From Alphaproteobacteria bacterium (GTDB lineage Bacteria > Pseudomonadota > Alphaproteobacteria > Bin95), in assembly GCA_022827685.1 (NCBI GenBank), contig JAJEIH010000047.1:16536-80535 (forward strand): a stretch of 64,000 nucleotides of DNA. The letters are read 5' to 3'. Below the pieces are notes generated by a model. The model worked only from the letters and a program-made list of their open reading frames with translations, had not been told where the DNA came from and did not search any database. This document shows, in pieces, positions 1-64,000 of the stretch (position 1 is its first letter; every line of letters starts with the position of its first letter). Made by a program: the position numbers and the translations under genes.

Positions 1-1206
1 ATCCGCCGGGACTTCCCGATCCTCGCGCGCGAGGTGTTCGGCAAGCCGCTGGTCTATCTGGACACGGGCGCGAGCGCCCAGAAGCCGCGCCAGGTCATCC
101 GCGCCATGACGCAAGTGATGGAGGAGACCTACTCCAACGTCCATCGCGGCGTGCATTTCCTCTCCCAGGCCTGCACGGACCAGTTCGAGGCGGCCCGGGA
201 GACGGTGGCGCGCTTCATCAATGCGCCGGAAGCCGACGAAATCGTCTGGACGCGCGGCGCCACGGAAGCCCTCAACCTCGTGGCCGCGACCTGGGGCCGG
301 GCGAATGTCGGGCCGGGCGACCGGATCGTCATTTCGACCCTGGAGCACCATTCCAACATCGTGCCCTGGCAATTGCTGCGCGACGAGACGGGGGCGGAGC
401 TTGCGGTCATTCCCGTGGACGATGCGGGCGAGGTCGATCTCGACGCCTATGCCGCGCTGCTGGACGACGGCCGGGCGAAGCTCGTCTCGGTCACCCATGT
501 CTCCAACTCCATCGGCACCGTGCTGCCGATCGGGCAGATGGCGCGGATGGCGCATGAGAAGGGCGCGCTGTTCATGGTGGACGGCTGCCAGGCCGCGCCG
601 CACATGCCGGTCGATGTGCAGGAGCTCGGCGTCGATTTCTACTGCTTCTCCGGGCACAAGACCTACGGGCCGACCGGCATCGGCGCGCTCTGGGGCCGGA
701 AGGCGCTGCTCGACGCCATGCCCCCCTACCAGGGCGGCGGCGAGATGATCGCGCATGTCACCTTCGAGAAGAGCACCTTCAAGGCCGCGCCGCACAAATT
801 CGAGGCCGGCACGCCCGCCATCGTCGAGGCGGTGGGGCTGGGCGCGGCGCTCGACTATATCGAGGCCGTCGGGCGCGACGCGATCCTGGCGCATGAGACG
901 GATGTCGCCGAATATGCCCGCGAGCGCCTTGCCGCCGTGCCGGGCGTGCGCATCGTCGGCCATGCGCGCGAGCGGGGCGCCATCGTCTCCTTCACCATGG
1001 ACCGGGCCCACCCCCACGACATCGGCACCATCATCGACCGGGCGGGCGTGGCGGTGCGCGCCGGCCATCACTGCGCCTTCCCCGTCATGGAGCGCTTCGA
1101 TGTCGGCGCGACGGCCAGGGCCTCCTTCGGGCTCTACAACATGAAGAGCGAGGTGGACCGGCTGGTCGAGGCGCTGGACGAGGTCGCGGAGATCTTCGGG
1201 CGATGA
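1..1206 (+). CDS. sufS: Cysteine desulfurase SufS, 5'-partial (true start lies upstream of the window)
   Basis: Translation shows class-V aminotransferase / SufS hallmarks (VYLDTGASAQKP, HHSNIVPW, FSGHKTYGPTGIGAL). The protein homology continues upstream of the first ATG at 34 (IRRDFPILAREV...). It is followed by further suf genes. Confidence 0.9.
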   Translation: MRRDFPILAREVFGKPLVYLDTGASAQKPRQVIRAMTQVMEETYSNVHRGVHFLSQACTDQFEAARETVARFINAPEADEIVWTRGATEALNLVAATWGRANVGPGDRIVISTLEHHSNIVPWQLLRDETGAELAVIPVDDAGEVDLDAYAALLDDGRAKLVSVTHVSNSIGTVLPIGQMARMAHEKGALFMVDGCQAAPHMPVDVQELGVDFYCFSGHKTYGPTGIGALWGRKALLDAMPPYQGGGEMIAHVTFEKSTFKAAPHKFEAGTPAIVEAVGLGAALDYIEAVGRDAILAHETDVAEYARERLAAVPGVRIVGHARERGAIVSFTMDRAHPHDIGTIIDRAGVAVRAGHHCAFPVMERFDVGATARASFGLYNMKSEVDRLVEALDEVAEIFGR

Positions 1207-1670
1207 ACGAGCTGCGCGAGCTTTACCAGGAGGTGATCCTCGACCACGGGCGCAATCCGCGCAATTTCCGCCGCATCGAGGACGCCGACGGCGAGGCGAA
1301 GGGCGACAACCCGCTCTGCGGCGACCGGGTGCATGTCTTCGTCAAGCTGAACGGGGCGGGCGGGCTCGGCGACGTGGCCTTCCAGGGACGCGGCTGCGCG
1401 ATCTCGACCGCGTCCGCCTCGATGATGACCGAGCTGCTGAAGGGGCGCAGCGAGGCGGAGGCCCGCCGGCTGTTCGACGTGTTCCACGCCGTCTGCACGG
1501 ACGAGGCGTTCGACCCGCTGGACGTGCCGGAGGAGTTCGGGGACGAGGCGGACAGGCTCCAGGTCATGGCGGGTGTGCGCCAGTTCCCGATGCGGGTAAA
1601 ATGCGCGACCTTGCCGTGGCATACTTTCGCGGCCGCGCTCGACGGCAAGGCGACGGCGACAACGGAATAG
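1203..1670 (+). CDS. SUF-system NifU/SufU-family Fe-S cluster scaffold-like protein
   Basis: 155 aa with the SufU/NifU-like motifs LCGDRVHVFVKL and GRGCAISTASASMM. The start overlaps the sufS stop as ATGA. Confidence 0.8.
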   Translation: MNELRELYQEVILDHGRNPRNFRRIEDADGEAKGDNPLCGDRVHVFVKLNGAGGLGDVAFQGRGCAISTASASMMTELLKGRSEAEARRLFDVFHAVCTDEAFDPLDVPEEFGDEADRLQVMAGVRQFPMRVKCATLPWHTFAAALDGKATATTE

Positions 1671-1691
1671 GCGGGGACGGGACGGAGAACG

Positions 1692-2090
1692 ATGGAAGGG
1701 ACGATGCCCTTCGAGCAGTGGATGGGCGGCGAGCCGCTGCAGGAGTTCCGCGCCGAGGCGGGAGCGCCGCTGGAGCCGGGCTCGCCGATTGCGCCGCATG
1801 CGAACCTGATCGCGGCGCTCAAGACCGTGTACGACCCCGAGATTCCGGTGGACATTTACGAACTCGGCCTCATTTACGATCTTGAGCAGGCTGAGGACGG
1901 CTCGGTGCGCGTCGAGATGAGCCTGACCGCGCCCGGCTGCCCGGTCGCCGGCGAGATGCCGGGCATGGTGGCCGAGGCCGTGGCGGGCGTGCAGGGCGTC
2001 GGCGAGGTCGAGGTCCGGCTGGTGTGGGAGCCGGCCTGGACGATGGAGCGCATGAGCGAGGAGGCCCGCCTCGCGCTCGACATGTGGTGA
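1692..2090 (+). CDS. DUF59/SufT-like Fe-S assembly protein (MIP18 family)
   Basis: 132 aa with a typical DUF59 core (LKTVYDPEIPVDIYELGLIY, LTAPGCPVAGEM). It sits in the suf operon position. Confidence 0.8.
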   Translation: MEGTMPFEQWMGGEPLQEFRAEAGAPLEPGSPIAPHANLIAALKTVYDPEIPVDIYELGLIYDLEQAEDGSVRVEMSLTAPGCPVAGEMPGMVAEAVAGVQGVGEVEVRLVWEPAWTMERMSEEARLALDMW

Positions 2091-2106
2091 GGACAAGGAG
2101 GCCGAC

Positions 2107-2442
2107 ATGCCAGAGCCGATGATCCGGATGACGGACGCCGCCGCCGAGCGGGTGCGCCACCTCATGTCGCTGTCGGAAGAGCCGGCGGTCGGCCTGCGCG
2201 TCGGCGTGCGCACGCGCGGCTGCTCCGGCCTCTCCTACTCCGTCGAATACGCCAGGGAGCGCAAGCCCTATGAGGAGGCCATCGAGTCGAACGGCGTGAC
2301 CGTGCTGATCGACCCGACCGCGGTCATGTTCCTCATCGGCTCGGTGATGGACTACCGCGAAGGCATCTTCGAATCCGGCTTCACCTTCGAGAACCCCAAC
2401 GCCAAGGGCACCTGCGGCTGCGGCGAAAGCTTCCATGTGTGA
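2107..2442 (+). CDS. sufA: Fe-S cluster insertion protein, HesB/IscA/SufA family
   Basis: 111 aa with the A-type carrier signature, including C-terminal CGCGESF and an internal RGCSGLSYS. Confidence 0.85.
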   Translation: MPEPMIRMTDAAAERVRHLMSLSEEPAVGLRVGVRTRGCSGLSYSVEYARERKPYEEAIESNGVTVLIDPTAVMFLIGSVMDYREGIFESGFTFENPNAKGTCGCGESFHV

Positions 2443-2534
2443 GGGCGGCTGACGGCTTGCCGCCGGGGCTTGAACCGGGCGGGCGCAGCGCCGATATTGG
2501 CGACTGGTACCGACAACGCTAACGGAGACCGCAA

Positions 2535-3296
2535 ATGGCCTTCGACAATCTGAGGACGACGGCGCGCGCCGCCGGCCGCAGCACGACCCGCACCGCGGAG
2601 CTCGATGCCGGCCTGCGCAAGCACATGCTCGGCATCTACAACTACATGGCCTCGGGCGTGCTGCTCACGGGCATCGTCGCCTATCTGGTGTTCACCATGG
2701 CGGTGGCGCAGACGCCCGGCGGCCAGATGGCGCTGACGACCTTCGGGCAGGCGATCTACCTCTCGCCGCTCAAATGGGTGCTGATGCTCTCGCCGCTCGC
2801 CTTCATCCTCGTGCTGAGCTTCGGCGTCCACCGCCTGAGCACGCCCGCGACGCAGGGGCTGTTCTGGGTGTTCTGCGCGCTCATGGGCGCGAGCATCAGT
2901 TCGATCTTCCTGCAATATACCGGCACCAGCATAGCGCGCGTGTTCTTCATCACCGCGGCCGCCTTCGCCGGCCTCAGCCTCTACGGCTACACCACGAAGC
3001 GCGACCTCTCCGGCATGCGCTCCTTCCTGGTGATGGGGCTGATCGGCGTCATCATCGCCTCGCTGGTCAACCTGTTCCTCGCCTCGAGCGCGCTCCACTT
3101 CGCCGTGTCGGTGATCGGCGTTCTGGTGTTCGCGGGCTTCACCGCCTACGACACCCAGCGCATCAAGAGCGAGTACTATCACGGCTACGACGCCGCCGTG
3201 ATGGCGAAGAAATCGGTGATGGACGCGCTGATGCTCTATCTGAGCTTCATCAACATGTTCCTGCTGCTGCTGAGCCTGTTCGGCAACAGGGAATAG
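2535..3296 (+). CDS. Bax inhibitor-1/YccA family membrane protein
   Basis: 253 aa multi-pass membrane protein. The N-terminal pattern (LRKHMLGIYNYMASGVLLTGIVAY) matches the BI-1/YccA family. Confidence 0.85.
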   Translation: MAFDNLRTTARAAGRSTTRTAELDAGLRKHMLGIYNYMASGVLLTGIVAYLVFTMAVAQTPGGQMALTTFGQAIYLSPLKWVLMLSPLAFILVLSFGVHRLSTPATQGLFWVFCALMGASISSIFLQYTGTSIARVFFITAAAFAGLSLYGYTTKRDLSGMRSFLVMGLIGVIIASLVNLFLASSALHFAVSVIGVLVFAGFTAYDTQRIKSEYYHGYDAAVMAKKSVMDALMLYLSFINMFLLLLSLFGNRE

Positions 3297-3297
3297 G

Positions 3298-3606
3298 TCA
3301 GAGGCCGACCCTCACCCTCCCGCCATCGTCGATCACCGGGCGCTTCACCAGGGCCGGATGCGCGAGCATCAGGCGCCTGGCCCGGCCGGCGCCGAGCCCC
3401 GCCTTTTCGGCCTCGTCGAGCGCCCGCCAGGTGGTGCTGCGCCGGTTGAGCAGCGCCTCCCAGCCGAGCGCGCCGATCCAGCGGTCCAGCATCGCGCCGT
3501 CCAGCCCGTCCTCGCGCAGGTCGTGGAAGCGGTGCTCGCGGCCGGCCAGCGCCTTCCGCGCCTTGCGGCAGGCATCGCAACTCTTCAGTCCATAGACGGT
3601 CAGCAT
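3298..3606 (-). CDS. ArsC/Spx/YffB-family (arsenate-reductase-like) protein
   Basis: The C-terminal 102 aa of a long minus-strand ORF begin MLTVYGLKSCDACRKARKAL, a typical ArsC-family N-terminus. The rest of the 414-aa ORF is antisense to the hydrolase and rejected. Confidence 0.7.
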   Translation of the reverse strand: MLTVYGLKSCDACRKARKALAGREHRFHDLREDGLDGAMLDRWIGALGWEALLNRRSTTWRALDEAEKAGLGAGRARRLMLAHPALVKRPVIDDGGRVRVGL

Positions 3607-3708
3607 GGGCGCGCGTTCCTCCGGTCGGCGGGTCCGGTATAGTCGCATGACGGCGTTCCGGAGGGGAAGCGCCGCCGGCCGTCCGCCACATTTCCGGGGA
3701 GCCCGCCC

Positions 3709-4590
3709 ATGCAGGGTCCTGAGAGTCATTCCTATTTCTCGCAGCGCCTGCGCCTGCACTATGTCGACTGGGGCAATCCCGACGCGCCGCCGCTGCTGCT
3801 GATCCACGGCGGGCGGGACCACTGCCGCAACTGGGACTGGGTCGCCGAGGCGCTCCGGGACGATTACCGCATCGTCGCCCCGGACCTGCGCGGCCACGGC
3901 GACAGCGCCTGGTTCGTCGGCGGCGCCTACGCGATGGCGGACTATGTCTATGACATCGCGCAGCTCGTCCACCAGAAGCGGCTCGCCCCGGTCACGGTCA
4001 TCGGCCACTCGCTCGGCGGCTCCATCGCGCTCCACTATGCCGGCGTCTATCCGGAGACGGTGAAGGCGCTTGTCGCCATCGAGGGGCTCGGGGCCTCGCC
4101 CGCGCAGATCGAGGCGCGCAGGGCCCGGTCCATCGACGACCGGCTCAGGGAGTGGATCGACACCCAGCGCGGCCTTTCCGGCCGGCTGCCGCGCCGCTAC
4201 GACTCGCTGGAGGACGCGTACCGGCGAATGCAGGAGGCCAATCCCCGCCTGACGGAAGCCCAGGCCCGCCACCTCACCGTCCACGGCGCCAACCAGAACG
4301 AGGACGGCACCTACAGCTGGAAGTTCGACAATTACAGCCGCGCCGACCGCCCGGTCGGCATCTATCCGGAGGAGAGCTTCCGGCTCTGGTCGCGGATCAC
4401 CTGCCCGACGCTGCTGGTGCGCGGCCTCGAAAGCTGGGTCGGCGACCCGGAGGCGGACGGCCGCGCCGCCCATTTCCAGAGTGCCCGCTTCGTCGATGTC
4501 GCGGGCGCCGGCCACTGGGTGCATCACGACCGGCTGGAGCATTTCCTCGGCCTCGTGCGCGGCTTTCTCGCGGAGGCGGAGGCTGGCTAG
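3709..4590 (+). CDS. Alpha/beta-fold hydrolase
   Basis: 293 aa with LLLIHGGRDH and the nucleophile elbow GHSLGG. Confidence 0.85.
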   Translation: MQGPESHSYFSQRLRLHYVDWGNPDAPPLLLIHGGRDHCRNWDWVAEALRDDYRIVAPDLRGHGDSAWFVGGAYAMADYVYDIAQLVHQKRLAPVTVIGHSLGGSIALHYAGVYPETVKALVAIEGLGASPAQIEARRARSIDDRLREWIDTQRGLSGRLPRRYDSLEDAYRRMQEANPRLTEAQARHLTVHGANQNEDGTYSWKFDNYSRADRPVGIYPEESFRLWSRITCPTLLVRGLESWVGDPEADGRAAHFQSARFVDVAGAGHWVHHDRLEHFLGLVRGFLAEAEAG

Positions 4591-4614
4591 GGAATCGTGC
4601 TATAGCCTGACCGC

Positions 4615-6804
4615 ATGGACGACGCCCTGCCCGCCGCGCCTGCCGCCGACGCCCCCTGGCTCGCCGGGCTGAACCCCCCGCAGCGCGAGGCGGTCGAAAC
4701 GCTGGAGGGGCCGCTGCTGGTGCTCTCCGGCGCGGGCACCGGCAAGACGCGGGTGCTGACCGCGAGGCTCGCGCTGCTGCTGGCCATGAAGCGCGCCTGG
4801 CCCAGCCAGATCCTGGCGGTCACCTTCACCAACCGGGCGGCGAACGAAATGCGCGAGCGGGTGGAGGCGCTGATCGGCGAGATGAGCGCCGGCCTCTGGC
4901 TCGGCACCTTCCACGCGCTCGGCCTGCGCATATTGCGCCGCCATCCCGAGCTCGTGGGCCTCAGGCCCTCCTTCTCGATCCTGGACCCGGACGACCAGGA
5001 GCGTCTTCTGAAACAGGTGCTGGCGGACGCGAATGTGGATGCCAAGCACTGGCCGGCGCGCCAGCTTTCGACCGTCGTCCAGCGCTGGAAGGACAAGGGG
5101 TGGCGCCCGGACCAGGTGCCGGCCCACGAGGCGGGCAGCTTCGCCAACGGCCGCGCGCCCGCGCTTTACGAGGCCTATCAGGAGCGGCTTGCCGACCTCA
5201 ACGCCGTCGATTTCGGCGACCTGCTGCTCCACAACCTGACCATCTTCCAGCGCGATGCGGAGGTGCTGGCGCAATACCAGGAGCGGTTCCGCTACATCCT
5301 CGTGGACGAATACCAGGACACCAATATCGCCCAGTATCTCTGGCTCCGCCTGCTCGCCCAGCGCCGGCGCAACATCTGCTGCGTCGGCGACGACGACCAG
5401 TCGATCTACGGATGGCGCGGGGCGGAGGTCGGCAACATCCTGCGCTTCGAGAACGATTTCGACGGCGCCAGGATCGTCCGGCTGGAGCAGAACTATCGCT
5501 CGACCGGCGACATTCTGGGCGCCGCCTCGGGGCTGATCGCCAACAATCGCGGCCGCCTCGGCAAGACGCTCTGGACAGACCGCGAGGACTCCCGCCCGAT
5601 TACCGTCCACACCGTTCCCGACGGGGAGGCGGAGGCGCGGCTTGCCGGCGCGGAAATCGAGACGCTGCAGCGCGCCGGGACCGGCCTCGGACAGATGGCG
5701 GTTCTCGTGCGAGCCTCATTCCAGATGCGCGCCTTCGAGGAGCGGTTCGTCGCGCTCGGGCTGAATTACCGGGTCATCGGCGGCCCGCGCTTCTACGAGC
5801 GCCGCGAGGTGAGGGACGCCATCGCCTATCTGCGCGCCGTCCTCTTCCCCGAGGACGATCTTGCCTTCGAGCGGATCGTCAACCTGCCGAAACGCGGCAT
5901 TGGCGACGCCACCCTGCAACCGGTGCATCGCCTCGCCCGCGCCGAGCGGATCCCGCTCGGCCAGGCGGCGCGCCGTCTGGTCGAGACGGAGGAATTGAAG
6001 GCCCGGGCCCGCAACGCGCTCGCCGGCTTCTGCCGCGCCATCGACGGCTGGCGCGCCCGGCTCGGCAGCGAGCCGCACGCAGACCTTGCCGACGCGATTC
6101 TCGAGGAGAGCGGCTACCGCGAGATGTGGCGGAAGGACAAGGGCCTCGACGCCCCCGGCCGGCTGGAGAATCTGGGCGAACTCGTGCAGCAGATCGCCCG
6201 GTTCGACACCCTCGAAGAGTTTCTGGAGCATGTCGCCCTGGTGATGGAGGCCGAAGGCGGCAGCGAAGCGGAAAGCGTCTCCCTGATGACGCTCCACGGC
6301 GCCAAGGGGCTCGAATTCGACATCGTGTTCCTGCCGGGCTGGGAGGAGGGCCTGTTCCCCCACCAGCGCGCGCTCGCCGAGAACGGGCTTGCCGGCCTGG
6401 AGGAGGAACGCCGCCTCGCCTATGTCGGCATCACCCGCGCGCGCCGGCATGTCACGATCTCCTCCGCCATGACCCGCATGGTCATGGGTCGGTGGCTCAG
6501 CCCGCTCCCGTCCCGATTCATCGACGAGCTGCCCGATGAGCATGTGGAGCGGCAGTCGGAGAATGCGTTCGGCGAGGCCCCCGCCTGGCGCTACGGCGCG
6601 GGCGTCGGGCGCGTGATCGACGCCGCGGCATGGGAGGTGAAACCGCGCGCGCCCCGCACCGGCCAATTCGAGATCGGCCAGCGCGTCTTTCATCAGAAGT
6701 TCGGCTATGGAGCCGTGCGGGCCGTCGACCGGGAGAAACTCACCGTCGCCTTCGAGACCTCCGGCGACAAGACCCTGATCGAGAGCTTCGTCGAGCCCGC
6801 CTGA
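4615..6804 (+). CDS. uvrD: UvrD/Rep-family ATP-dependent DNA helicase (likely UvrD)
   Basis: 729 aa carrying Walker A (GAGTGKT) and the helicase motifs DEYQDTN, VGDDDQSIYGWRGA and TLHGAKGLEFD. Confidence 0.85.
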   Translation: MDDALPAAPAADAPWLAGLNPPQREAVETLEGPLLVLSGAGTGKTRVLTARLALLLAMKRAWPSQILAVTFTNRAANEMRERVEALIGEMSAGLWLGTFHALGLRILRRHPELVGLRPSFSILDPDDQERLLKQVLADANVDAKHWPARQLSTVVQRWKDKGWRPDQVPAHEAGSFANGRAPALYEAYQERLADLNAVDFGDLLLHNLTIFQRDAEVLAQYQERFRYILVDEYQDTNIAQYLWLRLLAQRRRNICCVGDDDQSIYGWRGAEVGNILRFENDFDGARIVRLEQNYRSTGDILGAASGLIANNRGRLGKTLWTDREDSRPITVHTVPDGEAEARLAGAEIETLQRAGTGLGQMAVLVRASFQMRAFEERFVALGLNYRVIGGPRFYERREVRDAIAYLRAVLFPEDDLAFERIVNLPKRGIGDATLQPVHRLARAERIPLGQAARRLVETEELKARARNALAGFCRAIDGWRARLGSEPHADLADAILEESGYREMWRKDKGLDAPGRLENLGELVQQIARFDTLEEFLEHVALVMEAEGGSEAESVSLMTLHGAKGLEFDIVFLPGWEEGLFPHQRALAENGLAGLEEERRLAYVGITRARRHVTISSAMTRMVMGRWLSPLPSRFIDELPDEHVERQSENAFGEAPAWRYGAGVGRVIDAAAWEVKPRAPRTGQFEIGQRVFHQKFGYGAVRAVDREKLTVAFETSGDKTLIESFVEPA

Positions 6805-6822
6805 GCGAGGACAACACCGCCC

Positions 6823-7608
6823 ATGACCCAATCGCCCGTTCTGGAGCGCCGCGAAGGCGCGGTCGCCGTGGTGACCCTGAACCGCCCGGAGGCGCTGAAT
6901 GCGCTCAACATCGAAATGCGGGACCTGCTGCCGCGCGTCCTGAACGGGCTGAACGGCGACGGGGCGGTGCGCGCGGTCGTGCTGACCGGGGCGGGCGAGC
7001 GCGCCTTCTCGGCGGGCCAGGACCTGAACGACTCGGCAAGTTTCGACGAGAAGACCGTGCAGGAGCATTTCCTGCATCTGGGCGCGCTCTACCAGTCCGT
7101 GCGCGCGCTGGAGAAGCCGGTCGTCGTGGCGCTGAACGGGCTCGCCGCCGGTTTCGGCCTGCAGACCGCACTCCACGCCGATATCCGCATCGCCCATCCG
7201 GGCGTGCGCATGGGCCAGCCCGAGGTGCGTGCCGGTATTCCGAGCACGGTCGGCCCGTTCATCATCGAGCGCGTCGTCGGCCATGCCCGCGCGGTGGAGC
7301 TTTCGCTCACCGGGCGGCTGGTGGATGCCGAAACCTGCCTCGCCTGGGGCATGGTCAACGAGATCGTGCCGCCGGAGCGCGTGATGCCCCGCGCGATGGA
7401 GTTCGCCGGGGAGCTGGCGGCGCTGCCGCCGCTCGCCGTCCGGCTGACCAAGCGCCGCCTGCTGGAGCGCACGCAGACCGAGTATGACGAGACCGTGCAG
7501 GCCGCGATGCGCTACCAGCATGCCGCCTACAGCGACGGCGAACCGCAGCGCGTCGCGGCCGCCTTCTTCGAGGAACGGGCGGCGCGGCGCAAAAGGGAGA
7601 CGGCGTGA
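6823..7608 (+). CDS. Enoyl-CoA hydratase/isomerase family protein
   Basis: 261 aa crotonase fold (VVTLNRPEALNAL, ALNGLAAGFG). Confidence 0.85.
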   Translation: MTQSPVLERREGAVAVVTLNRPEALNALNIEMRDLLPRVLNGLNGDGAVRAVVLTGAGERAFSAGQDLNDSASFDEKTVQEHFLHLGALYQSVRALEKPVVVALNGLAAGFGLQTALHADIRIAHPGVRMGQPEVRAGIPSTVGPFIIERVVGHARAVELSLTGRLVDAETCLAWGMVNEIVPPERVMPRAMEFAGELAALPPLAVRLTKRRLLERTQTEYDETVQAAMRYQHAAYSDGEPQRVAAAFFEERAARRKRETA

Positions 7609-8423
7609 TGGCGACGGGCCGGATCGGAACGGTCGAGCGGGACGGGGCGCAAACCGTCTATGAGGTCCACGGCGATGCGGACGCGCCGGCGCTCCTCTTC
7701 GGCCATGCGCAAATCCTCTCGCGCGCCCAGTATGCGCCGCAGGTCGAGGCGTTCGCGGGCCGCTATCGCGTGATCGCGCTGGATTTCCGGGGCCACGGCG
7801 AGAGCCCCGTCAGCCCCGCATCCTATGCGATGGAGGACCTTGCGCTCGATGTCGTCGCCCTGCTGGACGCGGAGGGCATCGACCGGGCGCACTACCTCGG
7901 CTCCTCGCTTGGCGGCATGGTCGGCTTCGCGCTCGCGCTGGAGCACGCCCCGCGTCTTGCCAGCGTCACCTTCCTCGCGACCCAGGGCGTGCTCCCCGCC
8001 GCCAACAGCGAACGGCTCCGGCGGACGGCCGCCCGCCTGGCCGCGCTCGGGGACAATATGGCGCCGGCCGCCGAGGAGATCATGGCCCGCTACACGACCG
8101 AGGCGTGGCGCCGGGAAAATCCGGCGAGCCATGCCCGCCTGATAGAGATTGCCTCCGCCAACCCGCTTGCGGGCTATGTGCATTCGGGCGAGGCGATCGG
8201 CGGCATGGATTACGATGGACGGCTCGGCGGGATCGACACGCCCGCGCTGGTCATCGCCGGAGAGCACGATGTGCCGACGCCGCCGGACCGGATGGCGCTC
8301 TACCGGGACGAAATCCGGGGCGCGGAAATGGCGGTGATCGAGGGCGCCGGCCACTTCCCCAACTGGGACCGGGCCGGGGCGTTCAACCGCGTCTATGGGG
8401 AGTTCGTCGCCCGCGCCGGGTGA
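7605..8423 (+). CDS. Alpha/beta hydrolase (3-oxoadipate enol-lactonase-like)
   Basis: 272 aa with HG...GHG and GSSLGG. Its start overlaps the hydratase stop by 4 nt, suggesting an operon. Confidence 0.8.
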   Translation: MMATGRIGTVERDGAQTVYEVHGDADAPALLFGHAQILSRAQYAPQVEAFAGRYRVIALDFRGHGESPVSPASYAMEDLALDVVALLDAEGIDRAHYLGSSLGGMVGFALALEHAPRLASVTFLATQGVLPAANSERLRRTAARLAALGDNMAPAAEEIMARYTTEAWRRENPASHARLIEIASANPLAGYVHSGEAIGGMDYDGRLGGIDTPALVIAGEHDVPTPPDRMALYRDEIRGAEMAVIEGAGHFPNWDRAGAFNRVYGEFVARAG

Positions 8424-8585
8424 CGGCCGGTGGACTCCTTTCGCGCGGCTTGCTAGAGCGTTTCGCCATGGACGGAACCGTTCCTGTCTCCTTCATTGCC
8501 GGCTGCGGCGCCTTGCCGTCCTGCGCGACCGGGCATTATGCCAAGGCGCTCAATGCACGACTCATGTTGAGGGCACTCGGCTTTC

Positions 8586-8717
8586 TCCCCTCCCGCTCGG
8601 CGGGAGGGGTAGGGGGAGGGCCTCTCGGCGCGACGGGTCTTTGCCGGGCTTCGCCCGCCGCTTCCGCTGGCGCGGAAGCAGGCCCCCACCCGGCCTCCCC
8701 CGCAAGCGGGGGAGGAG
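8586..8717. repeat. REP/RIME-like intergenic mosaic element, copy 1 (stacked GC-rich hairpins)
   Basis: About 130 bp made of consecutive palindromes (cccctcccgctcggcgggagggg; gccgcttccgc...gcggaagc; cctcccccgcaagcgggggagg). It is about 85% identical to a second copy at 10633-10764 in the same orientation. Confidence 0.6.
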
Positions 8718-8778
8718 AGTCCCGGAGGCAGTCGCCATCGGTTCCGATCAACGACCGTTGGCATTAGGCGCCGGGTCC

Positions 8779-9768
8779 ATGCCCACCGCGCCGAAACCGC
8801 TCGTCATCGTCACGCGCAAGCTCCCCGACGCGGTGGAAACGCGCATGATGGAGCTGTTCCGCACCGAGCTGAACGACGGCGACCGGCAATGGGACCGCGC
8901 CGAACTGCTCGAGGCCATGGGCCGGGCGGACGTGCTGGTGCCGACCGTGACCGACCGCATCGACGCGGAGTGCCTGGAGGCCGCCGGCCCCGGGCTCAAG
9001 CTGCTGGCGAGCTTCGGCGCGGGCGTGGACCATATCGACCTCGCGGCCGCGCATGAGCGGGGCATCATGGTCACCAACACGCCGGGCGTGCTGACGGGCG
9101 ACACGGCGGACATGACCATGGCCCTCATCCTCTCGGTCTCGCGCCGGCTCATCGAGGGCGAGCGCCTTGTGCGGACCGGGGGATGGCTCGGCTGGGCGCC
9201 GACGGCGCTGCTCGGCCACCGGATTTACGGCAAGCGGCTCGGCATTGTCGGCATGGGCCGGATCGGGGCGGCGGTGGCCCGGCGCGCGCGCGGCTTCGGC
9301 ATTTCGATCCACTACCACAACCGCCGGCGCACCGACCCCGACATCGAGGCCGAGCTGGAGGCGACCTACTGGGAGAGCCTCGACCAGATGCTGGCGCGCA
9401 TGGACATCGTGTCGATCAACTGCCCGCACACGCCTGCGACCTACCATCTGCTGTCGCGCCGCCGCCTCGCGCTGATGAAGCCGCATGCCTATATCGTCAA
9501 CACCTCGCGCGGCGAGGTGATCGACGAGCCGGCGCTTCTGGAAGCCCTGCTCGCCGGCAGGCTCGCCGGCGCGGCGCTCGACGTGTTCGAGCGCGAGCCG
9601 GCCATCGACCCGAAGCTGCGCGAGCTCGACAATGTGGTGCTGCTGCCGCATATGGGCTCGGCCACCCTGGAAGGCCGGCTGGAAATGGGCGAGCGGGTGA
9701 TCGTCAACATCAGGGCCTTCACGGACGGCCACCGCCCGCCGGACCGGGTTCTCGAACAGTTCTTCTGA
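8779..9768 (+). CDS. D-isomer-specific 2-hydroxyacid dehydrogenase (glyoxylate/hydroxypyruvate reductase-like)
   Basis: 329 aa from the ATG at 8779 (MPTAPKPLVIVTRKLP...). It has the NAD-binding GIVGMGRIG and catalytic-region motifs. The longer upstream ORF extension runs through the REP element and is rejected. Confidence 0.85.
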   Translation: MPTAPKPLVIVTRKLPDAVETRMMELFRTELNDGDRQWDRAELLEAMGRADVLVPTVTDRIDAECLEAAGPGLKLLASFGAGVDHIDLAAAHERGIMVTNTPGVLTGDTADMTMALILSVSRRLIEGERLVRTGGWLGWAPTALLGHRIYGKRLGIVGMGRIGAAVARRARGFGISIHYHNRRRTDPDIEAELEATYWESLDQMLARMDIVSINCPHTPATYHLLSRRRLALMKPHAYIVNTSRGEVIDEPALLEALLAGRLAGAALDVFEREPAIDPKLRELDNVVLLPHMGSATLEGRLEMGERVIVNIRAFTDGHRPPDRVLEQFF

Positions 9769-10103
9769 GAGGACATGGCTCCACTACGGACAGGCCCGCC
9801 GCAGCCGGCCGGGGCCGCACCTGCTTCCTCACCCTCGACATGCGGTTCCAGGAGAAGCGCCGCCGCCGTCCCCGGCAGCCCCCCGGGCCGGACTTACCGG
9901 ATTCGCACATCTCCAGCGTCGGGTTTGCATCGCGCGGCCCACAACCGTCGCCCCGGCCCCCGAGCCGGGGTGACGAAAAGGGGGGCGGAATGGGCAGTAG
10001 CCGGGCCAGCGGCGCGCCGGATACAGGTCGGGAGAGAAGCCGGCTTCTTTCGTGAATTATGAAAAATTTCTAGATTTTTCAAATTTTGTTCGTGTTTTGG
10101 GCT

Positions 10104-10133
10104 TGACATCTGGCGGATTGTGTTATGATGGTC
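10104..10133 (+). promoter_or_regulatory. Near-consensus sigma70-type promoter (TTGACA, 15-16 nt spacer, TATGAT) preceded by an AT-rich UP-like tract
   Basis: The motif ttgacatctggcggattgtgttatgatgg sits at the 3' edge of an 80-bp AT-rich island (10056-10100: gaattatgaaaaatttctagatttttcaaattttgttcg) within otherwise 68% GC DNA. Confidence 0.35.
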
Positions 10134-10360
10134 CCCGGGGAGGCGGCATCCGGAGCCGCGTCCCGGGCGTCGCGCGGCCGGGCGGCGCCACTTTCTGAAA
10201 ACCCGTGAGAAGCCGACGGGAGAGGTGCGCCCTCTGCCTCGCGCGCGCAATCAGGCGCGCGAACCGCGCCGCCGCGATACGCGCGCCGGCGCGCGCACAG
10301 GCGCCCGCGCAGGATACGCGCGGAACAGGGACCCGCTCCCGGTCGGCAGAAGGAGGAACG

Positions 10361-10500
10361 ATGACGGCAACCGACCCCCGCCCCGCACTGGCCGCGATGC
10401 TGGCCGAAAGGCTCGCCCCTGCCGCCGCGGCCCTTGCCGGCGCCTGTGCGGAAGACATGAACGCCGGGCAGCCGCCGGAGGACGCCCGCGTTCCGGGACT
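10361..10500 (+). other. Small SD-preceded ORF (MTATDPRPALAAMLAERLAPAAAALAGACAEDMNAGQPPEDA...) whose reading frame becomes non-coding-like after about 45 codons; possible frameshifted small gene or leader peptide
   Basis: A strong Shine-Dalgarno (gaaggagga) sits 6 nt before the ATG at 10361. GC3-rich codon usage holds for about 45 codons, after which a +1 frame (TPAFRDWLARQERREAADMAATEAAAGGGGGW) looks more coding-like. The frame then runs into REP element copy 2. Confidence 0.2.
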
Positions 10501-10632
10501 GGCTCGCCCGGCAGGAGCGCCGCGAGGCCGCAGACATGGCCGCAACGGAAGCCGCAGCCGGAGGCGGGGGCGGGTGGCGACGGGTGGTAGGGCATGCTCC
10601 GCCCGGGTTGAAACGGCCGGTCCGGAGCGTCC

Positions 10633-10764
10633 TCCCCTCCCGCTCGGCGGGAGGGGTTGGGGGCGAGCCTCTCCGCGCGACGGGCCTCTGCCGGGCTCCG
10701 CCCGCCGCTTCCGCTGGCGCGCAAGCGGCCCCCCTCCCGGCCTCCCCCGCAAGCGGGAGAGGAG
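10633..10764. repeat. REP/RIME-like intergenic mosaic element, copy 2
   Basis: It shares a roughly 130-bp core with copy 1 (8586-8717), with the same stacked palindromes. Confidence 0.6.
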
Positions 10765-10975
10765 GTCAAAGAGCGGAGAGGCTTATGCCCGAAACGGCTA
10801 CAGCATATGAACTCTGCGCATGAAGAACATGACATCGCATGACACTTCATGACGCGCTGCGGGGTCTCTTCGCGTCGCCCGAACGCAATCGCTCCCTGCC
10901 CGTCCGGCGCGGGGGTTGCCGCCGGGCCGCTCTGCCGCCATGTTGCGGAGGCCGTCCCGGAACCGGGGTAGAGAG

Positions 10976-11866
10976 ATGGAGATTGCGGCAAGCGCGCCCG
11001 GCGTCGTGAAGGACGCCACCGACCAGACCTTCATGGCCGATGTCATCGAAGCCTCGATGACGGCGCCGGTGATCGTCGATTTCTGGGCGCCCTGGTGCGG
11101 CCCCTGCAAGCAATTGGGGCCGGTGCTCGAGAAGGTCGTGTCCAATGCCGGCGGCAAGGTCAGCCTCGTCAAGGTCGATATCGACAAGAGCCCGGTGGTC
11201 GCGCAGCAGATGCGCATCCAGTCGATCCCGGCCGTCTATGCCTTCGACCAGGGGCGCCCGGTCGATGCCTTCATGGGCGCGTTGCCGGAGAGCCAGGTCA
11301 AGGCGTTTGTCGAGCGGCTGGTGGGCGGGCCGGTCGAATCGGCCGTCGAGGCCGCTGTCGAGCAGGCCCGCGCGGCGCTGGAGGGCGGCGACGCGCAGAC
11401 CGCGGGCGCGATCCTCAACGAAGTGCTGAGGCAGGAGCCGGAGAACGCCGCCGCCATTGCCGGCCTTGCCCAGGTGTTTCTCGCCGTGGACGAGGTCACG
11501 CAAGCCCGCGCCATGCTGGACCGGCTGCCCGACGGCGCCGGCCAGGACCCGGCGGTGGCCGCGGCCGTCACCGCGGTGGAGCTCGCCGAGCAGAGCGCGG
11601 ATGCGGGCGACACGGCGGATCTGCGCGGCGCGGTGGAAGCCGACCCGGACGACCACCAGGCGCGCTTCGACCTGGCGATGGCGCTGTTCGGCGGCGGACG
11701 CCACAAGGAGGCGGCGGAGGAACTGCTGGAGCTCTACCGCCGCGACCGGGAATGGAATGACGGCGCGGCCCGCAGCCAGCTCGTCAAATTCTTCGAGGCG
11801 TGGGGGCCGATGCACGAACTCACGGTCGATATCCGCCGCCGCCTCTCGACCCTGATGTTCAGCTAG
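10976..11866 (+). CDS. Thioredoxin-domain protein with C-terminal TPR region (YbbN/CnoX-like co-chaperone)
   Basis: The protein from the ATG at 10976 (MEIAASAPGVVKDATDQTFMADVIEA...) carries the thioredoxin active-site motif WAPWCGPCK. The C-terminal half is helical and repeat-rich. Confidence 0.85.
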   Translation: MEIAASAPGVVKDATDQTFMADVIEASMTAPVIVDFWAPWCGPCKQLGPVLEKVVSNAGGKVSLVKVDIDKSPVVAQQMRIQSIPAVYAFDQGRPVDAFMGALPESQVKAFVERLVGGPVESAVEAAVEQARAALEGGDAQTAGAILNEVLRQEPENAAAIAGLAQVFLAVDEVTQARAMLDRLPDGAGQDPAVAAAVTAVELAEQSADAGDTADLRGAVEADPDDHQARFDLAMALFGGGRHKEAAEELLELYRRDREWNDGAARSQLVKFFEAWGPMHELTVDIRRRLSTLMFS

Positions 11867-11879
11867 GGAGCAGGCGGCC

Positions 11880-12533
11880 GTGGCCCTCAGGCGATCCCTG
11901 CCGGAGGTCATCCCGGTTTTCCCGCTGCCCGGCGTGCTGCTGCTGCCGCGCGCCATGCTGCCGCTGCATATCTTCGAGCCGCGCTACCGGGCGATGATTC
12001 GCGATGCGCTGGGCGATGAGGGAATCGTCGGCATGGTGCAGCCCTGCGCGGAAGGGACCGACCCGGCGAACCCGCCGATCTACGGGATCGGCTGCGCCGG
12101 CAAGATCCAGAACTCGGAAAAGCTCGACGACGGGCGCTACATGATCGCGCTGCAGGGCATCGCCCGCTTTCGCATAGACCGCGAGCTGGCGCGCCATCCC
12201 GACGGCTACCGCACCGTCCATGCGGATTTCGAGGGGTTTGGAGACGACCTCGACGCGCGCCGCAGCGGCCCGGTGGACCGCGACGGCCTGCTGGAGGCGC
12301 TCCGCGGCTTCCTGGCGCGGCGGGGGCTCAGCGCCGACTGGGACGCCGTGGGCAGCGCCGACGACGAAATGCTGGTCAACGCGCTCTCCATGGGCTGTCC
12401 CTTCGCGCCCAACGAGAAGCAGGCGCTGCTCGAATGCGGCGACACCGGCGAGCGCGCCCGGATGCTGGAAACGCTGTTTGCGATGTCGGGCTTCCAGGCG
12501 GCGAACGACGACGACCCGGCGCGGATGAATTGA
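11880..12533 (+). CDS. LON substrate-binding (Lon N-terminal) domain protein
   Basis: 217 aa with [29 protein letters not shown], typical of stand-alone LON N-domain proteins. It immediately follows the thioredoxin gene. Confidence 0.85.
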
Positions 12534-12540
12534 GGCGGCG

Positions 12541-12735
12541 ATGACGGGTTCCGGAGAGGTCGATCCGCTGCTGCTGCAACTGCTGGTCTGCCCGGTGACC
12601 AAGGGGCCGCTGGATTACGACCGCGAGGCCGGCGAGCTGGTCAGCCGCTCGGCAGGGCTGGCCTATCCGATCCGGGACGGCATCCCGATCATGCTGGTGG
12701 AGGAGGCGCGGGAGCTCGACGGGGACGGCCGGTGA
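12541..12735 (+). CDS. Trm112/YcaR (DUF343) family protein
   Basis: 64 aa with [14 protein letters not shown]...IRDGIPIML. Confidence 0.8.
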
Positions 12736-13097
12736 GCCGCCCGACGGAGCTGCGCTATTCCAGGGCCGGGCGCGTGCTGCATGTCGCCTTCGACGACGGG
12801 GCGGCGTTCGACCTGCCGGCGGAGTTGCTGCGCGTCGAGAGCCCTTCGGCCGAGGTGCAGGGCCACGGGCCGGGCCGCAAGACGCTGGTTCCGGGCCGCG
12901 CGCATGTTGGCATCACTGAAATCCTGCCCGAGGGCAACTATGCCGTCCGGCTGGTTTTCGACGACCTGCACGACACCGGCATCTACAGCTGGAGCTATCT
13001 GCGCGAACTCGGAGAACGCCGGGAGGAACTCTGGGACGCCTATCTGGAGGCGCTCGAGGCCGGCGGCCTCTCGCGGGAGCCGCAGCGCGCGCCGTGA
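12732..13097 (+). CDS. DUF971 family protein (gamma-butyrobetaine hydroxylase-like N-terminal domain)
   Basis: 121 aa with a DUF971-like pattern ([26 protein letters not shown]...[11 protein letters not shown]). The GTG start overlaps the Trm112 stop. Confidence 0.75.
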
Positions 13098-13197
13098 CAG
13101 CCCTGCCGCCGCCGGCTATTTTCCCGCCGTTCCCGGAGTGTGCGGGTCTTCGCTCCGTCCACGGGACCCCGCGGCCTTCAGGGAGGATGCAAGGCTT

Positions 13198-14186
13198 ATG
13201 CGCGTCGTGATAACCGGCGGCGCCGGCTTCATCGGCCGGCGGCTCGCGCTCCGGCTGCTCGAGGTGAATGCGCTGACGGACTCCGCCGGCCGGGAGCAGC
13301 CGGTCGAACGGGTCGTCCTGTTCGACAGGGCCGCGCCCGACCCGCGCCTCCTGCACGATCCGCGCGTCGAGGCCGTCATCGGCGATATCGGCGACCCGGA
13401 GCAGGTGCGCGCCGTCATCGCCCCGGACACGGGCGCCGTCTTCCACCTGGCGGCGGTGGTGAGCGCCGGGGCGGAGGAGGATTTCGACCTCGGCATGACG
13501 GTCAACCTCCAGGGCACGATGAACGTGCTGGCCGCCGCGCGCAGCCTGCCGGAGCCGGCGCGCCTGGTGTTCGCAAGCTCGGTCGCGGTCTATGGCGGCG
13601 CGATGCCGGAGACGATCCCGGACGGGCTGATCCTGAACCCGCAGACCTCCTACGGCACGCAGAAGGCCGTCGGCGAACTGCTGGTGCAGGACTATGCGCG
13701 CAAGGGCTATGTGGACGGGCGGGCGCTGCGCTTCCCGACGGTCGTGGTGCGCCCCGGCAAGCCCAACAAGGCGGCCTCGACCTGGGCGAGCTCCATCATC
13801 CGCGAGCCGCTGCAGGGCGAGGAGGCCGTCTGCCCGGTGGAGCCGGACCAGGCGATGTATGTGCTCTCGCCGCGCAAGGTGGTGGACGCCGTGCTGAAGG
13901 CGGCCGCCATGCCGCCGGAAGCCTGGGGGCCGGCACGGATGCTGGCGCTGCCGGGCCTGACCGTCACCGTGCGGGAGATGCTGGCGGCGCTTGCGGCCGT
14001 CGCGGGCGAGCGGGTGGCGGCGCGCGTGCATTTCGAGCCTGACCCCTTCATCCAGCAGATCGTGAACGGCTGGGCCACGCATTTCGACCCGGCGCGGGGC
14101 GAGGCGCTCGGCTTCGAGACCGACCGGGATTTCGAGGAGATCGTGCGCATCTTCATCGAGGACGAGCTTGGCGGGAGCTATGCCGC

Positions 14187-14190
<4 letters not shown>
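13198..14190 (+). CDS. NAD-dependent epimerase/dehydratase family protein (extended SDR; D-erythronate dehydrogenase-like)
   Basis: The ATG at 13198 gives MRVVITGGAGFIGRRL (Rossmann GxxGxxG), and the protein carries the catalytic YxxxK (YGTQK). Confidence 0.8.
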
Positions 14191-15806
<1,616 letters not shown>

Positions 15807-15882
15807 GGCCGGGCGGGCTTCCGCCGCCGGCGGGCCGGCGAGTGTGCTAAGGTTCGGCGACGCAGTCCCGGAGCGGAGGCTC

Positions 15883-16551
15883 ATGGAACGCAGCATCGGC
15901 AGCATGGGATCGGAATACACGCGCTTCCGCGTCGATCCGGAGGCTGTGCCGCTCCTGGCGAAGCTCGACTGGAACAGCATTGCGCGCCGGGTGTTCATCG
16001 ATCCCGCCGGCGGCCGCGTCGCGCTCATGACGCCGTCTTCGAAGCATGAACGCTACGCCTGGGGCACCGGCCGGCTGATGGATGCCGTGGACAGGGCCGG
16101 CATCCCCGTAGTCGCGCTCGGATCGACCCGCTGGCGCCGGCCCGAAGACCCGGAGAACACCGGGGCCGAACCCGACGCCTGCTACTATCTGGGCGAGACC
16201 GCCGAGCGCTGGGGGCGGGCTTACGAACGGGGCGAGCCGGAACTGGAAGCGTTCGAGTTGCACACGCCGCCGTCGCTCGTGATCGAGGTCGAGCGGAGTT
16301 TCGGCGACGGGGACAAGCCCGCCTTCTACCGCCGGCTGGGCGTGCCGGAAATGTGGCGGCTCGACATCTCGGGGAACACGCGCGAAGCGGCCATGCTGGA
16401 CCTCCAGGCTCCGGACGGCCCGGCGGAACTGGCGTCCTCGCTCGTGCTGCCCCCGGCGACCCCGTCCTTCGTGCTGACTGCGCTGGAACTGGCTGTCCGC
16501 CGCCGCCTCGGCGAACTCGACGCCCTGATCGGGGCGCAGAAAATCCACTGA
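15883..16551 (+). CDS. Uma2 (DUF820) family PD-(D/E)xK endonuclease-like protein, copy 1
   Basis: AEPDACYYLG and PSLVIEVERSFGDGDKPAFYRRLGVPEMWRLD fit the Uma2 signature. It is about 60% identical to a paralog at 42757-43434. The start could be 15883 or 15904. Confidence 0.7.
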   Translation: MERSIGSMGSEYTRFRVDPEAVPLLAKLDWNSIARRVFIDPAGGRVALMTPSSKHERYAWGTGRLMDAVDRAGIPVVALGSTRWRRPEDPENTGAEPDACYYLGETAERWGRAYERGEPELEAFELHTPPSLVIEVERSFGDGDKPAFYRRLGVPEMWRLDISGNTREAAMLDLQAPDGPAELASSLVLPPATPSFVLTALELAVRRRLGELDALIGAQKIH

Positions 16552-16582
16552 ACGAACCGAAGACGGAAGAGAGGGAAACCCG

Positions 16583-18235
16583 ATGAGTGAACTGACGGGT
16601 TCGGCGATCCTCGCCAAGGCGCTGCGCAGGCAGGGCTGCGACGAGATGTTTTTCCTGATGGGCGGCCCGATGCTGCTGGCGGAGACCGAATGCGCCAATG
16701 AAGGCATCCGCATGGTCGATGTGCGCCACGAGCAGGCCGCCGCGATGATGGCGCACGCCTATGCGCGGCTGCGCACCAAGCCGGCGGCCTGCATGGCGGC
16801 CTCCGGGCCGGGCGTCACCAACCTTGTCACCGGCCTCTGCAACGCGCTGGTCGATTGCACGCCGGTGGTCGCGGTCGGCGGCTGCTCGCCGGTCGCGCAG
16901 TTCGGCAAGGACGTCTTCCAGGAGATCGACCAGATGCGGATCATGGAGGGCTGCGTGAAGTGGTCCGCCCGCGTGTACGATCCGCGCCGCATCCCGGAAA
17001 TCGTCGATATCGCCTTCCAGCAGGCGATGGCCGGCAAGCCGGGGCCGGTCTATATCGATATGCCGGGCGACGTGCTCTACACCAAGGTGCCGGAAGAGGA
17101 GATCAATTGGACGACCTCCGGGCGCCCGCTGCTCAGGAGCCGCCCCGCCGGCCAGCAGGACCTGATCGAGGAGACGGCCGCGATCCTGGCCGCCTCCGAG
17201 CGCCCGGTGATGGTCTCCGGCTCCGGCATCCTCTGGTCGGAAGCCTCGGAGGCGATGCACCGCTTCGTCGATGCCTCCGGCATTCCCTTCTACACCACGC
17301 CGCAGGGCCGGGGCGTCGTGCCCGAGGACCATCCCTGGCACTACGCCACCATGCGCTCGACCGCCTTCCGCGAGGCCGACTGCATCCTGATCCTCGGCAC
17401 GCGCCTCAACTACATCGTCGGCCACGCCGCGCCGCCGCGCTTCAACGCCGATGCGCGCATCGTGCGGATCGACATCGACCAGACCGAGATCGCGCAGAGC
17501 CCGCGGCCCATCGACATCGGCATCGTGGCGGATGTGCGCACCGCGCTGGAGCAGCTGATGGAGGCCATAGACGGGCGCTTCGACGCCGACCGCTTCAAGG
17601 CCTGGCGCGACCGGCTGGCGGAGGGCGAGGCGGAGAAGCGCGCCCGGCCCGGCGGCAACGCCCTCTCGGACGACACGCCGATCCACCCGCTCCGGCTCTG
17701 CGAGGAGGTCAAGAATTTCATGGACCGGGACTCCATCCTCGTGGTGGACGGCCAGGAAATCCTGAACTACGGGCGCCAGTCCATGCCGACCTACGCGCCC
17801 GGCCACCGGCTGAACTCCGGCCCGTTCGGCACGATGGGCGTGGGCCTGCCCTACGCCATCGGCGCCAAGGTCGCCAAGCCGGACAAGCAGGTCATCTGCG
17901 TGCATGGCGACGGCTCGATGGGCATCAACGCGATGGAGCTCGAAGCCGCCCAGCGCCAGGGCATTCCGGTGCTGGTGGTCATCAGCTGCAACGGCGGCTG
18001 GACCGCGGATCCCAATCGCGAAAAGATCGGGCGCGACCTCGGCTATGTGCGCTTTGACAGGATCGCCGAGGCGCTCGGCTGCTATGGCGAGCAGGTCGAG
18101 GAGCCGGGCGGGATCCGCGCGGCGCTGGAGCGGGGCCAGGCGGAAGTGGACAAGGGCCGCGTCGCCGTCATCAATGTCGTGACCGACTACCGCGCCCGCG
18201 CCGGCACGGTCCAGTTCGCGCAATACTCCACCTGA
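16583..18235 (+). CDS. Thiamine pyrophosphate-dependent enzyme (acetolactate synthase large subunit-like)
   Basis: 550 aa with the three TPP-enzyme domains and the HGDGSMGINAMELEAA TPP-binding region. Confidence 0.85.
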   Translation: MSELTGSAILAKALRRQGCDEMFFLMGGPMLLAETECANEGIRMVDVRHEQAAAMMAHAYARLRTKPAACMAASGPGVTNLVTGLCNALVDCTPVVAVGGCSPVAQFGKDVFQEIDQMRIMEGCVKWSARVYDPRRIPEIVDIAFQQAMAGKPGPVYIDMPGDVLYTKVPEEEINWTTSGRPLLRSRPAGQQDLIEETAAILAASERPVMVSGSGILWSEASEAMHRFVDASGIPFYTTPQGRGVVPEDHPWHYATMRSTAFREADCILILGTRLNYIVGHAAPPRFNADARIVRIDIDQTEIAQSPRPIDIGIVADVRTALEQLMEAIDGRFDADRFKAWRDRLAEGEAEKRARPGGNALSDDTPIHPLRLCEEVKNFMDRDSILVVDGQEILNYGRQSMPTYAPGHRLNSGPFGTMGVGLPYAIGAKVAKPDKQVICVHGDGSMGINAMELEAAQRQGIPVLVVISCNGGWTADPNREKIGRDLGYVRFDRIAEALGCYGEQVEEPGGIRAALERGQAEVDKGRVAVINVVTDYRARAGTVQFAQYST

Positions 18236-18240
18236 CGGCA

Positions 18241-18858
18241 ATGGCGGCGCGGCGCGCGGTCCGGGCAGTCGCGGCGGCGCTGGCCGCCTTCTGCCTCGCC
18301 GCCGCCGCGCCCCCGCCTCCGTCATCGACCCCATCTTCGCCCCCCCCGCTGGAGGCGCTGTTCGGCGGGCCGTTCTCGCTCACCGACCATAACAGCCGGC
18401 CGGTGACGGACGAGACCTTCCGCGGCCGCTTCGCGCTCCTCTATTTCGGCTACACCTTCTGCCCGGACCTTTGCCCGACCAACCTGCTGACCATGGCGGA
18501 AGCGCTGGAGGCGCTGGGGCCGGAGCAGGCCGGGCGGGTGCAGCCCCTGTTCGTCACCGTCGATCCCGACCGCGACGGCCTGCCGGCGCTCAGGGACTAC
18601 ATGGCGCATTTCGGCCCGCGTTTCCTCGCGCTCAGGGGCACACCGGCCCAGACCCGCGCCGTGTTGAAGGCCTGGCGCATCCACCGCCGCAAGGTGCCGG
18701 CCGAGGCCGGGGCGGACGCGGACGACTACCTGGTGGACCATGCGACCCTCACCTTCCTGATGGGGCCGGACGGCAAGTTCCGCACGCTCTTTCCGCACGA
18801 CACGCGGACGGAGAAGATGACGGCGACGCTCCGCCGCTATCTCGCCGCCGAACGGTAG
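18241..18858 (+). CDS. SCO1/SenC family copper chaperone
   Basis: 205 aa with a signal/TM segment and the CxxxC motif YFGYTFCPDLCPT. Confidence 0.85.
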   Translation: MAARRAVRAVAAALAAFCLAAAAPPPPSSTPSSPPPLEALFGGPFSLTDHNSRPVTDETFRGRFALLYFGYTFCPDLCPTNLLTMAEALEALGPEQAGRVQPLFVTVDPDRDGLPALRDYMAHFGPRFLALRGTPAQTRAVLKAWRIHRRKVPAEAGADADDYLVDHATLTFLMGPDGKFRTLFPHDTRTEKMTATLRRYLAAER

Positions 18859-19023
18859 CCCCGACGGGGCCTGCAGCGGCTCGCCGCGCACGAGGCAGGA
18901 CGGCGAGCGGAATGCAGGCTCGGATGCCTTTCGCCAGCGCAATGGGGCGGAGACGGACTATGTTCGCAAGAAGTCAGTAATAATTCTTGTAATGACATTG
19001 ACATTATGGAATGACAGACCATA

Positions 19024-19326
19024 TTGGGACGAAGGAAGGAGACGGCAGTGACGGACGATTTCGGAATCTGGGAAGTGGACGAGGCGGAGAAAACCGCACA
19101 TCCGTTGAAGACGGCCGGGAGCGCCGGGACGGAAGCCCTGCTGGAGCACATTCTGGCGCGGAACCCCGACATGCTGATGCCGGGCCTCAAATTGGTCGGG
19201 AGGCAATTGCCGGCAGCCAACTGGGCTCTGGACCTGCTGGGCGGCGACTCAGAAGGCCGGCTCGTCCTGTTCGAACTGAAGCAGGAGAAGCTCAGGCGCG
19301 AGGCGGCGGAGCAGCTGCTTCCGTGA
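19024..19326 (+). pseudogene. Truncated NucS/DUF91-like PD-(D/E)xK nuclease fragment
   Basis: ALLEHILARNPDMLMPGLKLVGRQLPAANWALDLLGGDSEGRLVLFELK matches the start of the NucS-type nuclease core. A stop follows only 14 codons after the ELK motif. The fragment is preceded by an AT-rich patch (18960-19030) and abuts the ubiH-like start. Confidence 0.35.
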
Positions 19327-20540
19327 GCCGGTTCGATGTCATCGTCGTTGGCGGCGGGCTGGTCGGCGCGGTGGCGGCGCGCGCCTTCGCTTCGGCCGGG
19401 CTGGAGACGGCGCTGGTGGACCGCGCGCCGGTCGCGGAGGGCGCGGCGTTCGACGGGCGCACCACCGCCATTTCGCACGCTTCCGTGCAGGTGCTGCGGG
19501 GCGTGGGCCTCTGGCCGGCGATCGCGGCGCATGCCGAGCCGATGGCGGACATCCGCATCACCGACGGCGAGGCGCCGGTCTTCCTGCATTACGACCATCG
19601 CGAGGTCAGCGACGAGCCGTTCGGCTATATCGTCGAGAACCGGCTGATCCGCGCGGCCGCGGCGGCGCTGCTGGAAGACACGCCGAATGTCGCCGTCTTC
19701 GCCCCGGCCGCGGCGGAGCGGAGCGAGCGCGGCGGCGGCCTCGCCCGGCTGTTCCTCAAGGACGGGCGCGTTCTGGAAGCGCCGCTCATTGTCGCCGCCG
19801 ACGGGCGCGGCTCGCCGCTCCGCCGCGAAGCGGGAATCGGGACGGTGGAATGGGCCTACGGGCAGAAGGCGCTGGTGCTGACCGTCGGCCATGAGGAGCC
19901 GCACGGCAATGTCGCGCATGAGCGGTTCCTCGCGGGCGGGCCGTTCGCCATCCTGCCGATGACCGACGGCCCGGACGGCGAACACCGCTCCTCCATCGTC
20001 TGGTCGGAGCGGAGCGGGCTTGCCGACGCGCTGTTCGTGCTCGACGATGCGCGCTTCCTTCAGGAGCTCGCATGGCGCTTCGGCGATTTCCTGGGGGAGC
20101 TCCGGCTCATCGGCCCGCGCTGGCGCTGGCCGGTCGGGCTCGTGCTGGCGGAGCGCTTCTTCGCCGAAAGGCTGGCGCTGGCGGGCGACGCGGCCTGCGG
20201 CATCCACCCCATCGCCGGGCAGGGCTTCAATCTCGGCATTCGCGGCGTGGCCGCGCTTGGCGAGTGCGCGGTCGATGCGTTCCGCCTCGGGCTCGATATC
20301 GGCGGCCCGGCCGTGCTGGCGGAATACCAGCGCCGGCAACGGGCGGAGAGCGTCGTGCTAGCGGGCGTCACCGACGGGCTGAACCGGCTCTTCTCGAACG
20401 CCGTCCCGCCCGTGCAGGCCGCCCGGCAACTTGGCCTCGCGGCGGTCGGACGGCTGCCGGGCCTCAAGCGCGCCTTCATGCGCCACGCCATGGGCGTTGC
20501 CGGCACGCCGCCCCGCCTCGTGCGCGGCGAGCCGCTCTGA
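19323..20540 (+). CDS. UbiH/UbiF/VisC/COQ6-family FAD-dependent hydroxylase
   Basis: A GTG start gives VSRFDVIVVGGGLVGAVAA (FAD GxGxxG), a DG motif (LIVAADGRGSPLR) and GDAA (LALAGDAACGIHP). Confidence 0.85.
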   Translation: MSRFDVIVVGGGLVGAVAARAFASAGLETALVDRAPVAEGAAFDGRTTAISHASVQVLRGVGLWPAIAAHAEPMADIRITDGEAPVFLHYDHREVSDEPFGYIVENRLIRAAAAALLEDTPNVAVFAPAAAERSERGGGLARLFLKDGRVLEAPLIVAADGRGSPLRREAGIGTVEWAYGQKALVLTVGHEEPHGNVAHERFLAGGPFAILPMTDGPDGEHRSSIVWSERSGLADALFVLDDARFLQELAWRFGDFLGELRLIGPRWRWPVGLVLAERFFAERLALAGDAACGIHPIAGQGFNLGIRGVAALGECAVDAFRLGLDIGGPAVLAEYQRRQRAESVVLAGVTDGLNRLFSNAVPPVQAARQLGLAAVGRLPGLKRAFMRHAMGVAGTPPRLVRGEPL

Positions 20541-20640
20541 CGCCGGGTTCAGCGATGCGCGGCCTTGTTTGGCGGCATCCGGCAACACTCCCTCCCACCC
20601 GGCCTTGAGGGTCAGGGCAGGACGCCGGCGGCAGCACTGA

Positions 20641-21168
<528 letters not shown>

Positions 21169-21183
21169 GCGGGAGATAAGGAC

Positions 21184-22527
21184 ATGCTTCGCACGATCAC
21201 CGGCCTCGCGGCCCTCTTCGTCCTGGCGGCATCGCCCGCCCATGCGGCGGTGGAAGGCGAGATCGCCTTCGTCTTCAACACCTTCTCCTTCCTGGTGCAC
21301 GGCTTCCTGGTCATGCTGATGGCGGCCGGCTTCGCCATGCTCGAATCAGGCCTCGTGCGCACCAAGAACACGGCGGCGATCTGCCTGAAGAACATCGCGC
21401 TCTACTCCATCGCCGGCATCATGTTCTACATCGTCGGCTACGCCGTGATGTACACGGATGTTGACGGCGGCTGGATCGGCGCGTTCGACTTCCTCTACAA
21501 TCCGTCCGAGGCCGAACTCGCGCTCCTCAACGCGGAGGAAGCGACGACCGGGCAGGTCGCGGCAGTGGTCGAGGGCGGCTACTCGGTCATGTCCGACTGG
21601 TTCTTCCAGATGGTGTTCGTGGCGACGGCCGCCTCCATCGTCTCGGGCACGCTCGCCGAGCGCATCCGCGTCCTGCCCTTCCTGATCTTCACGGTGCTGC
21701 TGTCGGCGCTGATCTACCCGATCCAGGCCTCCTGGGTCTGGGGCGGCGGCTGGCTCGCCGGGATGGGATTCAGCGATTTCGCCGGCTCGACGCTGGTGCA
21801 TTCCACCGGCGGCTGGGCCGCGCTCGCAGGCGCCATCGTGCTCGGCGCGCGCAAGGGCAAATACGGGCCCGAAGGGAGCATCAACCCCATGCCGGGCGCG
21901 AACCTGCCGCTGGCCACGCTCGGCACCTTCATCCTCTGGTTCGGCTGGTTCGGCTTCAATGGCGGCTCGCAGCTGGCGCTCGGCTCCGCCCTCGACGCGG
22001 TGGCGATCTCCATCGTCTATGTGAACACGAACCTCGCCGCCGCGGCGGGCGTGATCGCGGCCATGGCGACGAGCTATGTGCTGTACCGCAAGATCGACCT
22101 GACGCTGGCGCTGAACGGCGCCATCGCCGGCCTCGTCTCGATCACCGCCGGCCCCGACCTCCAGAACCATGTGCTGGCGCTCGTCATCGGCGGCATCGGC
22201 GGTGTGCTGGTGGTGTATGCGGTGCCGCTCCTCGACCGGCTGAAGGTCGATGATGTGGTGGGCGCGATTTCGGCCCATCTCGTCGCCGGAATCTGGGGCA
22301 CGCTCGCGGTCGGTATCTTCGGCGGCGGCGACTTCGTCACCCAGCTCATCGGCGTACTCGCCATCGGCGTCTTCGTCTTTGTCGTCTCGCTTGCAGCGTG
22401 GTTCGTCCTGAAGCTCGCACTGGGCATCCGGGCCTCGGAGGAGGCGGAGGACGACGGCCTCGACAAGAGCGAACTCGGCATGGAAGCCTATCCCGAGTTC
22501 GGCCGGGGCTCCTCGCCGCTCTTCTGA
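21184..22527 (+). CDS. amtB: Ammonium transporter AmtB
   Basis: 447 aa Amt/MEP family with a signal peptide and conserved LVHSTGGWAALAGAIVLGAR and WFGWFGFNGGS motifs. Confidence 0.9.
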   Translation: MLRTITGLAALFVLAASPAHAAVEGEIAFVFNTFSFLVHGFLVMLMAAGFAMLESGLVRTKNTAAICLKNIALYSIAGIMFYIVGYAVMYTDVDGGWIGAFDFLYNPSEAELALLNAEEATTGQVAAVVEGGYSVMSDWFFQMVFVATAASIVSGTLAERIRVLPFLIFTVLLSALIYPIQASWVWGGGWLAGMGFSDFAGSTLVHSTGGWAALAGAIVLGARKGKYGPEGSINPMPGANLPLATLGTFILWFGWFGFNGGSQLALGSALDAVAISIVYVNTNLAAAAGVIAAMATSYVLYRKIDLTLALNGAIAGLVSITAGPDLQNHVLALVIGGIGGVLVVYAVPLLDRLKVDDVVGAISAHLVAGIWGTLAVGIFGGGDFVTQLIGVLAIGVFVFVVSLAAWFVLKLALGIRASEEAEDDGLDKSELGMEAYPEFGRGSSPLF

Positions 22528-22546
22528 CGGCGGACGCCTTCCCGCA

Positions 22547-22582
22547 ACCGGCGGGCGCGCGGCGATCCGGGCCGCGCGCCCG
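22547..22582 (+). terminator. Candidate intrinsic terminator after amtB
   Basis: A perfect inverted repeat gcgggcgcgcgg-cgatccggg-ccgcgcgcccgc is followed by a T-rich tract (cttgcgttccgcattccgtttc). Confidence 0.45.
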
Positions 22583-22659
22583 CCTTGCGTTCCGCATTCC
22601 GTTTCAGCCGAGGATTGCATGGTAAACTGGGCGGGTCGGAAAAGCCGGATGGTCGTGTC

Positions 22660-23427
22660 ATGCGCAATCGGGGTGATGTCGTCGGCTTTGTTCTATCCTG
22701 CTGGCTGGCGGTGGCGCTTGCCTTGCCGTTGGCGGGCGCCGCCAATGCGGGCTCCATGCAAGAGGCGCAGGCGGCCTATGCCGAGGGACGGTTCACCGAT
22801 GCGGCCCGGATTGCGGAAAGCCTCGGAACCTCCCGGGGCTTCGCGCTGGCGGCGCAGTCTCTGACGGTCCACGGCTACTTCATTGCCGCCAGGGGCGAGA
22901 AGGAAGGGCTGTTCGAGCGCGCCCTGGGGCTCGCGCAAAAGGCGGTCCGCAGCGATCCCGGCAATGCGGACGCGCATATGCAACTCGCGCGCGCCACCGG
23001 ACGGCTCGCGCAGGTCATCGGCTCCCTGGAGGCGGCGGACAGGGGATATGTGGAGAAGATTCGCGAGGCGACGGAAGACGCGCTTCGGCTCGATCCCGAC
23101 ATGGCCTCGGCCCATGTCAGTCTCGCCCGGTGGCACACGGGAGTGGTCGGCAAGGTGGGATCGTTCCTGGCGCGCCTGACCTACGGCGCCCGCGAAAATG
23201 AGGCAGTCGCCTCGCTGGAGCGGGCCATGGAGCTTGCGCCCGATGCGAAGGACGTGCCGCTGCAATACGCGCTCGGCCTGCTGGAGCTTGACGAGGACGA
23301 ACATCGCGAGAGGGCGCGAAGCCTGCTGGAGCAGTCCGTCGCGATACCGGCGAAGGACGCCTTCGAGCGCCTGCTGGACAAGCTGGCGAAAGACCGCCTC
23401 AAGGCCCTGGAGGCGCCCGGCGGCTGA
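22660..23427 (+). CDS. Hypothetical secreted alpha-helical (TPR-like) protein
   Basis: The ATG at 22660 gives MRNRGDVVGFVLSCWLAVALALPLAGAANA, a signal peptide. The rest is helical-repeat-like. I could not assign a family. Confidence 0.6.
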   Translation: MRNRGDVVGFVLSCWLAVALALPLAGAANAGSMQEAQAAYAEGRFTDAARIAESLGTSRGFALAAQSLTVHGYFIAARGEKEGLFERALGLAQKAVRSDPGNADAHMQLARATGRLAQVIGSLEAADRGYVEKIREATEDALRLDPDMASAHVSLARWHTGVVGKVGSFLARLTYGARENEAVASLERAMELAPDAKDVPLQYALGLLELDEDEHRERARSLLEQSVAIPAKDAFERLLDKLAKDRLKALEAPGG

Positions 23428-23818
23428 CGGCCCCGGCGGGCGGACAGGCCCGCGCGGGCTTGACGAAGACGGCCTCCATCCCCAATACTGAGGTTGGCAA
23501 TTATTGGAGTTGGCAGTTCAACGACGAGGGCAACCGCAATCTTCGGGGATATGTTGAATTGCGGCTCGGTGGCGGCTCCGGTTCCGCCTATCGCAACGAC
23601 AGCTTCCCCCGCATCCCGGCCGTTACCATGAAACGCAACTTTCAGGCCCGGCTTATGTCCTGCTCGGTCGTTTCACCCGGCCGCAGCCTCCTTTTCGCCG
23701 CAGCCGCGCCGGCGCCGGTTGTTCGCCTGTTCCCTGTCCGCCGTCCGCTTGCGAAGGCGTCGCGCTGCAACCGCGCCGGCGCTGCGCCGCGGAGCCAGCT
23801 GCAAGGAGGCCATGGTCG

Positions 23819-25846
23819 ATGACCGCTGCCGCCGAATGCACGAAAATCCAGCCCTTGAGTTTGCCCGACGAACTCATCCTGATGCTCCTCAACGACCAGA
23901 CCGGATACTTCCACCAGGTTCCCGGCTGGAGATTGCAATGCGCCGTCGCCGGCGCCGTGCTTGCGGAACTTTCGCTCCTGTCCCGCATCGACACGGACAT
24001 GGAGTCGCTGGTCCTGCTGGACCCGACGGAAACCGGCGACCCCGCACTGGACCCGCTACTGAAGGAAATTGCCGACGAACCCGACCAAAGGAACGCCCGT
24101 TACTGGGTTGAACGGTTTGCGGGACAGGCGGAGACGGTCATCGATTTGACGCTGGACCGCCTCGTGGACCAGGAGATTCTGGAACACCACGCCGGCGATT
24201 TCTGGACGCTGACTCCGGCTCACTGGCTTGCGCACCAGCGCAGCGATGCGGAAAAGAGCACCGCAAGCCAGTTCATCAGGACGCGCATCAGCGAGGCCAT
24301 TTTCACCGACATGATTCCCGATCCCAGGGACGTGATCGTCATTTGCCTCGTCAACACCTGCGACGTCTTTCGCTTCATGTTCGAACTCAACGAGCACGCG
24401 GAAGAGCGGATCGGGCTCATCTGCAGGATGGACCTGATCGGCCGCTCCATAGCCGAGGCGGTCGAACAGAACATTGCCAGCCCGACGGGCCGCCCCTCGG
24501 CTCTGTCCCGGCGCATACCGCGGGTTCCGCTGCATCGTCTGCTGTTGAATCCGCATGCGCGCACCGGCCATCTTCCGGCGCTCTTTGCAGACCTCGCGAA
24601 AGAGTATGGCCCAGTGTTCCAGATAAAGCTGCCGACGGCCAAACCCAAGACCTTCCTTGCCGGGGCGTCGGTCAACCGTTGGGTACACAAGAGCGGGCGG
24701 ATGCACCTGAGGGCGGGGGGGTATTTCGCCGACTTCGAGAACGTCTTCGGCGCATCGGGCGTCTTGCCTTCGCTGGACGGCGGCGACCACTTCCGGCTTC
24801 GCAAGGCCATGTCGCCGGCCTATTCGCGCGAACGGCTGGCCGGCCAGCTTGACCAGCTGTTCCGCCTTGTCCGCAAGTTCATGGCGACCTGGACGGTCGG
24901 GGAGACCTACCAGGCAAGGTCCCTGTGCCGAGCCATGGTCAACGAGCAGATTTCGTCTCTCCATGTCGGGGTCGATACGCAGGACCTGATCGACGATCTG
25001 GTCACTTACAAGGAGCGCGCGCTCAGCGTCCATATCATAAAGATCATGCCCGAATTCACGCTGAAGACCCCGGGCATGAGACGCCGGGCGAAAGCCATTG
25101 ACGAGATGCTGGAACGGGTCCGGCGCGTTCACACACCCGCCCAGCGCGCCGGTTGCCCGCGGAACCTAGCAGACGACGTGCTGGGCCTGAATGTGAGCGA
25201 CCCGCAATTGGTGCCGGAATCGAATCTGCGATTCGCCCTGACGGCGACAGGGCTGACCAGCGTGTATTTCGGCGATATGCTGAGCTTCGCGATTTACGCC
25301 ATGATTTCGCAGCCTGAGATCCACGAAAGAATCCGAAGCGAGGCGGACGCCCTGTTCGACAACGGCGATCCGGACGGCGAGGCCTTTACCCTGGCCGCCA
25401 CCGATGTCACTCACCGCTTCCTTCAGGAATGTCTGCGCATGTACCCGGTCATCGCGATGTCCGTGCGCGATGTGGTGAACTCCTGTGTGGTCGAGGGGCA
25501 CGAATTACCGGTCGGGTCCCGGGTCTATATCGCCCAGACGGCCTCGCACTATATGGACGACGTGTTTCCCGACCCGTTCTCGTTCGATATCGACCGCTAC
25601 CTGCCTCCGCAGAGCGCGCACCGCAGTTTCGGATTTGCGCCGTACGGACTGGGCACGCATACCTGTCTCGGCATCCGGCAGGCGCTTCTGCAAATGACGG
25701 TCAACATGATGATGATCGCGCATTACTTCACGATATCGGCGTCTCCATCCGACTATGAGCTTCGGTTCAACCCGATTCCGTCGATGAAGCCGACGAAGAA
25801 GCTGAAATTCCACATCGCCGGGCAGAGGCGCGAATTGCCTGCCTGA
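23819..25846 (+). CDS. Fusion protein: N-terminal GPP34/GOLPH3-like domain (about aa 1-225) plus C-terminal cytochrome P450 (about aa 232-675)
   Basis: The N-terminus (LSLPDELILMLLNDQTGYF...LQCAVAGAVLAELSLLSRID...IPDPRDVIVICLVNTCDV) fits the GPP34 family. The C-terminus has P450 hallmarks: EYGPVFQI, ExxR (ECLRMYPV), PDPFSFDIDRY and the heme loop YGLGTHTCLG. It is a single uninterrupted frame. GC is about 59%, against about 67% for the surroundings. Confidence 0.8.
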   Translation: MTAAAECTKIQPLSLPDELILMLLNDQTGYFHQVPGWRLQCAVAGAVLAELSLLSRIDTDMESLVLLDPTETGDPALDPLLKEIADEPDQRNARYWVERFAGQAETVIDLTLDRLVDQEILEHHAGDFWTLTPAHWLAHQRSDAEKSTASQFIRTRISEAIFTDMIPDPRDVIVICLVNTCDVFRFMFELNEHAEERIGLICRMDLIGRSIAEAVEQNIASPTGRPSALSRRIPRVPLHRLLLNPHARTGHLPALFADLAKEYGPVFQIKLPTAKPKTFLAGASVNRWVHKSGRMHLRAGGYFADFENVFGASGVLPSLDGGDHFRLRKAMSPAYSRERLAGQLDQLFRLVRKFMATWTVGETYQARSLCRAMVNEQISSLHVGVDTQDLIDDLVTYKERALSVHIIKIMPEFTLKTPGMRRRAKAIDEMLERVRRVHTPAQRAGCPRNLADDVLGLNVSDPQLVPESNLRFALTATGLTSVYFGDMLSFAIYAMISQPEIHERIRSEADALFDNGDPDGEAFTLAATDVTHRFLQECLRMYPVIAMSVRDVVNSCVVEGHELPVGSRVYIAQTASHYMDDVFPDPFSFDIDRYLPPQSAHRSFGFAPYGLGTHTCLGIRQALLQMTVNMMMIAHYFTISASPSDYELRFNPIPSMKPTKKLKFHIAGQRRELPA

Positions 25847-25868
25847 CAGGCCCGGGCCGGCCCGCGCG

Positions 25869-26663
25869 CTACCGCGCGCGTTTCAGCGCCGTGCGGGTGA
25901 AGTCGCCGAGGTCGAGATCGGTCCCGAACTCGTAGCCCGACCAGTCCAGCACGGTGCTTTTTCCCGTGAGGTGGTTGGTCATCGTCACCTTGCTGCTTCG
26001 CCAGAAGCGGTCGAGATATTTGTTGTAGCCTTCCACGACCATCGTCTTGAGATGCGCATCCCTGCGGTCGAAGAACTGAATCTGCATTGTGCGCAGCTCC
26101 TCCCGGTCCATCCAGACCAGCTGGCGCGAGTATCCCGAGTCCGGGCCGACGGGGATACGTTCGGAGACAGTGCATTCGAGGTCGCCGCAAGGCTCGCTGC
26201 GCAGAAGCCGGTGGGTGAATTTCTCGACCTCGGGGGTGCCCAGGTCCTCGTAGGAGAACTCGCTGCCCATGAAGGAGCCCGACTGGTTGGAGGAGCTGAT
26301 GCGCTTGACCCGTTTCAGAGCGGGGAGATAGAGCCACTGGTCATCGGCCTCCTCCTTGTGGGCGTGGACGAGAAACGCCGTTCCCCTGACATCGCGCGGC
26401 CGGTCGAACACGAACAGCGTCCGGTCGCCGTCATTCTCCACCTCGATGACCTTCAGGCGGACTTCGCGCTTGCTCTCCTGGCCCCGCTTGTTGCGCAGCG
26501 TCATCGTCATGCCCGCAACGAAATTGCCGAACCCCTTCTGCCGTTCGCGGGCTTCCGTCGCGAGCTTAAGCCCCTGCTCCTCGGGGCTGTCGGCGGCGCG
26601 GCCGGCGGACGGCGCAACCGACCAGGCGAACGCGGCAAGCATGGCTATGGACAAGGCAAGCAT
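25869..26663 (-). CDS. LolA-like outer-membrane lipoprotein-sorting family protein (periplasmic partner of an RND/MMPL exporter)
   Basis: A signal peptide (MLALSIAMLAAFAWSVAPSAGRA) is followed by a beta-rich domain typical of the LolA-like family. It lies directly downstream of, and co-oriented with, the RND gene. Confidence 0.75.
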   Translation of the reverse strand: MLALSIAMLAAFAWSVAPSAGRAADSPEEQGLKLATEARERQKGFGNFVAGMTMTLRNKRGQESKREVRLKVIEVENDGDRTLFVFDRPRDVRGTAFLVHAHKEEADDQWLYLPALKRVKRISSSNQSGSFMGSEFSYEDLGTPEVEKFTHRLLRSEPCGDLECTVSERIPVGPDSGYSRQLVWMDREELRTMQIQFFDRRDAHLKTMVVEGYNKYLDRFWRSSKVTMTNHLTGKSTVLDWSGYEFGTDLDLGDFTRTALKRAR

Positions 26664-26759
26664 CGGATGGGGGAGAGAGACGCGAATCACCGTTTCCTCC
26701 TGTCGGCACGGCTGCCGGAAACTCTTTGCAGAAGATAGCACAATGCCCGCCGCGCGCGC

Positions 26760-29084
26760 CTATCCAGCCTCACGCCGCAACCGTTCCCTGATCTGCTCGC
26801 TCGTTTCCTTCGTCCCGTCGAGCACCATCAGCAGGGGCGGGAGGAACAGGAGGTCCGCCAGGAGGGCGATGATGACCGTCATGCCCGCCAGCAGGCCGAG
26901 CGCCTGGTTGGTCACCATGCCCGATGCGCCGAACACCATGAAGCCGAGGCCGAACACAACCGTCGTCGCCAGCAGCGCCTTGCCCACGGAGCGGAAGGCG
27001 GACTGCACGGATTCCGACGGCAGCAGCCCGTTCTTCCTGGCGGCTACATATTTGGTCATGAAGTGGATCGTGTCGTCCACGATGATGCCGAACGCGATCG
27101 CGGTAACCACCGAGGCCGCAATGCCGACCTCGCCCACCAGATAGCCCCAGAGGCCCATCGCCATGGCGGCCGGGACGAAATTGGGAATCAGGCTGATGAC
27201 GCCGAGCCGCACGCTCCTGAAGACGAGCAGCAGCAGCAGGGAGACGATGGCCATGGCGATGAAGGTGCCGAGCAGCATGCCCTCTATGTTTCTCTGGGTG
27301 GACCGGGCGCCGACGAGCGAGACCCCGGTGGCGCCGGTTTCCATGCCGGGAGCGTTCTGCCCGAGCCATGCCTGCGCGCGTTCGTCGAGCGCGAGCTTCT
27401 CGTCGCTGGAAAGGCTGCGCAGCACGACCGTCATGCGCGTGGACGACCGCCCGACATCGATGAGATTGTTGAGGTCGCGGCCGACGGGCAGCGAAAATTC
27501 GTAGAGCAGCAGATATTGCGCGGCGAGGTCGGAGTCGTTGGGAAGGATGTGGAACGCCGGGTCGTCGCCATGCAGGTTCCTGTTGAGCCGCTTCATGATG
27601 TCGGTGATGGCGAAGACATGCGCGGTTTCCGGTTGTGCCCGGTACCATTCGACGAACGCGTCCACCCGCTTCAGATAGTCGATATCCGTTATGCCGCCCT
27701 CGCGCCCGGCGCTCAGCGAATACTCATAGGTTTCCACACCGGTGAAATTCTCGCTGATGAAGTCCGTGGACCGGCGGAACTCGTAGCTCTCGTCGAGAAG
27801 CTCCAGCCAGTTCTCCTTGAGTTCGATCCGCGAGATGCCGGCGACGAGCACGACGACCAGGACGCCGAACCCGCCGAGCAGAACCGTGCGGCGGGAAACG
27901 ACGAACCGGCCCAAGCGGTCGAAAAGGTCGGATTCGCCTGCGCCTGCAGCACGGACGCGCAGGGGCATCGCCGACAGGACCACGGGCAGGAGCGTCACCG
28001 CATAGACGAACGCGCACAAGCTGCCGAACGCCACCATGTTGCCCATGACCCGGAAGGGCGGCATATCCGCGAAATTCAGGCTGAGGAATCCGATTGCCGT
28101 CGTGAGCGATGTCAGGAAGACCGGCCACAGATTGACCCGCAGCGACTGGATCACCGCCTGCCGCCGGTCCAGACCCCGGCGCAGGCCCGCCGCCACGCCC
28201 TCGAACATATGCACCGAATGCGCAACGGTGACCGCCATCAGCACGAACAGCGCCGCGCCGCTCTCGCCGAAGAACTTCATGCCGGTCCAGCCGATGAAGC
28301 CCATCGAGGAAGCCAGGACGGCAGCCAGCATGATGACGATGGCGAGCGTGCCCCACAGCGAGCGCAGCAGAATGACGGCGACGAGCAGCATCGTGCCGAG
28401 CGCCGCCGGCGCGAGGATGCCCATATCCTCGTCGATCGCATCGCGCATGGCGCGGTTGAGGACGAGCTCGCCGGTGAGGTGGTAGTCGATGGCCGCATGC
28501 TCTTCCCGGGATTCGACGGCCGTGGCGCGGAGGAAATCCGTCACCTCCGCCTTGGCCGATTGCCGGTCCGTGTCGGGAAGCGCGACGCTGACCACCAGGC
28601 CGGCGACGCGACCGTTGCGGGAGACGAAACGCCCGGCGATTTCCTCGGTGCCGAGCGCGATTTCTTCGATTCGCCCCAGGTCATCGTCGCTCAGCGACGC
28701 GGCGTCGCCGATGAGCGGCTCGACGATCAGCTCGTCCTCAAGGCCTTCGCTGTGCTGGTAGTTGGTTATCGAATCGACGCGGGTGACGTAGGGCGTCTGC
28801 CAGAGCCGGTCGGTCAGATCCTCGATGGCGGCAAGCGCCTCGCGCGTGAAGATCGTGCCCTCCCGCGGCGCGGCCACGACGAGCGCGGCGTCGGACAGGG
28901 CATAGGTTTCCTCCAGCCGGTCGAGCGCGACGATATGCGGGTCGTCATGGCCGAAATGGTTCCGGACATCGACATCGACCTCAACGACACGCGCCGCGCC
29001 TGCCGCCAGGACCAGCACGACCAGCAGGCTGACCAGAACGGTCAGCCATCGCCGGGCCATGACGAGCGCTATGCAGGCGTCCAT
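26760..29084 (-). CDS. RND-superfamily exporter, MMPL/HpnN-like (COG1033)
   Basis: About 774 aa with two 6-TM bundles, each followed by a large periplasmic loop. It carries conserved RND motifs (GIIVDDTIHFM; AFGSLCAFVYAVTLLPVVL). The start could be 29084 (MDAC...) or 29060 (MARRW...). The remainder of the 1229-aa ORF is antisense and rejected. Confidence 0.85.
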   Translation of the reverse strand: MDACIALVMARRWLTVLVSLLVVLVLAAGAARVVEVDVDVRNHFGHDDPHIVALDRLEETYALSDAALVVAAPREGTIFTREALAAIEDLTDRLWQTPYVTRVDSITNYQHSEGLEDELIVEPLIGDAASLSDDDLGRIEEIALGTEEIAGRFVSRNGRVAGLVVSVALPDTDRQSAKAEVTDFLRATAVESREEHAAIDYHLTGELVLNRAMRDAIDEDMGILAPAALGTMLLVAVILLRSLWGTLAIVIMLAAVLASSMGFIGWTGMKFFGESGAALFVLMAVTVAHSVHMFEGVAAGLRRGLDRRQAVIQSLRVNLWPVFLTSLTTAIGFLSLNFADMPPFRVMGNMVAFGSLCAFVYAVTLLPVVLSAMPLRVRAAGAGESDLFDRLGRFVVSRRTVLLGGFGVLVVVLVAGISRIELKENWLELLDESYEFRRSTDFISENFTGVETYEYSLSAGREGGITDIDYLKRVDAFVEWYRAQPETAHVFAITDIMKRLNRNLHGDDPAFHILPNDSDLAAQYLLLYEFSLPVGRDLNNLIDVGRSSTRMTVVLRSLSSDEKLALDERAQAWLGQNAPGMETGATGVSLVGARSTQRNIEGMLLGTFIAMAIVSLLLLLVFRSVRLGVISLIPNFVPAAMAMGLWGYLVGEVGIAASVVTAIAFGIIVDDTIHFMTKYVAARKNGLLPSESVQSAFRSVGKALLATTVVFGLGFMVFGASGMVTNQALGLLAGMTVIIALLADLLFLPPLLMVLDGTKETSEQIRERLRREAG

Positions 29085-29318
29085 GGTCAACGCCGCGGAC
29101 CGTCGAACCGGAAAACGGGAGAGGGAAGGACGCCCGCCGCGCAAGTAAACGGGCGGGCAAATCGGGCGAGGGAATCGGGTGCCGATTGCATGTCCGGCAT
29201 ATTGTCCCAGCCTCCGTCTCCATTGTCCATCCGCCTCCCGGAGCCGGCGACAATCCGGGTTCAAACCGGCAGGACTATGCTCTACCTTCGGGCGACTGTG
29301 CTTGGGGAAGCTGCGCAC

Positions 29319-30839
29319 ATGCCGGGTGGAAATGTCCTTCTGGAGGCGCGCGGCATCGTCAAGAGCTTTGGTGGCCTGGCCGCGAACGACCGCATTGACC
29401 TCACCGTGCATGCGGGCGAGATTCATGCGCTGCTCGGCGAGAACGGTGCCGGCAAATCGACTCTCGTAAAAATCCTTTACGGTTCGCTCCAGCCGGATGC
29501 GGGCTCCGTAAGCTGGGAAGGCCGCCCGGCGGCGGTCGGCAATCCCGCCGAGGCGCGCGCGCTCGGCATCGGCATGGTCTTCCAGCATTTCTCGCTCTTC
29601 GAAGGCCTGACCGTCGCCGAGAACATCGCGCTCGCGCTGCCGCCCGATGAGGCCGGAAGCGGGCTCGCCGCCAATGTGCGGTCCGTCTCGGAATCCTACG
29701 GCCTGCCGCTCGATCCGGCGGCGCGGGTGGCCAGCCTGCCGGTGGGCGTGCGCCAGCGCATCGAGATCGTCCGCTGCCTGCTGCAGCGCCCGCGCCTGCT
29801 CATCATGGACGAGCCGACCTCGGTGCTGACGCCGCAGGAGGCCGAACGGCTGTTCGAGACCCTGCGCCGGCTCGCCGGCGAGGGTTGCGCGGTGCTCTAT
29901 ATCAGTCACCGGCTGGAGGAAGTCCGCCAGCTCTGCCACTCCGCAACCGTGCTGCGGCATGGACGGGTAGTCGGCCGGCCGGACCCGAAAACGGCGAGCA
30001 TGGCGGACCTCGCCCGGCTGATGGTGGGCGCCGATGTCGAAGGCGCCGGCAGCCGCGAAGGCGAACCCGCCGCGGCCGGTCCCGTCCGTCTCGCCGTCCG
30101 CGGCCTCTCGCTGGAGGCCGACACCCCCTTCGGCGTCTCGCTGGAGGACATTTCGCTCGAAGTCCGCGGCGGCGAGATCGTGGGCGTGGCGGGCGTCGCC
30201 GGAAACGGCCAGGACGAGTTGTTCGCCGCGCTCTCCGGGGAGACGCCCGCCTTCGACGACGACGCCGTCGAAATCGACGGCCGGGCCTGCGGGCGGATGG
30301 GACCGCGGTGGCGCAGGCGCCTGGGCGCGGCCTTCATCCCGGAGGAGCGGCTGGGCCATGCCGCCGTGCCGGCCATGCGGCTTTCGGAGAATGCCGTTCT
30401 CACGCGGCACGGCACCGACCCGGAGCTGGCGACGGGCGGCCTCCTGCACCTCTCACAGGCGCGCGGCCTCGCGCGGCGCATCGTGGAGCGCTTCGATGTG
30501 CGCGCGCCGGAGGGCGACCCGGAGGCCGGGGCGCTTTCGGGAGGCAACCTGCAGAAATTCGTCGTGGGCCGCGAACTCGACCGCAGGCCGGGCGTGCTGG
30601 CGGTGAGCCAGCCGACCTGGGGCGTCGATATCGGCGCGGCGACCGAGATCCGCCGCGAACTGGCCGCGCTGGCGCGGGACGGGGCCGCCGTTCTCGCGAT
30701 CAGCCAGGACTTGGACGAAATTCTCGAGATCTCCGACCGCATTGCCGTGATCTCGCGGGGCCGGCTCTCCCCGGCGGTCCCAACCGGAGATACGTCCAGG
30801 GAGGCCATCGGCCTGCTCATGGGCGGCGCGGGGGACTGA
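29319..30839 (+). CDS. ABC transporter ATP-binding protein with duplicated ATPase domains (BMP/nucleoside-type uptake system)
   Basis: Two Walker A sites (GENGAGKST; GVAGNGQDELF-type) and two signature motifs (LPVGVRQRIEIV; LSGGNLQKFVVG). Confidence 0.85.
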   Translation: MPGGNVLLEARGIVKSFGGLAANDRIDLTVHAGEIHALLGENGAGKSTLVKILYGSLQPDAGSVSWEGRPAAVGNPAEARALGIGMVFQHFSLFEGLTVAENIALALPPDEAGSGLAANVRSVSESYGLPLDPAARVASLPVGVRQRIEIVRCLLQRPRLLIMDEPTSVLTPQEAERLFETLRRLAGEGCAVLYISHRLEEVRQLCHSATVLRHGRVVGRPDPKTASMADLARLMVGADVEGAGSREGEPAAAGPVRLAVRGLSLEADTPFGVSLEDISLEVRGGEIVGVAGVAGNGQDELFAALSGETPAFDDDAVEIDGRACGRMGPRWRRRLGAAFIPEERLGHAAVPAMRLSENAVLTRHGTDPELATGGLLHLSQARGLARRIVERFDVRAPEGDPEAGALSGGNLQKFVVGRELDRRPGVLAVSQPTWGVDIGAATEIRRELAALARDGAAVLAISQDLDEILEISDRIAVISRGRLSPAVPTGDTSREAIGLLMGGAGD

Positions 30840-30845
30840 CGGCCG

Positions 30846-31933
30846 TGCGGATCGAACTCCGGCATCGGACGGAAGACTCCCGCCTCATGGTCTGGCTGTC
30901 GCCGCTGCTGGCCCTCGGACTCACGCTCGTCTTCGGCACTTTCCTGTTCGCGGCGCTGGGACACGACCCGTTTCGGGCGCTCTACGTCTATTTCGTCAAG
31001 CCGCTCACCGAGGCCTGGTCGCTCGAGGAGATCGTCGTCAAGGCGACGCCGCTGGCCCTGATCGGGGTCGGGCTCGCGCTCGTCTTCCGCGCCAATGTCT
31101 GGAACATCGGCGCCGAGGGCCAATACACGGTGGGCGCCATCTGCGGGTCGGTCCTGCCGGTCATGCTGCCCGATCTGCAGGGGCCGCTGCTGCTGCCGGC
31201 CGTGCTGGTATGCGGCGCGTTCGGAGGCATGGCGTGGGCGGCGATACCCGCCTTCTTCCGCGTCCGGTTCGGCGCCAACGAAATCCTGACCTCGCTGATG
31301 CTGGTCTATGTGGCGCAACTCCTTCTGGACTGGCTGGTGCGCGGCCCGTGGCGCAACCCGGAGGGATATAATTTTCCCGAATCGCGGCTCTTCGAAGCCG
31401 ATGCGGTGATACCGGCGCTGGCCGGACGGATGCACTTCGGCACGATATTCGCGCTGGTTGCGGTTGCGGCGCTCGCCATCGTCCTCGGGCGGACCCTCAA
31501 GGGGTTCGAGTTCCGGGTCATCGGGGCGGCCCCCCGGGCCGGCGCCTTCGCCGGCTTCTCCGAACGCCGCTCCATCGTGGCCGTGCTGCTGATTTCCGGC
31601 GGACTTGCGGGCGTTGCGGGCATCGGCGAGGTGTCGGGCACCATCGGGCAGCTCCACCCGTCCATCTCGCCCGGCTACGGCTTCACGGCCATCATCGCCG
31701 CCTTTCTCGGGCGGCTGAACCCGTTGGGCGTGCTGTTCGCCTCCCTGCTGCTGGCGCTCACCTATATCGGCGGCGAGGCGGCCCAAGTCTCGCTCGGCGT
31801 CTCCGACAAGATCGCCCGCGTGTTCCAGGGGGCGATCCTGATCTTCGTGCTGGCCTGCGACGTGTTCATCCGCTACCGCCTCCACTTCCAGCCGATGCGC
31901 CGCCCGGCGGCGCGCGCGGAGGACGCGCCGTGA
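30846..31933 (+). CDS. ABC transporter permease (BMP-family system, first permease)
   Basis: Multi-TM protein VRIELRH...MVWLSPLLALGLTLVFG.... The start could be the GTG at 30846 or the ATG at 30887. Confidence 0.8.
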
Positions 31934-32850
31934 CTGGCTTCGAGGCGGTCGTCCTTACCATCGTCACGGCCGCGACGCCGCTGCTGATCGCGGCGCTCGG
32001 CGAGCTTGTGACGGAGCGCTCGGGCGTCCTCAATCTCGGCGTCGAGGGCATGATGATCGTCGGCGCCGTGACCGGCTTCGCGGGCGCTCAGCTGACCGGC
32101 TCCCCCTATCTGGGCGTCATCGCCGCCATGGCGGGCGGGATGGCGCTTTCCAGCCTGTTCGGCTTCCTGGTGCTGCGGCTTGCCGCCAACCAGGTCGCGT
32201 CCGGGCTCGCGCTCACGCTGCTCGGGCTCGGCCTCTCGGGCATGATCGGCGAGGCCTTCATCGGGCAGCCGGGCCTCAAGCTCGAACGCATCGACATCCC
32301 GTTCCTGACGGACCTGCCGGTGGTCGGGACCATCCTGTTCGGGCAGGACCCGCTGGTCTATGCGTCGGTGACGCTGGCGGTATGCGTCTCCCGCTTCCTG
32401 TTCCGCACCCGGGCCGGACTGGCGCTGCGCGCCGTCGGCAACAACCACGCCTCCGCCCACATGCTGGGCGTCCATGTCATCCGGACCCGCTTCCTGGCGG
32501 TCCTGTTCGGCGGGGCCTGTTCCGGGCTGGCCGGCGGCTACCTGTCGCTCGCCTACACGCCGCAATGGGTCGAGGGCATGACCGCGGGGCGGGGATGGAT
32601 CGCGCTGGCGCTCGTGGTGTTCGCAAGCTGGATGCCGCTGCGCGCTGCCGTCGGCGCCTATCTCTTCGGCGGCGCGCTCATCCTCCAATTTCATGCACAG
32701 GCGGAAGGAATCCCGCTGCCGTCGCAGTTCCTTTCGGCCCTGCCGTATATTGCGACGGTCGCCGCGCTGGTGATACTCTCGCGCGATCGATGGACGGCGA
32801 GGAACGACTCGCCGTCCTGCCTCGGACAGGTGTTCGTCCCGGACCGGTAG
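31930..32850 (+). CDS. ABC transporter permease (second permease)
   Basis: 306 aa multi-TM protein. Its start overlaps the preceding permease's stop. Confidence 0.85.
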   Translation: MTGFEAVVLTIVTAATPLLIAALGELVTERSGVLNLGVEGMMIVGAVTGFAGAQLTGSPYLGVIAAMAGGMALSSLFGFLVLRLAANQVASGLALTLLGLGLSGMIGEAFIGQPGLKLERIDIPFLTDLPVVGTILFGQDPLVYASVTLAVCVSRFLFRTRAGLALRAVGNNHASAHMLGVHVIRTRFLAVLFGGACSGLAGGYLSLAYTPQWVEGMTAGRGWIALALVVFASWMPLRAAVGAYLFGGALILQFHAQAEGIPLPSQFLSALPYIATVAALVILSRDRWTARNDSPSCLGQVFVPDR

Positions 32851-32909
32851 GAGGGCATCTCCGCCCCGCGGCGCTTTCGACCGGCCGGAAGCCGATTGGA
32901 GAACAGGAA

Positions 32910-33974
32910 ATGATGAGAGCTACCGTCCTCGCCGTTTTCGCCGCGATGCTGGCGCTTCCGGCCGCGCAGGCCGCCGATCCCGTCAAGGCGGCGTTCGTCT
33001 ATGTCGGCCCGATCGGCGACCACGGCTGGACCTACCAGCACGACCAGGGCCGCCTCGCCGTCGAAAAGGCTTTCGGCGACAAGGTCGAGACCGTCTATAT
33101 CGAGAACGTGGCGGAAGGCCCGGACGCCGAGCGCGCCATCGAGCGGTTCGCGCGCGAGGGGGCGGACATCGTCTTCACCACCTCCTTCGGCTTCATGAAC
33201 CCGACGATAAAGGTCGCCAAACGCTTCCCGGACGTGAAGTTCGAGCACGCCACGGGCTACAAGCGGGCCGACAATGTCGCGACCTACTCCGCGCGCTTCT
33301 ATGAAGGCCGCTATGTCATCGGCCAGATCGCGGCCAAGATGTCCAAGTCGGGCGTTGCGGGCTATGTCGCGTCGTTCCCGATTCCCGAAGTCGTGCGCGG
33401 CATAAACTCCTTCCTGCTCGGCGCGCAGTCCGTCAACCCGGACTTCAAGCTGAAGATCGTCTGGGTGAACACCTGGTTCGACCCCGGCAAGGAGGCCGAC
33501 GCCGCCAAGGCGCTGATCGACCAGGGCGCCGACATCATGACCCAGCACACCGACAGCCCGGCGCCGATCCAGATCGCCGGAGAGCGCGGCGTCCACGGGT
33601 TCGGCCAGGCCTCTGACATGGACGCCTTCGCGCCCGCCGCCCACTACACGGCGATCATCGACGACTGGAGCGCTTACTATATTGCCCGCGTGAAGGCGGT
33701 GCTCGACGGCACGTGGGAATCGGGCGACGTGTGGGGCGGCTTCGACGCCGACATGGTGGTCATGGCCCCCTACACCGACCTGCCGGAGGATGTCGCGGCC
33801 GACGCCGCCGCCATGGTCGAGAAGATCCGCTCCGGCGAATTCCATCCCTTCACCGGCCCGATCCACGACCAGGAAGGCAAGCTCCGCATCGCCGAGGGCG
33901 AGCGGGCCGACGAGGGCATGCTGCTCGGCATGAACTGGTATGTGAAGGGCGTTGACGACAAGCTGCCCCAGTAG
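32910..33974 (+). CDS. BMP-family (basic membrane protein / PnrA-like) ABC substrate-binding protein, probable purine-nucleoside binder
   Basis: A signal peptide (MMRATVLAVFAAMLALPAAQA) is followed by a BMP fold (VGPIGDHGWTYQHDQG, NTWFDPGKE). Confidence 0.85.
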   Translation: MMRATVLAVFAAMLALPAAQAADPVKAAFVYVGPIGDHGWTYQHDQGRLAVEKAFGDKVETVYIENVAEGPDAERAIERFAREGADIVFTTSFGFMNPTIKVAKRFPDVKFEHATGYKRADNVATYSARFYEGRYVIGQIAAKMSKSGVAGYVASFPIPEVVRGINSFLLGAQSVNPDFKLKIVWVNTWFDPGKEADAAKALIDQGADIMTQHTDSPAPIQIAGERGVHGFGQASDMDAFAPAAHYTAIIDDWSAYYIARVKAVLDGTWESGDVWGGFDADMVVMAPYTDLPEDVAADAAAMVEKIRSGEFHPFTGPIHDQEGKLRIAEGERADEGMLLGMNWYVKGVDDKLPQ

Positions 33975-35319
33975 CGGCCCGCCCGCCCGGAACGGCGCCG
34001 ATGCCGTCGTTCTGGGCCGCCTGATCGACTTTTCTGGCGACCCGGCCGCGCTCGGCCGGGTCGCCGTCCGCGACAGTCCGGGCGGCGCGCTCGCGCTCAG
34101 AGGGGGGCGCATTGCCTGGGCGGGCGCCGCCGCCGACCTGCCGGCGGATTTCGCGGACACGCCGCGCCGGGACTACGGGCAGTGCCTCGTGCTGCCGGGC
34201 TTCGTCGACCCGCATATCCACTTCCCGCAATACCGAATCGCCGCCGCCGGAGGCCGCGGCCTGCTGGACTGGCTCGACCGCTTCGCCTTCCCCGAAGAGG
34301 TGCGCTATGCGGACGGGGACCATGCCGCCGCCGCGGCCGAGATGTTCCTTGACCTCCTTCTGGCCCACGGCACGACGGCGGCGCTTGTCTTCTCCACTGT
34401 CCACGAGGAGGCTGCCGACCGGCTCTTCGCGGCAGCGGAACGCCGCGGCATGGCGCTCGCCGCCGGCAAGACCCTCATGGACCGGGGTGCGCCCGCAGCG
34501 CTCCGCGACGACGCCGAGGGCGGACTGCGCGCGAGCGAGCGGCTCCACGCCCGCTGGCACGGGCGGGGGCGATTGCGCTACGCCGTCTCGCCCCGCTTCG
34601 CCATCACATCGGGGGCGGCGCAGCTCGCGGCGGCGGGGGAGTTCCTGGAGAGCCATCCCGACGCGCTGATGCAGACGCATCTCTCCGAGACGCCGGAGGA
34701 AATCGCCGAGGTCGCCCGCCTGTTCCCGGACGCCGCCGACTACACCGATGTTTACGACCGCTTCGGCCTGCTCGGGCCGACGAGCCTGTTCGCGCACGGC
34801 GTCCACCTTTCGGCGCGCGAGCGCGAGCGGCTGGGCGAGGCCGGCTCGGCTGTGGTCCACTGCCCCACCTCGAACGCCTTTCTGGGCTCGGGCCTGTTCG
34901 ACATCGGGCCCTATTCGCCGGAGGCCGGGGCCGCCACGCCGCGCCTTGCGGTCGCCACCGACATAGGCGGCGGCACAAGCTATTCGCTCCCCGCGACCCT
35001 GGGCGCGGCCTACCGGACGGCGCAACTCCGGGGCAGGCGGCTTGCGCCGGAACGCGCCTTCTACCTTGCGACGCTGGGCAACGCCGAAGCGCTCGGCATG
35101 GAAACGGAAATCGGGCGGCTGGAACCCGGATTCCATGCCGACCTCGTGGTGCTCGACCCCCGGGCGACGCCGCTGCTGGCCGCGCGCGATGCGCTCAGTG
35201 AAACGCTCGCCGACACGCTGCTCGCCCTGATGATCCTGGGCGACGACCGAATCGTCCGGGCAAGCTGGGTTGCGGGGCGGCAATTGCACCCGAAGCCGGA
35301 CGACAGCCCGGCGGGCTGA
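33952..35319 (+). CDS. guaD: Guanine deaminase (amidohydrolase family)
   Basis: It aligns along its full length with E. coli GuaD (VLPGFVDPHIHFPQ, HGTTAALVF, HLSETPEEIAEV, HCPTSNAFLGSG). The start is uncertain: the TTG at 33952 overlaps the SBP gene's 3' end. Confidence 0.8.
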   Translation: MTTSCPSSGPPARNGADAVVLGRLIDFSGDPAALGRVAVRDSPGGALALRGGRIAWAGAAADLPADFADTPRRDYGQCLVLPGFVDPHIHFPQYRIAAAGGRGLLDWLDRFAFPEEVRYADGDHAAAAAEMFLDLLLAHGTTAALVFSTVHEEAADRLFAAAERRGMALAAGKTLMDRGAPAALRDDAEGGLRASERLHARWHGRGRLRYAVSPRFAITSGAAQLAAAGEFLESHPDALMQTHLSETPEEIAEVARLFPDAADYTDVYDRFGLLGPTSLFAHGVHLSARERERLGEAGSAVVHCPTSNAFLGSGLFDIGPYSPEAGAATPRLAVATDIGGGTSYSLPATLGAAYRTAQLRGRRLAPERAFYLATLGNAEALGMETEIGRLEPGFHADLVVLDPRATPLLAARDALSETLADTLLALMILGDDRIVRASWVAGRQLHPKPDDSPAG

Positions 35320-35328
35320 CCCCGCGCG

Positions 35329-35991
35329 TCAGCAGTCCGCCGGGGCTACGCCGGTCTCCCGCATGGCGCTGCCCAGCGCGGGGGCGTCGATCCTGCGGCG
35401 AAGCTGGTCGCGCACGTCGCGCCAGCGGAAGCGGATCGAATTCATGACAATTTCCCGGTCGAGTTCCTTGTATTCGTCGATAACCGGCGCAAAGCGGACC
35501 AGGTCCGCCTCGCTGCCGGAAAAGGCCCACCGGCCTTCCGCCGCCGCCGGCCAGTCGGTCGCCCGGACCCGGAGACCGAACCGCTCCAGCGCCTCCGCCG
35601 GCACGGGGCCCGCGCCGGCATCCGCCAGACCCCGCTCCGCAGCCCGGCGGAAACAGTGCTGCGCCAGCGCCGCCGCGCCGCCCGGCGGCAGCGCCCCGTC
35701 CCTTTCGCAAAGCGCCGCCGCAAACACCGTCAAATCCGCAAGACAGGAAAGAAACAGCTTTACGGCCGCCGTGCGAATCGAGTCCGAGAAGGTGTCGTCC
35801 TCGAAATAAATCCGGTAACTCGTGCCCATCCGCGTTTTCAGATAACCATAGAGCGAAGTCTGCGCGACATAAGACGAGCGCGTCTGCAGAAAGTCGGCCA
35901 GCACATCCGACGTATTGAGCCTGTGACGCTCGAAACGCGGACGAAATCTTTCCACAAATGTTGCGAGACCGGAAACGCTTTTGCGCAACAT
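35329..35991 (-). CDS. Hypothetical protein (family not recognised)
   Basis: 220-aa ORF with reasonable GC3 bias, divergent from the DUF4212/SSS operon. No motif I can name. Confidence 0.5.
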   Translation of the reverse strand: MLRKSVSGLATFVERFRPRFERHRLNTSDVLADFLQTRSSYVAQTSLYGYLKTRMGTSYRIYFEDDTFSDSIRTAAVKLFLSCLADLTVFAAALCERDGALPPGGAAALAQHCFRRAAERGLADAGAGPVPAEALERFGLRVRATDWPAAAEGRWAFSGSEADLVRFAPVIDEYKELDREIVMNSIRFRWRDVRDQLRRRIDAPALGSAMRETGVAPADC

Positions 35992-36146
35992 ATCCGCTTT
36001 TTCGGGTTCACACGCGCGGGAATCTCGATTATAGGCGACTGTGGCTCGGTGCGGTATCCCCGATCCTGTGAAGAAGTCCGGAGTGCCGATCGGAAAGGTC
36101 GGGGAGGCCGTCGCCCGAACAACAATAAGGAAGGGGAGAGAGACGC

Positions 36147-36410
36147 ATGGCGGAAGTTAGTGCCGAAACCCGGCAAGCGCATTGGAGGAAAACCTCCACC
36201 CTAACCTACGTGATCCTGGCGTTGTGGTTCCTGTTCGGATACGTGGTGCCATGGTTCGCCAAGGAGCTTGATGCGGCGTCCTTCCTCGGATTCCCGCTTG
36301 GCTACTACTTCATCGTGCAGGGCTCGCTGATCATTTTCGTGCTGCTGATCGTTGTCCAGAACATCTTCCAGGACAACATCGACGAAGAGCACGGGGTGGC
36401 CGAGGAATAA
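36147..36410 (+). CDS. DUF4212 small membrane protein (putative SSS-transporter accessory subunit)
   Basis: 87 aa with two TM segments and the typical GFPLGYYF motif. It lies immediately upstream of a sodium:solute symporter. Confidence 0.8.
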   Translation: MAEVSAETRQAHWRKTSTLTYVILALWFLFGYVVPWFAKELDAASFLGFPLGYYFIVQGSLIIFVLLIVVQNIFQDNIDEEHGVAEE

Positions 36411-36422
36411 GGGGAGCGGCTC

Positions 36423-38240
36423 ATGAACACACAAGCGCAAGGCACGAGGTTCGTTGACAGGCTGGGCAGGGTGTACGGCCTGTACACGCTGGGCTTCCTC
36501 GCCTTCTTCGCCCTCATGGCCATTATCGAGCAGTTCGGCGTCGGCGCCAGGACCATCGGCGTGCTGTTCCTGCTCTTCACCCTCGCGATCTACGCCACCA
36601 TCGGCTGGCTGTCGCGCACCATGCAGGTGGATGCCTATTACGTTGCGGGCCGGGAGGTCCCGTCTCTCTACAACGGCATGGCGACGGCTGCGGACTGGAT
36701 GTCCGGCGCGTCTTTCGTGGCGCTTGCCGGCGGCATCTATTTCGGCGGCTATCCCTATCTGGGCTTCGTCATCGGCTGGACCGGCGGCTATGTGCTGGTC
36801 AATGCGTTGATGGCGCCCTATCTGCGCAAGTTCGGCTGCTACACGGTGCCCGACTTCATCGGCACCCGCTACGGCGGCAATCTCGCGCGGTTCTGCGCGG
36901 TCTTCGTCCTGGTGATTGCGTCCTTCACCTATGTGACGGCGCAGATCAACGCTACCGGCACGATCGCGGCCCGCGCGCTCTCCATCCCGTTCGAGATCGG
37001 CGTGTGGTTCGGCCTGCTGGGCATCCTGCTCTGCTCCATGCTGGGCGGCATGCGCGGCGTGACCTGGACGCAGGTGGCGCAGTACATCGTGCTCATCATC
37101 GCCTATCTGGTGCCGCTGATCTGGATGTCGAACGAACAGGGCTTCGGCATTATCCCGCACTTCGGCTATGGCGAGGCCGCGCAGCGGATCGCCGAACTCG
37201 AGGCGGAATACGGACTGCAGCCGGCGGCCGAGGCCGTGGCGGGGCTGAAAGTGCTGACAACGGCGCATTTCGATCCGCAAACCTCGCTCGACAGCTGGAA
37301 GTTCGTCACGCTCGCCCTCGCCATGATGGCCGGCACGGCGTCGCTGCCGCACATCCTGATGCGGTATTTCACGACGCCGTCGGTGCGCCAGGCGCGCAAG
37401 TCGGTCGGCTGGTCGCTGTTTTTCATCTTCCTGCTGTATTTCTCGGCGCCGGCGCTCGCCACGCTGACGAAGCTGCAGCTGCTGGACCCGGGCCTCGCAA
37501 CCGCGGTGGTCGGCAAGGCGGTGGAAGATGTGATGGCGCTGGAGTGGGTGAAGAACTGGTCGGCCGTGGGCATGCTGTCGGTCGTGGACCAGAGCGGCGA
37601 CGGCATCGTGCAGCTCAACGAGTTCTTCATGCGGCCCGACATCGTCGTGCTGGCCACGCCCGAGATCGCGGGCCTGCCCTATGTGATCTCCGGCCTGGTC
37701 GCGGCGGGCGGCATGGCGGCGGCCATGTCCACCGCCGACGGGCTGCTGCTGGCGATCGCCAATGCGCTCAGCCACGATCTCTACTACAAGATCATCGACC
37801 CGCAGGCCGATACGCGCCGCCGCCTGATCGTGGCCCGCGTGCTGCTGGTCGGTATCGGCGCGCTGGCCGCCGCCGTGGCTTCGCTGAAGCTCACCGGCAT
37901 CCTGGGCGCGGTGGCATGGGCGTTCTGCTTCGCCGGCTCGGGGCTGTTCTTCCCGCTGGTGCTCGGCATCTGGTGGAAGAGGGCCAACCGGCAGGGCGCT
38001 ATCGCCGGCATGATCGCCGGCTTCGTGGCAGGCTCCATCTATCTGTGGTGGACCTATACCAGCGGCGAAACCTGGTTCAGCCTCGACCATCTGCGGTTCA
38101 GCATCATCGGCATGCCGGTCTCGCTGGTGGCGATGGTGGTCGTGTCGCTGATGACGCCGGAGCCAGATGCGGAAACGCAGGCCATGGTGGACGAAACCCG
38201 TATCCCGACGGGCGATTCCATTCTGGCCGAGACGCATTGA
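36423..38240 (+). CDS. Sodium:solute symporter family transporter (cation/acetate symporter-like)
   Basis: 605 aa with about 13-14 TM segments and SSS-family motifs. Confidence 0.85.
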   Translation: MNTQAQGTRFVDRLGRVYGLYTLGFLAFFALMAIIEQFGVGARTIGVLFLLFTLAIYATIGWLSRTMQVDAYYVAGREVPSLYNGMATAADWMSGASFVALAGGIYFGGYPYLGFVIGWTGGYVLVNALMAPYLRKFGCYTVPDFIGTRYGGNLARFCAVFVLVIASFTYVTAQINATGTIAARALSIPFEIGVWFGLLGILLCSMLGGMRGVTWTQVAQYIVLIIAYLVPLIWMSNEQGFGIIPHFGYGEAAQRIAELEAEYGLQPAAEAVAGLKVLTTAHFDPQTSLDSWKFVTLALAMMAGTASLPHILMRYFTTPSVRQARKSVGWSLFFIFLLYFSAPALATLTKLQLLDPGLATAVVGKAVEDVMALEWVKNWSAVGMLSVVDQSGDGIVQLNEFFMRPDIVVLATPEIAGLPYVISGLVAAGGMAAAMSTADGLLLAIANALSHDLYYKIIDPQADTRRRLIVARVLLVGIGALAAAVASLKLTGILGAVAWAFCFAGSGLFFPLVLGIWWKRANRQGAIAGMIAGFVAGSIYLWWTYTSGETWFSLDHLRFSIIGMPVSLVAMVVVSLMTPEPDAETQAMVDETRIPTGDSILAETH

Positions 38241-38324
38241 CGGCCAACCGGCCTGCAGGCGCTGACGGAGGCGGGGCTTCGGCCCCGCCTCCAGCCGCGC
38301 CTGCAATCCTTCCGGCGAGGCGGC

Positions 38325-38687
38325 ATGGATAGCCTCGCGCATGCGCTGCCCGGCTGGGTGGTGCTTCTGGACTATATTCTGGGCGTGGCGATGTGGACCC
38401 TGGTCGGCCGCTCCGCCATGAACATCTTTCTGCCGGTCACGTCCGACTTCTTCTTCATGAAGGCTTTCGTGAAGATGACGGACCCGATCCTCAAGGTCTT
38501 CAAGCCGGTGACACCGGGCTTCCTGATCGATCCCGTCGTGCCGCTTTACGTCGCCTGGTTCTTCTTCCTGTTCCGCTTCTATGCCATGCCCTGGCTGCTC
38601 GGTTATTCCGTGCTCGGCATGCTCTCCTTCCCGCTCGAAGGCGAAGTGGCCGCCATGCTCTACGACATTTTCGGCAGCGGCCTGTAG
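38325..38687 (+). CDS. YggT-like small membrane protein
   Basis: 120 aa. FVKMTDPILKVFKPVTPGFLIDPVVPL resembles the YggT repeat (TxP-loop). Confidence 0.5.
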   Translation: MDSLAHALPGWVVLLDYILGVAMWTLVGRSAMNIFLPVTSDFFFMKAFVKMTDPILKVFKPVTPGFLIDPVVPLYVAWFFFLFRFYAMPWLLGYSVLGMLSFPLEGEVAAMLYDIFGSGL

Positions 38688-38721
38688 GGGCCTTGCGCGG
38701 GCGCGGGGAAGAGGAGCCGCG

Positions 38722-39588
38722 ATGATCCGCACCGTCCTCCTGTCGTTTGCCCTCTTGCTTGCGGCCGGACCGCTGGAGGCGGAGCCCTACAAGGGCTTCC
38801 CGCGCGGCCACGCCCTCATTTCCGCAGCCGCGCTGAACGCCCTTCTGGACGGTCCCGGGCCAAAACCCGTCGTGCTGGCGGCGGTCGGCCGGGTGCCCTG
38901 GTTGCTGGGGCATATTCCGGGCGCGCAGCGCGTCCAGCGCCGCGCCTATACCGACCGCAACGGCATGGCTGTGGACCGGGAGCGTTTCCAGGCGTTCGCG
39001 CGCAGCCTCGGCATAGACGACGGGACTCCCGTCGTCGTCTATGACAACACCTATGACGCCGCGCGCCTCTGGTGGCTGTTCCGGCTATACGGGAAGACCG
39101 ATGTGAGGGTTCTGGACGGCGGCTGGCGGGCCTGGGACGAGGCGGGTTACGCCGTCGAGCGCGGTCCCGGCGGAGCGGCGCCGAAGGCCGGGAACTTCAC
39201 GGCCGCGCCCGCGCTCGCCGGCTGGACGGCCGGCTTCGATGAGGTGGCGCAGGCCCGTCCGGACGCGGGCGCACATCTCTGGGATGCGCGCGACACGCCG
39301 GAGTGGAAGGGGACCGGCCCCATCGGCGAAGCCCGCTTCATCGGCTGGCGGGCGTTTCGCAGGACGGATGAGGGCCGGCCCGCGGAGTTCCGCACCGCCG
39401 CTGAAATCGACGCCATCCTCCGGAAGGCGGGCTTCGAACCGGACCGGGACCACATCTTCTACTGCCATTCCGGCGTGCGCGCCGCCACGCCGATGCTCGC
39501 GCTCTACCTCATGGGCTATCCCGTCGAACGCCTGCGCCTCTATGACGGCTCCTGGATGGAATGGAGCCGGCGGGCGTCGCGGGGTTAG
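38722..39588 (+). CDS. Rhodanese-domain sulfurtransferase (thiosulfate/3-mercaptopyruvate type) with signal peptide
   Basis: A signal peptide (MIRTVLLSFALLLAAGPLEA) is followed by two rhodanese domains. The active-site loop is CHSGVRAA. Confidence 0.8.
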   Translation: MIRTVLLSFALLLAAGPLEAEPYKGFPRGHALISAAALNALLDGPGPKPVVLAAVGRVPWLLGHIPGAQRVQRRAYTDRNGMAVDRERFQAFARSLGIDDGTPVVVYDNTYDAARLWWLFRLYGKTDVRVLDGGWRAWDEAGYAVERGPGGAAPKAGNFTAAPALAGWTAGFDEVAQARPDAGAHLWDARDTPEWKGTGPIGEARFIGWRAFRRTDEGRPAEFRTAAEIDAILRKAGFEPDRDHIFYCHSGVRAATPMLALYLMGYPVERLRLYDGSWMEWSRRASRG

Positions 39589-39615
39589 CGTCGGACGCCG
39601 CGCCGGGGCCGTTCC

Positions 39616-40036
39616 CCTGCTTGCACCGCCGGCGGGCGAGGCGACGTTTGCGCTCCAGGCGGTGGCGTTTCAGGAAGCGCTGGACCGTCGCCGCGCTGAA
39701 CGCCAGCCCCTCGGCGGCCAGCGCGTCGCGCAACCCGTATATGGAAAGCTTCGGCTGCGCCGCCAGGATGCGGAAGATCCGCTCCCGCTCGGGCTCGATC
39801 CGCAAGCGGCTGCCGCCCTGCTTTCCGGACCGCACATGGCCGTGCTCGCGGAACTGCTTCACCCAGCGCTGGACGGACTTCTCGCCCAGCCCGAAATGCC
39901 GGGCTGCGGCCCGGACGCCCATGCCGTGGCGCACCACCGCCGCCACCGCCTGCCCCCGCAGGTCCGCATCCACGGCCCGGCCCCGCCTCGGTCCCGGCAG
40001 TCCACCCTCCGGCCCGCCCGCTCTCCCGTCCGTCAT
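39616..40036 (-). mobile_element. IS630-family transposase N-terminal (HTH) fragment; the DDE domain is missing
   Basis: LRGQAVAAVVRHGMGVRAAARHFGLGEKSVQRWVKQFREHGHVRSGKQGGSRLRIE...GLAFSAATVQRFLKRHRL aligns with the IS630 transposase N-terminus. The frame then continues as antisense of the rhodanese gene, so no catalytic domain is present. Confidence 0.55.
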
Positions 40037-40491
40037 CGCTCCTCCTCCTTCTCCATATGCCGCGCCGGAGCCCCTGCCCGGTCAGGTTGAACGAACCGCC
40101 GCGCCGACTGCCGCCCTTCCGCCTCCGGCCGCGCCGTCGCCGTCCTCGAGGTCAGGTTGGATGAAATGCGGCCCTGCTTCCCGCATCGCGGCGGCCGCAC
40201 CCCTCCCGCTTGCCGTCTGGCCCCGGCCGCCGGCGTCGCGGGTTGGAAACGTCAAGCGGAACGGCACGCCGCGCGCCCGCTCCCGACAGGTCGTCAGGTC
40301 ATGGCCTCTTTCACCCGGTTACCGGCTAATGAAACATATATGGAACAAATAGGGGTGATGTTAAGCCCGAATGCGCCCCTCCGCAACCGGTCCCGGCGCC
40401 CCTTGCGGCCTGCGACCGATTGCACATGGGTGTTGGACAAACGCGGCGGATGTCCTATGATGAATGCTGCACTGCAACAAAGGAGTGAGTC

Positions 40492-41679
40492 ATGAACGCG
40501 GACCCGGTCGTCATTGTGGGCATGGCGCGCACGCCGATGGGGAGCTTCCAGGGCGTGCTGAAGGACGCGACGGGGCCCGAACTCGGCACCCGCGCGATCA
40601 CCGGCGCGCTCGAGAGCGCAGGCGTCGCGGCGGATGACGTCGATGAAGTGATCCTCGGCTGCGTGCTGCCGCACGGCCAGCGGCAGGGGCCGGCCCGCCA
40701 GGCCGCCATCCATGCCGGCATCCCGAAATCGGCAGGCGCCACCACGATCAACAAGCTCTGCGGCTCCGGCATGAAGGCCACCATGCTCGGCCACGACCTG
40801 CTGCTCGCCGGCACCAACGACGTCATGGTTTCCGGCGGCTTCGAGAGCATGACCAATGTGCCCTACATGGTGGAGAAGGCGCGCGCCGGCATGCGCATGG
40901 GCCACGGGCGCTTCGAGGACGCCATGTTTCTGGACGGGCTGGAGGACGCCTATGAGCCGGGCTCCCTCATGGGCCATTTCGCCGAGGAGACGGCGCGGCA
41001 TTTCCAGTTCACCCGCGAGGAGCAGGACGAATTCGCGATCCGGTCGCTGAACCGCGCCCGCGTCGCGAATGAGGACGGCACCTTCGCCGGCGAGATGGTG
41101 CCGATGACGGTGAAGACGCGGCGTGGCGAGACGGTCGTCGAACAGGACGAGCAGCCCTTCACCGCCAATATCGAGAAGATCCCGAGCCTGAGGCCTGCCT
41201 TCGCCAAGGACGGCTCGGTGACGCCCGCCAATTCCAGCTCGATCTCCGACGGCGCGGCGGCGCTCGTGCTGATGCGCCGGTCCGAGGCGGAGCGCCGGGG
41301 GCTGACGCCGCTGGCCACCATCATTGCCCACACCTCTCACAGCCAGGAGCCGCGCTGGTTCACCACGGCTCCCGTCGGCGCGATGAAGAAGCTGTTCGAG
41401 AAGACAGGCTGGGACAAGGACGAGGTCGAGTTCTACGAGATCAACGAGGCCTTTGCGGTGGTGCCGATGGCGGCAATGCGCGAGTTCGGGCTGCCGGCTG
41501 ACAAGGTGAATGTCCATGGCGGCGCCTGCGCCCTCGGCCACCCGGTCGGCGCATCGGGCGCGCGGATCGTGGCAACGCTCATCAACGCCATGCAGAAGAA
41601 CGGCGCGAAAAAGGGCGTCGCAGCAATCTGCATCGGCGGCGGCGAAGCGACGGCCATGGCCATCGAACGCGCGGCGTGA
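40492..41679 (+). CDS. Acetyl-CoA C-acetyltransferase (thiolase II)
   Basis: 395 aa with the active-site Cys region [10 protein letters not shown] and the C-terminal [11 protein letters not shown] motif. Confidence 0.9.
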
Positions 41680-42065
41680 CCCGCCGGCTGATCTCCTCCG
41701 GCGGCCGCTACGAGGCGGCCGCCGGCTATTCCCGCGCTGTGGTGCAGGACGGCTGGGTCCATGTCGCTGGCACGGCCGGGGAGGACCCTGAGACAGAGGC
41801 GATTCCCGAGAACGCCGTCGAGCAGGCGCGCCTCGCCTTCGGCATTATCGGGGCGGCACTGGCGGAGGCCGGGGCCGGTTTCGAGGACGTCGTGCGCGTC
41901 ATCTATTACCTGACCGACGCCGGGGATTTCCCGGCGCTCATGCCGGTGTTCGGCGAGGTGTTCGGCGATATCCGCCCGGCGGCCACGGCGGTCGTCGTCG
42001 CCGGCTTGGTCGATCCTGCCATGAAGATCGAGATCGAAGTCACGGCCCAGTGCCCACGGCCCTGA
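41676..42065 (+). CDS. RidA/YjgF family protein
   Basis: 129 aa RidA fold. Its start overlaps the thiolase stop. Confidence 0.8.
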
Positions 42066-42721
42066 TTACCGGCGCGGCGCGCGGCATCGGCCGCGCGCTG
42101 GCGAGCGACTATCTCGCCGACGGCTGGCGGGTGCTGGCGGTCTGCCGCGATCCGGCGGCGCTGGCGGGACTCGACGGCATCGCCGATGCGGCCCGCCTCG
42201 ATGTGACGGACGACGAGGGCATTGCCGCGCTCGCCGAACGCTGGCGGGACGAGCGCATCGACCTGCTCTGGAACAATGCCGGCGTGGACTCGCCCAATAC
42301 CCGCTCGCTCGCCCGGCTCGACACGGAGGAGTGGGCCCGGTGCCTGCGCATCAACACGATTGCGCCGGTGGCGATGGCGGCGGCATTCGCCGGCCAGGTC
42401 GCTGCAAGCGAGCGGCGCATCATGGTGTTCGTGACGAGCCAGTTGGGCTCGATTTCGCAGGCGGCCGGCGTGCGCCGCTATGCCTACAGCAGCTCGAAGG
42501 CGGGGCTCAATATGGCGGCCCGCACCCTCGCGCTGGAGCTTGCGGGCCAGGTCAGGGTCGCGATCCTGCATCCGGGCCATGTCGCCACGGATATGGGCGG
42601 GCGGCACGCCCCGGTGACGCCGGAGGAAAGCGCGCGTGGCATGCGGCGCATCGCCGAGCGCCTCACAGACCGCCAGTCCGGCGCCTTCCTCGACTGGCGG
42701 GGGCGCACGATTCCCTGGTGA
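42050..42721 (+). CDS. Short-chain dehydrogenase/reductase (SDR)
   Basis: A GTG start gives [17 protein letters not shown] (TGxxxGxG), NNAG and YxxxK (YAYSSSKAG). Confidence 0.85.
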
Positions 42722-42756
42722 GGCCAACCGGAATCGCCTCGGTGGTCCCGGACAGG

Positions 42757-43434
42757 TCAGGTCGAACGGCGGCGGCCTGTCTTCTCGTTTGAAATGCGGT
42801 CGATGATCGCAGCTTCCAATTCCGACAGACGGTTGTCGACAGCCAATTCCAGGGCGTCCAGAACGAATGCCGGGGTTGCCGGGGCAAGCACGCCGGAGGC
42901 ATTCAGGACCTTTGGACCGTCCGGCGCCTGCAGGTCCAGCATGACCGCTTCCCGGACATTTCCCGAAATGTCGAGCCGCCACATCTCGGCAGCGCCGAGC
43001 CGGCGGTAGAACGCGGGCTTGTCCGCGTCGCCGCGGCTCCGCTCGACCTCGATCACGAGATCGGGCGGCGTCCGGCGGTAGAACGCCGCCAGCGCCTCGC
43101 TGCCTTCCCGGCGGGCCTCATCCCGCCCTTCGGCGGAGGCTCCGAGGTAAAAGCAGGCGTCGGGCTCCGCCCCGCTGTTCTCCGGGTCGTCCGGGCGGCG
43201 CCAGCGCGTCGATCCCAGCGTGACGACCCGCAGCTTCAGGGCCCGGCACATGTCCTGCACCGTCCGGTCGATCCCCCGCGTATATTCCTCATGCTCGGGC
43301 GAAGGTGACATCAGCGCAATCAACCCGCGCACGGGATCGATAAAGACCCGCCGGCCGACGATATTCCAATCGAGCTTCGCAAGCCGCGGGATTTCTTCCG
43401 GCACGAAACGATAGAGCGTGAACCGGGACCCCAT
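42757..43434 (-). CDS. Uma2 (DUF820) family PD-(D/E)xK endonuclease-like protein, copy 2
   Basis: It is about 60% identical to copy 1 (AEPDACFYLG, PDLVIEVERSRGDADKPAFYRRLGAAEMWRLD). It has a C-terminal extension of about 12 aa encoded by a repeated CAGGTCAGGTCGAAC motif. The start could be 43434 or 43509. Confidence 0.7.
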   Translation of the reverse strand: MGSRFTLYRFVPEEIPRLAKLDWNIVGRRVFIDPVRGLIALMSPSPEHEEYTRGIDRTVQDMCRALKLRVVTLGSTRWRRPDDPENSGAEPDACFYLGASAEGRDEARREGSEALAAFYRRTPPDLVIEVERSRGDADKPAFYRRLGAAEMWRLDISGNVREAVMLDLQAPDGPKVLNASGVLAPATPAFVLDALELAVDNRLSELEAAIIDRISNEKTGRRRST

Positions 43435-43579
43435 GCTGCCCGTGCAGCGCTCAATGCCAATGGTGTCGCCCACCGGTTCCAACTCCCGCAGGCCGTTGAC
43501 CGACCGCACTATAGCCTATCCGCGCGGCAGGATGCCAAAACCGCAGCGTTGGGGCGTGTCCCGCTCGCTATGGTTCGCG

Positions 43580-43710
43580 TGACAGAAGCGGACCGGACAT
43601 GTCCGGGGACAGCACGCTTGCACCGAATGGCGTCGCGATCCCGCCCGCATCACCGAGTGTATTGGCCGCGGCATTGAAGAATGCGGCGGGCACCCACCCT
43701 TGAGCCGCAT
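43580..43710 (-). pseudogene. C-terminal fragment of a CoxL/XdhA-family molybdopterin enzyme
   Basis: The minus-strand translation ...VPAAFFNAAANTLGDAGGIATPFGASVLSPDMSGPLLSREP* resembles the conserved C-terminus of CoxL-family large subunits. Compare the intact neighbour, which ends AVPAPAAVFNAVDDALGG.... There is no upstream coding continuation. Confidence 0.4.
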
Positions 43711-43741
43711 TGCGCGCCTCTCGGGAAGCTCCTTACAAGTC

Positions 43742-44263
43742 TCAATCCTGACCCCAGGAAACCGGACGTTCTATTCGGCCCAGTCTGACAAGACGGCTTC
43801 GTATGGCGCCGTTCGTTCGCTCGTGGCTGGCGGCAAGCTCCTTGATCGTGGCACCTAAGTCGAAGGCTTGCGCCAGCCGCTCGTCCTCTTCGGGCTTCCA
43901 TGTTTCTCCGTTTCGATTCGGACCTTCGTTTTCTATTCGCCCCAGCTTTGCAAGACGTCGTTGTATGTCGCTGGACGTCCGCCCGTGGCTGGCGGCAAGT
44001 TCCTCGATTGTGACGCCTGAGTCGAAGGCTTGCGCCAGCCGCTTGCCCTCATCAACCGTCCACCTTTGTCTGTCTCGGGACTGCTTGCGATTCTCACGGT
44101 CGGTTCCTGCGACGCGGTGGCGGAATACAGTCACCGCGTGCCCCAACGCTCGTATGACATCGGGTTGCTGGATGACAGAGGTGCGAGGCAACACTTCCCC
44201 GGTTTCCGGATCGACGCCTTGAGCTAATGAGTTCAGGATATTTAGAGTCCGGTCATCCTCCAT
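43742..44263 (-). CDS. Hypothetical protein with two tandem Myb/SANT-like HTH repeats; low-GC codon usage
   Basis: About 173 aa from MEDDRTLNILNS.... The protein repeats are WTVDEGKRLAQAFDSGVTIEELAASHGRTSSDIQRRLAKLGRIE and WKPEEDERLAQAFDLGATIKELAASHERTNGAIRSRLVRLGRIE (pattern W-x-x-E-E/D...L...G-RT...I..RL). The gene is about 55% GC. Confidence 0.6.
   Translation of the reverse strand: MEDDRTLNILNSLAQGVDPETGEVLPRTSVIQQPDVIRALGHAVTVFRHRVAGTDRENRKQSRDRQRWTVDEGKRLAQAFDSGVTIEELAASHGRTSSDIQRRLAKLGRIENEGPNRNGETWKPEEDERLAQAFDLGATIKELAASHERTNGAIRSRLVRLGRIERPVSWGQD
43771..44063. repeat. Tandem direct repeat, 2 x about 160 bp (about 80% identity), inside the Myb-like gene
   Basis: Unit 1 (43771-43900) and unit 2 (43931-44063) share long identical runs (cgtggctggcggcaag...gtcgaaggcttgcgccagccgc). 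Confidence 0.6.
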
Positions 44264-44357
44264 GAACGAACGCCTCAGCCTCTCGCCGGAATATCCAGGA
44301 TACAGCATATGGCAGCAGTATTGGAGGAGATGAGCCACCTCCGCGCCCGCCAGCTCA

Positions 44358-44455
44358 GGCGTAGTCGATCTTCGCGGTCTCGTAGTAACGCGCGCCGCCC
44401 GGGGCATCGACCTCAATCTGGTCGCCGACCGACTTGGCGATCATCGCGCGGGCCA
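44358..44455 (-). pseudogene. 3'-terminal fragment of a greA paralog/copy (about 100 bp, about 87% identical to the real greA 3' end at 47110-47210)
   Basis: It encodes ...ARAMIAKSVGDQIEVDAPGGARYYETAKIDYA* against real GreA ...ARAMIGKSVGDQIEVDAPGGARYYEIVKIDYA*. Homology begins at the stop codon and ends abruptly where the acyl-CoA dehydrogenase fragment begins. Confidence 0.7.
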
Positions 44456-44690
44456 TCGGCAAGGCGTGCGGGCCGCAGGCCAATGCCGCGACATACCTGG
44501 CGGCGGAGGTGGGCCACGAGGCCTGCGAACGAGCCATCCTGACCCGTGGCGGCAGGCTACGCCAAGGAGTAGCATGTGGAGCGCTGGTTCAGGGAGATCT
44601 GGATCGCCCGGATCGTGCCCGTAAGCTGACAGCTCGCGCTCTCCTTTATCACCGAGAAGGAGCTGGACCTGCCGAAGAACTACTGAGGCG
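44456..44690 (+). pseudogene. 3'-terminal fragment of an acyl-CoA dehydrogenase copy (about 88% identical to the 3' end of the intact gene at 56589-56830; inverted relative to it)
   Basis: It encodes ACGPQANAATYLAAEVGHEACERAILTRGG, then after a 2-nt deletion ...VERWFREIWIARIVP..LALSFITEKELDLPKNY*, against the real ...EACGPQANAAKYLAAEVGHEACERAILTHGGMGYAKEYHVERWLREIWIARIAPVSWQLALSFIAEKELDLPKSY*. Confidence 0.7.
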
Positions 44691-44724
44691 CCCCAGCCCT
44701 CTTCCCCTCGTGTCCCGGCGCATG

Positions 44725-44830
44725 ACCGCGATTGCTGCGGTTCCTGCGGAGGCGGCGGACGGGAGACCGGCACGCCTTGCGATGCCGGAGGAAAGCGCGC
44801 CGCCTCGCCGAGCGCCTCGCCGGCCGCCGG
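44725..44830 (+). pseudogene. Degenerate 3'-terminal fragment of an SDR gene (resembles 42590-42690 of the intact SDR)
   Basis: Shared DNA blocks are ggcacgcc, gccggaggaaagcgcgc and tcgccgagcgcctc, giving about 75% identity over about 100 bp with one 10-bp indel. Confidence 0.45.
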
Positions 44831-47104
44831 TCACTCGCTTTTTGTCAGCGGGGGCGGGAACCCGCGCGCCAGCGGCATCGACAAACCCTCCGCGCCGCCC
44901 AGAGCGTCGTCAACCGCGTTGAAGACGGCGGCGGGCGCCGGCACCGCGCCGCCCTCGCCGCCCGCCTTGACGCCGAGCGCGTTGGTGGGCGAGGGCACTT
45001 CGTGGAGTACGACGGCGAAGGCCGGCAGGTCGTCGGCGCGCGGCATCGCATAGTCCATGAAGGAGCCCGCCAGCTGCTGGCCCGCCTCGTCCCAGACGAC
45101 TTCCTCCAGCATGGCCTGTCCGACGCCCTGCGCGGCGGCCCCGTGGGTCTGGCCCTCCACGATCGTCGGATTGACCGCACGGCCCACATCGTCCACGGCG
45201 GCGTAGCGCGCGAGCCGCACCCTGCGCGTCTCCGGATCCACCTCGACTTCGGCGACATGGCAGCCGTTCGGGTAGACGGCCGGCTCGAACAGGTTTTCCC
45301 GGCGCACCCGGAGCGGCCCGAGTTCGGCCAGCAGCGCCCGCCCCGAGGGACCGTCGAACCCGCCATTCCGGAAAGCGATGTCGTTGCTCGCAAGCCGGCG
45401 CGCGGCTAGCGGGCGCGCAGCGTCGATGAGGTCTTCGGCCGCCAGCCGGATGACCTCGCCCGCCATGCGCATCGACCGGCCCGAATGCGAACCGCCGCCG
45501 ACGGCGATCCGGTCGGTGTCGCCCGTCGAAACGTCGATGCGCTCGAAGGGAATGCCGAGCGCGTCGGCCGCGACCTGGGCGAAGGCGGTCTCATGGCCCT
45601 GGCCGCTCGGCTGCGTGCCGATCAGCACTTCGAGCCGGCCGTCCTCCGTCAGGACCAGCTCGGCCTGCTCGCGCGGCGAACCGATGGAGGACTCGACATA
45701 ATGGGCGACGCCCCGCCCGTAGCGGCGCCCTTCGGCTTCCGCGGCCGCCTTGCGGGAGAGGAATCCCGCTTCGTCGGAGAGCGCAAGCGCCTTGTCCAGC
45801 GCGGCTTCGTATTCGCCGCTGTCATAAACCGCGCCCAGCGCATTGCAGTAGGGGAAGGAACGGACGAAATTGGCCCTGCGGAGCGCTGCGGGATCAAAAC
45901 CGAGCTCCCGCGCCGCCTTGTCCACCAGCCGCTCGATGACGAAGCAGACTTCCGGTCGTCCGGAGGAACGGTAGGCCTGGGTCGGCGCGGTATGGCTGAA
46001 CACCGCCCGCGCGCGGACCGTCGCCGCGGGAATGTCGTAGGAGCCGGTCACCAGAATAGCGCCCTTGCCGAGCGGCGAGAGCGAGACGCAACGCGCGCCG
46101 ACATTGGAGATATTGTCCGCCTTCAAGGCGAGGAACCGGCCGTTTGCATCGAGGGCCAGCGCGGCGCGCGAGACAAGGTCGCGGCCCTGATAGTCGCTCA
46201 GCATCGCTTCCGACCGGCTCGCCACCCAGCGCACCGGGCGGCCGGTCAGCCGGGCGGCCCAGAGCACGATGCCGAACTCGACATAGACGCGGTTGCGCAC
46301 GCCGAAATTGCCGCCGACATCGCCGCAGACGACCCGCAGCCGGCCGGGGTCGATTCCCAGCACCGCCGCGAGCTCGCCCTTGTGCCGCACCGCGCCGCCC
46401 GACCCGGCATATAGCGTGTAGCGACCGGTCGAAGCATCGAAGGCGCCGAGCGCGGCGCGCGGCTCCAGCGGCGCGCCGGCGACCCGGGGCAGATGCGCCT
46501 CCAGCTCGACGATACGGGCCGCGCGGGCGAAGGCCGCCTCCACCCCGTCCGCATCGCCGAAGCGGCAATCGACCAGCACATTGTCCGTGCGGTCGTCCCA
46601 GACCAGGGGGGCGCCGGACGCCGCCGCCTCGCGGGTACCGGCGACCGCCGGCAGCGGCTCCCAATCGACGGCGATCCGCTCCACGGCGTCGGCCGCAAGC
46701 GCCGGCGTTTCGGCAATGACGGCCGCGACGGCTTCGCCCGCATGGCGCGCCTTGTCATGCGGTAGCAGCGGATGAGCGCCGATGAAGACCTCCGAGCCGC
46801 CGGGCCCGGTCAACGCCAAGTCGTTGCGCGTCTTCGGGAGCGGGTCGTGCGGGATGTCCCGGAAGCCCTCTGTCTGCGCGTCGAGGCCGGTCAGCACCGC
46901 CAGCACGCCGGGCATGGCGCGCGCCGGGGCCGTGTCGATGCTGCGGATGCGCGCGTGGGCATGCGGGCTTCGCAGCAGCTGCATGGCCGCTTCGCCGTCC
47001 TGCCACGGCAGGTCGTCGGTGAAGCGGCCGCGGCCGGTCAGCAGCCGCAGGTCCTCCTTGCGGAGAAGACGCCGGCCGACGGCGCCGCCTGCCCGGGACG
47101 ACAT
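44831..47104 (-). CDS. CoxL/XdhA-family molybdopterin-binding large subunit (aerobic-type CO dehydrogenase / xanthine dehydrogenase family)
   Basis: 757 aa with an N-terminal RKEDLRLLTGRGRFTDD and conserved Mo-cofactor binding regions (e.g. GGGFGVRNRV-like GGNFGVRNRV; AQGVGQAMLEEVVWDE). No CoxS/CoxM subunit genes are adjacent. Confidence 0.85.
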   Translation of the reverse strand: MSSRAGGAVGRRLLRKEDLRLLTGRGRFTDDLPWQDGEAAMQLLRSPHAHARIRSIDTAPARAMPGVLAVLTGLDAQTEGFRDIPHDPLPKTRNDLALTGPGGSEVFIGAHPLLPHDKARHAGEAVAAVIAETPALAADAVERIAVDWEPLPAVAGTREAAASGAPLVWDDRTDNVLVDCRFGDADGVEAAFARAARIVELEAHLPRVAGAPLEPRAALGAFDASTGRYTLYAGSGGAVRHKGELAAVLGIDPGRLRVVCGDVGGNFGVRNRVYVEFGIVLWAARLTGRPVRWVASRSEAMLSDYQGRDLVSRAALALDANGRFLALKADNISNVGARCVSLSPLGKGAILVTGSYDIPAATVRARAVFSHTAPTQAYRSSGRPEVCFVIERLVDKAARELGFDPAALRRANFVRSFPYCNALGAVYDSGEYEAALDKALALSDEAGFLSRKAAAEAEGRRYGRGVAHYVESSIGSPREQAELVLTEDGRLEVLIGTQPSGQGHETAFAQVAADALGIPFERIDVSTGDTDRIAVGGGSHSGRSMRMAGEVIRLAAEDLIDAARPLAARRLASNDIAFRNGGFDGPSGRALLAELGPLRVRRENLFEPAVYPNGCHVAEVEVDPETRRVRLARYAAVDDVGRAVNPTIVEGQTHGAAAQGVGQAMLEEVVWDEAGQQLAGSFMDYAMPRADDLPAFAVVLHEVPSPTNALGVKAGGEGGAVPAPAAVFNAVDDALGGAEGLSMPLARGFPPPLTKSE

Positions 47105-47109
47105 GGGGC

Positions 47110-47583
47110 TCAGGCGTAGTCGATCTTCACGATCTCGTAGTAGCGCGCCCCGCCGGGCGCATCGACCTCGATCTGGTCGCCGACCGACTTCCCGATCATC
47201 GCCCGCGCCAGCGGCGAGGCTATGGAGAGCCGGCCTTGGGCGACGTCGGACTCGTCCTGGCCGACAATGCGGTAGCAGGCTTCCTCGTCGGTCTCCTCAT
47301 CGACGACTGTAACCCGCGCGCTGAACATCACCTTGTCGCCGGAAATTTGCGCAGGATCGATCACCTCCGCCCGCGAGACCTTGTCCTCGAGCTCCGCCAT
47401 GCGGCCCTCGATGAAGGACTGCCGGTCGCGGGCCGCATGGTATTCGGCATTCTCGGACAGGTCCCCGTGCTCTCGGGCCTGAGCGATGGCCCGCACGACG
47501 GCAGGCCGCTCGACCGTTTTTAGCCGGCGCAGCTCCTCCTCCATCCGGCGATAGCCTTCAGGCGTCATCGGCACCTTGTCCAT
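47110..47583 (-). CDS. greA: Transcription elongation factor GreA
   Basis: MDKVPMTPEGYRRMEEELRRLK... has the GreA coiled-coil N-terminus and FKBP-like C-domain. The start could be 47583 or 47592. Confidence 0.9.
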   Translation of the reverse strand: MDKVPMTPEGYRRMEEELRRLKTVERPAVVRAIAQAREHGDLSENAEYHAARDRQSFIEGRMAELEDKVSRAEVIDPAQISGDKVMFSARVTVVDEETDEEACYRIVGQDESDVAQGRLSIASPLARAMIGKSVGDQIEVDAPGGARYYEIVKIDYA

Positions 47584-47615
47584 CTCAGCCATTTTCCCTT
47601 GCGCAAAAGCTACAA

Positions 47616-50865
<3,250 letters not shown>

Positions 50866-50873
<8 letters not shown>

Positions 50874-52026
50874 GGGCGTCCATCATGTCGGCGAAGCGCC
50901 GGAACAGGTAATGGGCGTCCCTCGGGCCGGGGGAGGCTTCCGGATGGTACTGCACCGAGAAGATCGGCCTGCCTTCCGCCCGCAACCCTTCCACCGAGCC
51001 GTCGAAGAGCGAGCGGTGCGTCTCGACCACGCCCGGCGGCAGGCTTTCCCGCAGCACGGCGAAGCCGTGGTTCTGGCTGGTGATCTCGACCTTGCCGGTC
51101 TCCAGGTCCTTGACCGGATGGTTGGCGCCCCGATGGCCTATGGCCATCTTCGCCGTGCTCGCGCCGAGCGCCAGCGCGAGGATCTGGTGGCCGAGGCAGA
51201 TGCCGAAGATCGGCTTGCCGCTGGCGATCAGGGTGCGGACGGTTCCGGTCGCGTAAGCGCCGGTGGCCGCCGGGTCGCCCGGCCCGTTGGCGAGGAAGAT
51301 GCCGTCGGGCTCAAGCGCCAGGATGGCCTCCGCCTCTGTTTCGGCGGGCACGACCGTCACGGTCGAGCCAAGCTCCGCGAGACAGCGCAGGATGTTGTGC
51401 TTGACGCCGTAATCGACGGCGACGACATGGCGCGACGGACGCTCCAGCCGGCCGTAGCCGCGGCCGAGCGCCCACCCGGTCCGGTCCCAGCGATAGGTCT
51501 GCCGGCAGGTGACTTCCCGCGCGAGGTCCATGCCCTCCAGGCCCGGCCAGGCGGCGGCGCGGGCAATTGCGCCGTCGATGTCGATGCGGCCGTCCGGGGC
51601 GTGGACAACAACGCCGCTGGGCGCGCCGGCGTCGCGGATGCGCCGGGTGAGCGCGCGCGTGTCGATACCGGCAACACCGACCAGACCGCTGCCCGAGAGC
51701 CAGTCTTCCAGCCGGCGCGTCGCGCGGAAATTGGAAGGCTCGGTCGGGTCCATGCGCAATACGAGCCCGCGCGCGGCCGGCGCGTCCGACTCCACATCCT
51801 CGCTATTGGCACCGACATTGCCGATATGCGGGAAGGTGAAGGTGACGATCTGCCCGGCATAGGACGGGTCGGTCAGGATTTCCTGGTAGCCGGTCGGCGA
51901 GGTGTTGAAACAGACCTCTCCGACCGCCGCGCCCTTCGCGCCGAAGCCCCTGCCCCAGAACACGGCGCCATCGGCAAGGACCAGGGCGGCCGTGGCGCCG
52001 TCCGGTCTCTGGGCGTGGATAACCAT
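50866..52026 (-). CDS. carA: Carbamoyl-phosphate synthase small subunit (glutamine amidotransferase)
   Basis: About 386 aa from [20 protein letters not shown]. The GATase triad region is GICLGHQ. The stop overlaps the carB start by 8 nt. Confidence 0.9.
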
Positions 52027-52283
52027 TGGATTACTGGCTCGTTTGCACCGGGCAGCGGTCGGAAACCCTTGACGACGGAAGTCGGGAATACATAATTTCC
52101 GCTGTCCGGGGCATGTTCCAACCGCCAAGGGGATAAGCGGGCGGGCAGCCTGTGTCAAGGCATGCACCAGCAGGAGAAAATTTCTATTTCAACACGTTAC
52201 GCCGTGTATGCGGCGTTTTGTCGTGAACCTGTCAGAACTCGCGGCGGGGCACTCGTCGCGACCTGGAAGAGCGGGAGACTTCC

Positions 52284-52739
52284 ATGCGGGCGCAACTGAA
52301 CGAGGCATTGAAGGAATCCTTGCGGGCCAAGGATGTCATGACCTTGCGAACGGTCAGGCTGATTCTGGCCGCGATCAAGGACCGTGACATCGCGGCGCGC
52401 GGACAGGGCAATGCCGACGGCATCGGCGATGCCGAAATCCGGGAACTGCTGCAAAAGATGGTCCGTCAACGGGAGGAGTCGTCCCGTTACTACGAAGAGG
52501 CCGGCCGGCTCGACTCCGTCGATGAAGAAAGACGCGAAATCGCCGTCATCCAGAGATTCCTGCCGGCCAGGCTCGATCCGGATGCGCAGATTGCCGCGGT
52601 GAACGCCGTGGTCGGCGATCTCGGCGCTTCGGGCATGCGCGACATGGGGCGCGTCATGGCCGAACTCAAGCGGCGCTATGCAGGCCAGATGGACTTCGGC
52701 GAGATCAGCCGGACGGTCAAGGCCGCGCTGGCGGCCTGA
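52284..52739 (+). CDS. GatB/YqeY domain protein
   Basis: 151 aa with LRTVRLILAAIKDRDI, typical of YqeY. It precedes dnaG-rpoD. Confidence 0.8.
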   Translation: MRAQLNEALKESLRAKDVMTLRTVRLILAAIKDRDIAARGQGNADGIGDAEIRELLQKMVRQREESSRYYEEAGRLDSVDEERREIAVIQRFLPARLDPDAQIAAVNAVVGDLGASGMRDMGRVMAELKRRYAGQMDFGEISRTVKAALAA

Positions 52740-52759
52740 CGGCGGGCCCGGCACACCGG

Positions 52760-54565
52760 ATGGCGTTCCCGCCCGAGTTTCTGGAACAGCTTCGCGAACG
52801 CGTTTCCTTGGTCGATGTCGTCTCGCACCATGTGAAATTGCAGCGGCGCGGGCGGGAGTTTGTCGGTCTCTCGCCCTTCAAGCAGGAGCGCACGCCGTCC
52901 TTCACCGTCGTGCCCGACAAGGGCTTCTTCCACTGTTTCTCCAGCGGTGAACACGGCGATGTCATCGGCTTCCTGATGCGCATGGAGGGACTCTCCTTCC
53001 CCGAGGCGGTGGAGAAGCTCGCCCAGGCGGCGGGGCTGGAGGTGCCGCGCGACAGCCCCGAAGCGGCGGCCCAGGCCCGCCGGCGGCGGGGCCTTCTCGA
53101 GGCCGTCGAGGCCGCGGCGGCCTTTTATGAGCGCCAGTTGCGCCTGCCGGCGGGCCGGCGGGCGATGGACTATCTGCGCGGCCGCGGGCTCGACGACAAC
53201 ACGATCACCGGCTTCCGGATCGGCTATGCGCCCGGCGACTCGGCGGCGCTCATGCAGGCGCTGAAGCGCGGTGGTTTCGAGGCGGAGACCCTCGTCGAGG
53301 CCGGGCTCTTCCGCCAGCGCGAGCATGAGGAAGAGCCGGGCGCCTCGCTCCGCAACCGGGTCGTGTTCCCCATCACCGACCGGCGGGGACGCCCGATCGC
53401 TTTCGGCGGTCGCACACTCGGCGATGCGCAGCCGAAATACCTCAACACACCCGAAACCCCGGTCTTCCGGAAAGGGGAGGTGCTCTACGGCCTCGCCCAG
53501 GCGCGCGACGCGGCCTGGCGCGCGAAGGAGGTAATCGTCGTCGAGGGCTATATGGACGCCATCGCTCTTTCCCAGGCGGGTTTCGCGCATACCGTGGCAT
53601 CGCTCGGCACGGCCTTCGGGGAAAACCAGCTCAGGGCGCTCTGGCGGCTCGTCGATGAGCCGGTGCTCTGCTTCGACGGCGACGAGGCGGGCCAGCGCGC
53701 GGCCCGGCGCGCCGCCGAACGCGCGCTGCCGCTGCTTGCCCCCGGCAAGTCGCTGCGCTTCGCCCGCCTGCCGGACGAGCGCGACCCGGACGACCTCGTC
53801 CGCCAGGACGGCGCGGCGGCGCTGCGCGCGGTGGTGGAACGGGCGCAGTCGCCGGTGGACCTCCTGTGGTCGAGCGAGGCTGAGGCGGTGCGCCCGGATT
53901 CGCCCGACCGCCGCGCCCGGTTCAGCCGCAACCTGCTGGCGCTCGCCTCCGGGGTCCGGGACGAGACGGTGCGGCGCTATTACGAAGCCGAGATCCTTTC
54001 CCGCCTTCGGGAGCAGTTCGGGGTCAACCTCAGGCCGGAGACAGTTGCCCGGCGCCCCTCGCCGTTCCTGCCGGGAGGCGGACGGGAACGCGGCGAGGCG
54101 CAGGCCGCCAGATTGCGGGAACGGTGGGTGCGGGGCGTGCTGGCCGCCACGATCAATCATCCGGCACTGGCGTTGGAATTCGCGCAGGAACTTGCCGAAC
54201 TCGACTGTGACAGCGCTGCGCCGCTTGACAGGCTGCGTCATGAAATTTTAGGGCTAGCCGCTGGCGGGGAGGGAGTTGACCCGGCGGGTTGGCGGGCCCA
54301 TTTGGAAGAATCGGCCAGCCTGTCCAATACAGTTCGCGGCGTTCTCTGCGAGGCTGTGTACAGTCTTGCGCCTTTTGCCCGTCCGGCGGTTGCGGAAGCG
54401 GACGCGCGAAAGGGGGTGGAGCAGGTGTTCGCGGAGTATCGGCGCAAGGCGGCCGAGCGCGATCTGAAGGCGGCGGCGGAGTCCGCCGATGACAAGGAGT
54501 CGCTGGAGCGGATTACTGCACAGACGGAGGAAGTCCGCAGGTTGCGCACCGGAGACGCAATGTGA
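52760..54565 (+). CDS. dnaG: DNA primase
   Basis: 601 aa with an N-terminal zinc ribbon (CFSSGEHGDVIGF), TOPRIM (VVVEGYMDAIAL) and a helicase-interaction C-terminus. Confidence 0.9.
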   Translation: MAFPPEFLEQLRERVSLVDVVSHHVKLQRRGREFVGLSPFKQERTPSFTVVPDKGFFHCFSSGEHGDVIGFLMRMEGLSFPEAVEKLAQAAGLEVPRDSPEAAAQARRRRGLLEAVEAAAAFYERQLRLPAGRRAMDYLRGRGLDDNTITGFRIGYAPGDSAALMQALKRGGFEAETLVEAGLFRQREHEEEPGASLRNRVVFPITDRRGRPIAFGGRTLGDAQPKYLNTPETPVFRKGEVLYGLAQARDAAWRAKEVIVVEGYMDAIALSQAGFAHTVASLGTAFGENQLRALWRLVDEPVLCFDGDEAGQRAARRAAERALPLLAPGKSLRFARLPDERDPDDLVRQDGAAALRAVVERAQSPVDLLWSSEAEAVRPDSPDRRARFSRNLLALASGVRDETVRRYYEAEILSRLREQFGVNLRPETVARRPSPFLPGGGRERGEAQAARLRERWVRGVLAATINHPALALEFAQELAELDCDSAAPLDRLRHEILGLAAGGEGVDPAGWRAHLEESASLSNTVRGVLCEAVYSLAPFARPAVAEADARKGVEQVFAEYRRKAAERDLKAAAESADDKESLERITAQTEEVRRLRTGDAM

Positions 54566-54594
54566 AGAAGCAATTACCGGGGACGGATTGAAGC

Positions 54595-56529
<1,935 letters not shown>

Positions 56530-56532
56530 CGG

Positions 56533-56562
56533 GACCCGCCCGGTGCCCCAGGGGCGCCGGGT
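56533..56562. terminator. Candidate bidirectional terminator hairpin between convergent rpoD and the acyl-CoA dehydrogenase
   Basis: The inverted repeat cccggtgcccc-agg-ggcgccggg lies between the two stop codons. The downstream U-tract is weak. Confidence 0.3.
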
Positions 56563-56588
56563 AGTTCACGCGGGGCGATGAGACCGCC

Positions 56589-57758
<1,170 letters not shown>

Positions 57759-57913
57759 GACGCCGCCCCTCTCCGCGCCTCGTCCCGGCCGCTGCTATAC
57801 CCATTCTCCCGGAGCGCGGCAACGCGGGCGCCGGGCCGCAGCTCTCGCCAAACCCGCCCCGGCGGTGCTAAACAGCCGTCCGCATCCGGTCTGTCCGCCA
57901 GAGTCCCTGTCCC

Positions 57914-58417
57914 ATGCTCCTTCGAAGCCTGCTCCTGTTTTTTCTCGCCGCCGCCGCGTTGCCAGCCGCCGCCCAGGTGGTCCAGGGCGAGAAGTCCGGG
58001 GACTGGACGAAAGGCTGCCTCAAGCCGCGCGGGGACAGGCCGAACGCCCCGGAGCAATGCTTCATCTTCCAGCGCCTCTTCCCGCCGGGCTCCGAGCAGG
58101 CGGCGGCCACGGTCGCAGTCGGCCGGCCGGGGGCCGGCAAACCGTTGCTGGCGTCGCTGACGGTGCCGCTCGGGGTCAACCTGCCTCAGGGAATCACGGT
58201 CTGGGTCGAGGGCAACGAAAAGGCCGTTCGGCGCCCGCCGCTGTTGTTCTGCGTCAATGCCGGCTGCGAGGCGAACATGCGGATGGACGACGTGATGATG
58301 ACGGCGTTCAAGCAGCATCTGAACGCCGCGCTGTCCTTCGCCATGGTGGACGGCCGGCAGGTGACCCTTCCGATCTCGCTGCGCGGCTTCACGCACGCGC
58401 TCACCTTCCTCGAGTGA
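57914..58417 (+). CDS. Invasion-associated locus B (IalB) family protein
   Basis: 167 aa with a signal peptide and the conserved W/C positions typical of the IalB family. Confidence 0.7.
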   Translation: MLLRSLLLFFLAAAALPAAAQVVQGEKSGDWTKGCLKPRGDRPNAPEQCFIFQRLFPPGSEQAAATVAVGRPGAGKPLLASLTVPLGVNLPQGITVWVEGNEKAVRRPPLLFCVNAGCEANMRMDDVMMTAFKQHLNAALSFAMVDGRQVTLPISLRGFTHALTFLE

Positions 58418-59562
58418 AGCCCGCCGGCATTCTGCCGTCGCAGTTCCTGCGGGAGGCTGCAAGGACCGGCGTGATTTCCGCTTGCCGGCCTATTGAGAAA
58501 GACCAGATACAGCCGGCTAGCCTCGACCTGCGGCTTGGTCGCCGCGCATGGCGGGTCCGGGCCAGTTTCCTGCCAGCGCCCGGTGGCACAGTCATGGAGC
58601 GCATCGAACGCCATGCCATGTACGAGATCGACCTGGCCGGGAGCGCGGTATTGGAGCGCGGCTGCGTCTATATTGCAGAACTGATGGAGCAGGTCGCCTT
58701 GGACGATGATACGGCGGCCGTCGCCAATCCGAAGAGTTCGACCGGACGCCTCGATGTCTTCGCGCGCCTGATCGCCGACCGGGTGCCGGAATTCGACGGG
58801 CTGCCAGCCGGCTATGCGGGACGGCTCTATGTCGAGGTGGCACCGCGCACGTTCTCCATCCGGGTCCGCGAGAGCGCACGTCTTATTCAATTGCGGCTGC
58901 GGCGGGGAAGCCGGTCCGGTGACGACCCAGCGCTACATGACCTGCATGCCAGCGACCCGCTGGTAGACCGCGAGGCCATCATCGACGATGGGCTTGTGCT
59001 CACCGTGGACACGCAGGGAGCGGGCGGCATCATCGCTTGGAAGGCGCGTGCTCATGCGGGCTTGGTCGATGTCGATCTAATTCGCCATTACAATGCCGAA
59101 GAATATTGGGAACCGGTCGTTGCACAGCCCGACCGCGGGATTGTTCTGAACCCCGACGACTTCTACATTCTCGCTTCCAAGGAAGCTGTATCAATTCCAC
59201 CCAACTACGCTGCCGAAATGCGGCCTTACGATACCCGGGTGGGCGAGTTTCGGGTTCATTATGCCGGTTTCTTCGATCCGGGTTTCGGCCATGGCACAAG
59301 AAGCCGTGCAGTGCTTGAGGTTCGCGCCCATGACGTGCCTTTTGTCGTGGAGGATGGACAGCCGGTAGGGCGGCTAATCTACGAACCTATGGTTAGGGCG
59401 CCGGACAAACTTTATGGCGACAGCATTGGTTCCAATTACTCGGGCAGCGAGGTGCCGGGACAGATTGCGTTCTCGCTCTATGGCGGCAGCATCGGATCCA
59501 CCTACCACGAGCAGGGCCTGCGCCTCGGCAAGCAGTTTCGCGAGCCGCGCGGCGGCGGATAG
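58414..59562 (+). CDS. 2'-deoxycytidine 5'-triphosphate deaminase (long-form DCD family)
   Basis: About 382 aa from the GTG at 58414 ([22 protein letters not shown]...), matching the N-terminus of the long dCTP deaminase family. Its start overlaps the ialB stop. Confidence 0.75.
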
Positions 59563-59624
59563 GGTCTGGAAAAATCCGCCGGGCGGCGCGACTATCGGGC
59601 GGACCCGGAGACGAACGGAAGGCG

Positions 59625-61577
59625 ATGGCGATGAGCGAGCGGACGATTTTTCCGGTGACGGCCGGCGCGGCCGAAAGTGCGCATGTGGATGCGGCGGCCT
59701 ACGAGGCCATGTACCGCCGGTCGGTGGAGGACCCGGAAGGCTTCTGGGCGGAGCAGGCCGGGAGGCTCGACTGGATCACGCCGTTCACGAAGGTGAAGGA
59801 CGTTTCCTGGGCGAAGGACGACCTGCATATCCGATGGTTCGAGGACGGCACCCTCAACGCCTCCGCCAATTGCCTGGACCGCCACCTCGCGAAGCGCGGG
59901 GAGCAGACGGCGATCATCTGGGAAGGCGACGACCCGGACCTGTCCGAGCACATCACTTATCGCGACCTGCATGAACGGGTGTGCAAATTCGCCAATGTGC
60001 TGAAGGCGCGGGGCGTGAAGCGGGGCGACAGGGTGACGATCTACCTGCCCATGATCCCGGAAATCGCCGTCGCGGTGCTCGCCTGCGCGCGCATCGGCGC
60101 GATCCACTCGGTCGTCTTCGGCGGCTTCTCGCCCGATGCCCTTGCCGGGCGCATAATCGATTGCGCCTCGACGCTGGTCGTCACGGCCGACGAGGGCCTG
60201 CGCGGCGGGCGTACGGTTCCGCTGAAGGCCAATACCGACGCTGCGCTCGCCTCCTGCCCGGACTGCACGACCTGCATCGTGGTGCGCCGCACAGGGGGCG
60301 AGATTGGCTGGGTGGACGGCCGCGACTGCTGGTACGAGGAAGAGATGGCGGGCGCGTCGGCAGACTGCCCGCCGGAGGAGATGGGCGCCGAGGACCCGCT
60401 CTTCATCCTGTACACCTCGGGCTCGACCGGGCAGCCGAAAGGCGTGCTGCACACTACCGGCGGCTATCTCACCTTCGCCTCGATGACGCACCAGCTCACC
60501 TTCGACTACCGCGATGGCGAGGTGTTCTGGTGCACCGCCGATGTCGGCTGGGTCACGGGCCACAGCTACATTCTCTACGGCCCGCTCGCCAACGGCGCGG
60601 TCACGCTGATGTTTGAGGGGGTGCCGAACTATCCGGACAGCTCGCGCTTCTGGCAGGTCTGCGACAAGCACAATGTCTCGATCTTCTACACCGCGCCCAC
60701 CGCCATCCGGGCGCTGATGCGCGAGGGCGACGGCCCGGTGAAGGCAACCTCGCGCAAGAGCCTGCGCATCCTCGGCACGGTCGGCGAGCCGATCAATCCG
60801 GAGGCGTGGCTCTGGTATTACGACGTGGTGGGCGACGGGCGCTGCCCGATCGTGGACACCTGGTGGCAGACGGAGACCGGCGGGCACCTGATTACGCCGC
60901 TGCCGGGCGCAACCGACCTCAAGCCGGGATCCGCCACCCGGCCGTTCTTCGGCGTCAGGCCGGCGCTGGTGGACAATGAGGGCGCGCTGCTGGAGGGCGC
61001 CGCCTCCGGCAACCTCGTCATCCTCGACAGCTGGCCGGGGCAGATGCGCACGGTCTATGGCGACCACCAGCGCTTCATCGACACCTATTTCTCCACCTAT
61101 GAGGGCATGTATTTCACCGGCGACGGCGCGGTCCGGGACGAGGACGGCTATTTCTGGATCACCGGGCGGGTGGACGACGTCATCAATGTTTCCGGCCACC
61201 GCATGGGCACGGCGGAGGTGGAGAGCGCGCTGGTGGCGCACGAAAAGGTGGCCGAGGCCGCCGTGGTGGGCTACCCGCACGACATCAAGGGCCAGGGCAT
61301 CTACGCCTATGTGACGCTCAATCTCGGCGAGGAGCCGTCCGACGACCTGGGTGCCGAGCTGGTGCGCTGGGTGCGCTCGGAGATCGGCCCGATCGCCACG
61401 CCGGACCTCATCCAGTGGGCGCCGGGCCTGCCCAAGACGCGCTCCGGCAAGATCATGCGCCGCATCCTGCGCAAGATCGCCGAGGACGATTTCGGCAATC
61501 TGGGCGACACTTCGACGCTCGCCGAGCCGGCCGTGGTGGACGACCTGATCGAGAACCGGCGCAACCGCCGCGCCTGA
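59625..61577 (+). CDS. acs: Acetyl-coenzyme A synthetase
   Basis: 650 aa with the AMP-binding motif ([11 protein letters not shown]), the conserved acetyl-CoA synthetase core (WWQTETGG) and the C-terminal lysine region ([11 protein letters not shown]). Confidence 0.9.
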
Positions 61578-61595
61578 CAGACGGGGAGGCCGCCC

Positions 61596-62885
61596 GTGAT
61601 GTTCCGCGACCGCTACGGCCTTGCCCTCTCGACGGGATCGGCGGCGGCGCGCGACGCCTATGTAGAGGCGATGGACCTGTTCCTCGCCGCCGATGTGGGC
61701 GCCGAGCAGGGTTTTGCGCGCGCCGCCCTCGAAGACCCGTCCTTCGCGCTCGCACATGCCGGCCGGGCGCGGGCGCTGCAGATGCGGGGACGTGGGCGCG
61801 AGGCGGCCGCGGCAATGGCGGACGCGCGCAGTGCGGCCAACGGCTGTTCATCCAGGGAAGCCGGCCATCTGAATGCGCTCGGCCTCCTGATCGACAGCGA
61901 CGGGCCGGGCGCCTATGCCGCAATCCTCGCGCATCTCAGGGAATGGCCGCTGGACGCGATGATCGCCCAGCCCTGCTGCGGCGTGTTCGGGCTTATCGGT
62001 TTCAGCGGGCGGCCGGGGCGCGAGGCCGAGCAACTGGCCTTCACCGACCGGCTGGCGCCGCATTACGGCGATGACTGGTGGTTTCTCGCCCAGCATGGCT
62101 TCTCGCAGGTCGAGGCCGGCCAGATAACCGAAGCCGAACGCCTGCTGGAACAGGCACTGGCCGGCAATCCCCGCAATGCCAATGCCGCGCATATCCGCGC
62201 GCATGTCCACTACGAAGCCGGAGAGCGCGAGGAAGGACTCACACGGTTGGAAGCCTGGCGGCGGGACTACGACCGGGAGGCGCAGCTTTCCTGCCATATC
62301 GCCTGGCATGTGGCGATCTGGCGGGCCGCAGAGGGCGACATGGACGAGGCCTGGCGGGTTTTCGAGACCGATGTCGCGCCGGGCGGCGCCTGGGGGCCGC
62401 CGATCAATGTGCTGACCGACAGCGCCGCCTTCGTGCTGCGCGCGGAACTCGCGGGCGCGGCCGTGCCCGACGGCACCTGGGAGCGGCTCAGCGACTATGC
62501 CGGCGAGTTCTTCCCGAATCCCGGCACCGCCTTCGCCGACATTCATGCCGCACTGGCGCACGCCATGGCTGGACGCGGCGGCAAGCTCGCGCGCATTGCC
62601 GGGGCCGCCGCAGGCCCGGCAGGCGACATCGTGTCCGGACTGGCCGAGGCCCTTGGCGCCTATGCCCGGAGCGACTGGGAAGAGGCCGTAGCGCTGCTGG
62701 CACCCTGGATGGCCGGGCATGAACGCATCGGCGGCAGCCGGGCCCAGCGCGACCTGCTCGAATTCGCCTTGCTCGGCGCGCTGCTGCGCAGCGGCCGGAC
62801 CGAAGAGGCCCGCCGCCTCCTTGTCCTCCGCCGCCCCGTTCACGCCCCGGCCCCGCCGCTTGCCGCCCTGCGCGCGGCAGCGTGA
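61596..62885 (+). CDS. Tetratricopeptide-repeat protein (function unknown)
   Basis: 429 aa all-helical protein with TPR-like Ala/Leu-rich periodicity. GTG start. Confidence 0.65.
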   Translation: MMFRDRYGLALSTGSAAARDAYVEAMDLFLAADVGAEQGFARAALEDPSFALAHAGRARALQMRGRGREAAAAMADARSAANGCSSREAGHLNALGLLIDSDGPGAYAAILAHLREWPLDAMIAQPCCGVFGLIGFSGRPGREAEQLAFTDRLAPHYGDDWWFLAQHGFSQVEAGQITEAERLLEQALAGNPRNANAAHIRAHVHYEAGEREEGLTRLEAWRRDYDREAQLSCHIAWHVAIWRAAEGDMDEAWRVFETDVAPGGAWGPPINVLTDSAAFVLRAELAGAAVPDGTWERLSDYAGEFFPNPGTAFADIHAALAHAMAGRGGKLARIAGAAAGPAGDIVSGLAEALGAYARSDWEEAVALLAPWMAGHERIGGSRAQRDLLEFALLGALLRSGRTEEARRLLVLRRPVHAPAPPLAALRAAA

Positions 62886-63055
62886 AATTCAGGGGCTTCG
62901 CCTCCGGCCGGATCGGGTGGAAGAGGCGTAATTTCGGATAATCCTCTCTGCCGACGACGCCAGGAGCAAGGCGGGCGCTTGCATTTGCCAGCCGTCTTCC
63001 GATTTTATATATTGGAAGTTCAAATGTTTCTGGTGTGTCAATAATAGGTCAAGAC

Positions 63056-63943
63056 ATGATTGATATTGATACCAAGCTCTTTCGCTCTTTCCTCTGTGTC
63101 GCCGCAGAGCAGAGCTTCTCGACGGCTGCCCGACGGCTGGAATACTCCCAGGCGACCATGTCGCTGCACATACGCGCGCTGGAAGAAAAACTCGGCGCCC
63201 GTTTGCTTCACCGAAGCCCCCATAACGTGACCCTGACGGCCGAGGGACACCGGCTGCTGCCGGAAATCCGGGCGTTGGTGGACATGCACGACCGGATGGT
63301 CGGGCGTCTGCAGTCGGGACCCGTTTACGGCCAGGTCCGTCTCGGAGTCGAAGAAGCCTGCGCCGTCTCGCTTCTTCCCGGGCTTCTGAAATACGTGGTC
63401 GAGGAACACCCGTCGATGGATCTGGATGTCCGGTGCGAGCCAGGCGAGCGCCTCGGACACATGGTTGAGGCGCGCCTGCTGGACCTTGCTGTCGTCTCCC
63501 TGCCGCGCGAGGAGCCCTCGGCGCTGGTTCTGCAGCGCCCGCAACTGCACTGGGTCGCATCGCCCGATTTCCGGCTTGACAGCGAGGCACCCGTTCCGGT
63601 GGCCTGGGGCGAGAAGGACAGCCCCTTCCGGGCTGCAGGAATTGCCGAACTGAGTCGTCGCGGGATCGCCAGTCGGGAAATTTTCCGAAGTTCCGACGAG
63701 CAGGCCGTGAAGGTCGCCGTTGCAGCCGGAATAGCCGTCACCGTCATGGCCGAGGGAACCATTCCGGACACGTTCAAGGTGCTTCTCCCGCGCGCAACCC
63801 TTCCGCCGCTCGGAAAGGCCTTCATCCAGCTGCTGGAGAGACCGGGCCCGCACTCCGAAGCGACCGAATTGGTCAAACGGAAGATCATCGACACCTATCG
63901 GGAGCTGGACAGGCGGACTCCCCCGATGGCGGATGCGGTGTGA
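63056..63943 (+). CDS. LysR-family transcriptional regulator
   Basis: The N-terminal HTH (LFRSFLCVAAEQSFSTAARRLEYSQATMSLHIRALEEKLGARLLHR) is followed by a LysR substrate-binding domain. GC is about 58% with an AT-rich upstream region. The start could be 63035 or 63056. Confidence 0.85.
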   Translation: MIDIDTKLFRSFLCVAAEQSFSTAARRLEYSQATMSLHIRALEEKLGARLLHRSPHNVTLTAEGHRLLPEIRALVDMHDRMVGRLQSGPVYGQVRLGVEEACAVSLLPGLLKYVVEEHPSMDLDVRCEPGERLGHMVEARLLDLAVVSLPREEPSALVLQRPQLHWVASPDFRLDSEAPVPVAWGEKDSPFRAAGIAELSRRGIASREIFRSSDEQAVKVAVAAGIAVTVMAEGTIPDTFKVLLPRATLPPLGKAFIQLLERPGPHSEATELVKRKIIDTYRELDRRTPPMADAV

Positions 63944-64000
63944 CGCCGCTGCCAGTGCAAGGCGCCGCTTGAGATTTCCCGGTTGAGCGGGCTGTTCCCG

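Follow-up and report, generated by a model that had tools for sequence, protein, structure and literature searches.

The segment at ~10044-10864 of the window, by which we mean the whole 64,000-nt stretch of DNA analysed here, is very probably a decayed member of a family of ~1-kb expression cassettes that are dispersed within genomes and restricted to one clade of uncultured Alphaproteobacteria with high GC content. Four DNA copies were compared, that of the window and those of loci L094, L095 and L096 (L094 and L095 sharing one genome), and all four present the same order of parts: an AT-rich tract, a promoter, a leader, a Shine-Dalgarno (SD) sequence with its ATG, an open reading frame, usually a REP-like block, and a conserved right end. 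The comparison shows that these parts travel as one unit, that each genome has the unit in several intergenic positions unrelated to one another, and that the AT-rich island is the conserved left end and own UP-like element of the cassette rather than a local trait of the genome. The arrangement is best explained as a self-contained small-gene unit with a strong predicted promoter and several copies per genome. What appeared as an odd intergenic patch is now a defined, testable and lineage-restricted repeat unit of a clade represented solely by metagenome-assembled genomes (MAGs), and two uncharacterised objects are gained with it: an orphan small-protein family with a repeatable module, and a 224-nt 5′ UTR that is a candidate regulatory RNA motif.

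The features of the window copy are the following:

10044..10864, plus strand: whole cassette copy, 821 nt, delimited by homology among paralogous and orthologous copies in differing flanks
10044..10100, plus strand: AT-rich left end, UP-element-like, 26% GC, AT-rich in all four copies
10103..10129, plus strand: predicted promoter, with -35 TTGACA at 10103-10108, a 15-nt spacer and the extended -10 TGtTATGAT at 10121-10129
10137..10360, plus strand: GC-rich 5′ UTR (leader), 224 nt, 76% GC, start predicted, most conserved core at ~10186-10275
10350..10358, plus strand: Shine-Dalgarno sequence GAAGGAGGA, kept in L094 and L095 and replaced by AGAGGAGAG in L096
10361..10492, plus strand: N-terminal remnant of the gene, codons 1-44
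10478..10492, plus strand: deletion junction at GGAG(G)ACG microhomology, where ~200 nt (codons ~46-107) are missing and the frame is shifted
10482..10577, plus strand: C-terminal remnant, which lies in a second frame and reads TPAFRDWLARQERREAADMAA..GGGGGW
10565..10590, plus strand: second frameshift, in a G-rich run
10608..10780, plus strand: REP/MITE-like hairpin block (REP copy 2)
10785..10864, plus strand: conserved right end, ATGCCCGAAACGGCTACAGCATATGAAC followed by a 10-bp-periodic array and ending ..GCGGGG

Results

Copies and Boundaries of the Cassette

Intact cassettes measure ~1,000-1,030 nt, against 821 nt for the window copy, and the segments that align to the latter lie at 5702-6704 in L094, 5699-6686 in L095 and ~5700-6390 in L096. 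Their genomic settings differ:

L095: a genome of the same species as the window, with 98-99% identity in the left flank; left neighbour the same dehydrogenase (2-Hacid_dh), right neighbour Lactamase_B and not the thioredoxin gene
L094: same genome as L095; left neighbour a CBS gene, right neighbour a proline racemase (Pro-racemase)
L096: a different, 5.46-Mb genome; left neighbour GST, right neighbour a lytic transglycosylase (SLT_4)

The right boundary is fixed at ...GCGGGG, beyond which every flank diverges, and the left boundary, which starts inside the AT-rich island, is precise to about ±10 nt. There are at least three copies per genome; a 3.6-Mb contig carries the family members P0244, P0245 and P0357, and a 666-kb contig carries P0260, P0265 and P0361. 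Right-end remnants of the cassette are also found at two further loci, L081 and L083. Judging by how the relatives' contigs are named and by their protein accessions, these MAGs presumably derive from symbionts of marine invertebrates (sponges).

AT-Rich Left End and Predicted Promoter

The first-pass annotation had drawn attention to an exceptionally AT-rich 80-bp island, and base composition bears this out: the lowest 80-nt GC content, 32.5%, starts at 10045 and falls in the bottom 0.1% of windows (the 64-kb window averages 68% GC), with GC dropping to 18% across 10055-10093. The island is 1 of only four clusters below 45% GC in the 64-kb window. An imperfect inverted repeat (AATTATGAAAAAT / ATTTTTCAAATTT) lies within it at 10055-10086, and all four copies of the tract, with an overall identity between copies of 66-87%, retain the motifs TGAAwAAT..C and wTTTTGTTC.

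The adjoining promoter had been called near-perfect for sigma70 with a spacer of 15 or 16 nt; its hexamers are indeed present and unique in the window, while the spacer is exactly 15 nt and not 16. The -35 element matches the consensus at 6/6 positions and is invariant in the four copies, and the -10 TATGAT (10124-10129) matches TATAAT at 5/6 positions and is preceded by a TG at 10121-10122, making it an extended -10 that may compensate for the short spacer. Promoter identity is 92-100% across the four copies, and the single change near the -10 in L096 hits the n of TGn. With 0.01 occurrences expected, the pattern TTGACA-N14-18-TATNAT has a single occurrence in the window. The usual sigma70 spacer range is 16-18 nt, and a promoter scan set to that range reports nothing here because the spacer is only 15 nt. 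Transcription is predicted to start at G 10137, and the AT-rich tract together with this predicted promoter would be expected to drive strong constitutive transcription.

A Conserved, GC-Rich Leader

Leader identity is 96-99% among the window, L094 and L095, corresponding to Jukes-Cantor-corrected distances of 0.013-0.035 among these three and 0.12-0.145 to L096, against dS values of 0.19-0.44 in the codons adjoining it. Between L094 and L095, 3 of 230 leader positions differ compared to ~22 of 107 synonymous ORF sites (Fisher p = 2e-9), a contrast in which gene conversion could inflate leader identity, since both copies come from one genome. By these comparisons the leader is certainly under constraint, and because its rate of change is several-fold below that of synonymous sites nearby it is probably a cis-acting regulatory 5′ UTR that steers translation or transcript fate. 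The indels that separate the copies are of 1, 2 and 16 nt, which shows the leader to be non-coding; they break every frame, and an N-terminal extension of the protein from GTG 10205 or a leader peptide was rejected on these grounds. A diverged family ORF that reads through its own leader, P0330, still aligns to the window leader, indicating that leader and gene remain associated over longer evolutionary distances as well.

The leader had been described as GC-rich, structured and rich in perfect palindromes. Its composition is as described and both palindromes are present in the window, but they are not conserved: L094 and L095 have a G-to-A substitution in each, and L096 has lost the second through its 16-nt deletion. 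Nor is the predicted folding better than that of dinucleotide shuffles (z = -1.63 on the plus strand and -1.45 on the minus strand). RNAalifold on the four sequences yields a 5′ hairpin, a second GC hairpin (H2), a small hairpin and a long-range helix. The candidate H2 (~10167-10190) is followed by CUUUCU, and the candidate long-range helix (10211-10225 / 10331-10348) encloses a domain of several hairpins and ends 2 nt ahead of the SD. In these four little-varying sequences, three variable positions of H2 all retain pairing in a wobble-preserving manner and the long-range helix shows one compensatory G-C to A-U exchange, with an unfavourable RNAalifold covariation term (+1.88). The sole repeat in the leader is a 10-nt pair (GATACGCGCG, twice).

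Searches against known RNAs agree with the earlier remark that signatures of tmRNA, 6S, SRP and RNase P are lacking: ARAGORN finds no tRNA or tmRNA, and Rfam returns nothing relevant at E ≤ 1 for 9000-12000 and for L094-L096, or at gathering thresholds for the whole window. A terminator scan finds none, including between leader and ORF, and the leader runs into a conserved SD and ATG; the highly expressed sRNA once entertained for this locus is thus unsupported. The other candidate, a riboswitch-like or attenuator leader, is plausible inasmuch as synonymous sites of the ORF have diverged far more than the 5′ UTR, but it gains nothing from Rfam, from fold energy, from the unconserved palindromes or from covariation, of which there is almost none.

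A Small-Protein Gene and Its Decay in the Window

The SD (gaaggagga) and the ATG at 10361 had both been recognised at first pass and are read directly in the sequence. The switch of frame after ~45 codons, which leads into REP copy 2, is confirmed by proteins of the family, which align here in two frames: residues 1-45 match 10361-10495 in the frame of the ATG, and residues ~108-143 match 10482-10577 in the other (tblastn). The N-terminal remnant aligns to P0241, P0243, P0245 and P0249 with 79-91% identity and a dN/dS of 0.15-0.35, its first 42 codons being 84-91% identical between copies; the C-terminal remnant aligns to residues 108-143 of P0241 with 83% identity. Full-length relatives P0241-P0246 (135-150 aa) hold both halves together with the ~62 residues between them that are missing from the window, and the deleted segment, judged against L094 and L095, comprises alignment columns 695-894. 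Comparison of the frame translations with P0241, P0246, L094 and L095 further reveals the second frameshift, by which the ancestral ..GDGW-stop (TAG at 10588-10590) now falls in a third frame.

These alignments show the window copy to be a pseudogene, its ORF having been destroyed by the loss of ~200 nt at a microhomology and by a second frameshift, and as a result the 150-aa ORF at 10361-10810 is a mis-framed read-through into the REP block. Of the possibilities floated initially, a frameshifted small-protein gene is thus the one upheld: relatives carry intact homologues of 141-158 aa, while the window lacks ~62 codons and has a further frameshift. Across intact homologues dN/dS is 0.15-0.54, which places the protein under purifying selection in those copies. 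With promoter and leader intact, the window copy would still yield a non-coding transcript. The minus-strand ORFs at 10079-10537 and 10123-10752 were rejected as Arg-rich wrong-frame products without homologues.

A search with the ORF stitched from its two frames recovers 35 proteins, and a profile search of 1.84 billion representatives recovers 82 clusters, all of small proteins. The intact short form has 141-158 aa; a long form of 196-212 aa, to which P0357, P0361 and P0290 belong, doubles the module YDGSE..Y.G...YVG..TPEF.(D/A)W..ERR, and some members have a K/R-rich tail. Pfam and NCBIfam (E ≤ 1), PADLOC and a sequence search of the PDB return no credible family match for the protein, and in PHROGs the only match is a weak one, to phrog_31793, over an Ala-rich stretch (3.7e-5). 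The AlphaFold model, of low confidence (pLDDT 64), suggests a helix-helix-linker-beta-hairpin-helix arrangement, for which Foldseek finds no structural neighbour in the PDB at E ≤ 0.001. The HUH/Y1 transposase family PF01797 in particular is absent, with no Pfam or NCBIfam match at E ≤ 1.

A type III toxin-antitoxin module or other known defence system was considered and rejected, PADLOC being negative and the leader having only the one 10-nt repeat pair. Cargo of a phage or plasmid was likewise rejected, the plasmid, phage and viral searches all being negative bar the weak phrog_31793 match: plasmid and phage collections yield no match to 9770-10630 (blastn) or to P0276 (tblastn), exact-pattern scans of viral contigs give 0 matches, a leader 21-mer has 0 matches in JGI metagenomes, and pattern scans at the protein level, covering JGI metagenomes and viral contigs, confirmed no relatives. 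The protein family and the leader are absent from the curated libraries searched, and the lineage-restricted family is new, whereas the general kind, a dispersed repeat with a promoter, a small gene and a regulatory leader, is already familiar.

REP Block and Right End

The core of REP copy 2 (10627-10764) is 90% identical to 8580-8717, where the REP also stands alone, in a copy (8529-8764) that is a recent insertion. The block occupies the same place in L095 and is partial in L094. It is followed by the right-end array, whose units in the window are CATGAAGAA / CATGACATCG / CATGACACTT / CATGACGCGC and which across copies comprises 3-5 units CATGACAnnn with 10-bp spacing, the cassette terminus reading ..CATGACGC..GCGGGG. 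Many diverged family ORFs end in a translation of this array, ..NMT.HDI.., a read-through which indicates conservation of the right end throughout the broader family. With its period of 10 bp and not 11, the array was rejected as a Pho box.

A Synteny Breakpoint at the Cassette

The window copy lies between a 2-hydroxyacid dehydrogenase gene (8779-9768) and a gene for a thioredoxin/YbbN-type protein (trx, 10976-11866). Among the close relatives of trx, which have 85-96% protein identity and all come from MAGs of uncultured Alphaproteobacteria, most have the gene for formate-tetrahydrofolate ligase (FTHFS) immediately upstream; in L082 and L085-L087 FTHFS directly precedes trx without a cassette, and in L083 and L084 an IS1595 and FitA/PIN region lies upstream of trx. 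Relatives of the dehydrogenase (L088-L093) carry an ATPase zeta-inhibitor gene after it, again without a cassette, and the genes found downstream of the dehydrogenase in close relatives are the zeta-inhibitor, TANGO2 and purC. Remnants of the zeta-inhibitor, TANGO2, purC or FTHFS were sought across the whole window by tblastn and rejected.

Nucleotide homology to these relatives ends at 9768-9770 and resumes at 10785 in L081 and at ~10897 in the others, so that two neighbourhoods without other linkage are bridged here by ~1 kb of DNA peculiar to the lineage. Homologous recombination between copies would have left the cassette at such a breakpoint, an explanation that fits both the different right flank of L095 and the right-end remnants that precede trx in L081 and L083.

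Discussion

Four other readings of the locus were weighed against that of a dispersed small-gene cassette. That an ordinary intergenic spacer should by chance have the composition of the AT-rich island and the promoter-like hexamers has next to no probability: the 15-nt spacer and the empty promoter scan would fit it, but the same AT tract and -35/extended -10 recur in the three other copies, in other contexts and genomes, a conservation that refutes it, and the pattern is expected only 0.01 times per window. A second possibility, which we regard as unlikely, is that the 224-nt leader is the real product, either an independent structured noncoding RNA or a riboswitch, with the ORF secondary to it. 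It would explain the persistence of ORF-dead copies, and it draws on the leader being more conserved than the ORF, on the many copies that lose the ORF after ~40 codons and keep the upstream part, and on the pairing kept at the three variable H2 positions and at the G-C to A-U exchange of the long-range helix. The truncated ORFs were, however, found via their N-termini and are a biased sample; no copy has an Rfam match at E ≤ 1, fold energy is not significant on either strand, no terminator separates leader and ORF, and the conserved SD and ATG along with a dN/dS below 1 show that the protein matters.

A non-autonomous mobile element, in which the AT-rich left end and the CATGACA array serve as sites for recombination or replication in trans and the remainder is cargo or has a maintenance function, is a comparably improbable alternative. 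Multiple copies at unrelated intergenic sites, presence/absence differences with respect to close relatives, the sharp right boundary at ..GCGGGG, the right-end remnants that L081 and L083 carry immediately before the trx promoter, and a set of members (P0257, P0260, P0264, P0265 and P0268) that differ in internal deletions yet keep both ends would all be in line with mobility. Against this, neither terminal inverted repeats nor target-site duplications are consistent across copies, no transposase or integrase lies in or beside any copy, the protein is no Y1/HUH or other known recombinase, the phage, plasmid and viral collections hold no matches, and duplication followed by recombination explains the distribution equally well. 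The more specific proposal of an undescribed selfish or mobile unit, with its own strong promoter and a new regulatory RNA leader, that spreads without a recombinase through both its ends and a host or trans factor, strikes us as quite improbable. Similarly doubtful is an assembly artefact, whereby two 1-kb repeat copies collapsed into a chimera that produced the dehydrogenase-cassette-trx adjacency and possibly the internal deletion. The 98-99% identical left flank of L095 next to a different right flank, the natural position of the cassette right end before trx in L081 and L083, and an identity to L095 that falls from ~93% over the left cassette half to 82% over the right could be read in this way. 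Yet the right-end 60 nt of the window have 1 mismatch to L095 as opposed to 8 to the trx-linked L081, a collapse alone would not make a microhomology deletion and a separate frameshift, and genuine recombination between repeats is common.

The dispersed small-gene cassette that we favour recalls several described systems, without coinciding with any of them. The cspA-type cold-shock genes of Escherichia coli combine an AT-rich UP element, a strong promoter, a long conserved regulatory 5′ UTR and multi-copy small-protein paralogs. The cassette similarly has an AT-rich tract directly upstream of a strong predicted promoter, several paralogs per genome, and an unusually long, highly conserved 5′ UTR before a small-protein gene; its protein, by contrast, has no cold-shock or other Pfam domain, its leader is 76% GC without cold-box similarity, and its copies decay and sit at variable sites, unlike the stable csp loci. 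IS200, of the IS200/IS605 group, is a ~0.7-kb, multi-copy element with one ~150-aa ORF, subterminal hairpins and no inverted repeats; its structured 5′ UTR occludes the ribosome-binding site, and the element is weakly transcribed. The size class, the single small ORF preceded by a long GC-rich leader ahead of the SD, the dispersed intergenic copies and the lack of terminal inverted repeats and target duplication are shared with the cassette, which nevertheless lacks a Y1_Tnp/HUH signature (Pfam, NCBIfam and PDB negative), encodes a protein with a predicted helix-helix-beta-hairpin-helix fold and has a near-consensus promoter in place of weak transcription.

As with REP/BIME and MITE sequences and the Correia elements of Neisseria, we are dealing with a dispersed intergenic repeat that contains regulatory signals and is linked to rearrangement, and a genuine REP/MITE-like block is embedded in it; unlike these, the cassette is ~1 kb long, carries a selected protein-coding gene and has no terminal inverted repeats. 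Another parallel is the RSP_6037 (DUF1127)-CcsR1-4 locus of Rhodobacter sphaeroides with the alphaproteobacterial "cuckoo" sRNAs, where repeated GC-rich CCUCCC hairpins are transcribed together with a small orphan ORF. The cassette is again an alphaproteobacterial small orphan ORF with GC-rich CCUCCC hairpins in its 3′ region, but it has no Rfam match to those families, its CCUCCC runs lie in the stems of a REP that also occurs alone, and its protein is not DUF1127.

The cassette marks points of genome rearrangement in this clade, and 1-kb repeats of its type are likely spots for assembly breaks or chimeras. For annotators, the 150-aa ORF from 10361 is best recorded as a mis-framed pseudogene, and in related MAGs the many short "hypothetical proteins" that begin with MTATDPRP represent pieces of a single family.

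Insertion context upstream of trx

The cassette lies between the dehydrogenase gene and trx, whose upstream region comprises:

window 10897-10975: trx promoter-like region, TTGCCGCCGGGC..GCCGCCATGTTGCGG, also found upstream of trx in L082, L083, L085 and L086
window 9770-10043: spacer of 275 nt from the dehydrogenase stop to the cassette
window 9894-10031: second small repeat, consisting of the hairpin CCCCGGCCCCCGAGCCGGGG followed by GTGACGAAAAGGGGGG

The trx promoter-like region is conserved in all relatives, and with this region retained trx is predicted to be independent of the cassette promoter. In the relatives' trx loci L083 and L084, the stretch preceding trx (L083 and L084 positions 1-4000) encodes an IS1595 transposase and a toxin-antitoxin pair of the FitA/PIN type alongside small hypothetical genes, and a remnant of the cassette right end (..CATCGCCGGGGG) is found fused to the trx promoter. 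The region upstream of trx is an insertion hotspot.

The spacer is shared by a single locus, the cassette-bearing L095, which carries the second small repeat in two copies. GC3-like periodicity at 9780-9930 suggests a gene remnant there; no homologue of this putative remnant was found for window 9770-10043. Cassette ORFs of other genomes contain stretches homologous to the second repeat, which is matched by residues 27-73 of the cassette-ORF family protein P0321 (E 2.6e-5) and, on the reverse strand, by residues 50-70 of P0250.

REP mobility and related motifs

window 8529-8764: REP copy 1, a REP/MITE-like block of 236 nt, core 8580-8717

REP copy 1 is an insertion, missing from L095 despite 99% identical flanks and likewise from the cassette-free dehydrogenase loci L088-L092, and the REP family therefore seems to have been recently mobile.

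The cassette -35 region, TGACATCTGGCGG, is closely similar to the last right-end array unit, TGACATCTGCCGG, and the two may represent a binding motif common to both cassette ends. The sites compared and the AT-rich islands outside the cassette are:

L094 5744-5756 and 6719-6731, window 10104-10116: sites compared, -35 region versus right-end array unit
window 18928-19040, 20670-20770 and 62965-63120: the window's other three AT-rich islands
L094 5390-5470: AT-rich island (GTTTGAAAAAGTTCTGAAAAAAGC..), preceding the L094 cassette by ~300 nt

The island at 18928-19040 carries TTGACATTATGG together with several ATGACA motifs similar to the cassette right-end unit.

Follow-up and report, generated by a model that had tools for sequence, protein, structure and literature searches.

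We have found that a 64-kb stretch of alphaproteobacterial DNA (the window, analysed over its whole length) carries a short accessory block encoding a GPP34-cytochrome P450 fusion, a LolA-like periplasmic protein and an RND-superfamily transporter of MMPL/HAE3 type (Table 1). Judged from its sequence, this block appears to be a reduced copy of a cassette that is spread across about 10 phyla of bacteria from marine invertebrates, mostly sponges. With moderate confidence, we regard it as a horizontally mobile module that oxidizes and traffics a sterol-like lipid. The domains, the limits and mobility of the block, the purifying selection and the association of genes across phyla are shown, and the substrate class, the tethering by GPP34, the direction of transport and the link to host sterols are what we infer. 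The fusion is already known and another role has been proposed for it (PMC11706023); its context of RND transporters and sterol-type enzymes is new in this study.

Table 1. Features of the block and its neighbour, in window positions
Feature	Position	Strand	Content or evidence
Secreted TPR / RMD1-3-like protein	22660..23427	+	Signal peptide; Pfam TPR matches
Mobile block	23514..29252	.	Upstream region, GPP34-P450 fusion, LolA-like, MMPL, MMPL upstream region
Shine-Dalgarno-like AAGGAGG	23803..23809	+	Read directly; 9 nt before the fusion ATG
GPP34-cytochrome P450 fusion ('GPP34_L' family)	23819..25846	+	675 aa; Pfam, single ORF
GPP34 domain of fusion	23861..24466	+	Pfam PF05719, aa 15-216, E 5e-32, 111.9 bits
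P450 domain of fusion	24554..25804	+	Pfam PF00067, aa 246-662, E 1e-32, 113.5 bits
LolA-like periplasmic protein	25869..26690	-	273 aa, GTG start; Pfam LolA_like PF17131, E 5e-58, 196 bits
RND-superfamily transporter, MMPL/HAE3 type	26760..29084	-	774 aa; Pfam MMPL x2, E 7e-38

The block (23514-29252, about 5.7 kb) contains these three genes and no further gene. It aligns to another alphaproteobacterial MAG (L004; 88-90% DNA identity, about 89% for the block), as nothing else in the window does. The flanks in L004 are unrelated to those of the window, and the copy there neighbours a resolvase fragment, two tyrosine integrases and an IS transposase. Its GC content is 63.9% against 68.0% for the window, which makes it the lowest-GC 5.7-kb stretch (next non-overlapping stretch, 65.2%; mean of such stretches, 68.4%, sd 1.3), and GC3 is 0.79, 0.85 and 0.87 in its genes compared with 0.86-0.93 in flanking genes. 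Both the deviating composition and, through L004, the different context that mark a genomic island were thus found. The earlier note had described a lower-GC accessory island at 22585-29100 with genes of 59-62% GC in 23.4-29.1 kb against about 67% in the flanks. Its accessory character is borne out by the deviant GC and by the L004 copy beside integrase and transposase genes. A GC dip does exist, although of lesser depth (fusion 61.4%, LolA-like 63.6%, MMPL 65.4%), and the limits have to be replaced by those of the L004 alignment. The fusion, LolA-like and MMPL genes remain as its content, whereas the TPR gene (GC 68.4%, normal for the window) falls outside the block shared with L004. Horizontal movement is also supported, as the fusion is as alike between phyla (mean identity 70.9%) as within Alphaproteobacteria (70.5%), and the nearest neighbour lies in another phylum or class for about a quarter of the sequences; all loci come from MAGs, whose taxon labels and binning may be erroneous in some cases. 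Concerning the empty site which that note had proposed to look for, the block occupies this site in the nearest relative (L003) too, and an unoccupied site was not found in any relative. No convincing repeats flank the block, and the stretch from amtB to the ABC operon is free of mobility genes.

The fusion shows both domains above their Pfam gathering cut-offs in one ORF, which is the architecture and length of GPP34_L (PMC11706023), the family to which it belongs; its identity to family members of about 10 phyla, 61-92% over about 675 aa, agrees with this assignment. More than 2000 homologues exist, mostly of about 675 aa, and the ExxR and Cys-ligand motifs are invariant across the family alignment. 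The AAGGAGG upstream of the gene is kept in L003, L004 and L005. When the family profile of the P450 was compared with the PDB, the top match was CYP51 of Methylococcus capsulatus (E 7e-23, residues 250-649). Identity as a CYP51 is nevertheless ruled out: the P450 domain shares just 23% identity with the CYP51-like protein of a symbiont (L020), the fusion family has a conserved Gly-Asp-Ala-Leu-Ser where CYP51 carries its I-helix His-Thr-Ser, and the fusion differs in bearing an N-terminal GPP34 domain. Under the P450 family rule, members share at least about 40% identity. The GPP34 domain gave a weak match to human GOLPH3 (3kn1, E 0.017), and a signal or TM segment was not found at the N-terminus of the fusion. 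Other GPP34 fusions reported from sponge symbionts carry a Rieske domain or an ABC ATPase (PMC11706023). Together with the lack of a signal peptide, these fusions fit a domain that positions enzymes at the membrane, and GPP34 is presumably a membrane- or lipid-binding module. In the clade of the window, the fusion has drifted further than the transporters (65.9% vs about 75% identity to other cassettes), and its specificity may have changed there.

The LolA-like protein belongs to the LolA_like/TP_0789-like family, with 196 bits against a cut-off of 30 and matches to solved LolA-superfamily structures (PDB 3bk5, E 8e-77; 4z48, E 7e-30; 3buu, E 5e-8), although 3bk5 is annotated merely as 'putative outer membrane lipoprotein-sorting protein'. 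This family is very large (more than 8000 matches). A longer ORF of the gene extends to 26741. The N-terminus has a hydrophobic segment without Cys and therefore lacks a lipobox. The MMPL protein has two TM bundles and two large loops, a crude hydropathy profile that is consistent with RND, and its top NCBIfam model was HAE3 (TIGR00921) at 153.8 bits, under the cut-off of 351.9. Pfam also gave a sterol-sensing-domain match; matches to this model are generic across the RND/MMPL superfamily. The MMPL gene lies on the same strand as the LolA-like gene, 69 nt upstream, and from this spacing it is plausible that they are co-transcribed. The fusion gene is convergent with both, so the fusion and transporter genes are not one operon. 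All three genes are intact, and their dN/dS (0.21 for the fusion vs L003 and L004, 0.18-0.20 for LolA-like, 0.14-0.20 for MMPL; 0.14-0.22 overall) indicates purifying selection.

We surveyed the context of the fusion in 80 species-level genomes of about 10 phyla. An RND transporter gene was present beside the fusion in 67 of the 80 loci, mostly within 3 kb, and its type tracked the host lineage, with three types among the 67. The MMPL type of the window was found in 17 loci (10 of 14 Alphaproteobacteria, 5 of 5 Gammaproteobacteria, 1 Bacteriovoracales, 1 Nitrospirales), 14 of them with a LolA-like gene and some with outer-membrane beta-barrels as well. A second MMPL type occurred in 27 of 29 Chloroflexota loci, and AcrB with a membrane-fusion protein in 23 loci, including all 11 Latescibacterota and all 6 Gemmatimonadota, and also in Binatia, Opitutia and Thermodesulfobacteriota. 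Sterol-type enzymes were equally frequent: 67 of the 80 loci encoded one or more of a sterol 24-C-methyltransferase homologue (with the Sterol_MT_C domain, 48 loci), a KshA-like Rieske oxygenase (with the KshA_C domain, 55 loci) and an FAD oxidoreductase (34 loci). The top PDB matches of the Rieske protein were 3-ketosteroid 9-alpha-hydroxylases (E 8e-23). One locus (L088) has an additional KshB-type reductase gene, and another (L089) additional 3-beta-HSD and steroid 5-alpha-reductase-family genes. In 7 loci, a squalene epoxidase-oxidosqualene cyclase gene occurs no more than 8 kb from the fusion, and in L020 and L030 the fusion directly adjoins a full sterol cluster of methyltransferases, squalene epoxidase-cyclase, CYP51, ERG24 and sdmA/B-like genes. 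Based on gene order, L030 appears to be the coral-derived 'Nitrospira sp., coral reef' scaffold, whose '1 of 2' methyltransferase gave a desmosterol product in vitro (PMC10070321).

The locus L083 has a row of TPR, FAD oxidoreductase, Rieske, fusion, methyltransferase, LolA-like and MMPL genes, and its TPR and LolA-like proteins share 73% and 79% identity with those of the window. Methyltransferase, Rieske, FAD oxidoreductase and cyclase genes are found nowhere in the 64-kb window, and the sterol link of the window therefore rests on orthology. The window is also not a de novo sterol biosynthesis cluster, as oxidosqualene cyclase, CYP51 and ERG24 gave no match in the 64 kb. The earlier note had joined the P450 fusion and the transporter pair into a self-contained module acting on a lipid or isoprenoid, and had proposed a co-occurrence check. 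On the one hand, the functional tie to an RND transporter is supported by the adjoining gene in 67 of the 80 loci, the full trio of fusion, LolA-like and MMPL being present in 14, and the substrate guess was sound, the evidence now narrowing it to sterol-like lipids. On the other hand, the block is not self-contained but a cut-down form of a larger cassette in which the methyltransferase, the KshA-like Rieske protein and the FAD oxidoreductase are usually present as well.

We propose that the cytoplasmic fusion would be tethered to the inner face of the cell membrane via its GPP34 lipid-binding domain and would oxidize there a sterol, or a polycyclic lipid closely resembling one. The RND pump, presumably powered by the proton-motive force, would work with a soluble periplasmic carrier, the LolA-like protein, to shuttle the lipid between the inner membrane and either the periplasm or the outer membrane. 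In the majority of genomes elsewhere, the same P450 would act beside the sterol 24-C-methyltransferase homologue, the KshA-like Rieske oxygenase and the FAD oxidoreductase, and of these the lineage of the window would have retained the P450 alone, together with the transport pair. Transport is probably outward, as in other RND lipid transporters; the other of the two possible directions is that host sterol is delivered inward to the enzyme. The order of oxidation and then export suggested earlier is one of these two. Weighing against the proposal are the low identity of the P450 to CYP51, the lack of the sterol-type enzyme genes in the window, the divergence of the fusion in this clade, the occurrence of LolA-like/MMPL pairs apart from the fusion, and the great size of the LolA-like family. 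A wider reading, which we put forward tentatively and hold to be possible though on the doubtful side, is that the fusion is a membrane-tethered oxidase, not a host-directed effector, and part of a horizontally shared, holobiont-specific toolkit for sterol tailoring and trafficking with which bacteria of about 10 phyla would remodel host or self-made sterols. Such a toolkit would comprise the P450, the sterol C-24 methyltransferase, the KshA-like oxygenase, the FAD oxidoreductase and, suited to the cell envelope of its host, an RND transporter.

This proposal has parallels among known systems. In HpnN (hopanoid) and BstA/B/C (sterol), an RND inner-membrane protein carries a polycyclic isoprenoid lipid towards the outer membrane. 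The Bst RND protein cooperates with a periplasmic binding protein, whereas the partner in the window has a LolA-like fold, from which the folds of BstB and BstC differ. The window pump is not HpnN itself (103.9 vs 751.85 bits for TIGR03480; 40.1 vs 1100 for NF052374), the PDB structure of HpnN matching it at E 9e-6 over one TM bundle only, and is not BstA (25.6 bits vs the NF045600 cut-off of 1400). In AmeABCD of Castellaniella defragrans, an HAE3-type RND pump is coupled to a periplasmic protein of the LolA superfamily; its genes lie on a genomic island devoted to isoprenoid (monoterpene) metabolism, and deletion data back a role in export (PMC6394551). However, Ame is a four-part system in which the pump is joined by a DUF1302 outer-membrane protein, a DUF1329 protein of 451 aa and a COG4447 protein; its substrate is different, and it is without a P450. 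Considering that the block has just the short 273-aa PF17131 protein and a pump, we rejected an Ame-type four-part exporter. In aryl-polyene clusters, the LolA-like chaperone and RND transporter of ApeL/ApeM/ApeN lie within a lipid biosynthesis cluster, with product delivery to the outer membrane proposed but not proven (PMC8253772); Ape differs in adding a LolB-like protein and in its acyl lipid cargo. Sponge and coral symbiont sterol clusters (PMC9531527; PMC10070321) resemble the cassette in hosts and in horizontal spread, and those reports are silent on the fusion and the transporters as well as on the KshA-like Rieske protein and the FAD oxidoreductase.

The role published for GPP34 proteins, the P450 fusion included, is that of effectors secreted by phagocytosed symbionts, which bind host phosphatidylinositol-4-phosphate (PI4P) and block phagosome maturation; the neighbouring transporters would then be unrelated (PMC11706023). 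In that work, flanking genes were examined solely for the short GPP34-only form, sterols and MMPL were unmentioned, and the family was reported to be confined to sponge symbionts and expressed in situ (PMC11706023). Homology of GPP34 to the eukaryotic PI4P-binding GOLPH3 and the adjoining secreted TPR protein, of a typical eukaryote-like class, would also suit an effector. We consider this role unlikely, since it leaves the RND linkage, the equally frequent methyltransferase/Rieske/FAD linkage and the position of the fusion at sterol cluster edges unexplained, and since a haem enzyme that depends on cytoplasmic electron donors and has no signal peptide or TM segment is an odd candidate for secretion. 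In addition, W81 and R90 of GOLPH3, which we take to be its PI4P-binding residues, face P35 and A44 of the fusion in a HMMER alignment that is weak and hence suggestive only. Chance co-travel of three unrelated accessory genes in the window is very improbable and disfavoured. The convergent gene order would allow it, and the LolA-like/MMPL pair does occur without the fusion in some genomes, an intact fusion being nearby for just 1 of 6 close LolA-like homologues sampled, but the trio is kept in Alpha- and Gammaproteobacteria, and other lineages swap the transporter for a different RND type rather than lose it.

A small but real chance goes to general detoxification, in which the P450 would oxidize toxic hydrophobic metabolites of the host or neighbours, such as terpenoids or halogenated compounds, and the RND pump and its periplasmic partner would expel them. 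A P450 with an RND pump is a classic pairing, the AcrB type with a membrane-fusion protein is the classic multidrug-efflux class, AmeABCD gives monoterpene tolerance (PMC6394551), and horizontal spread in a chemically rich host suits a resistance trait. However, a C-methyltransferase of sterol type and a KshA-like oxygenase serve tailoring rather than detoxification, sterol synthesis genes lie near the cassette in 7 loci, and the conservation of the P450 across phyla suggests one defined substrate over broad specificity. Uptake and catabolism of host sterols as a carbon source, with the P450 and, elsewhere, KshA/KshB-like enzymes beginning the breakdown, would agree with the KshA-like oxygenase and KshB-type reductase genes of related cassettes, and bacterial steroid degradation is reported to take place in sponges (PMC5790920). 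We regard this as quite unlikely: side-chain beta-oxidation, KstD and ring-cleavage (Hsa) genes were absent among the recurrent neighbour clusters, and the methyltransferase adds carbon and does not remove it. RND pumps are not known sterol importers; the mycobacterial cholesterol importer is Mce4.

If the wider reading is true, the toolkit may contribute to the unusual side-chain-alkylated and oxidized sterols of sponges, which are used as animal biomarkers and whose origin in the animal or its bacteria, including that of the 24-isopropyl biomarker precursors, is debated. One mobile cassette would unite bacterial sterol methyltransferases of a functional type, a conserved P450 and dedicated envelope transporters, supplying concrete enzymes and carriers for expression and testing. 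It would also offer a metabolic alternative to the published manipulation of host phagosomes by symbiont GPP34 proteins, with one enzyme core paired with three RND transporter types according to the envelope of the recipient cell.

The TPR protein next to the block belongs to a small family (135 matches), the few named ones being from uncultured MAGs. Its gene is missing from the L004 block and solitary in L084/L085, and lies at the cassette edge in L083, L075, L015 and L029. It is a neighbour and possibly an accessory of the cassette, located outside the mobile block as L004 delimits it.

More than 2000 homologues of the 675-aa GPP34-cytochrome P450 fusion were found, nearly all of them about 675 aa long. 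A one-genome-per-species scan with the fusion gave at least 542 matching stretches, and the neighbourhood analysis was carried out on the best 80 loci. The compared loci all come from MAGs with taxon labels taken from record titles, and by these titles the best 80 cover about 10 phyla, the groups being Alphaproteobacteria, Gammaproteobacteria, Latescibacterota, Nitrospirota, Chloroflexota, Gemmatimonadota, Binatia, Verrucomicrobiota, Thermodesulfobacteriota, Bdellovibrionota, and Rhodothermaceae. Fusion identity averaged 70.9% between groups (60.9-92.3%) and 70.5% inside Alphaproteobacteria, and for about one quarter of the sequences the nearest neighbour belongs to a different group. This cross-group pattern agrees with PMC11706023, which describes 'GPP34_L' as a family of sponge symbionts that arose once. 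The isolate behind locus L030 (contig JAAXIB010000027.1) is named Plut_88904, and the matching scaffold of PMC10070321 is labelled 'coral reef'; going by this label, the family may not be strictly confined to sponge symbionts, contrary to the publication. Two loci (L023 and L037) have a second P450-like ORF, 28-29% identical to the fusion, between an AcrB-type pump gene and the true fusion, and in L052 the fusion is interrupted by a stop codon.

Across the 80 loci, every ORF up to 8 kb from the fusion was clustered, and the recurrent clusters were identified with Pfam and then mapped back. A Rieske oxygenase with a KshA_C domain was present in 55/80 loci, a methyltransferase with a Sterol_MT_C domain in 48/80, and an amine-oxidase-type FAD oxidoreductase in 34/80, with at least one of the three in 67/80. 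An RND transporter likewise lies by the fusion in 67/80 loci, mostly within 3 kb, and enzyme partner and transporter occur together in 57. The RND transporter type tracks the host lineage. The MMPL type of the window occurs in 17 loci, hosted by 10 of the 14 Alphaproteobacteria, all five Gammaproteobacteria, one Bacteriovoracales, and one Nitrospirales. A second MMPL type is found in 28 loci (27 of the 29 Chloroflexota and one unclassified MAG), and AcrB with a membrane-fusion protein in 23 (all 11 Latescibacterota, all six Gemmatimonadota, Binatia, Opitutia, and Thermodesulfobacteriota). A taxonomy look-up placed 'Candidatus Poriferihabitaceae' in Arenicellales (Gammaproteobacteria), and therefore the transporter type of the window is essentially proteobacterial. 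The co-occurrence of the fusion with the LolA-like/MMPL pair, raised in the earlier note, holds for 14/80 loci, where the LolA-like gene accompanies this MMPL type, although LolA-like homologues also occur without the fusion. The full proteobacterial version is seen in L083, with TPR, FAD oxidoreductase, Rieske, fusion, methyltransferase, LolA-like, and MMPL genes in a row. The window and its close relatives L003-L006 have the fusion and transport genes only, and no methyltransferase, Rieske, FAD oxidoreductase, cyclase, or cassette outer-membrane barrel gene was found in the 64-kb window.

The enzyme partners point to sterol-type chemistry. Besides the sterol methyltransferase C-terminal domain of the cassette methyltransferase, the best solved relatives of the KshA-like Rieske protein are 3-ketosteroid 9-alpha-hydroxylases (E 8e-23 to 6e-20), which are well ahead of other Rieske oxygenases as matches. 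A different Rieske protein, the VanA_C-type sdmA-like one that acts in sterol C-4 demethylation, also occurs in L020 and L030. Seven loci from several phyla have a gene for a squalene epoxidase-oxidosqualene cyclase fusion no more than 8 kb away from the P450 fusion. In L020 (Nitrospira bin75), the order is fusion, two methyltransferases, epoxidase-cyclase, CYP51-like, ERG24, and Rieske; in L030, it is isocitrate dehydrogenase, fusion, methyltransferase, KshA-like Rieske, and outer-membrane barrel, followed by FAD oxidoreductase, second methyltransferase, sdmB-like, sdmA-like, and ERG24. The L030 contig has 70,077 bp, as has the scaffold 'Nitrospira sp., coral reef 1 and 2' of PMC10070321, and its gene order agrees with gene numbers 2682229270 to 2682229279 of that study, in which desmosterol was a product of this scaffold's '1 of 2' methyltransferase. 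Judged by size and gene order rather than by sequence, the L030 fusion very probably adjoins an enzyme of proven sterol side-chain chemistry. Two further loci add a KshB-type reductase gene (L088), and 3-beta-HSD and steroid 5-alpha-reductase-family genes (L089). For the P450 itself, the best solved-structure match of the family profile is Methylococcus CYP51 over the whole domain (E 7e-23), but the fusion P450 is only 23% identical to a symbiont CYP51-like protein and lacks the CYP51 I-helix motif. By sequence, it forms a distinct P450 family.

The system consists of a cytoplasmic haem enzyme with a lipid-binding-type domain, a periplasmic LolA-fold carrier, and an RND inner-membrane protein, and these parts are repeatedly co-inherited with sterol-type tailoring enzymes. 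In the proposed mechanism, GPP34 would keep the P450 on the inner leaflet, the enzyme would oxidise a sterol-like lipid dissolved there, and the pump and carrier may shuttle this lipid to and fro between the inner membrane and either the outer membrane or the cell exterior. By analogy with BstA, HpnN, AmeABCD (PMC6394551), and the Ape system (PMC8253772), we favour transport outward, and we consider inward delivery of host sterol a possible alternative direction.

Four other explanations were weighed. Chance adjacency of the fusion and transporter genes is contradicted by the neighbour counts over the 80 loci. The published idea that the fusion is a host-directed effector may still hold, but it leaves the gene neighbourhood unexplained, and neither a signal peptide nor a membrane segment was found at the N-terminus of the fusion. 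PMC11706023 also reports that in sponge symbionts GPP34 occurs in fusions with a Rieske domain and with an ABC ATPase, which suits a domain that brings enzymes to the membrane better than an effector directed at the host. General detoxification fits in part, in that a P450 plus a pump follows its logic, but the methyltransferase and the KshA-like enzyme do not fit, and steroid catabolism lacks the remainder of its pathway. The GPP34-P450 fusion family (2025, PMC11706023), bacterial sterol clusters in sponge microbiomes (2022, 2023; PMC9531527, PMC10070321), and the concept of an RND pump exporting lipid with a LolA-like partner have already been published. In the literature searched, no paper was found that connects GPP34 proteins with sterols or with transporters of the RND or LolA-like kind, and the cassette association offers another, testable reading of a symbiosis-specific protein that was described recently.

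The LolA-like protein, from a family of more than 8000 members, is very close to 3bk5, a solved 'putative outer membrane lipoprotein-sorting protein' (E 8e-77). The window pump is only a remote relative of MmpL5 and HpnN (E about 1e-6) and scores far under the family cut-offs of HpnN and BstA. Six LolA-like homologues of 74-80% identity were sampled, and their contexts are mixed: a full cassette with intact fusion (L088), GPP34 and pump fragments (L091), methyltransferase and FAD-oxidoreductase fragments (L089), a fusion-free trio of pump, barrel, and LolA-like genes next to a ferredoxin and a different Rieske protein (L086), an orphan LolA-like gene (L090), and a view limited by the contig end (L087). 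Because of these mixed contexts, the transport unit counts as a separate module, joined to the fusion often and not always, and the cassette is frequently gained, shuffled, and eroded. Some window-type loci add an outer-membrane beta-barrel, either a 450-aa family without a Pfam match or an OMP_b-brl protein. In L017, the LolA-like and MMPL genes flank the gene of a protein (about 420-455 aa across loci) that has a signal peptide and an aromatic residue at its C-terminus and matches no Pfam family; it is also present in L016, L019, L034, L057, L086-L088, and L091 and absent from the window. This protein is probably an undescribed outer-membrane beta-barrel partner of the window's transporter type. 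Between the window clade and other cassettes (L016-L088), the fusion is 65.9% identical and the LolA-like and MMPL proteins about 75%, whereas all three are about 73% identical among the other cassettes. This suggests that the P450 changed faster in the window's clade after its enzyme partners were lost. The window-clade fusion is more diverged than its transporters, and therefore its specificity may differ.

Features of the window and of compared loci (L handles)
Feature	Locus	Coordinates	Strand	Remark
amtB	window	21184-22527		Pfam
TPR protein	window	22660-23427		Pfam; signal peptide; RMD1-3-like
Small-gene candidate (rejected)	window	23460-23822		across fusion ATG
Block common to window and L004	window	23514-29252		
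Conserved stretch of about 55 nt (CAGTTCAACGACGAGGGCAACCGCAATCTTCGGGGATATGTTGAATTGCGG)	window	23514-23570		5' of fusion
GPP34-P450 fusion	window	23819-25846	+	Pfam; one 675-aa ORF; GPP34 aa 15-216, P450 aa 246-662
LolA_like protein	window	25869-26690	-	Pfam
MMPL-type RND protein	window	26760-29084	-	Pfam
Region collinear with L003	window	14119-35815		
amtB remnant	L004	6299-6445		49 codons
Mobility genes (resolvase fragment, two tyrosine integrase genes, and IS transposase)	L004	7554-8381		
GCGCCGT heptamer run	L004	~9600-9700		just upstream of block
Mobility genes (as above)	L004	15750-17963		
IS transposase	L004	19566-21380		
Protein between LolA-like and MMPL genes	L017	13200-14549		
TPR gene	L083	1251-2072		
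Methyltransferase and FAD-oxidoreductase fragments	L089	8602-12678		
GPP34 fragment	L091	11609-11902		97 aa
MMPL pump fragment	L091	8016-8414		132 aa

In the window, Pfam upheld all domain assignments of the earlier note. The LolA-like and MMPL genes are separated by 69 nt and are convergent with the fusion gene, whose ATG is preceded at 9 nt by a strong AAGGAGG. The N-terminus is signal-like in both the LolA-like and the TPR protein, and that of the LolA-like protein has no lipobox because it contains no cysteine. An AlphaFold2 model of the fusion (26-sequence alignment; mean pLDDT 52.9) was too poor for a fold search. The reported drop in GC to 59-62% is real and milder than claimed: the fusion has 61.4%, the LolA-like gene 63.6%, and the MMPL gene 65.4%, and the block as a whole (63.9%, window average 68.0%) is the minimum among the 5.7-kb stretches of the window (mean 68.4%, sd 1.3; lowest without overlap with the block 65.2%). 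Third-position GC is 0.79, 0.85, and 0.87 in these three genes and 0.86-0.93 in flanking genes. Four further 1-kb bins have 61-62% GC (36001-37000, 52001-53000, 59001-60000, and 63001-64000).

In these genes, the window is identical to a contig of MAG GCA_022821465.1, and the accession and sample series matches the Ircinia sponge MAG study (PMC9531527). The block was found in two contexts. In L003, a species-level relative collinear at about 90% identity, it is in place; in L004, another alphaproteobacterial MAG, only the block is common to the window (88-90% identity), and its surroundings contain mobility genes and an amtB remnant 90% identical to the window amtB. Either the block moved carrying a scrap of its old flank, or mobile elements broke up the old locus, and on either history the block is separable from its core context. 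No mobility genes were found in the window, and the block borders there gave only short, low-identity, chance-level direct or inverted repeat matches. The presence/absence comparison yielded no empty-site relative, as an empty amtB-ABC junction was found neither by a metagenome scan with the TPR protein, which gave no relatives, nor by a look-up of TPR homologues. The fusion, LolA-like, and MMPL genes are intact, and dN/dS values of 0.14-0.22 against L003 and L004 indicate purifying selection on all three. The conserved stretch 5' of the fusion is kept in the window, L003, and L004 and may be a regulatory site; the remaining spacer has a long gap in L003 (about 137 alignment columns). An Rfam scan of 22400-29500 gave no match at E <= 0.1, including for this stretch, and promoter and terminator scans gave counts no different from shuffle expectation. 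The small-gene candidate was rejected, as it has the same gap in L003 and no conserved frame.

The TPR gene, counted in the earlier note as an island member, lies outside the block common to L004. Its protein belongs to a small family (135 matches at E <= 1e-10), and where a match carries a source name, as only a few do, it is that of an uncultured MAG, with several phyla represented. The gene is found at the cassette edge in four or five loci (window, L083, L075, L015, and L029), and the homologue look-up led to a single full cassette (L083) and to two contexts unrelated to it (L084/L085), where the gene stands alone. The TPR protein may be an accessory with a loose tie to the cassette, or else a further symbiosis factor.

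Follow-up and report, generated by a model that had tools for sequence, protein, structure and literature searches.

What could a bacterium do with a GPP34 domain, the domain of GOLPH3, when it is joined to a cytochrome P450 in a single polypeptide? This question is raised by a 675-aa protein encoded in a 64-kb stretch of alphaproteobacterial DNA (the window). The initial annotation took the fusion to be undescribed, which turned out to be incorrect: it was published in 2025 as GPP34_L, a set of 656 sponge-symbiont proteins that join a GPP34 domain to a cytochrome P450 (Microbiome 2025;13:4, PMC11706023), and copies with Pfam annotation are plentiful in public databases. The window protein is a member of this family, with the same architecture and length, and since that architecture is published and an identical protein is present in GenBank, the fusion itself is no discovery. 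It is its function that matters, as no member of GPP34_L has been characterised and the only printed proposal is hijacking of host PI4P. GPP34_L was presented as a hallmark of sponge symbionts and proposed to be a secreted binder of host PI4P, in a paper that contains no analysis of its pocket residues, charge, P450 motifs or flanking genes (PMC11706023); our account differs from it in interpretation alone. On balance, we lean towards the fusion being a cytoplasmic, membrane-associated P450 that tailors a lipid, probably a sterol, and is coupled to RND export, with a GPP34 half that is no reader of PI4P.

The fusion gene and its relatives

The single frame reported initially was recovered as 675 codons without a stop, and it is intact across the junction, which had been placed at about nt 24480-24520 and corresponds to the inter-domain linker (Table 1). 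Likewise, both proposed domains were found: Pfam recognises GPP34 (PF05719) with 111.9 bits (E 5.4e-32; cut-off 29.1 bits) over profile positions 1-199 of 201, and p450 (PF00067) with 113.5 bits (E 1.4e-32; cut-off 22.8 bits). Besides this HMM match, the P450 half carries the Cys loop YGLGTHTC616LG (pattern FxxGxxxCxG), the K-helix ExxR (E537-C-L-R540) and the PERF-like PDPFSFDIDRY, so that every motif quoted for a complete P450 is present. GPP34 and p450 are the sole Pfam matches at E<=1, excluding further domains at that level, and the NCBIfam search of the fusion protein returned weak P450 matches only. No signal peptide, Sec/Tat-like N-terminus or transmembrane segment was found in the protein. 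Elsewhere in the window, neither an Rfam scan (no match) nor a scan for promoters and terminators (nothing above chance) yielded further elements. A 120-aa ORF (23460-23822) that overlaps the start codon is conserved in the closest relatives only; being unannotated publicly and without a family match, it was taken as non-coding.

Table 1. Coordinates of the fusion gene, its parts and its two neighbours in the window.
Feature	Position (nt)	Strand	Remarks
Consensus Shine-Dalgarno sequence AAGGAGG	23803..23809	+	9 nt 5' of the ATG; read off the sequence
GPP34-cytochrome P450 fusion gene	23819..25846	+	675 aa + stop; GPP34_L family, subfamily A
GPP34 domain	23861..24466	+	aa 15-216; Pfam
Basic inter-domain linker	24467..24553	+	aa 217-245; net charge +5
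Cytochrome P450 domain	24554..25804	+	aa 246-662; E-class
P450 I-helix	25217-25309	+	aa 467-497; A-S-V-Y483-F-G485-D486-M-L-S489
P450 ExxR	25427-25438	+	E537-R540
P450 heme-ligand Cys616	25664-25666	+	
LolA-like periplasmic lipid-carrier protein	25869..26690	-	273 aa (public call); Pfam PF17131 LolA_like, E 4.8e-58
MMPL/HAE3-family RND transporter	26760..29084	-	774 aa (public call); Pfam MMPL, E 9.3e-37

The GC content had been given as roughly 59% for the gene and 67% for the chromosome; we measured 61.4% for the gene and 68.0% for the window. Since the fusion gene, with a GC3 of 79%, resembles its neighbours in this respect, the lower GC of the gene is mostly an effect of amino-acid composition, not a sign of recent import. 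Gene GC moreover follows flank GC across loci (r = 0.79), and recent horizontal acquisition, as read from low GC, is therefore rejected. The hint of a foreign gene survives in a weakened form: the gene and its module are mobile between contexts and its phylogeny is incongruent, whereas its composition has ameliorated. Instead, an older horizontal transfer is supported.

Could the fusion nevertheless be an artefact of a frameshift or a chimeric assembly, or the junction of a decaying pseudogene? We found nothing in favour of this, and count it as refuted, with a residual probability close to nil. A search for the same architecture returned orthologues of 64-99% identity in 548 GTDB species-representative genomes from at least 12 phyla, which share both architecture and length, and many copies lie on complete long-read chromosomes. 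Among the database matches listed, at least 120 proteins with a length near 675 aa combine the two domains, and a 100% identical protein is found on two independent public assemblies (GCA_022821465.1 and ENA KELL22-1_SAMN22237339). The GPP34 half, the linker and the P450 half are all under purifying selection (dN/dS 0.18, 0.24 and 0.16, respectively), with 53% identity in the linker versus 68-69% in the two domains, and mean identity between phyla is 71% for the fusion protein. Dozens of full-length fusion clusters exist at as little as 24-39% identity. Furthermore, AlphaFold2 confidently models two folded domains (pLDDT 88.5, pTM 0.83), with low pLDDT at linker residues 226-228. This confidence depends on a deep alignment: with a shallow MSA of 30 sequences, all at least 64% identical, pLDDT was 55, and it rose to 88.5 when two distant fusion subfamilies were added.

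As for the hosts, the 80 best loci are all from MAGs of typical sponge-symbiont lineages, and the MAG with the identical protein appears, from its record names, to stem from an Ircinia sponge data set. One isolate may, to judge from its name (Plut_88904), come from a coral.

The GPP34 and P450 halves

The GPP34 family profile matches GOLPH3 (3kn1/9qpq) with E 3.6e-5, and GOLPH3/Vps74 (PDB 3kn1, 9qpq, 2zii) belongs to the same Pfam family, matched over the full profile. In human numbering, the PI4P pocket of GOLPH3 consists of W81, R90, R171 and R174 (PMC3596250; bioRxiv 10.1101/2025.06.26.661719). W37 of the fusion aligns with W81 and is invariant in the window's subfamily, but the three arginines, and with them three of the four pocket residues, are replaced in the alignment (R90 by A/V44, R171 by E105, R174 by I108). 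The complete pocket is found in none of the fusion subfamilies, subfamily B retaining only the equivalent of R174. In addition, the GPP34 half has a net charge of about -20 (-13 to -20 across the fusion subfamilies), compared with about +2 for the human GOLPH3 core. PI4P binding, as implied initially for this domain, thus appears improbable, judging from aligned residues and charge.

What the GPP34 half has kept is a hydrophobic hairpin as in GOLPH3, putatively for membrane insertion. In the AF2 model, aa 121-131 form a beta-hairpin (strands 121-124 and 128-131) of which the tip, F128-W129-T130-L131, aligns with GOLPH3 F194-L195-L196-F197, and in all three fusion subfamilies 3.0-3.7 of the four tip positions are hydrophobic. 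The acidity of the domain, expressed as net charge only, is consistent with an electronegative face of the type with which GOLPH3 binds the basic tails of Golgi enzymes. At a net charge of -20, though, repulsion from an anionic bacterial membrane is to be expected, which makes simple docking to it questionable. The domain also differs from GOLPH3 in lacking the N-terminal COPI-binding tail and in being covalently fused to an enzyme; bacteria are not known to possess a Golgi or COPI.

In the P450 half, it is the I-helix that stands out. Typical monooxygenases carry the acid-alcohol pair (A/G)Gx(D/E)T for O2 activation, and this pair is unrecognisable in the fusion P450. A deep MSA aligns the D-T of subfamily B with Y483-L/F484 of subfamily A, an HMM alignment to CYP51 sets L488 at the Thr position and one BLAST alignment sets S489 there; with four alignments giving four registers for the Thr, the motif is best described as not recognisable, its absence not being proven. 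The canonical Asp-Thr appears to be replaced by Tyr-Leu, as far as the aligned sequences indicate. The fusion P450 is not a CYP51: it is without the CYP51 I-helix signature AG(Q/H)HTS, and its family matches CYP51 structures with E 1.5e-22, versus 3e-104 for the genuine CYP51 of one sterol-gene-bearing locus (L022) against the Methylococcus CYP51 structure. By convention, members of one CYP family share more than 40% identity. Between the fusion P450 and the L022 CYP51, encoded in the same clusters, identity is no more than 25% across 208 aa, and the fusion P450 hence represents a different CYP family.

The top Foldseek match of the P450 half is the heme domain of BM3 (TM 0.80), and among its nearest solved structures are CYP184A1 (with oleic acid), members of the CYP102 family, CYP4B1 and CYP120A1 (with retinoic acid); given small Z differences and BM3 ranking first in Foldseek, fold similarity cannot separate sterol from fatty-acid P450s. 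In BM3 (CYP102A1), CYP116B and the Methylococcus CYP51-ferredoxin, a P450 heme domain is likewise covalently joined to a second domain, which in those proteins is a C-terminal redox domain (FMN/FAD or Fe-S). Unlike the BM3 type, the partner in GPP34-P450 is N-terminal and without a cofactor-binding Pfam domain, and it takes the position of the membrane anchor in microsomal P450s of eukaryotes. No fused FMN/FAD reductase, ferredoxin or flavodoxin domain was detected by Pfam in the protein, nor was a redox partner (ferredoxin, reductase, CPR) found in the five annotated neighbourhoods.

Gene neighbourhoods in the window and beyond

Immediately downstream in the window, the LolA-like gene converges on the fusion gene with a gap of 22 nt, its ORF extending to 26741, and the MMPL gene lies upstream of it on the minus strand. 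The LolA-like gene matches PDB 3bk5 (E 7.7e-77) and has an orthologue in 14 related loci. The MMPL transporter has a Sterol-sensing match below the Pfam threshold and is 77% identical to an orthologue (L040) that scores as HAE3/HpnN-like in NCBIfam; both genes are 75-77% identical to counterparts in loci that bear sterol genes. Together with the fusion gene they form a module of about 6 kb (approximately 23.2-29.2 kb), a reduced version of what other loci carry, which has the same boundaries and different flanks in two related loci (L002 and L004), and thus moves between genomic contexts. Two longer ORFs at 26.7-30.8 kb (1229 and 1258 aa) were dismissed, being the 774-aa MMPL and 506-aa ABC genes read beyond their proper limits.

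We surveyed 10 kb to either side of the fusion gene in the 80 best orthologous loci. A sterol-family gene (C-24 methyltransferase, KshA/SdmA-like Rieske oxygenase, CYP51, ERG24 or oxidosqualene cyclase) is present in 66 of the 80 and an RND transporter in 67, counts which are inflated by gene islands transferring as blocks, so that the loci are not independent observations. The same neighbours are seen in independent public gene calls. Half of the loci (40/80) have a methyltransferase (SMT) with a Sterol_MT_C domain, at a median gap of 45 nt from the fusion gene in 34 close orthologues and within 300 nt in 22 loci. The family of this methyltransferase performs sterol side-chain alkylations of the 24-isopropyl and 26-methyl type (PMC10070321). 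A Rieske/KshA_C oxygenase occurs in 54 loci, with the 4-methylsterol monooxygenase SdmA as its sole NCBIfam match and KshA as its best PDB match. In 37 loci there is an FAD amine-oxidase gene, of which the nearest structures are LkcE and 2b9w, annotated as 'putative aminooxidase' and presumably a fatty-acid isomerase. CYP51, ERG4/ERG24 and a squalene-epoxidase/oxidosqualene-cyclase fusion (TIGR03463, E 5e-218) are each found in 6-8 loci. Conserved ORF clusters of 99, 117, 291 and 110 aa without a Pfam match were discarded, at least two of them being wrong-frame shadows, namely of the Rieske oxygenase gene (99 aa) and of the SMT gene (117 aa). Neither hopanoid, carotenoid nor fatty-acid synthesis genes recur in these neighbourhoods, and the annotated neighbourhoods examined contain no secretion-system genes. 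The whole 64-kb window has no SMT, Rieske, FAD-oxidase or sterol-synthesis genes, and the same holds for what is within reach in the closest clade (L001-L005), to which it belongs; for this genome, the link to sterols is consequently one of orthology alone.

The RND transporters next to the fusion come in three architectures, MMPL with a LolA-like protein, MMPL/Patched-SSD, and AcrB with MFP and OMF, recruited according to envelope type. In 10 loci the fusion gene directly follows AcrB, and in 10 it is directly followed by the FAD oxidase, each time on one strand; a paralogous subfamily of 39% identity also adjoins OMF/AcrB/MFP and an amine oxidase, while subfamily B adjoins a sulfotransferase and an acyltransferase. 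Comparable arrangements are known: in Methylococcus, BstA/B/C comprise an inner-membrane RND pump and a periplasmic carrier beside sterol genes (eLife 2024, PMC10942540), and both Bst and HpnN, encoded beside sterol or hopanoid enzymes, are thought to move lipid to the outer membrane. The neighbours of the fusion resemble these systems in scoring as HAE3/HpnN-like, besides weak BstA and Patched/sterol-sensing matches. Against NCBIfam, the RND neighbours reach 173-194 bits for HAE3 (cut-off 352), 113-118 for HpnN (752) and 21-33 for BstA (1400); scores this far below the HpnN and BstA equivalog cut-offs, and a LolA-like partner in place of a BstB-type substrate-binding protein, indicate a shared superfamily and logic but separate families. 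Loci of other phyla have, unlike Bst and HpnN, a classical AcrB-MFP-OMF efflux system as their pump. Pairs of LolA-like and MMPL genes are generic hydrophobe exporters that also occur outside sponges (3bk5).

Competing functions and their implications

So what is the fusion for? Were GPP34_L a secreted, eukaryote-like effector of the Legionella SidM/SidC type that binds host PI4P on the phagosome and blocks its maturation, so that the symbiont could persist inside sponge cells, with the P450 as an accessory, one would understand its near-confinement to sponge (possibly coral) symbionts and its absence from free-living relatives (PMC11706023). It is also expressed in Aplysina aerophoba metatranscriptomes, and the homology to GOLPH3, including the invariant tryptophan, is real. 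Nonetheless we consider this proposal improbable, as the loss of the pocket, the inverted charge, the lack of a signal peptide and a setting of lipid enzymes (cytoplasmic and membrane) and efflux pumps, some of them apparently transcribed together with it, instead of secretion systems all speak against it; moreover, its dependence on O2, NAD(P)H and a redox partner would make a heme enzyme odd cargo for secretion. Residue, charge and gene-context evidence, as far as sequences can tell, thus contradicts the printed proposal. The suggestion of the initial annotation that GPP34 is a lipid-recognition or membrane-targeting module is compatible with our data and fits them better than a PI4P effector does, given the sterol and RND neighbours, the hairpin and the missing signal peptide.

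Two other functions compete with the one that we favour. The P450 might detoxify, oxidising membrane-active metabolites of the host or its neighbours (terpenoids, brominated alkaloids, sterol-like toxins) for the pump to expel, with sterol genes nearby merely because lipid genes share one mobile island. The RND link is indeed the most universal one, including tripartite AcrB-MFP-OMF in apparent operons with the P450; the window's clade carries only pump and P450, the fold is like that of broad-specificity lipid P450s, and the neighbours of subfamily B recall a phase I/phase II pattern. We still hold this to be rather unlikely, considering that strong conservation across phyla and low dN/dS suggest one defined substrate, and that the tightest adjacency is with the biosynthetic SMT. 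Less likely again, and about as improbable as the effector, is a bacterial lipid other than a sterol as the substrate, such as a fatty acid, an acyl chain, a hopanoid or a carotenoid/retinoid, with the product being moved by an HpnN-like pump to the outer membrane. The nearest P450 folds with oleic and retinoic acid, the HAE3/HpnN-like best scores of the RND genes and the structures nearest to the FAD oxidase would agree with such a substrate, but it is the sterol markers Sterol_MT_C, ERG4/ERG24, CYP51 and oxidosqualene cyclase that recur around the gene, not those of hopanoid, carotenoid or fatty-acid synthesis.

In the lipid-tailoring function towards which we lean, a cytoplasmic heme-thiolate P450 would modify a membrane lipid, for which we infer a sterol, either host-derived or self-made. 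De novo sterol clusters occur in about 20% of MAGs, versus the high prevalence of GPP34_L, so the substrate may not be a self-made sterol. The hydrophobic hairpin of GPP34 would most likely tether the enzyme to the cytoplasmic membrane from within, while the acidic face of the domain may dock basic tails or loops of a partner, for instance the pump or a membrane sterol enzyme, and so act as an adaptor. The reaction would be coupled to an RND-type lipid exporter, in the window the MMPL pump with its LolA-like periplasmic carrier, an outward direction of transport being the presumed one. The gene would belong to a small, horizontally exchanged island of marine-invertebrate, chiefly sponge, symbionts of many phyla, to which fuller versions add the SMT, the KshA/SdmA-like Rieske oxygenase, the enzyme of the FAD amine-oxidase family and, in some cases, a complete CYP51-ERG24-oxidosqualene cyclase cluster. 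More tentatively, and with less confidence than in the above, one may picture the fusion as the core enzyme of a sterol tailoring and export route shared among sponge symbionts, acting with SMT, Rieske oxygenase and FAD oxidase on host or self-made sterols, by a non-canonical P450 chemistry based on the Tyr-Leu of its I-helix, and handing its product to the RND pump. Sponge-symbiont 'clusters of steroid genes' (ERG24-CYP51-LSS; PMC9531527) and the msb cluster (PMC7074536) have been described, in papers that make no mention of GPP34, the fusion P450 or RND pumps; likewise, open-access papers and preprints yielded nothing on GPP34 together with sterols, or on the fusion P450 in sponge-sterol work.

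If this holds, a new CYP family, unusual in its I-helix, would be a candidate for a missing tailoring step of bacterial sterol metabolism. It would also bear on whether symbionts have a part in making the 24-isopropyl and 26-methyl sponge sterols behind the 'sponge biomarker' evidence for the earliest animals; in the more tentative picture, bacteria would contribute to these unusual sterols, which serve as the oldest animal biomarkers. All three implications, these two and the following, are directly testable by heterologous expression. Bacterial GPP34 would show the GOLPH3 family to have been, ancestrally, an adaptor that serves lipid enzymes close to the membrane, not a reader of phosphoinositides, and bacteria would become a tractable system in which to ask about the function of the GOLPH3/GPP34 fold prior to its use in the eukaryotic Golgi.

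The fusion and its relatives

The fusion of a GPP34 domain to a cytochrome P450, as proposed in the initial annotation, is real. A single uninterrupted frame of 675 codons carries both domains well above their Pfam cut-offs: GPP34 (PF05719) at residues 15-216 over nearly the full profile (111.9 bits against 29.1) and P450 (PF00067) at residues 246-662 (113.5 bits against 22.8). The Cys-ligand loop YGLGTHTC616LG, the ExxR motif (E537-R540) and the PERF-like FDIDRY are kept, and are invariant across the family. dN/dS over 98 pairs amounts to 0.18 for GPP34, 0.24 for the linker and 0.16 for the P450. The structural model that the same annotation had asked for (AlphaFold2 with a deep, diverse alignment; pLDDT 88.5, pTM 0.83) indeed predicts two folded domains, with only residues 1-10, 137-145 and 226-228 uncertain. 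The GC figures of that annotation were slightly off, as we measured 61.4% for the gene and 68.0% for the window; GC3 of the gene is 79%, similar to that of adjoining genes.

The architecture, first thought to be undescribed, had already been published as GPP34_L, a family defined by the linkage of GPP34 to a cytochrome P450 (Microbiome 2025;13:4, PMC11706023). In that study it was found in 656 of 663 long GPP34 proteins, was called exclusive to sponge symbionts of many phyla, and was expressed in Aplysina aerophoba. Among the matches listed by our word-indexed search, at least 120 proteins are ~675 aa long, carry both Pfam domains and show 66-99% identity, and scanning one genome per GTDB species yielded relatives in 548 species, the best 80 of which are all full-length, many on complete long-read chromosomes. 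Two independent public assemblies, GCA_022821465.1 and an ENA assembly labelled KELL22-1, encode a protein identical to that of the window; from their record names we infer that they belong to the Ircinia sponge-microbiome data set. In an exhaustive representative search with clusters at 50% identity, roughly 45 among the first 150 proved to be full-length fusions, only 24-39% identical to the query, which make up at least two more large subfamilies (266 and 1393 hits). Subfamilies can coexist, as do representatives P0015 and P0425 on one 4.8-Mb contig. By this search, the architecture is older and more diverse than a single clade.

Some members deviate in copy number: P0130 (872 aa) has two tandem GPP34 domains ahead of its P450, and two loci hold two fusion copies on the same strand, ~3 kb apart in L028 (4987-7011 and 10001-12028) and adjacent in L045 (7773-9797 and 9473-12025). 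Judging by its isolate name, Plut_88904, locus L038 may come from a MAG of the coral Porites lutea, in which case the family would be associated with marine-invertebrate symbionts rather than being strictly sponge-exclusive.

Fusions from one phylum or class are on average 74.5% identical, those from different ones 71.0%, and for 21 of 78 proteins the nearest neighbour comes from another phylum (e.g. Gammaproteobacteria-Poribacteria, 92%; Binatia-Thermodesulfobacteriota, 93%), which points to repeated horizontal transfer plus strong constraint. Since the GC content of the gene tracks that of its host (r = 0.79), these transfers were not very recent. It should be noted that two MAGs from related samples, one 'Rhodospirillales' and one 'Chloroflexota' (L065 and L066), have fusion genes and neighbours that are 100% identical, which is probably binning cross-contamination and not transfer.

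Gene neighbourhood across lineages and in the window

The gene neighbourhood is the main new result of this study. We compared 10 kb on either side of the fusion gene in the 80 best loci, checking representatives against Pfam, NCBIfam and PDB. At least one sterol-family gene is present in 66 of these loci, and an RND-superfamily transporter in 67. Sterol C-24 methyltransferase (SMT), with its diagnostic Sterol_MT_C domain, occurs in half of them (40/80), at a median gap of 45 nt from the fusion gene in 34 close orthologues. In 54/80 loci there is a Rieske oxygenase whose C-terminal domain is that of KshA and whose sole NCBIfam match is the sterol C-4 demethylase SdmA. ERG4/ERG24 is present in eight loci, a genuine CYP51, matching the Methylococcus enzyme at E 3e-104, in six, and a squalene-epoxidase/oxidosqualene-cyclase fusion (SE-OSC) likewise in six. 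Furthermore, 37 loci encode an FAD amine-oxidase-family protein, nearest in structure to LkcE and often directly downstream of the fusion gene on the same strand. In five annotated neighbourhoods, no redox partner is encoded near the fusion gene.

The transporters come in three architectures, sorted by envelope type: MMPL/HAE3 (~775 aa) with a LolA-like protein in Proteobacteria, including the window; MMPL with Patched/sterol-sensing-domain matches in Chloroflexota; and AcrB with membrane-fusion protein (MFP) and outer-membrane factor (OMF) in Latescibacterota, Gemmatimonadota, Opitutales and Binatia. The AcrB gene of 10 loci ends at most 300 nt upstream of the fusion gene, on the same strand, which gives the P450 the appearance of closing a pump operon. 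A 39%-identical paralogue again lies amid OMF, AcrB, MFP and an amine oxidase.

This neighbourhood is confirmed independently by public gene calls, for which Pfam matches had been precomputed. The order is GPP34-P450, SMT, Rieske, OMP, SMT, SE-OSC, CYP51, ERG24 in a sponge Nitrospira MAG, and SMT, GPP34-P450, FAD oxidase, LolA-like, MMPL, Rieske, SDR in a Defluviicoccus MAG. That sponge symbionts possess clusters of steroid genes and bacterial SMTs was known before (PMC9531527, PMC7074536, PMC10070321); those three papers make no mention of GPP34, the fusion's P450 or the pumps, nor does the GPP34 paper (PMC11706023) mention sterols, RND or MMPL. The squalene-epoxidase-like flavoprotein and oxidosqualene cyclase form one polypeptide of 1156-1273 aa (L045 14134-17952, L083 13995-17465), and such a bifunctional enzyme, MsbE, was already reported from a Melophlus symbiont (PMC7074536).

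At locus L087 (8001-12080), Sulfotransfer_1 and Acyl_transf_3 genes come directly after a fusion of the distant subfamily B, in the same orientation, which suggests hydroxylation and then sulfation or acylation. This pairing resembles cyp128-stf3 in Mycobacterium tuberculosis, and also recalls the sulfated sterols that sponges contain.

Features of the window
Feature	Coordinates	Strand	Remark
NAD-dependent epimerase/3-beta-HSD-family protein, 469 aa	12781-14190	+	~140-aa N-terminal extension; ~10 kb upstream
P-II (glnB-like) gene, then amtB ammonium transporter	20659-22527	+	directly upstream of TPR gene and fusion gene
Intergenic region, 390 nt	23428-23818		5' of fusion gene
Shine-Dalgarno AAGGAGG			9 nt 5' of fusion-gene ATG; consensus match
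GPP34-P450 fusion gene	23819-25846	+	one open frame, 675 codons
LolA-like gene	25869-26690	-	convergent with fusion gene, 22-nt gap
MMPL gene	26760-29084	-	upstream of LolA-like gene
ABC transporter operon (ABC_tran, two BPD_transp_2 permeases, Bmp-family binding protein), then amidohydrolase	29319-35319	+	
Xanthine-dehydrogenase-like molybdopterin protein	44831-47104	-	
carB	47616-50873	-	
rpoD	54595-56529	+	

The window carries a reduced form of this arrangement: P450, LolA-like protein and MMPL. The latter two are 75-77% identical to their counterparts in loci with sterol genes; SMT, Rieske, FAD oxidase and sterol-synthesis genes are absent from the 64 kb, and from within reach in the related loci L001-L005. 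In L002 and L004 the likeness to the window is confined to ~23.2-29.2 kb and the flanks differ, indicating that the three genes move as a ~6-kb module. The presence of carB, rpoD and amtB marks the stretch as chromosomal DNA, and its host is probably an alphaproteobacterial sponge symbiont.

In the intergenic region, a 120-aa ORF at 23460-23822 (TTG start, stop overlapping the fusion ATG) is uncalled publicly, has no family match and is shared by none but the closest relatives. The sigma-70-like site at 23460-23489 does not score above chance, and Rfam gave zero matches across the window. Overlapping ORFs of 1229 and 1258 aa are over-extended readings of the ABC genes and the MMPL gene. The glnB-like/amtB order is that of ordinary nitrogen regulation, and its association with the fusion is not kept in other lineages. 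The Pfam families of the 469-aa epimerase also match a 356-aa gene accompanying sterol clusters elsewhere, a likeness at Pfam level.

The GPP34 half, the I-helix and a possible role

The family profile aligns to human GOLPH3 (E 3.6e-5), whose PI4P pocket consists of W81, R90, R171 and R174 (PMC3596250; bioRxiv 10.1101/2025.06.26.661719). In the alignment, an invariant W37 is retained, whereas the arginines are replaced by A/V44, a nearly invariant E105 and an invariant I108; none of the fusion subfamilies keeps the whole pocket. While residues 55-260 of GOLPH3 have a net charge of +2, the fusion's GPP34 is strongly acidic, with -20 +- 3.5 (pI 4.4) for the clade of the window and -13 to -17 for the other subfamilies; the linker (+5) and P450 half (+5 to +9) are basic. 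The bilayer-inserting beta-hairpin of GOLPH3 is kept, as predicted strands 121-124 and 128-131, with F128-W129-T130-L131 aligning to F194-F197 and hydrophobic in all fusion subfamilies. The protein has neither a signal peptide nor a TM helix. A second documented activity of GOLPH3 is the capture of membrane enzymes, by their short basic tails, on an electronegative face just above the membrane (bioRxiv 10.1101/2025.06.26.661719), and by analogy the traits of the fusion's GPP34 would fit such a face. The domain may also be seen to sit where eukaryotic E-class P450s bear their N-terminal membrane anchor.

The canonical I-helix motif A-G-x-(D/E)-T is found in subfamily B. For the window's own subfamily, the deep alignment gives A-S-V-Y483-L/F484-G485-D486, placing Tyr-Leu at the Asp-Thr positions, and Y483, G485, D486 and S489 are invariant; the register differs between alignments, and our claim is limited to the canonical motif appearing unrecognisable there.

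So what might the fusion do? The published model, in which GPP34_L is a secreted effector binding host PI4P, seems improbable to us: pocket loss, acidity and the lack of a signal peptide argue against a PI4P reader, although the striking host restriction of the family leaves the model some probability. The best-supported reading, which we hold to be somewhat better than evenly balanced, is that a cytoplasmic, membrane-associated P450 would tailor a lipid, probably a sterol, and would function in concert with an RND exporter, GPP34 serving as a tether or adaptor and not as a phosphoinositide sensor. The sterol-family genes and pumps around the gene speak for it, yet the window's clade is without sterol genes, which would suit either a general detoxify-and-efflux role, in our view unlikely, or a non-sterol lipid substrate, to which we give only slight credence.

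The fusion as first reported was already known. What seems not to have been reported before are its sterol and export surroundings, the lost PI4P pocket, the acidic GPP34 and the changed I-helix, each of them directly testable.

Follow-up and report, generated by a model that had tools for sequence, protein, structure and literature searches.

The gene described here belongs to an uncultured alphaproteobacterium, known from MAG contigs of the KELL22-1 metagenomes, and lies in a 64,000-nucleotide stretch of DNA to which we refer as the window. It encodes a protein with an N-terminal domain and two HTH units in tandem, and it is carried, together with fragments of greA and of an acyl-CoA dehydrogenase gene, on a segment that varies between strains (Table 1). 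A longer, TTG-initiated ORF that extends to 44416 was set aside, as it enters the greA 3' fragment and all homologues start with MEDD or MQDD. Between 43400 and 44900 we found neither a sigma-70 consensus promoter nor an intrinsic terminator, an Rfam search of 42500-45500 returned no RNA family, and the sole palindrome upstream of the gene, TATCCAGGATA at 44292-44302, is short enough to be expected by chance.

Table 1. Features of the HTH gene and its surroundings, in window coordinates.
Feature	Position	Strand	Basis or remark
CDS, 173 aa: N-terminal domain and two HTH units	43742-44263	minus	ORF list; ATG at 44263; stop codon 43742-43744
Shine-Dalgarno-like GAGG, 9 nt 5' of the ATG	44273-44276	minus	read from the sequence
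N-terminal domain, aa 1-62: helix, GxDPxTGE hairpin loop, long helix with PxVIRAL	44078-44263	minus	family-defining
DNA tandem duplication, two copies of 147 nt each	43769-44077 (copies 43769-43915 and 43931-44077)		repeat search and alignment
HTH unit R1, diverged copy, aa 63-116	43916-44077	minus	AF2 helices 70-81, 86-93, 97-106
HTH unit R2, ancestral-type copy, aa 117-170	43754-43915	minus	AF2 helices 124-135, 140-146, 151-160
Strain-variable patchwork segment bearing the HTH gene, 1272 bp	43568-44839		64 bp instead in 'empty' strains
Pseudogene fragment, last 113 nt of greA	44353-44465	minus	88% to resident greA 3' end (47108-47220); repeat search, blastn/tblastn, Pfam GreA_GreB C-terminal match
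Frameshifted 3' fragment of an acyl-CoA dehydrogenase gene	44458-44690	plus	BLAST of L036 against the window; translations

A foreign, selected and strain-variable gene

With 58.6% GC and a GC3 of 61%, against 81-90% in six neighbouring genes and a window mean of 68% GC, the HTH gene is compositionally foreign; the label 'low-GC' under which it appeared in a preliminary description of this DNA is apt only relative to a GC-rich genome. The exact 173-residue protein occurs on 5 metagenome contigs, and the full reading frame is kept in two homologues, P0001 (96% identical) and P0002 (80%). Measured against P0002, at a dS of 0.35, dN/dS is 0.32 for the whole coding sequence and 0.31, 0.24 and 0.43 for the N-domain, R1 and R2, respectively. 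With all three modules under purifying selection, there is a strong case for translation of the ORF and for a function of the diverged R1, and the ratio of about 0.3 throughout indicates a selected protein, so that the earlier proviso that the ORF might prove untranslated can be dropped: it evolves as coding sequence.

An exact-sequence look-up of the neighbouring genes recovered four haplotypes of the locus. Haplotype A consists of greA, a MoCo oxidoreductase gene and an SDR gene (L043/L044), which is also the basal arrangement as judged from related genomes; haplotype B has greA, MoCo (774 aa), Uma2 and SDR (L035, which is GCA_022820525.1, and L037); haplotype C, that of the window, reads greA, MoCo (757 aa), acyl-CoA-dehydrogenase fragment, greA fragment, HTH gene, Uma2 and SDR; and in haplotype D the 3' end of greA is followed by the HTH gene (P0002) and SDR (L041; contig SRR16351684_436249). 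BLAST breakpoints fall at window positions 44840 and 43567, and in L035 and L037 the MoCo gene is followed directly by Uma2. The HTH gene is polymorphic in its presence among co-occurring strains, and for this genome it matters little, being a strain-variable accessory gene.

The segment itself is a patchwork. Its acyl-CoA-dehydrogenase fragment is 88.5% identical, in inverted orientation, to window positions 56585-56819 (the resident gene occupies 56589-57758) and abuts the greA fragment back-to-back, the two overlapping by 8 nt. In haplotype D, the junction of greA with the HTH gene is homologous to that of the greA fragment with the HTH gene in the window, and on the strength of this shared junction the HTH unit was probably imported by recombination from a related strain that carried the gene just after greA. 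With its four haplotypes, the site downstream of greA is a small recombination hotspot in this lineage, one that should be useful for strain-resolved metagenomics of the source community. We found no integrase, tRNA or attC at the window locus and no GTTRRRY core site or attC at the borders of the gene. We rejected the idea that the greA direct repeat delimits an integrative element carrying the HTH gene: its copies lie on either side of the MoCo gene and not of the HTH gene, integrase and tRNA are missing, and the basal greA-MoCo-SDR order also counts against it. A functional tie to the adjacent Uma2 nuclease was likewise discarded, as Uma2 occurs without the HTH gene in haplotype B and the HTH gene without Uma2 in haplotype D. 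Elsewhere in the window, an IS630-like HTH-only fragment lies at 39509-40036.

An in-frame duplication and its two HTH units

That the ORF encodes two HTH repeats and that these stem from a tandem DNA duplication of about 160 bp, placed at 43771-44063, had been proposed before, and both points hold, with limits that were essentially right. The two DNA copies are 78% identical over 147 nt (BLAST E = 1e-28) and recur with a period of 162 bp from start to start, which is 54 codons and in frame; Tandem Repeats Finder reports nothing at its score threshold, the repeat being too diverged for it, though repeat search and BLAST show it. In the intact ORF, R1 and R2 are identical at 28 of 44 positions (64%, E = 3e-18). 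Their recognition helices read TSSDIQRRLAKLG in R1 and TNGAIRSRLVRLG in R2. Of the motif originally given for both repeats, the W-x-x-E-(E/D) start is exact in R2 (W-K-P-E-E-D) and loose in R1 (W-T-V-D-E-G), and the LGRIE end is present in both.

The two copies have not diverged alike. MAFFT aligns R2 with the single HTH of every one-repeat relative; its identity to the HTH of the nearest of these is 64-72%, compared with 51-53% for R1, and it agrees with the family HTH consensus at 74% of positions, whereas R1 has changed at consensus positions (EED to DEG, GAI to SDI, SRLVRLG to RRLAKLG). Between R1 and R2, dS is 0.43 and omega 0.65. Since P0002 has both repeats and this dS is slightly above the 0.35 that separates the window gene from P0002, the duplication is older than that split; it is not present in the next relatives, at about 57% identity. 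Two-HTH forms make up 3 of 150 representatives. In the other two-HTH cases (P0016, P0023, P0095 and P0293) the paired HTHs resemble one another far less, for which reason they are not products of the same event, and to judge from these comparisons the window clade is the only one with this recent duplication.

In keeping with the original 'Myb/SANT-like' label, each repeat is predicted to adopt the three-helix, homeodomain-like fold of Myb type, with helix 3 as the recognition helix. The AF2 model of the window protein has a pLDDT of 85.6 and a pTM of 0.41, the latter showing that the model does not define how the three modules are arranged relative to one another. Neither Pfam nor NCBIfam holds a model that reaches its cutoff on this protein, and the profile search that the preliminary description had recommended assigns the repeats to no ordinary bacterial regulator family above threshold. 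HTH_58 comes closest, at 23.6 against 23.8 bits. Myb_DNA-binding (PF00249) scores 20.5 against a cutoff of 24.4 bits (E = 5e-4, residues 121-135 only), or 13.3 and 14.3 bits with R1 and R2 in isolation, and the sigma-70 region 4 models likewise stay below cutoff (PF04545, 16.7 against 24.1 bits; PF08281, 11.9 against 25.7); the weak HTH_58, Myb_DNA-binding and Sigma70_r4 matches to the whole protein are all located in R2. A profile of the family finds, among PDB sequences, the second HTH of the Mos1 transposase (E = 8e-4) and c-Myb (E = 0.014), and phrog_323, 'transcriptional regulator, D5-like', matches over both repeats (E = 1e-14). The HTH assignment draws on predicted structure and on these sub-threshold profile matches, no model passing its cutoff, and by the models the repeats are homeodomain-like HTHs of Myb/GcrA type, for which 'Myb/SANT-like' is right at the level of the fold. 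In the Myb/SANT domain three regularly spaced tryptophans form the hydrophobic core; each repeat here has the first tryptophan alone, with F and L at the later core positions. The nearest solved structure is the bacterial GcrA DNA-binding domain (DBD) and not a eukaryotic Myb, and the eukaryote-like origin once considered is not needed.

The N-terminal domain and the mobile company of its relatives

Among 5.8 billion proteins searched, 183 relatives were found, nearly all of them 110-145 residues long, with one HTH and annotated 'hypothetical protein'; the form of 173-176 residues is common only to P0001 and P0002 among them. Named sources are mostly Betaproteobacteria with some Gammaproteobacteria, and include Paraburkholderia, Ralstonia, Aquabacterium, Roseateles, Rhodoferax, Accumulibacter, Gallionella and Methylomicrobium. 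Members share an N-terminal domain of about 50-60 residues with nearly invariant L-A-x-G-x-D-P-x-T-G-E and P-x-V-I-R-A-L motifs, followed by a variable basic linker and one copy of the HTH (W-x-x-E-E-D-x-x-L-x-x-x-F-D-x-G-(5)-L-A-x-x-H-x-R-T-x-G-A-I-x-S-R-L-V-R-L-G-R-I). The window protein has all of the N-domain residues (L13, A14, G16, D18, P19, T21, G22, E23, P34, V36, I37, R38, A39 and L40), and P0001, 96% identical to it, matches the N-domain profile at E = 6e-20. R2 fits the single C-terminal HTH of the family, the extra copy R1 being the only departure of the window protein. The preliminary description, largely right as far as it went, was incomplete in that it overlooked this domain of about 60 residues, the single HTH of typical members and the strain-variable patchwork insert. 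The duplicated HTH is a new architecture within an unnamed, widespread Myb/GcrA-type HTH family rather than a new kind of system.

Modelled alone, the N-domain gives an alpha-hairpin (pLDDT 91) that matches just generic helical hairpins, and its profile retrieves from the PDB sequences nothing but a spurious loop match in P450-BM3 (NGKDPETGEPL). A HMMER scan with this profile over 1.84 billion representatives matched 2375 proteins at E<=1e-3, of which 1022 reached E<=1e-10, and this puts the family, by these sequence matches, at no fewer than 2375 clusters at 50% identity. Among the top 150 matches, about half have no detectable HTH, and many of those listed look frameshifted. In other proteins the N-domain is joined to an RNA-polymerase alpha-CTD-like domain (P0260, P0173), to HRDC (P0232 by Pfam, P0250 and P0267 by eye), to HTH_40 (P0314) or to the membrane domain 8xMP (P0236), and these fusions make it a modular partner of small nucleic-acid-binding domains. 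A literature search found no description of this family. A family of this size, at least 2375 clusters at 50% identity, is without a Pfam or NCBIfam model and travels as single-gene cargo, and it is in this undescribed domain family and its single-gene-cassette lifestyle that the main residual value of the present analysis lies.

Outside the window, the genes around the relatives have little in common: 113 neighbours in 22 genomes or loci match 107 different Pfam families, which rules out a conserved operon or partner, and small ORFs found 13-21 nt upstream in several loci are not mutually homologous and look spurious. What recurs is mobile DNA. Relatives are found on the MOBF/MPF_F conjugative Burkholderia plasmids pBMUL01 and pBPSE01, near trfA/parB, H-NS, RES-Xre and zeta toxin genes (the pBMUL01 copy, WP_012211054, is a one-HTH member), on Ralstonia plasmids, and in one case on an island of Ralstonia that also bears integrase, ParA, H-NS and Tn3. 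In three loci the homologue lies 13-46 nt downstream of a toxin gene on the same strand, the pairs being Phd/PIN (L005), ParS-Xre/RES (L008) and DUF433/DUF5615 (L009). One related genome with haplotype A has, some 130 kb from that locus and directly behind a Phd/PIN toxin-antitoxin pair, a family member with one HTH (P0005, 53% identical). For the members in Rhodocyclales, Gallionella and Methylophilaceae, homology upstream of the gene sets in at a GTTRRRY core that precedes the ATG by 25-27 nt; in L015 a 62-nt, hairpin-forming AAC...GTTGGGC repeat is found on both sides of the gene, delimiting a cassette of 443 bp; and at the Accumulibacter locus small ORFs are arrayed on one strand with attC-like spacers between them. 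By these sequence features all of the latter are integron-type cassettes, and the family as a whole, distributed over plasmids, an island and cassettes, is an accessory family of mobile DNA.

The suggestion that the gene is of a phage or plasmid accessory type has fared well on the side of plasmids, to which the island with its integrase, ParA and Tn3 and the integron-type cassettes can be added, and poorly on the side of phages. A tblastn search of 50,697 phage records gave just two marginal, HTH-only matches, the PHROG matches (phrog_323 and phrog_18209) are at the level of the HTH only, Foldseek against BFVD, likewise at that level, returns phage 'double Myb-like' proteins of about 105 residues at E of about 3e-3, and a pattern scan of IMG/VR viral contigs found no family member. 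With phage matches that are marginal or confined to the HTH and an empty IMG/VR scan, a phage origin is not supported.

It is tempting to speculate that the N-domain is a new module of mobile DNA, interchangeably combined with Myb/GcrA-like HTH, alpha-CTD and HRDC domains in one-gene cassettes and perhaps docking to RNA polymerase or another host machine. We regard this as doubtful, but if it were true the family would form a new class of DNA-targeting factors, serving to manipulate the host or in defence/anti-defence, and not one of ordinary repressors, and the duplicated-HTH form in the window would be a retargeted variant.

A probable DNA-binding factor of mobile DNA compared with known systems

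The reading that we favour, and hold to be reasonably probable, is that the HTH gene encodes a horizontally acquired, accessory DNA-binding protein of a large, unnamed, two-module family. It most likely serves mobile DNA as a sequence-specific regulator or DNA-binding factor and works with no fixed partner gene. The third helix of each HTH would then enter the DNA major groove, as in Tc3, Myb and the GcrA-DBD (PMC5887438). On pure inference, the N-domain would probably supply the affinity that members with one HTH lack, either by oligomerisation or by docking to a partner. The duplication would have joined two HTHs covalently into one reader, much as in Myb R2R3 or in the bipartite DNA-binding domains of Tc3 and Mos1; in this reader R2 would keep the ancestral recognition helix and R1 would have diverged towards a second, different half-site; one ancestral and one retuned recognition helix suggest a longer, asymmetric target site. 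Such a protein would act autonomously, as a DNA-binding regulator of mobile DNA.

Association with toxin-antitoxin (TA) pairs raises the alternative of an accessory part in a TA or defence/anti-defence system, be it as third-component regulator of the TA pair upstream or as a plasmid establishment or anti-defence factor. The homologues 13-46 nt after a same-strand toxin gene in L005, L008 and L009 would fit such a part, but they involve three different TA families and about 3 of 35 inspected loci, and TA adjacency is to be expected of any cargo of an integron array or island. Also in its favour are the RES-Xre, H-NS and zeta toxin genes near the pBPSE01 copy, BrnA antitoxins among the neighbours, and the one N-domain protein fused to 8xMP; the Uma2 neighbour in the window matches the PADLOC candidate PDC-S17, but each is found without the other, Uma2 in L035 and the gene in L041, and no PADLOC model matches the window protein or seven relatives. 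On balance we consider this alternative unlikely.

Less easily fitted to the data, and quite improbable in our view, is a role modelled on GcrA, in which the HTH would read methylated promoter DNA and the N-domain would replace the sigma-interacting domain to make a sigma-70 cofactor of mobile elements. The DBD of GcrA from Caulobacter crescentus (PDB 5YIU; PF07750) is the best structural match, and it has a like motif skeleton (W..E...L...aromatic..G....A....T..A[IV]...RLG, or with the aromatic residues named W..E...L...F/W..G.....A....T..A[IV]...RLG). PF07750 is borderline in some family members (the canonical HTH of P0110 scores 26.1 against a cutoff of 26.9 bits, and a second, different HTH of P0016 passes with 41.2 bits, E = 2.8e-10), but it matches neither the window protein, at E<=10, nor R1 or R2, at E<=1. 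CcrM/GcrA systems are usual in alphaproteobacteria, to which the host belongs (PMC3667746, PMC4647560), and an RNAP alpha-CTD-like domain is the fusion partner of the N-domain in some proteins. In GcrA, residues N34, I37, G38, H41 and R42 of the DBD read m6A-GANTC (PMC5887438); in a manual alignment on the RLG motif, which is not structure-based, T32, A35 and R42 would be kept and the base-contacting N34 and H41 would correspond to G and V. The order of domains is moreover reversed: the HTH of GcrA is N-terminal and single, with a CCCH zinc-finger, sigma-70-interacting domain at the C-terminus (PMC5887438), whereas that of the window protein is C-terminal and duplicated, and the protein, which has no cysteine and hence no CCCH domain, ends right after R2. 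GcrA is also a core cell-cycle gene, in contrast to an accessory, mobile one. Finally, the named family members are mostly from Betaproteobacteria and some from Gammaproteobacteria, which are not known to have a GcrA/CcrM circuit.

Decay into a pseudogene or a transposase-derived HTH remnant without present function, in a patchwork of gene fragments, is very unlikely: the 1.27-kb segment missing from some strains, with its greA and acyl-CoA-dehydrogenase fragments, the resemblance of the HTH to those of the Mos1 and Tc3 transposases, the IS630-like fragment at 39509-40036 and the failure of the promoter search might all suggest it, but the ORF is intact behind a good RBS, every module has a dN/dS of about 0.3 when compared with a homologue at dS 0.35 that keeps both repeats, and thousands of family members have a conserved N-domain and no DDE transposase domain.

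The gene and its family have likenesses to three further systems. The betaproteobacterial members resemble integron cassettes in being promoterless single ORFs, 25-27 nt after a GTTRRRY core, that can have attC-like flanking repeats (L015); the window copy differs in lacking attC and core and in lying in a recombination patchwork downstream of greA. To the Tc1/mariner (IS630-type) transposases (Tc3, 1TC3/1U78; Mos1, 3HOS) the family is linked by the match of its profile to Mos1 HTH2, which includes the ...RL.E.GKI tail, and their bipartite domain likewise has two tandem HTHs, which read adjacent DNA segments; the window protein differs from them in having no DDE domain (no DDE Pfam match) and no terminal inverted repeats, and its N-terminal alpha-hairpin is unrelated. 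Myb/SANT R2R3 and the phage 'double Myb-like' proteins of about 105 residues (Escherichia phages Skarpretter and Goslar) similarly combine two tri-helical HTHs, a short linker and W-x-x-E-E-D starts, and the Foldseek matches to the phage proteins span both repeats at 24-32% identity. Here too there are differences, as PF00249 stays below cutoff, the conserved N-terminal domain is absent from Myb proteins, and the repeats in the window stem from a lineage-specific duplication that is recent, not ancient. Duplication and divergence of this kind is the presumed origin of bipartite readers such as Myb R2R3, and the window clade offers a clean, datable case in which a DNA-binding domain was doubled in frame and then diverged asymmetrically, R2 staying ancestral and the recognition helix of R1 being altered yet still selected.

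Haplotypes at the greA/MoCo-SDR site

The region with greA/MoCo on one side and the SDR gene on the other exists as four haplotypes in related strains (window 42600-47600; L035, L037, L041, L043, L044); these haplotypes vary in the presence or absence of the Uma2 gene, the HTH gene and the MoCo gene. The length of the MoCo protein depends on the haplotype, at either 757 or 774 aa, because the insert replaces the final MoCo codons. The left copy of the greA 3' end is a pseudogene fragment and forms part of the imported patchwork segment, the strain-variable stretch that carries the HTH gene; it is not an att site. Neither an integrase nor a tRNA is present in the window near the greA repeat and the MoCo gene. 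The greA fragment and the acyl-CoA dehydrogenase fragment are joined back-to-back with an overlap of 8 nt, a fusion that looks like an illegitimate-recombination junction.

Features of the window and cassette sites in betaproteobacterial relatives
Feature	Position	Strand	Description
IS630-type ORF, 175 aa	39509-40036	-	transposase N-terminal DNA-binding part (HTH_23/HTH_28/HTH_32)
Uma2-family gene	42757-43509	-	putative endonuclease; adjoins HTH gene
Palindrome TATCCAGGATA	44292-44302		perfect 5+1+5; 29-39 nt 5' of HTH-gene start codon
greA 3'-end direct repeat	44353-44465 vs 47108-47220		113 nt, 88% identity
Acyl-CoA dehydrogenase, 3' fragment	44458-44690	+	frameshifted; 88.5% identical to resident gene (matching stretch 56585-56819)
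Orphan MoCo gene	44831-47104		xanthine-dehydrogenase-family large subunit; bracketed by the two greA 3'-end copies
Resident acyl-CoA dehydrogenase gene	56589-57758	-
Integron-type cassette sites	L010:5898-5981; L013:4000-8600		betaproteobacterial

The HTH gene and its neighbours

The palindrome upstream of the HTH gene, kept in part as TATCCCGGATG on the contig of the homologue P0002, could be an operator, yet it is short enough to have arisen by chance. Elsewhere, the N-terminal GxDPxTGE/PxVIRAL domain is fused to RNA polymerase alpha-CTD-like, HRDC, HTH_40 and 8xMP membrane domains (in P0260, P0173, P0232, P0250, P0267, P0236 and P0314). A further recurrent C-terminal domain of ~150 aa, without assignment, is seen in P0102, P0206, P0200 and P0279.

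The Uma2 protein matches PDC-S17, a PADLOC candidate defence protein (E 4.6e-15), and its gene has a paralogous stretch with 72% identity at window 15882-16497; haplotypes A (greA, MoCo, SDR) and D (greA 3' end, HTH gene, SDR) lack the Uma2 gene next to the HTH gene's site. The IS630-type ORF, which has no DDE domain, and the rhodanese gene overlap at the latter's end. Strains can be told apart by an indel (226 bp versus 100 bp) at window 40025-40250, and locus L036 has no call for this ORF.

Integron-type cassettes in relatives

At the Accumulibacter phosphatis locus, small ORFs are arrayed on the same strand with attC-like spacers between them. A second repeated element of ~60 nt (GGGACAGTATATAT..TTCCCGCGGCTG...CCGCGCCCT..CAxCxCCGCCACTTTG; L013:5779-6001 and 6366-6481) is also found there, with two copies upstream and one downstream of the family member, and differs from the attC-like spacers in that array.

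A GTTRRRY core lies 25-27 nt 5' of the ATG in betaproteobacterial family members, and at L015 attC-like hairpin repeats (5919-5980 and 6362-6423) stand on either side of a 443-bp cassette. The betaproteobacterial members of the HTH-gene family are integron-type cassettes.
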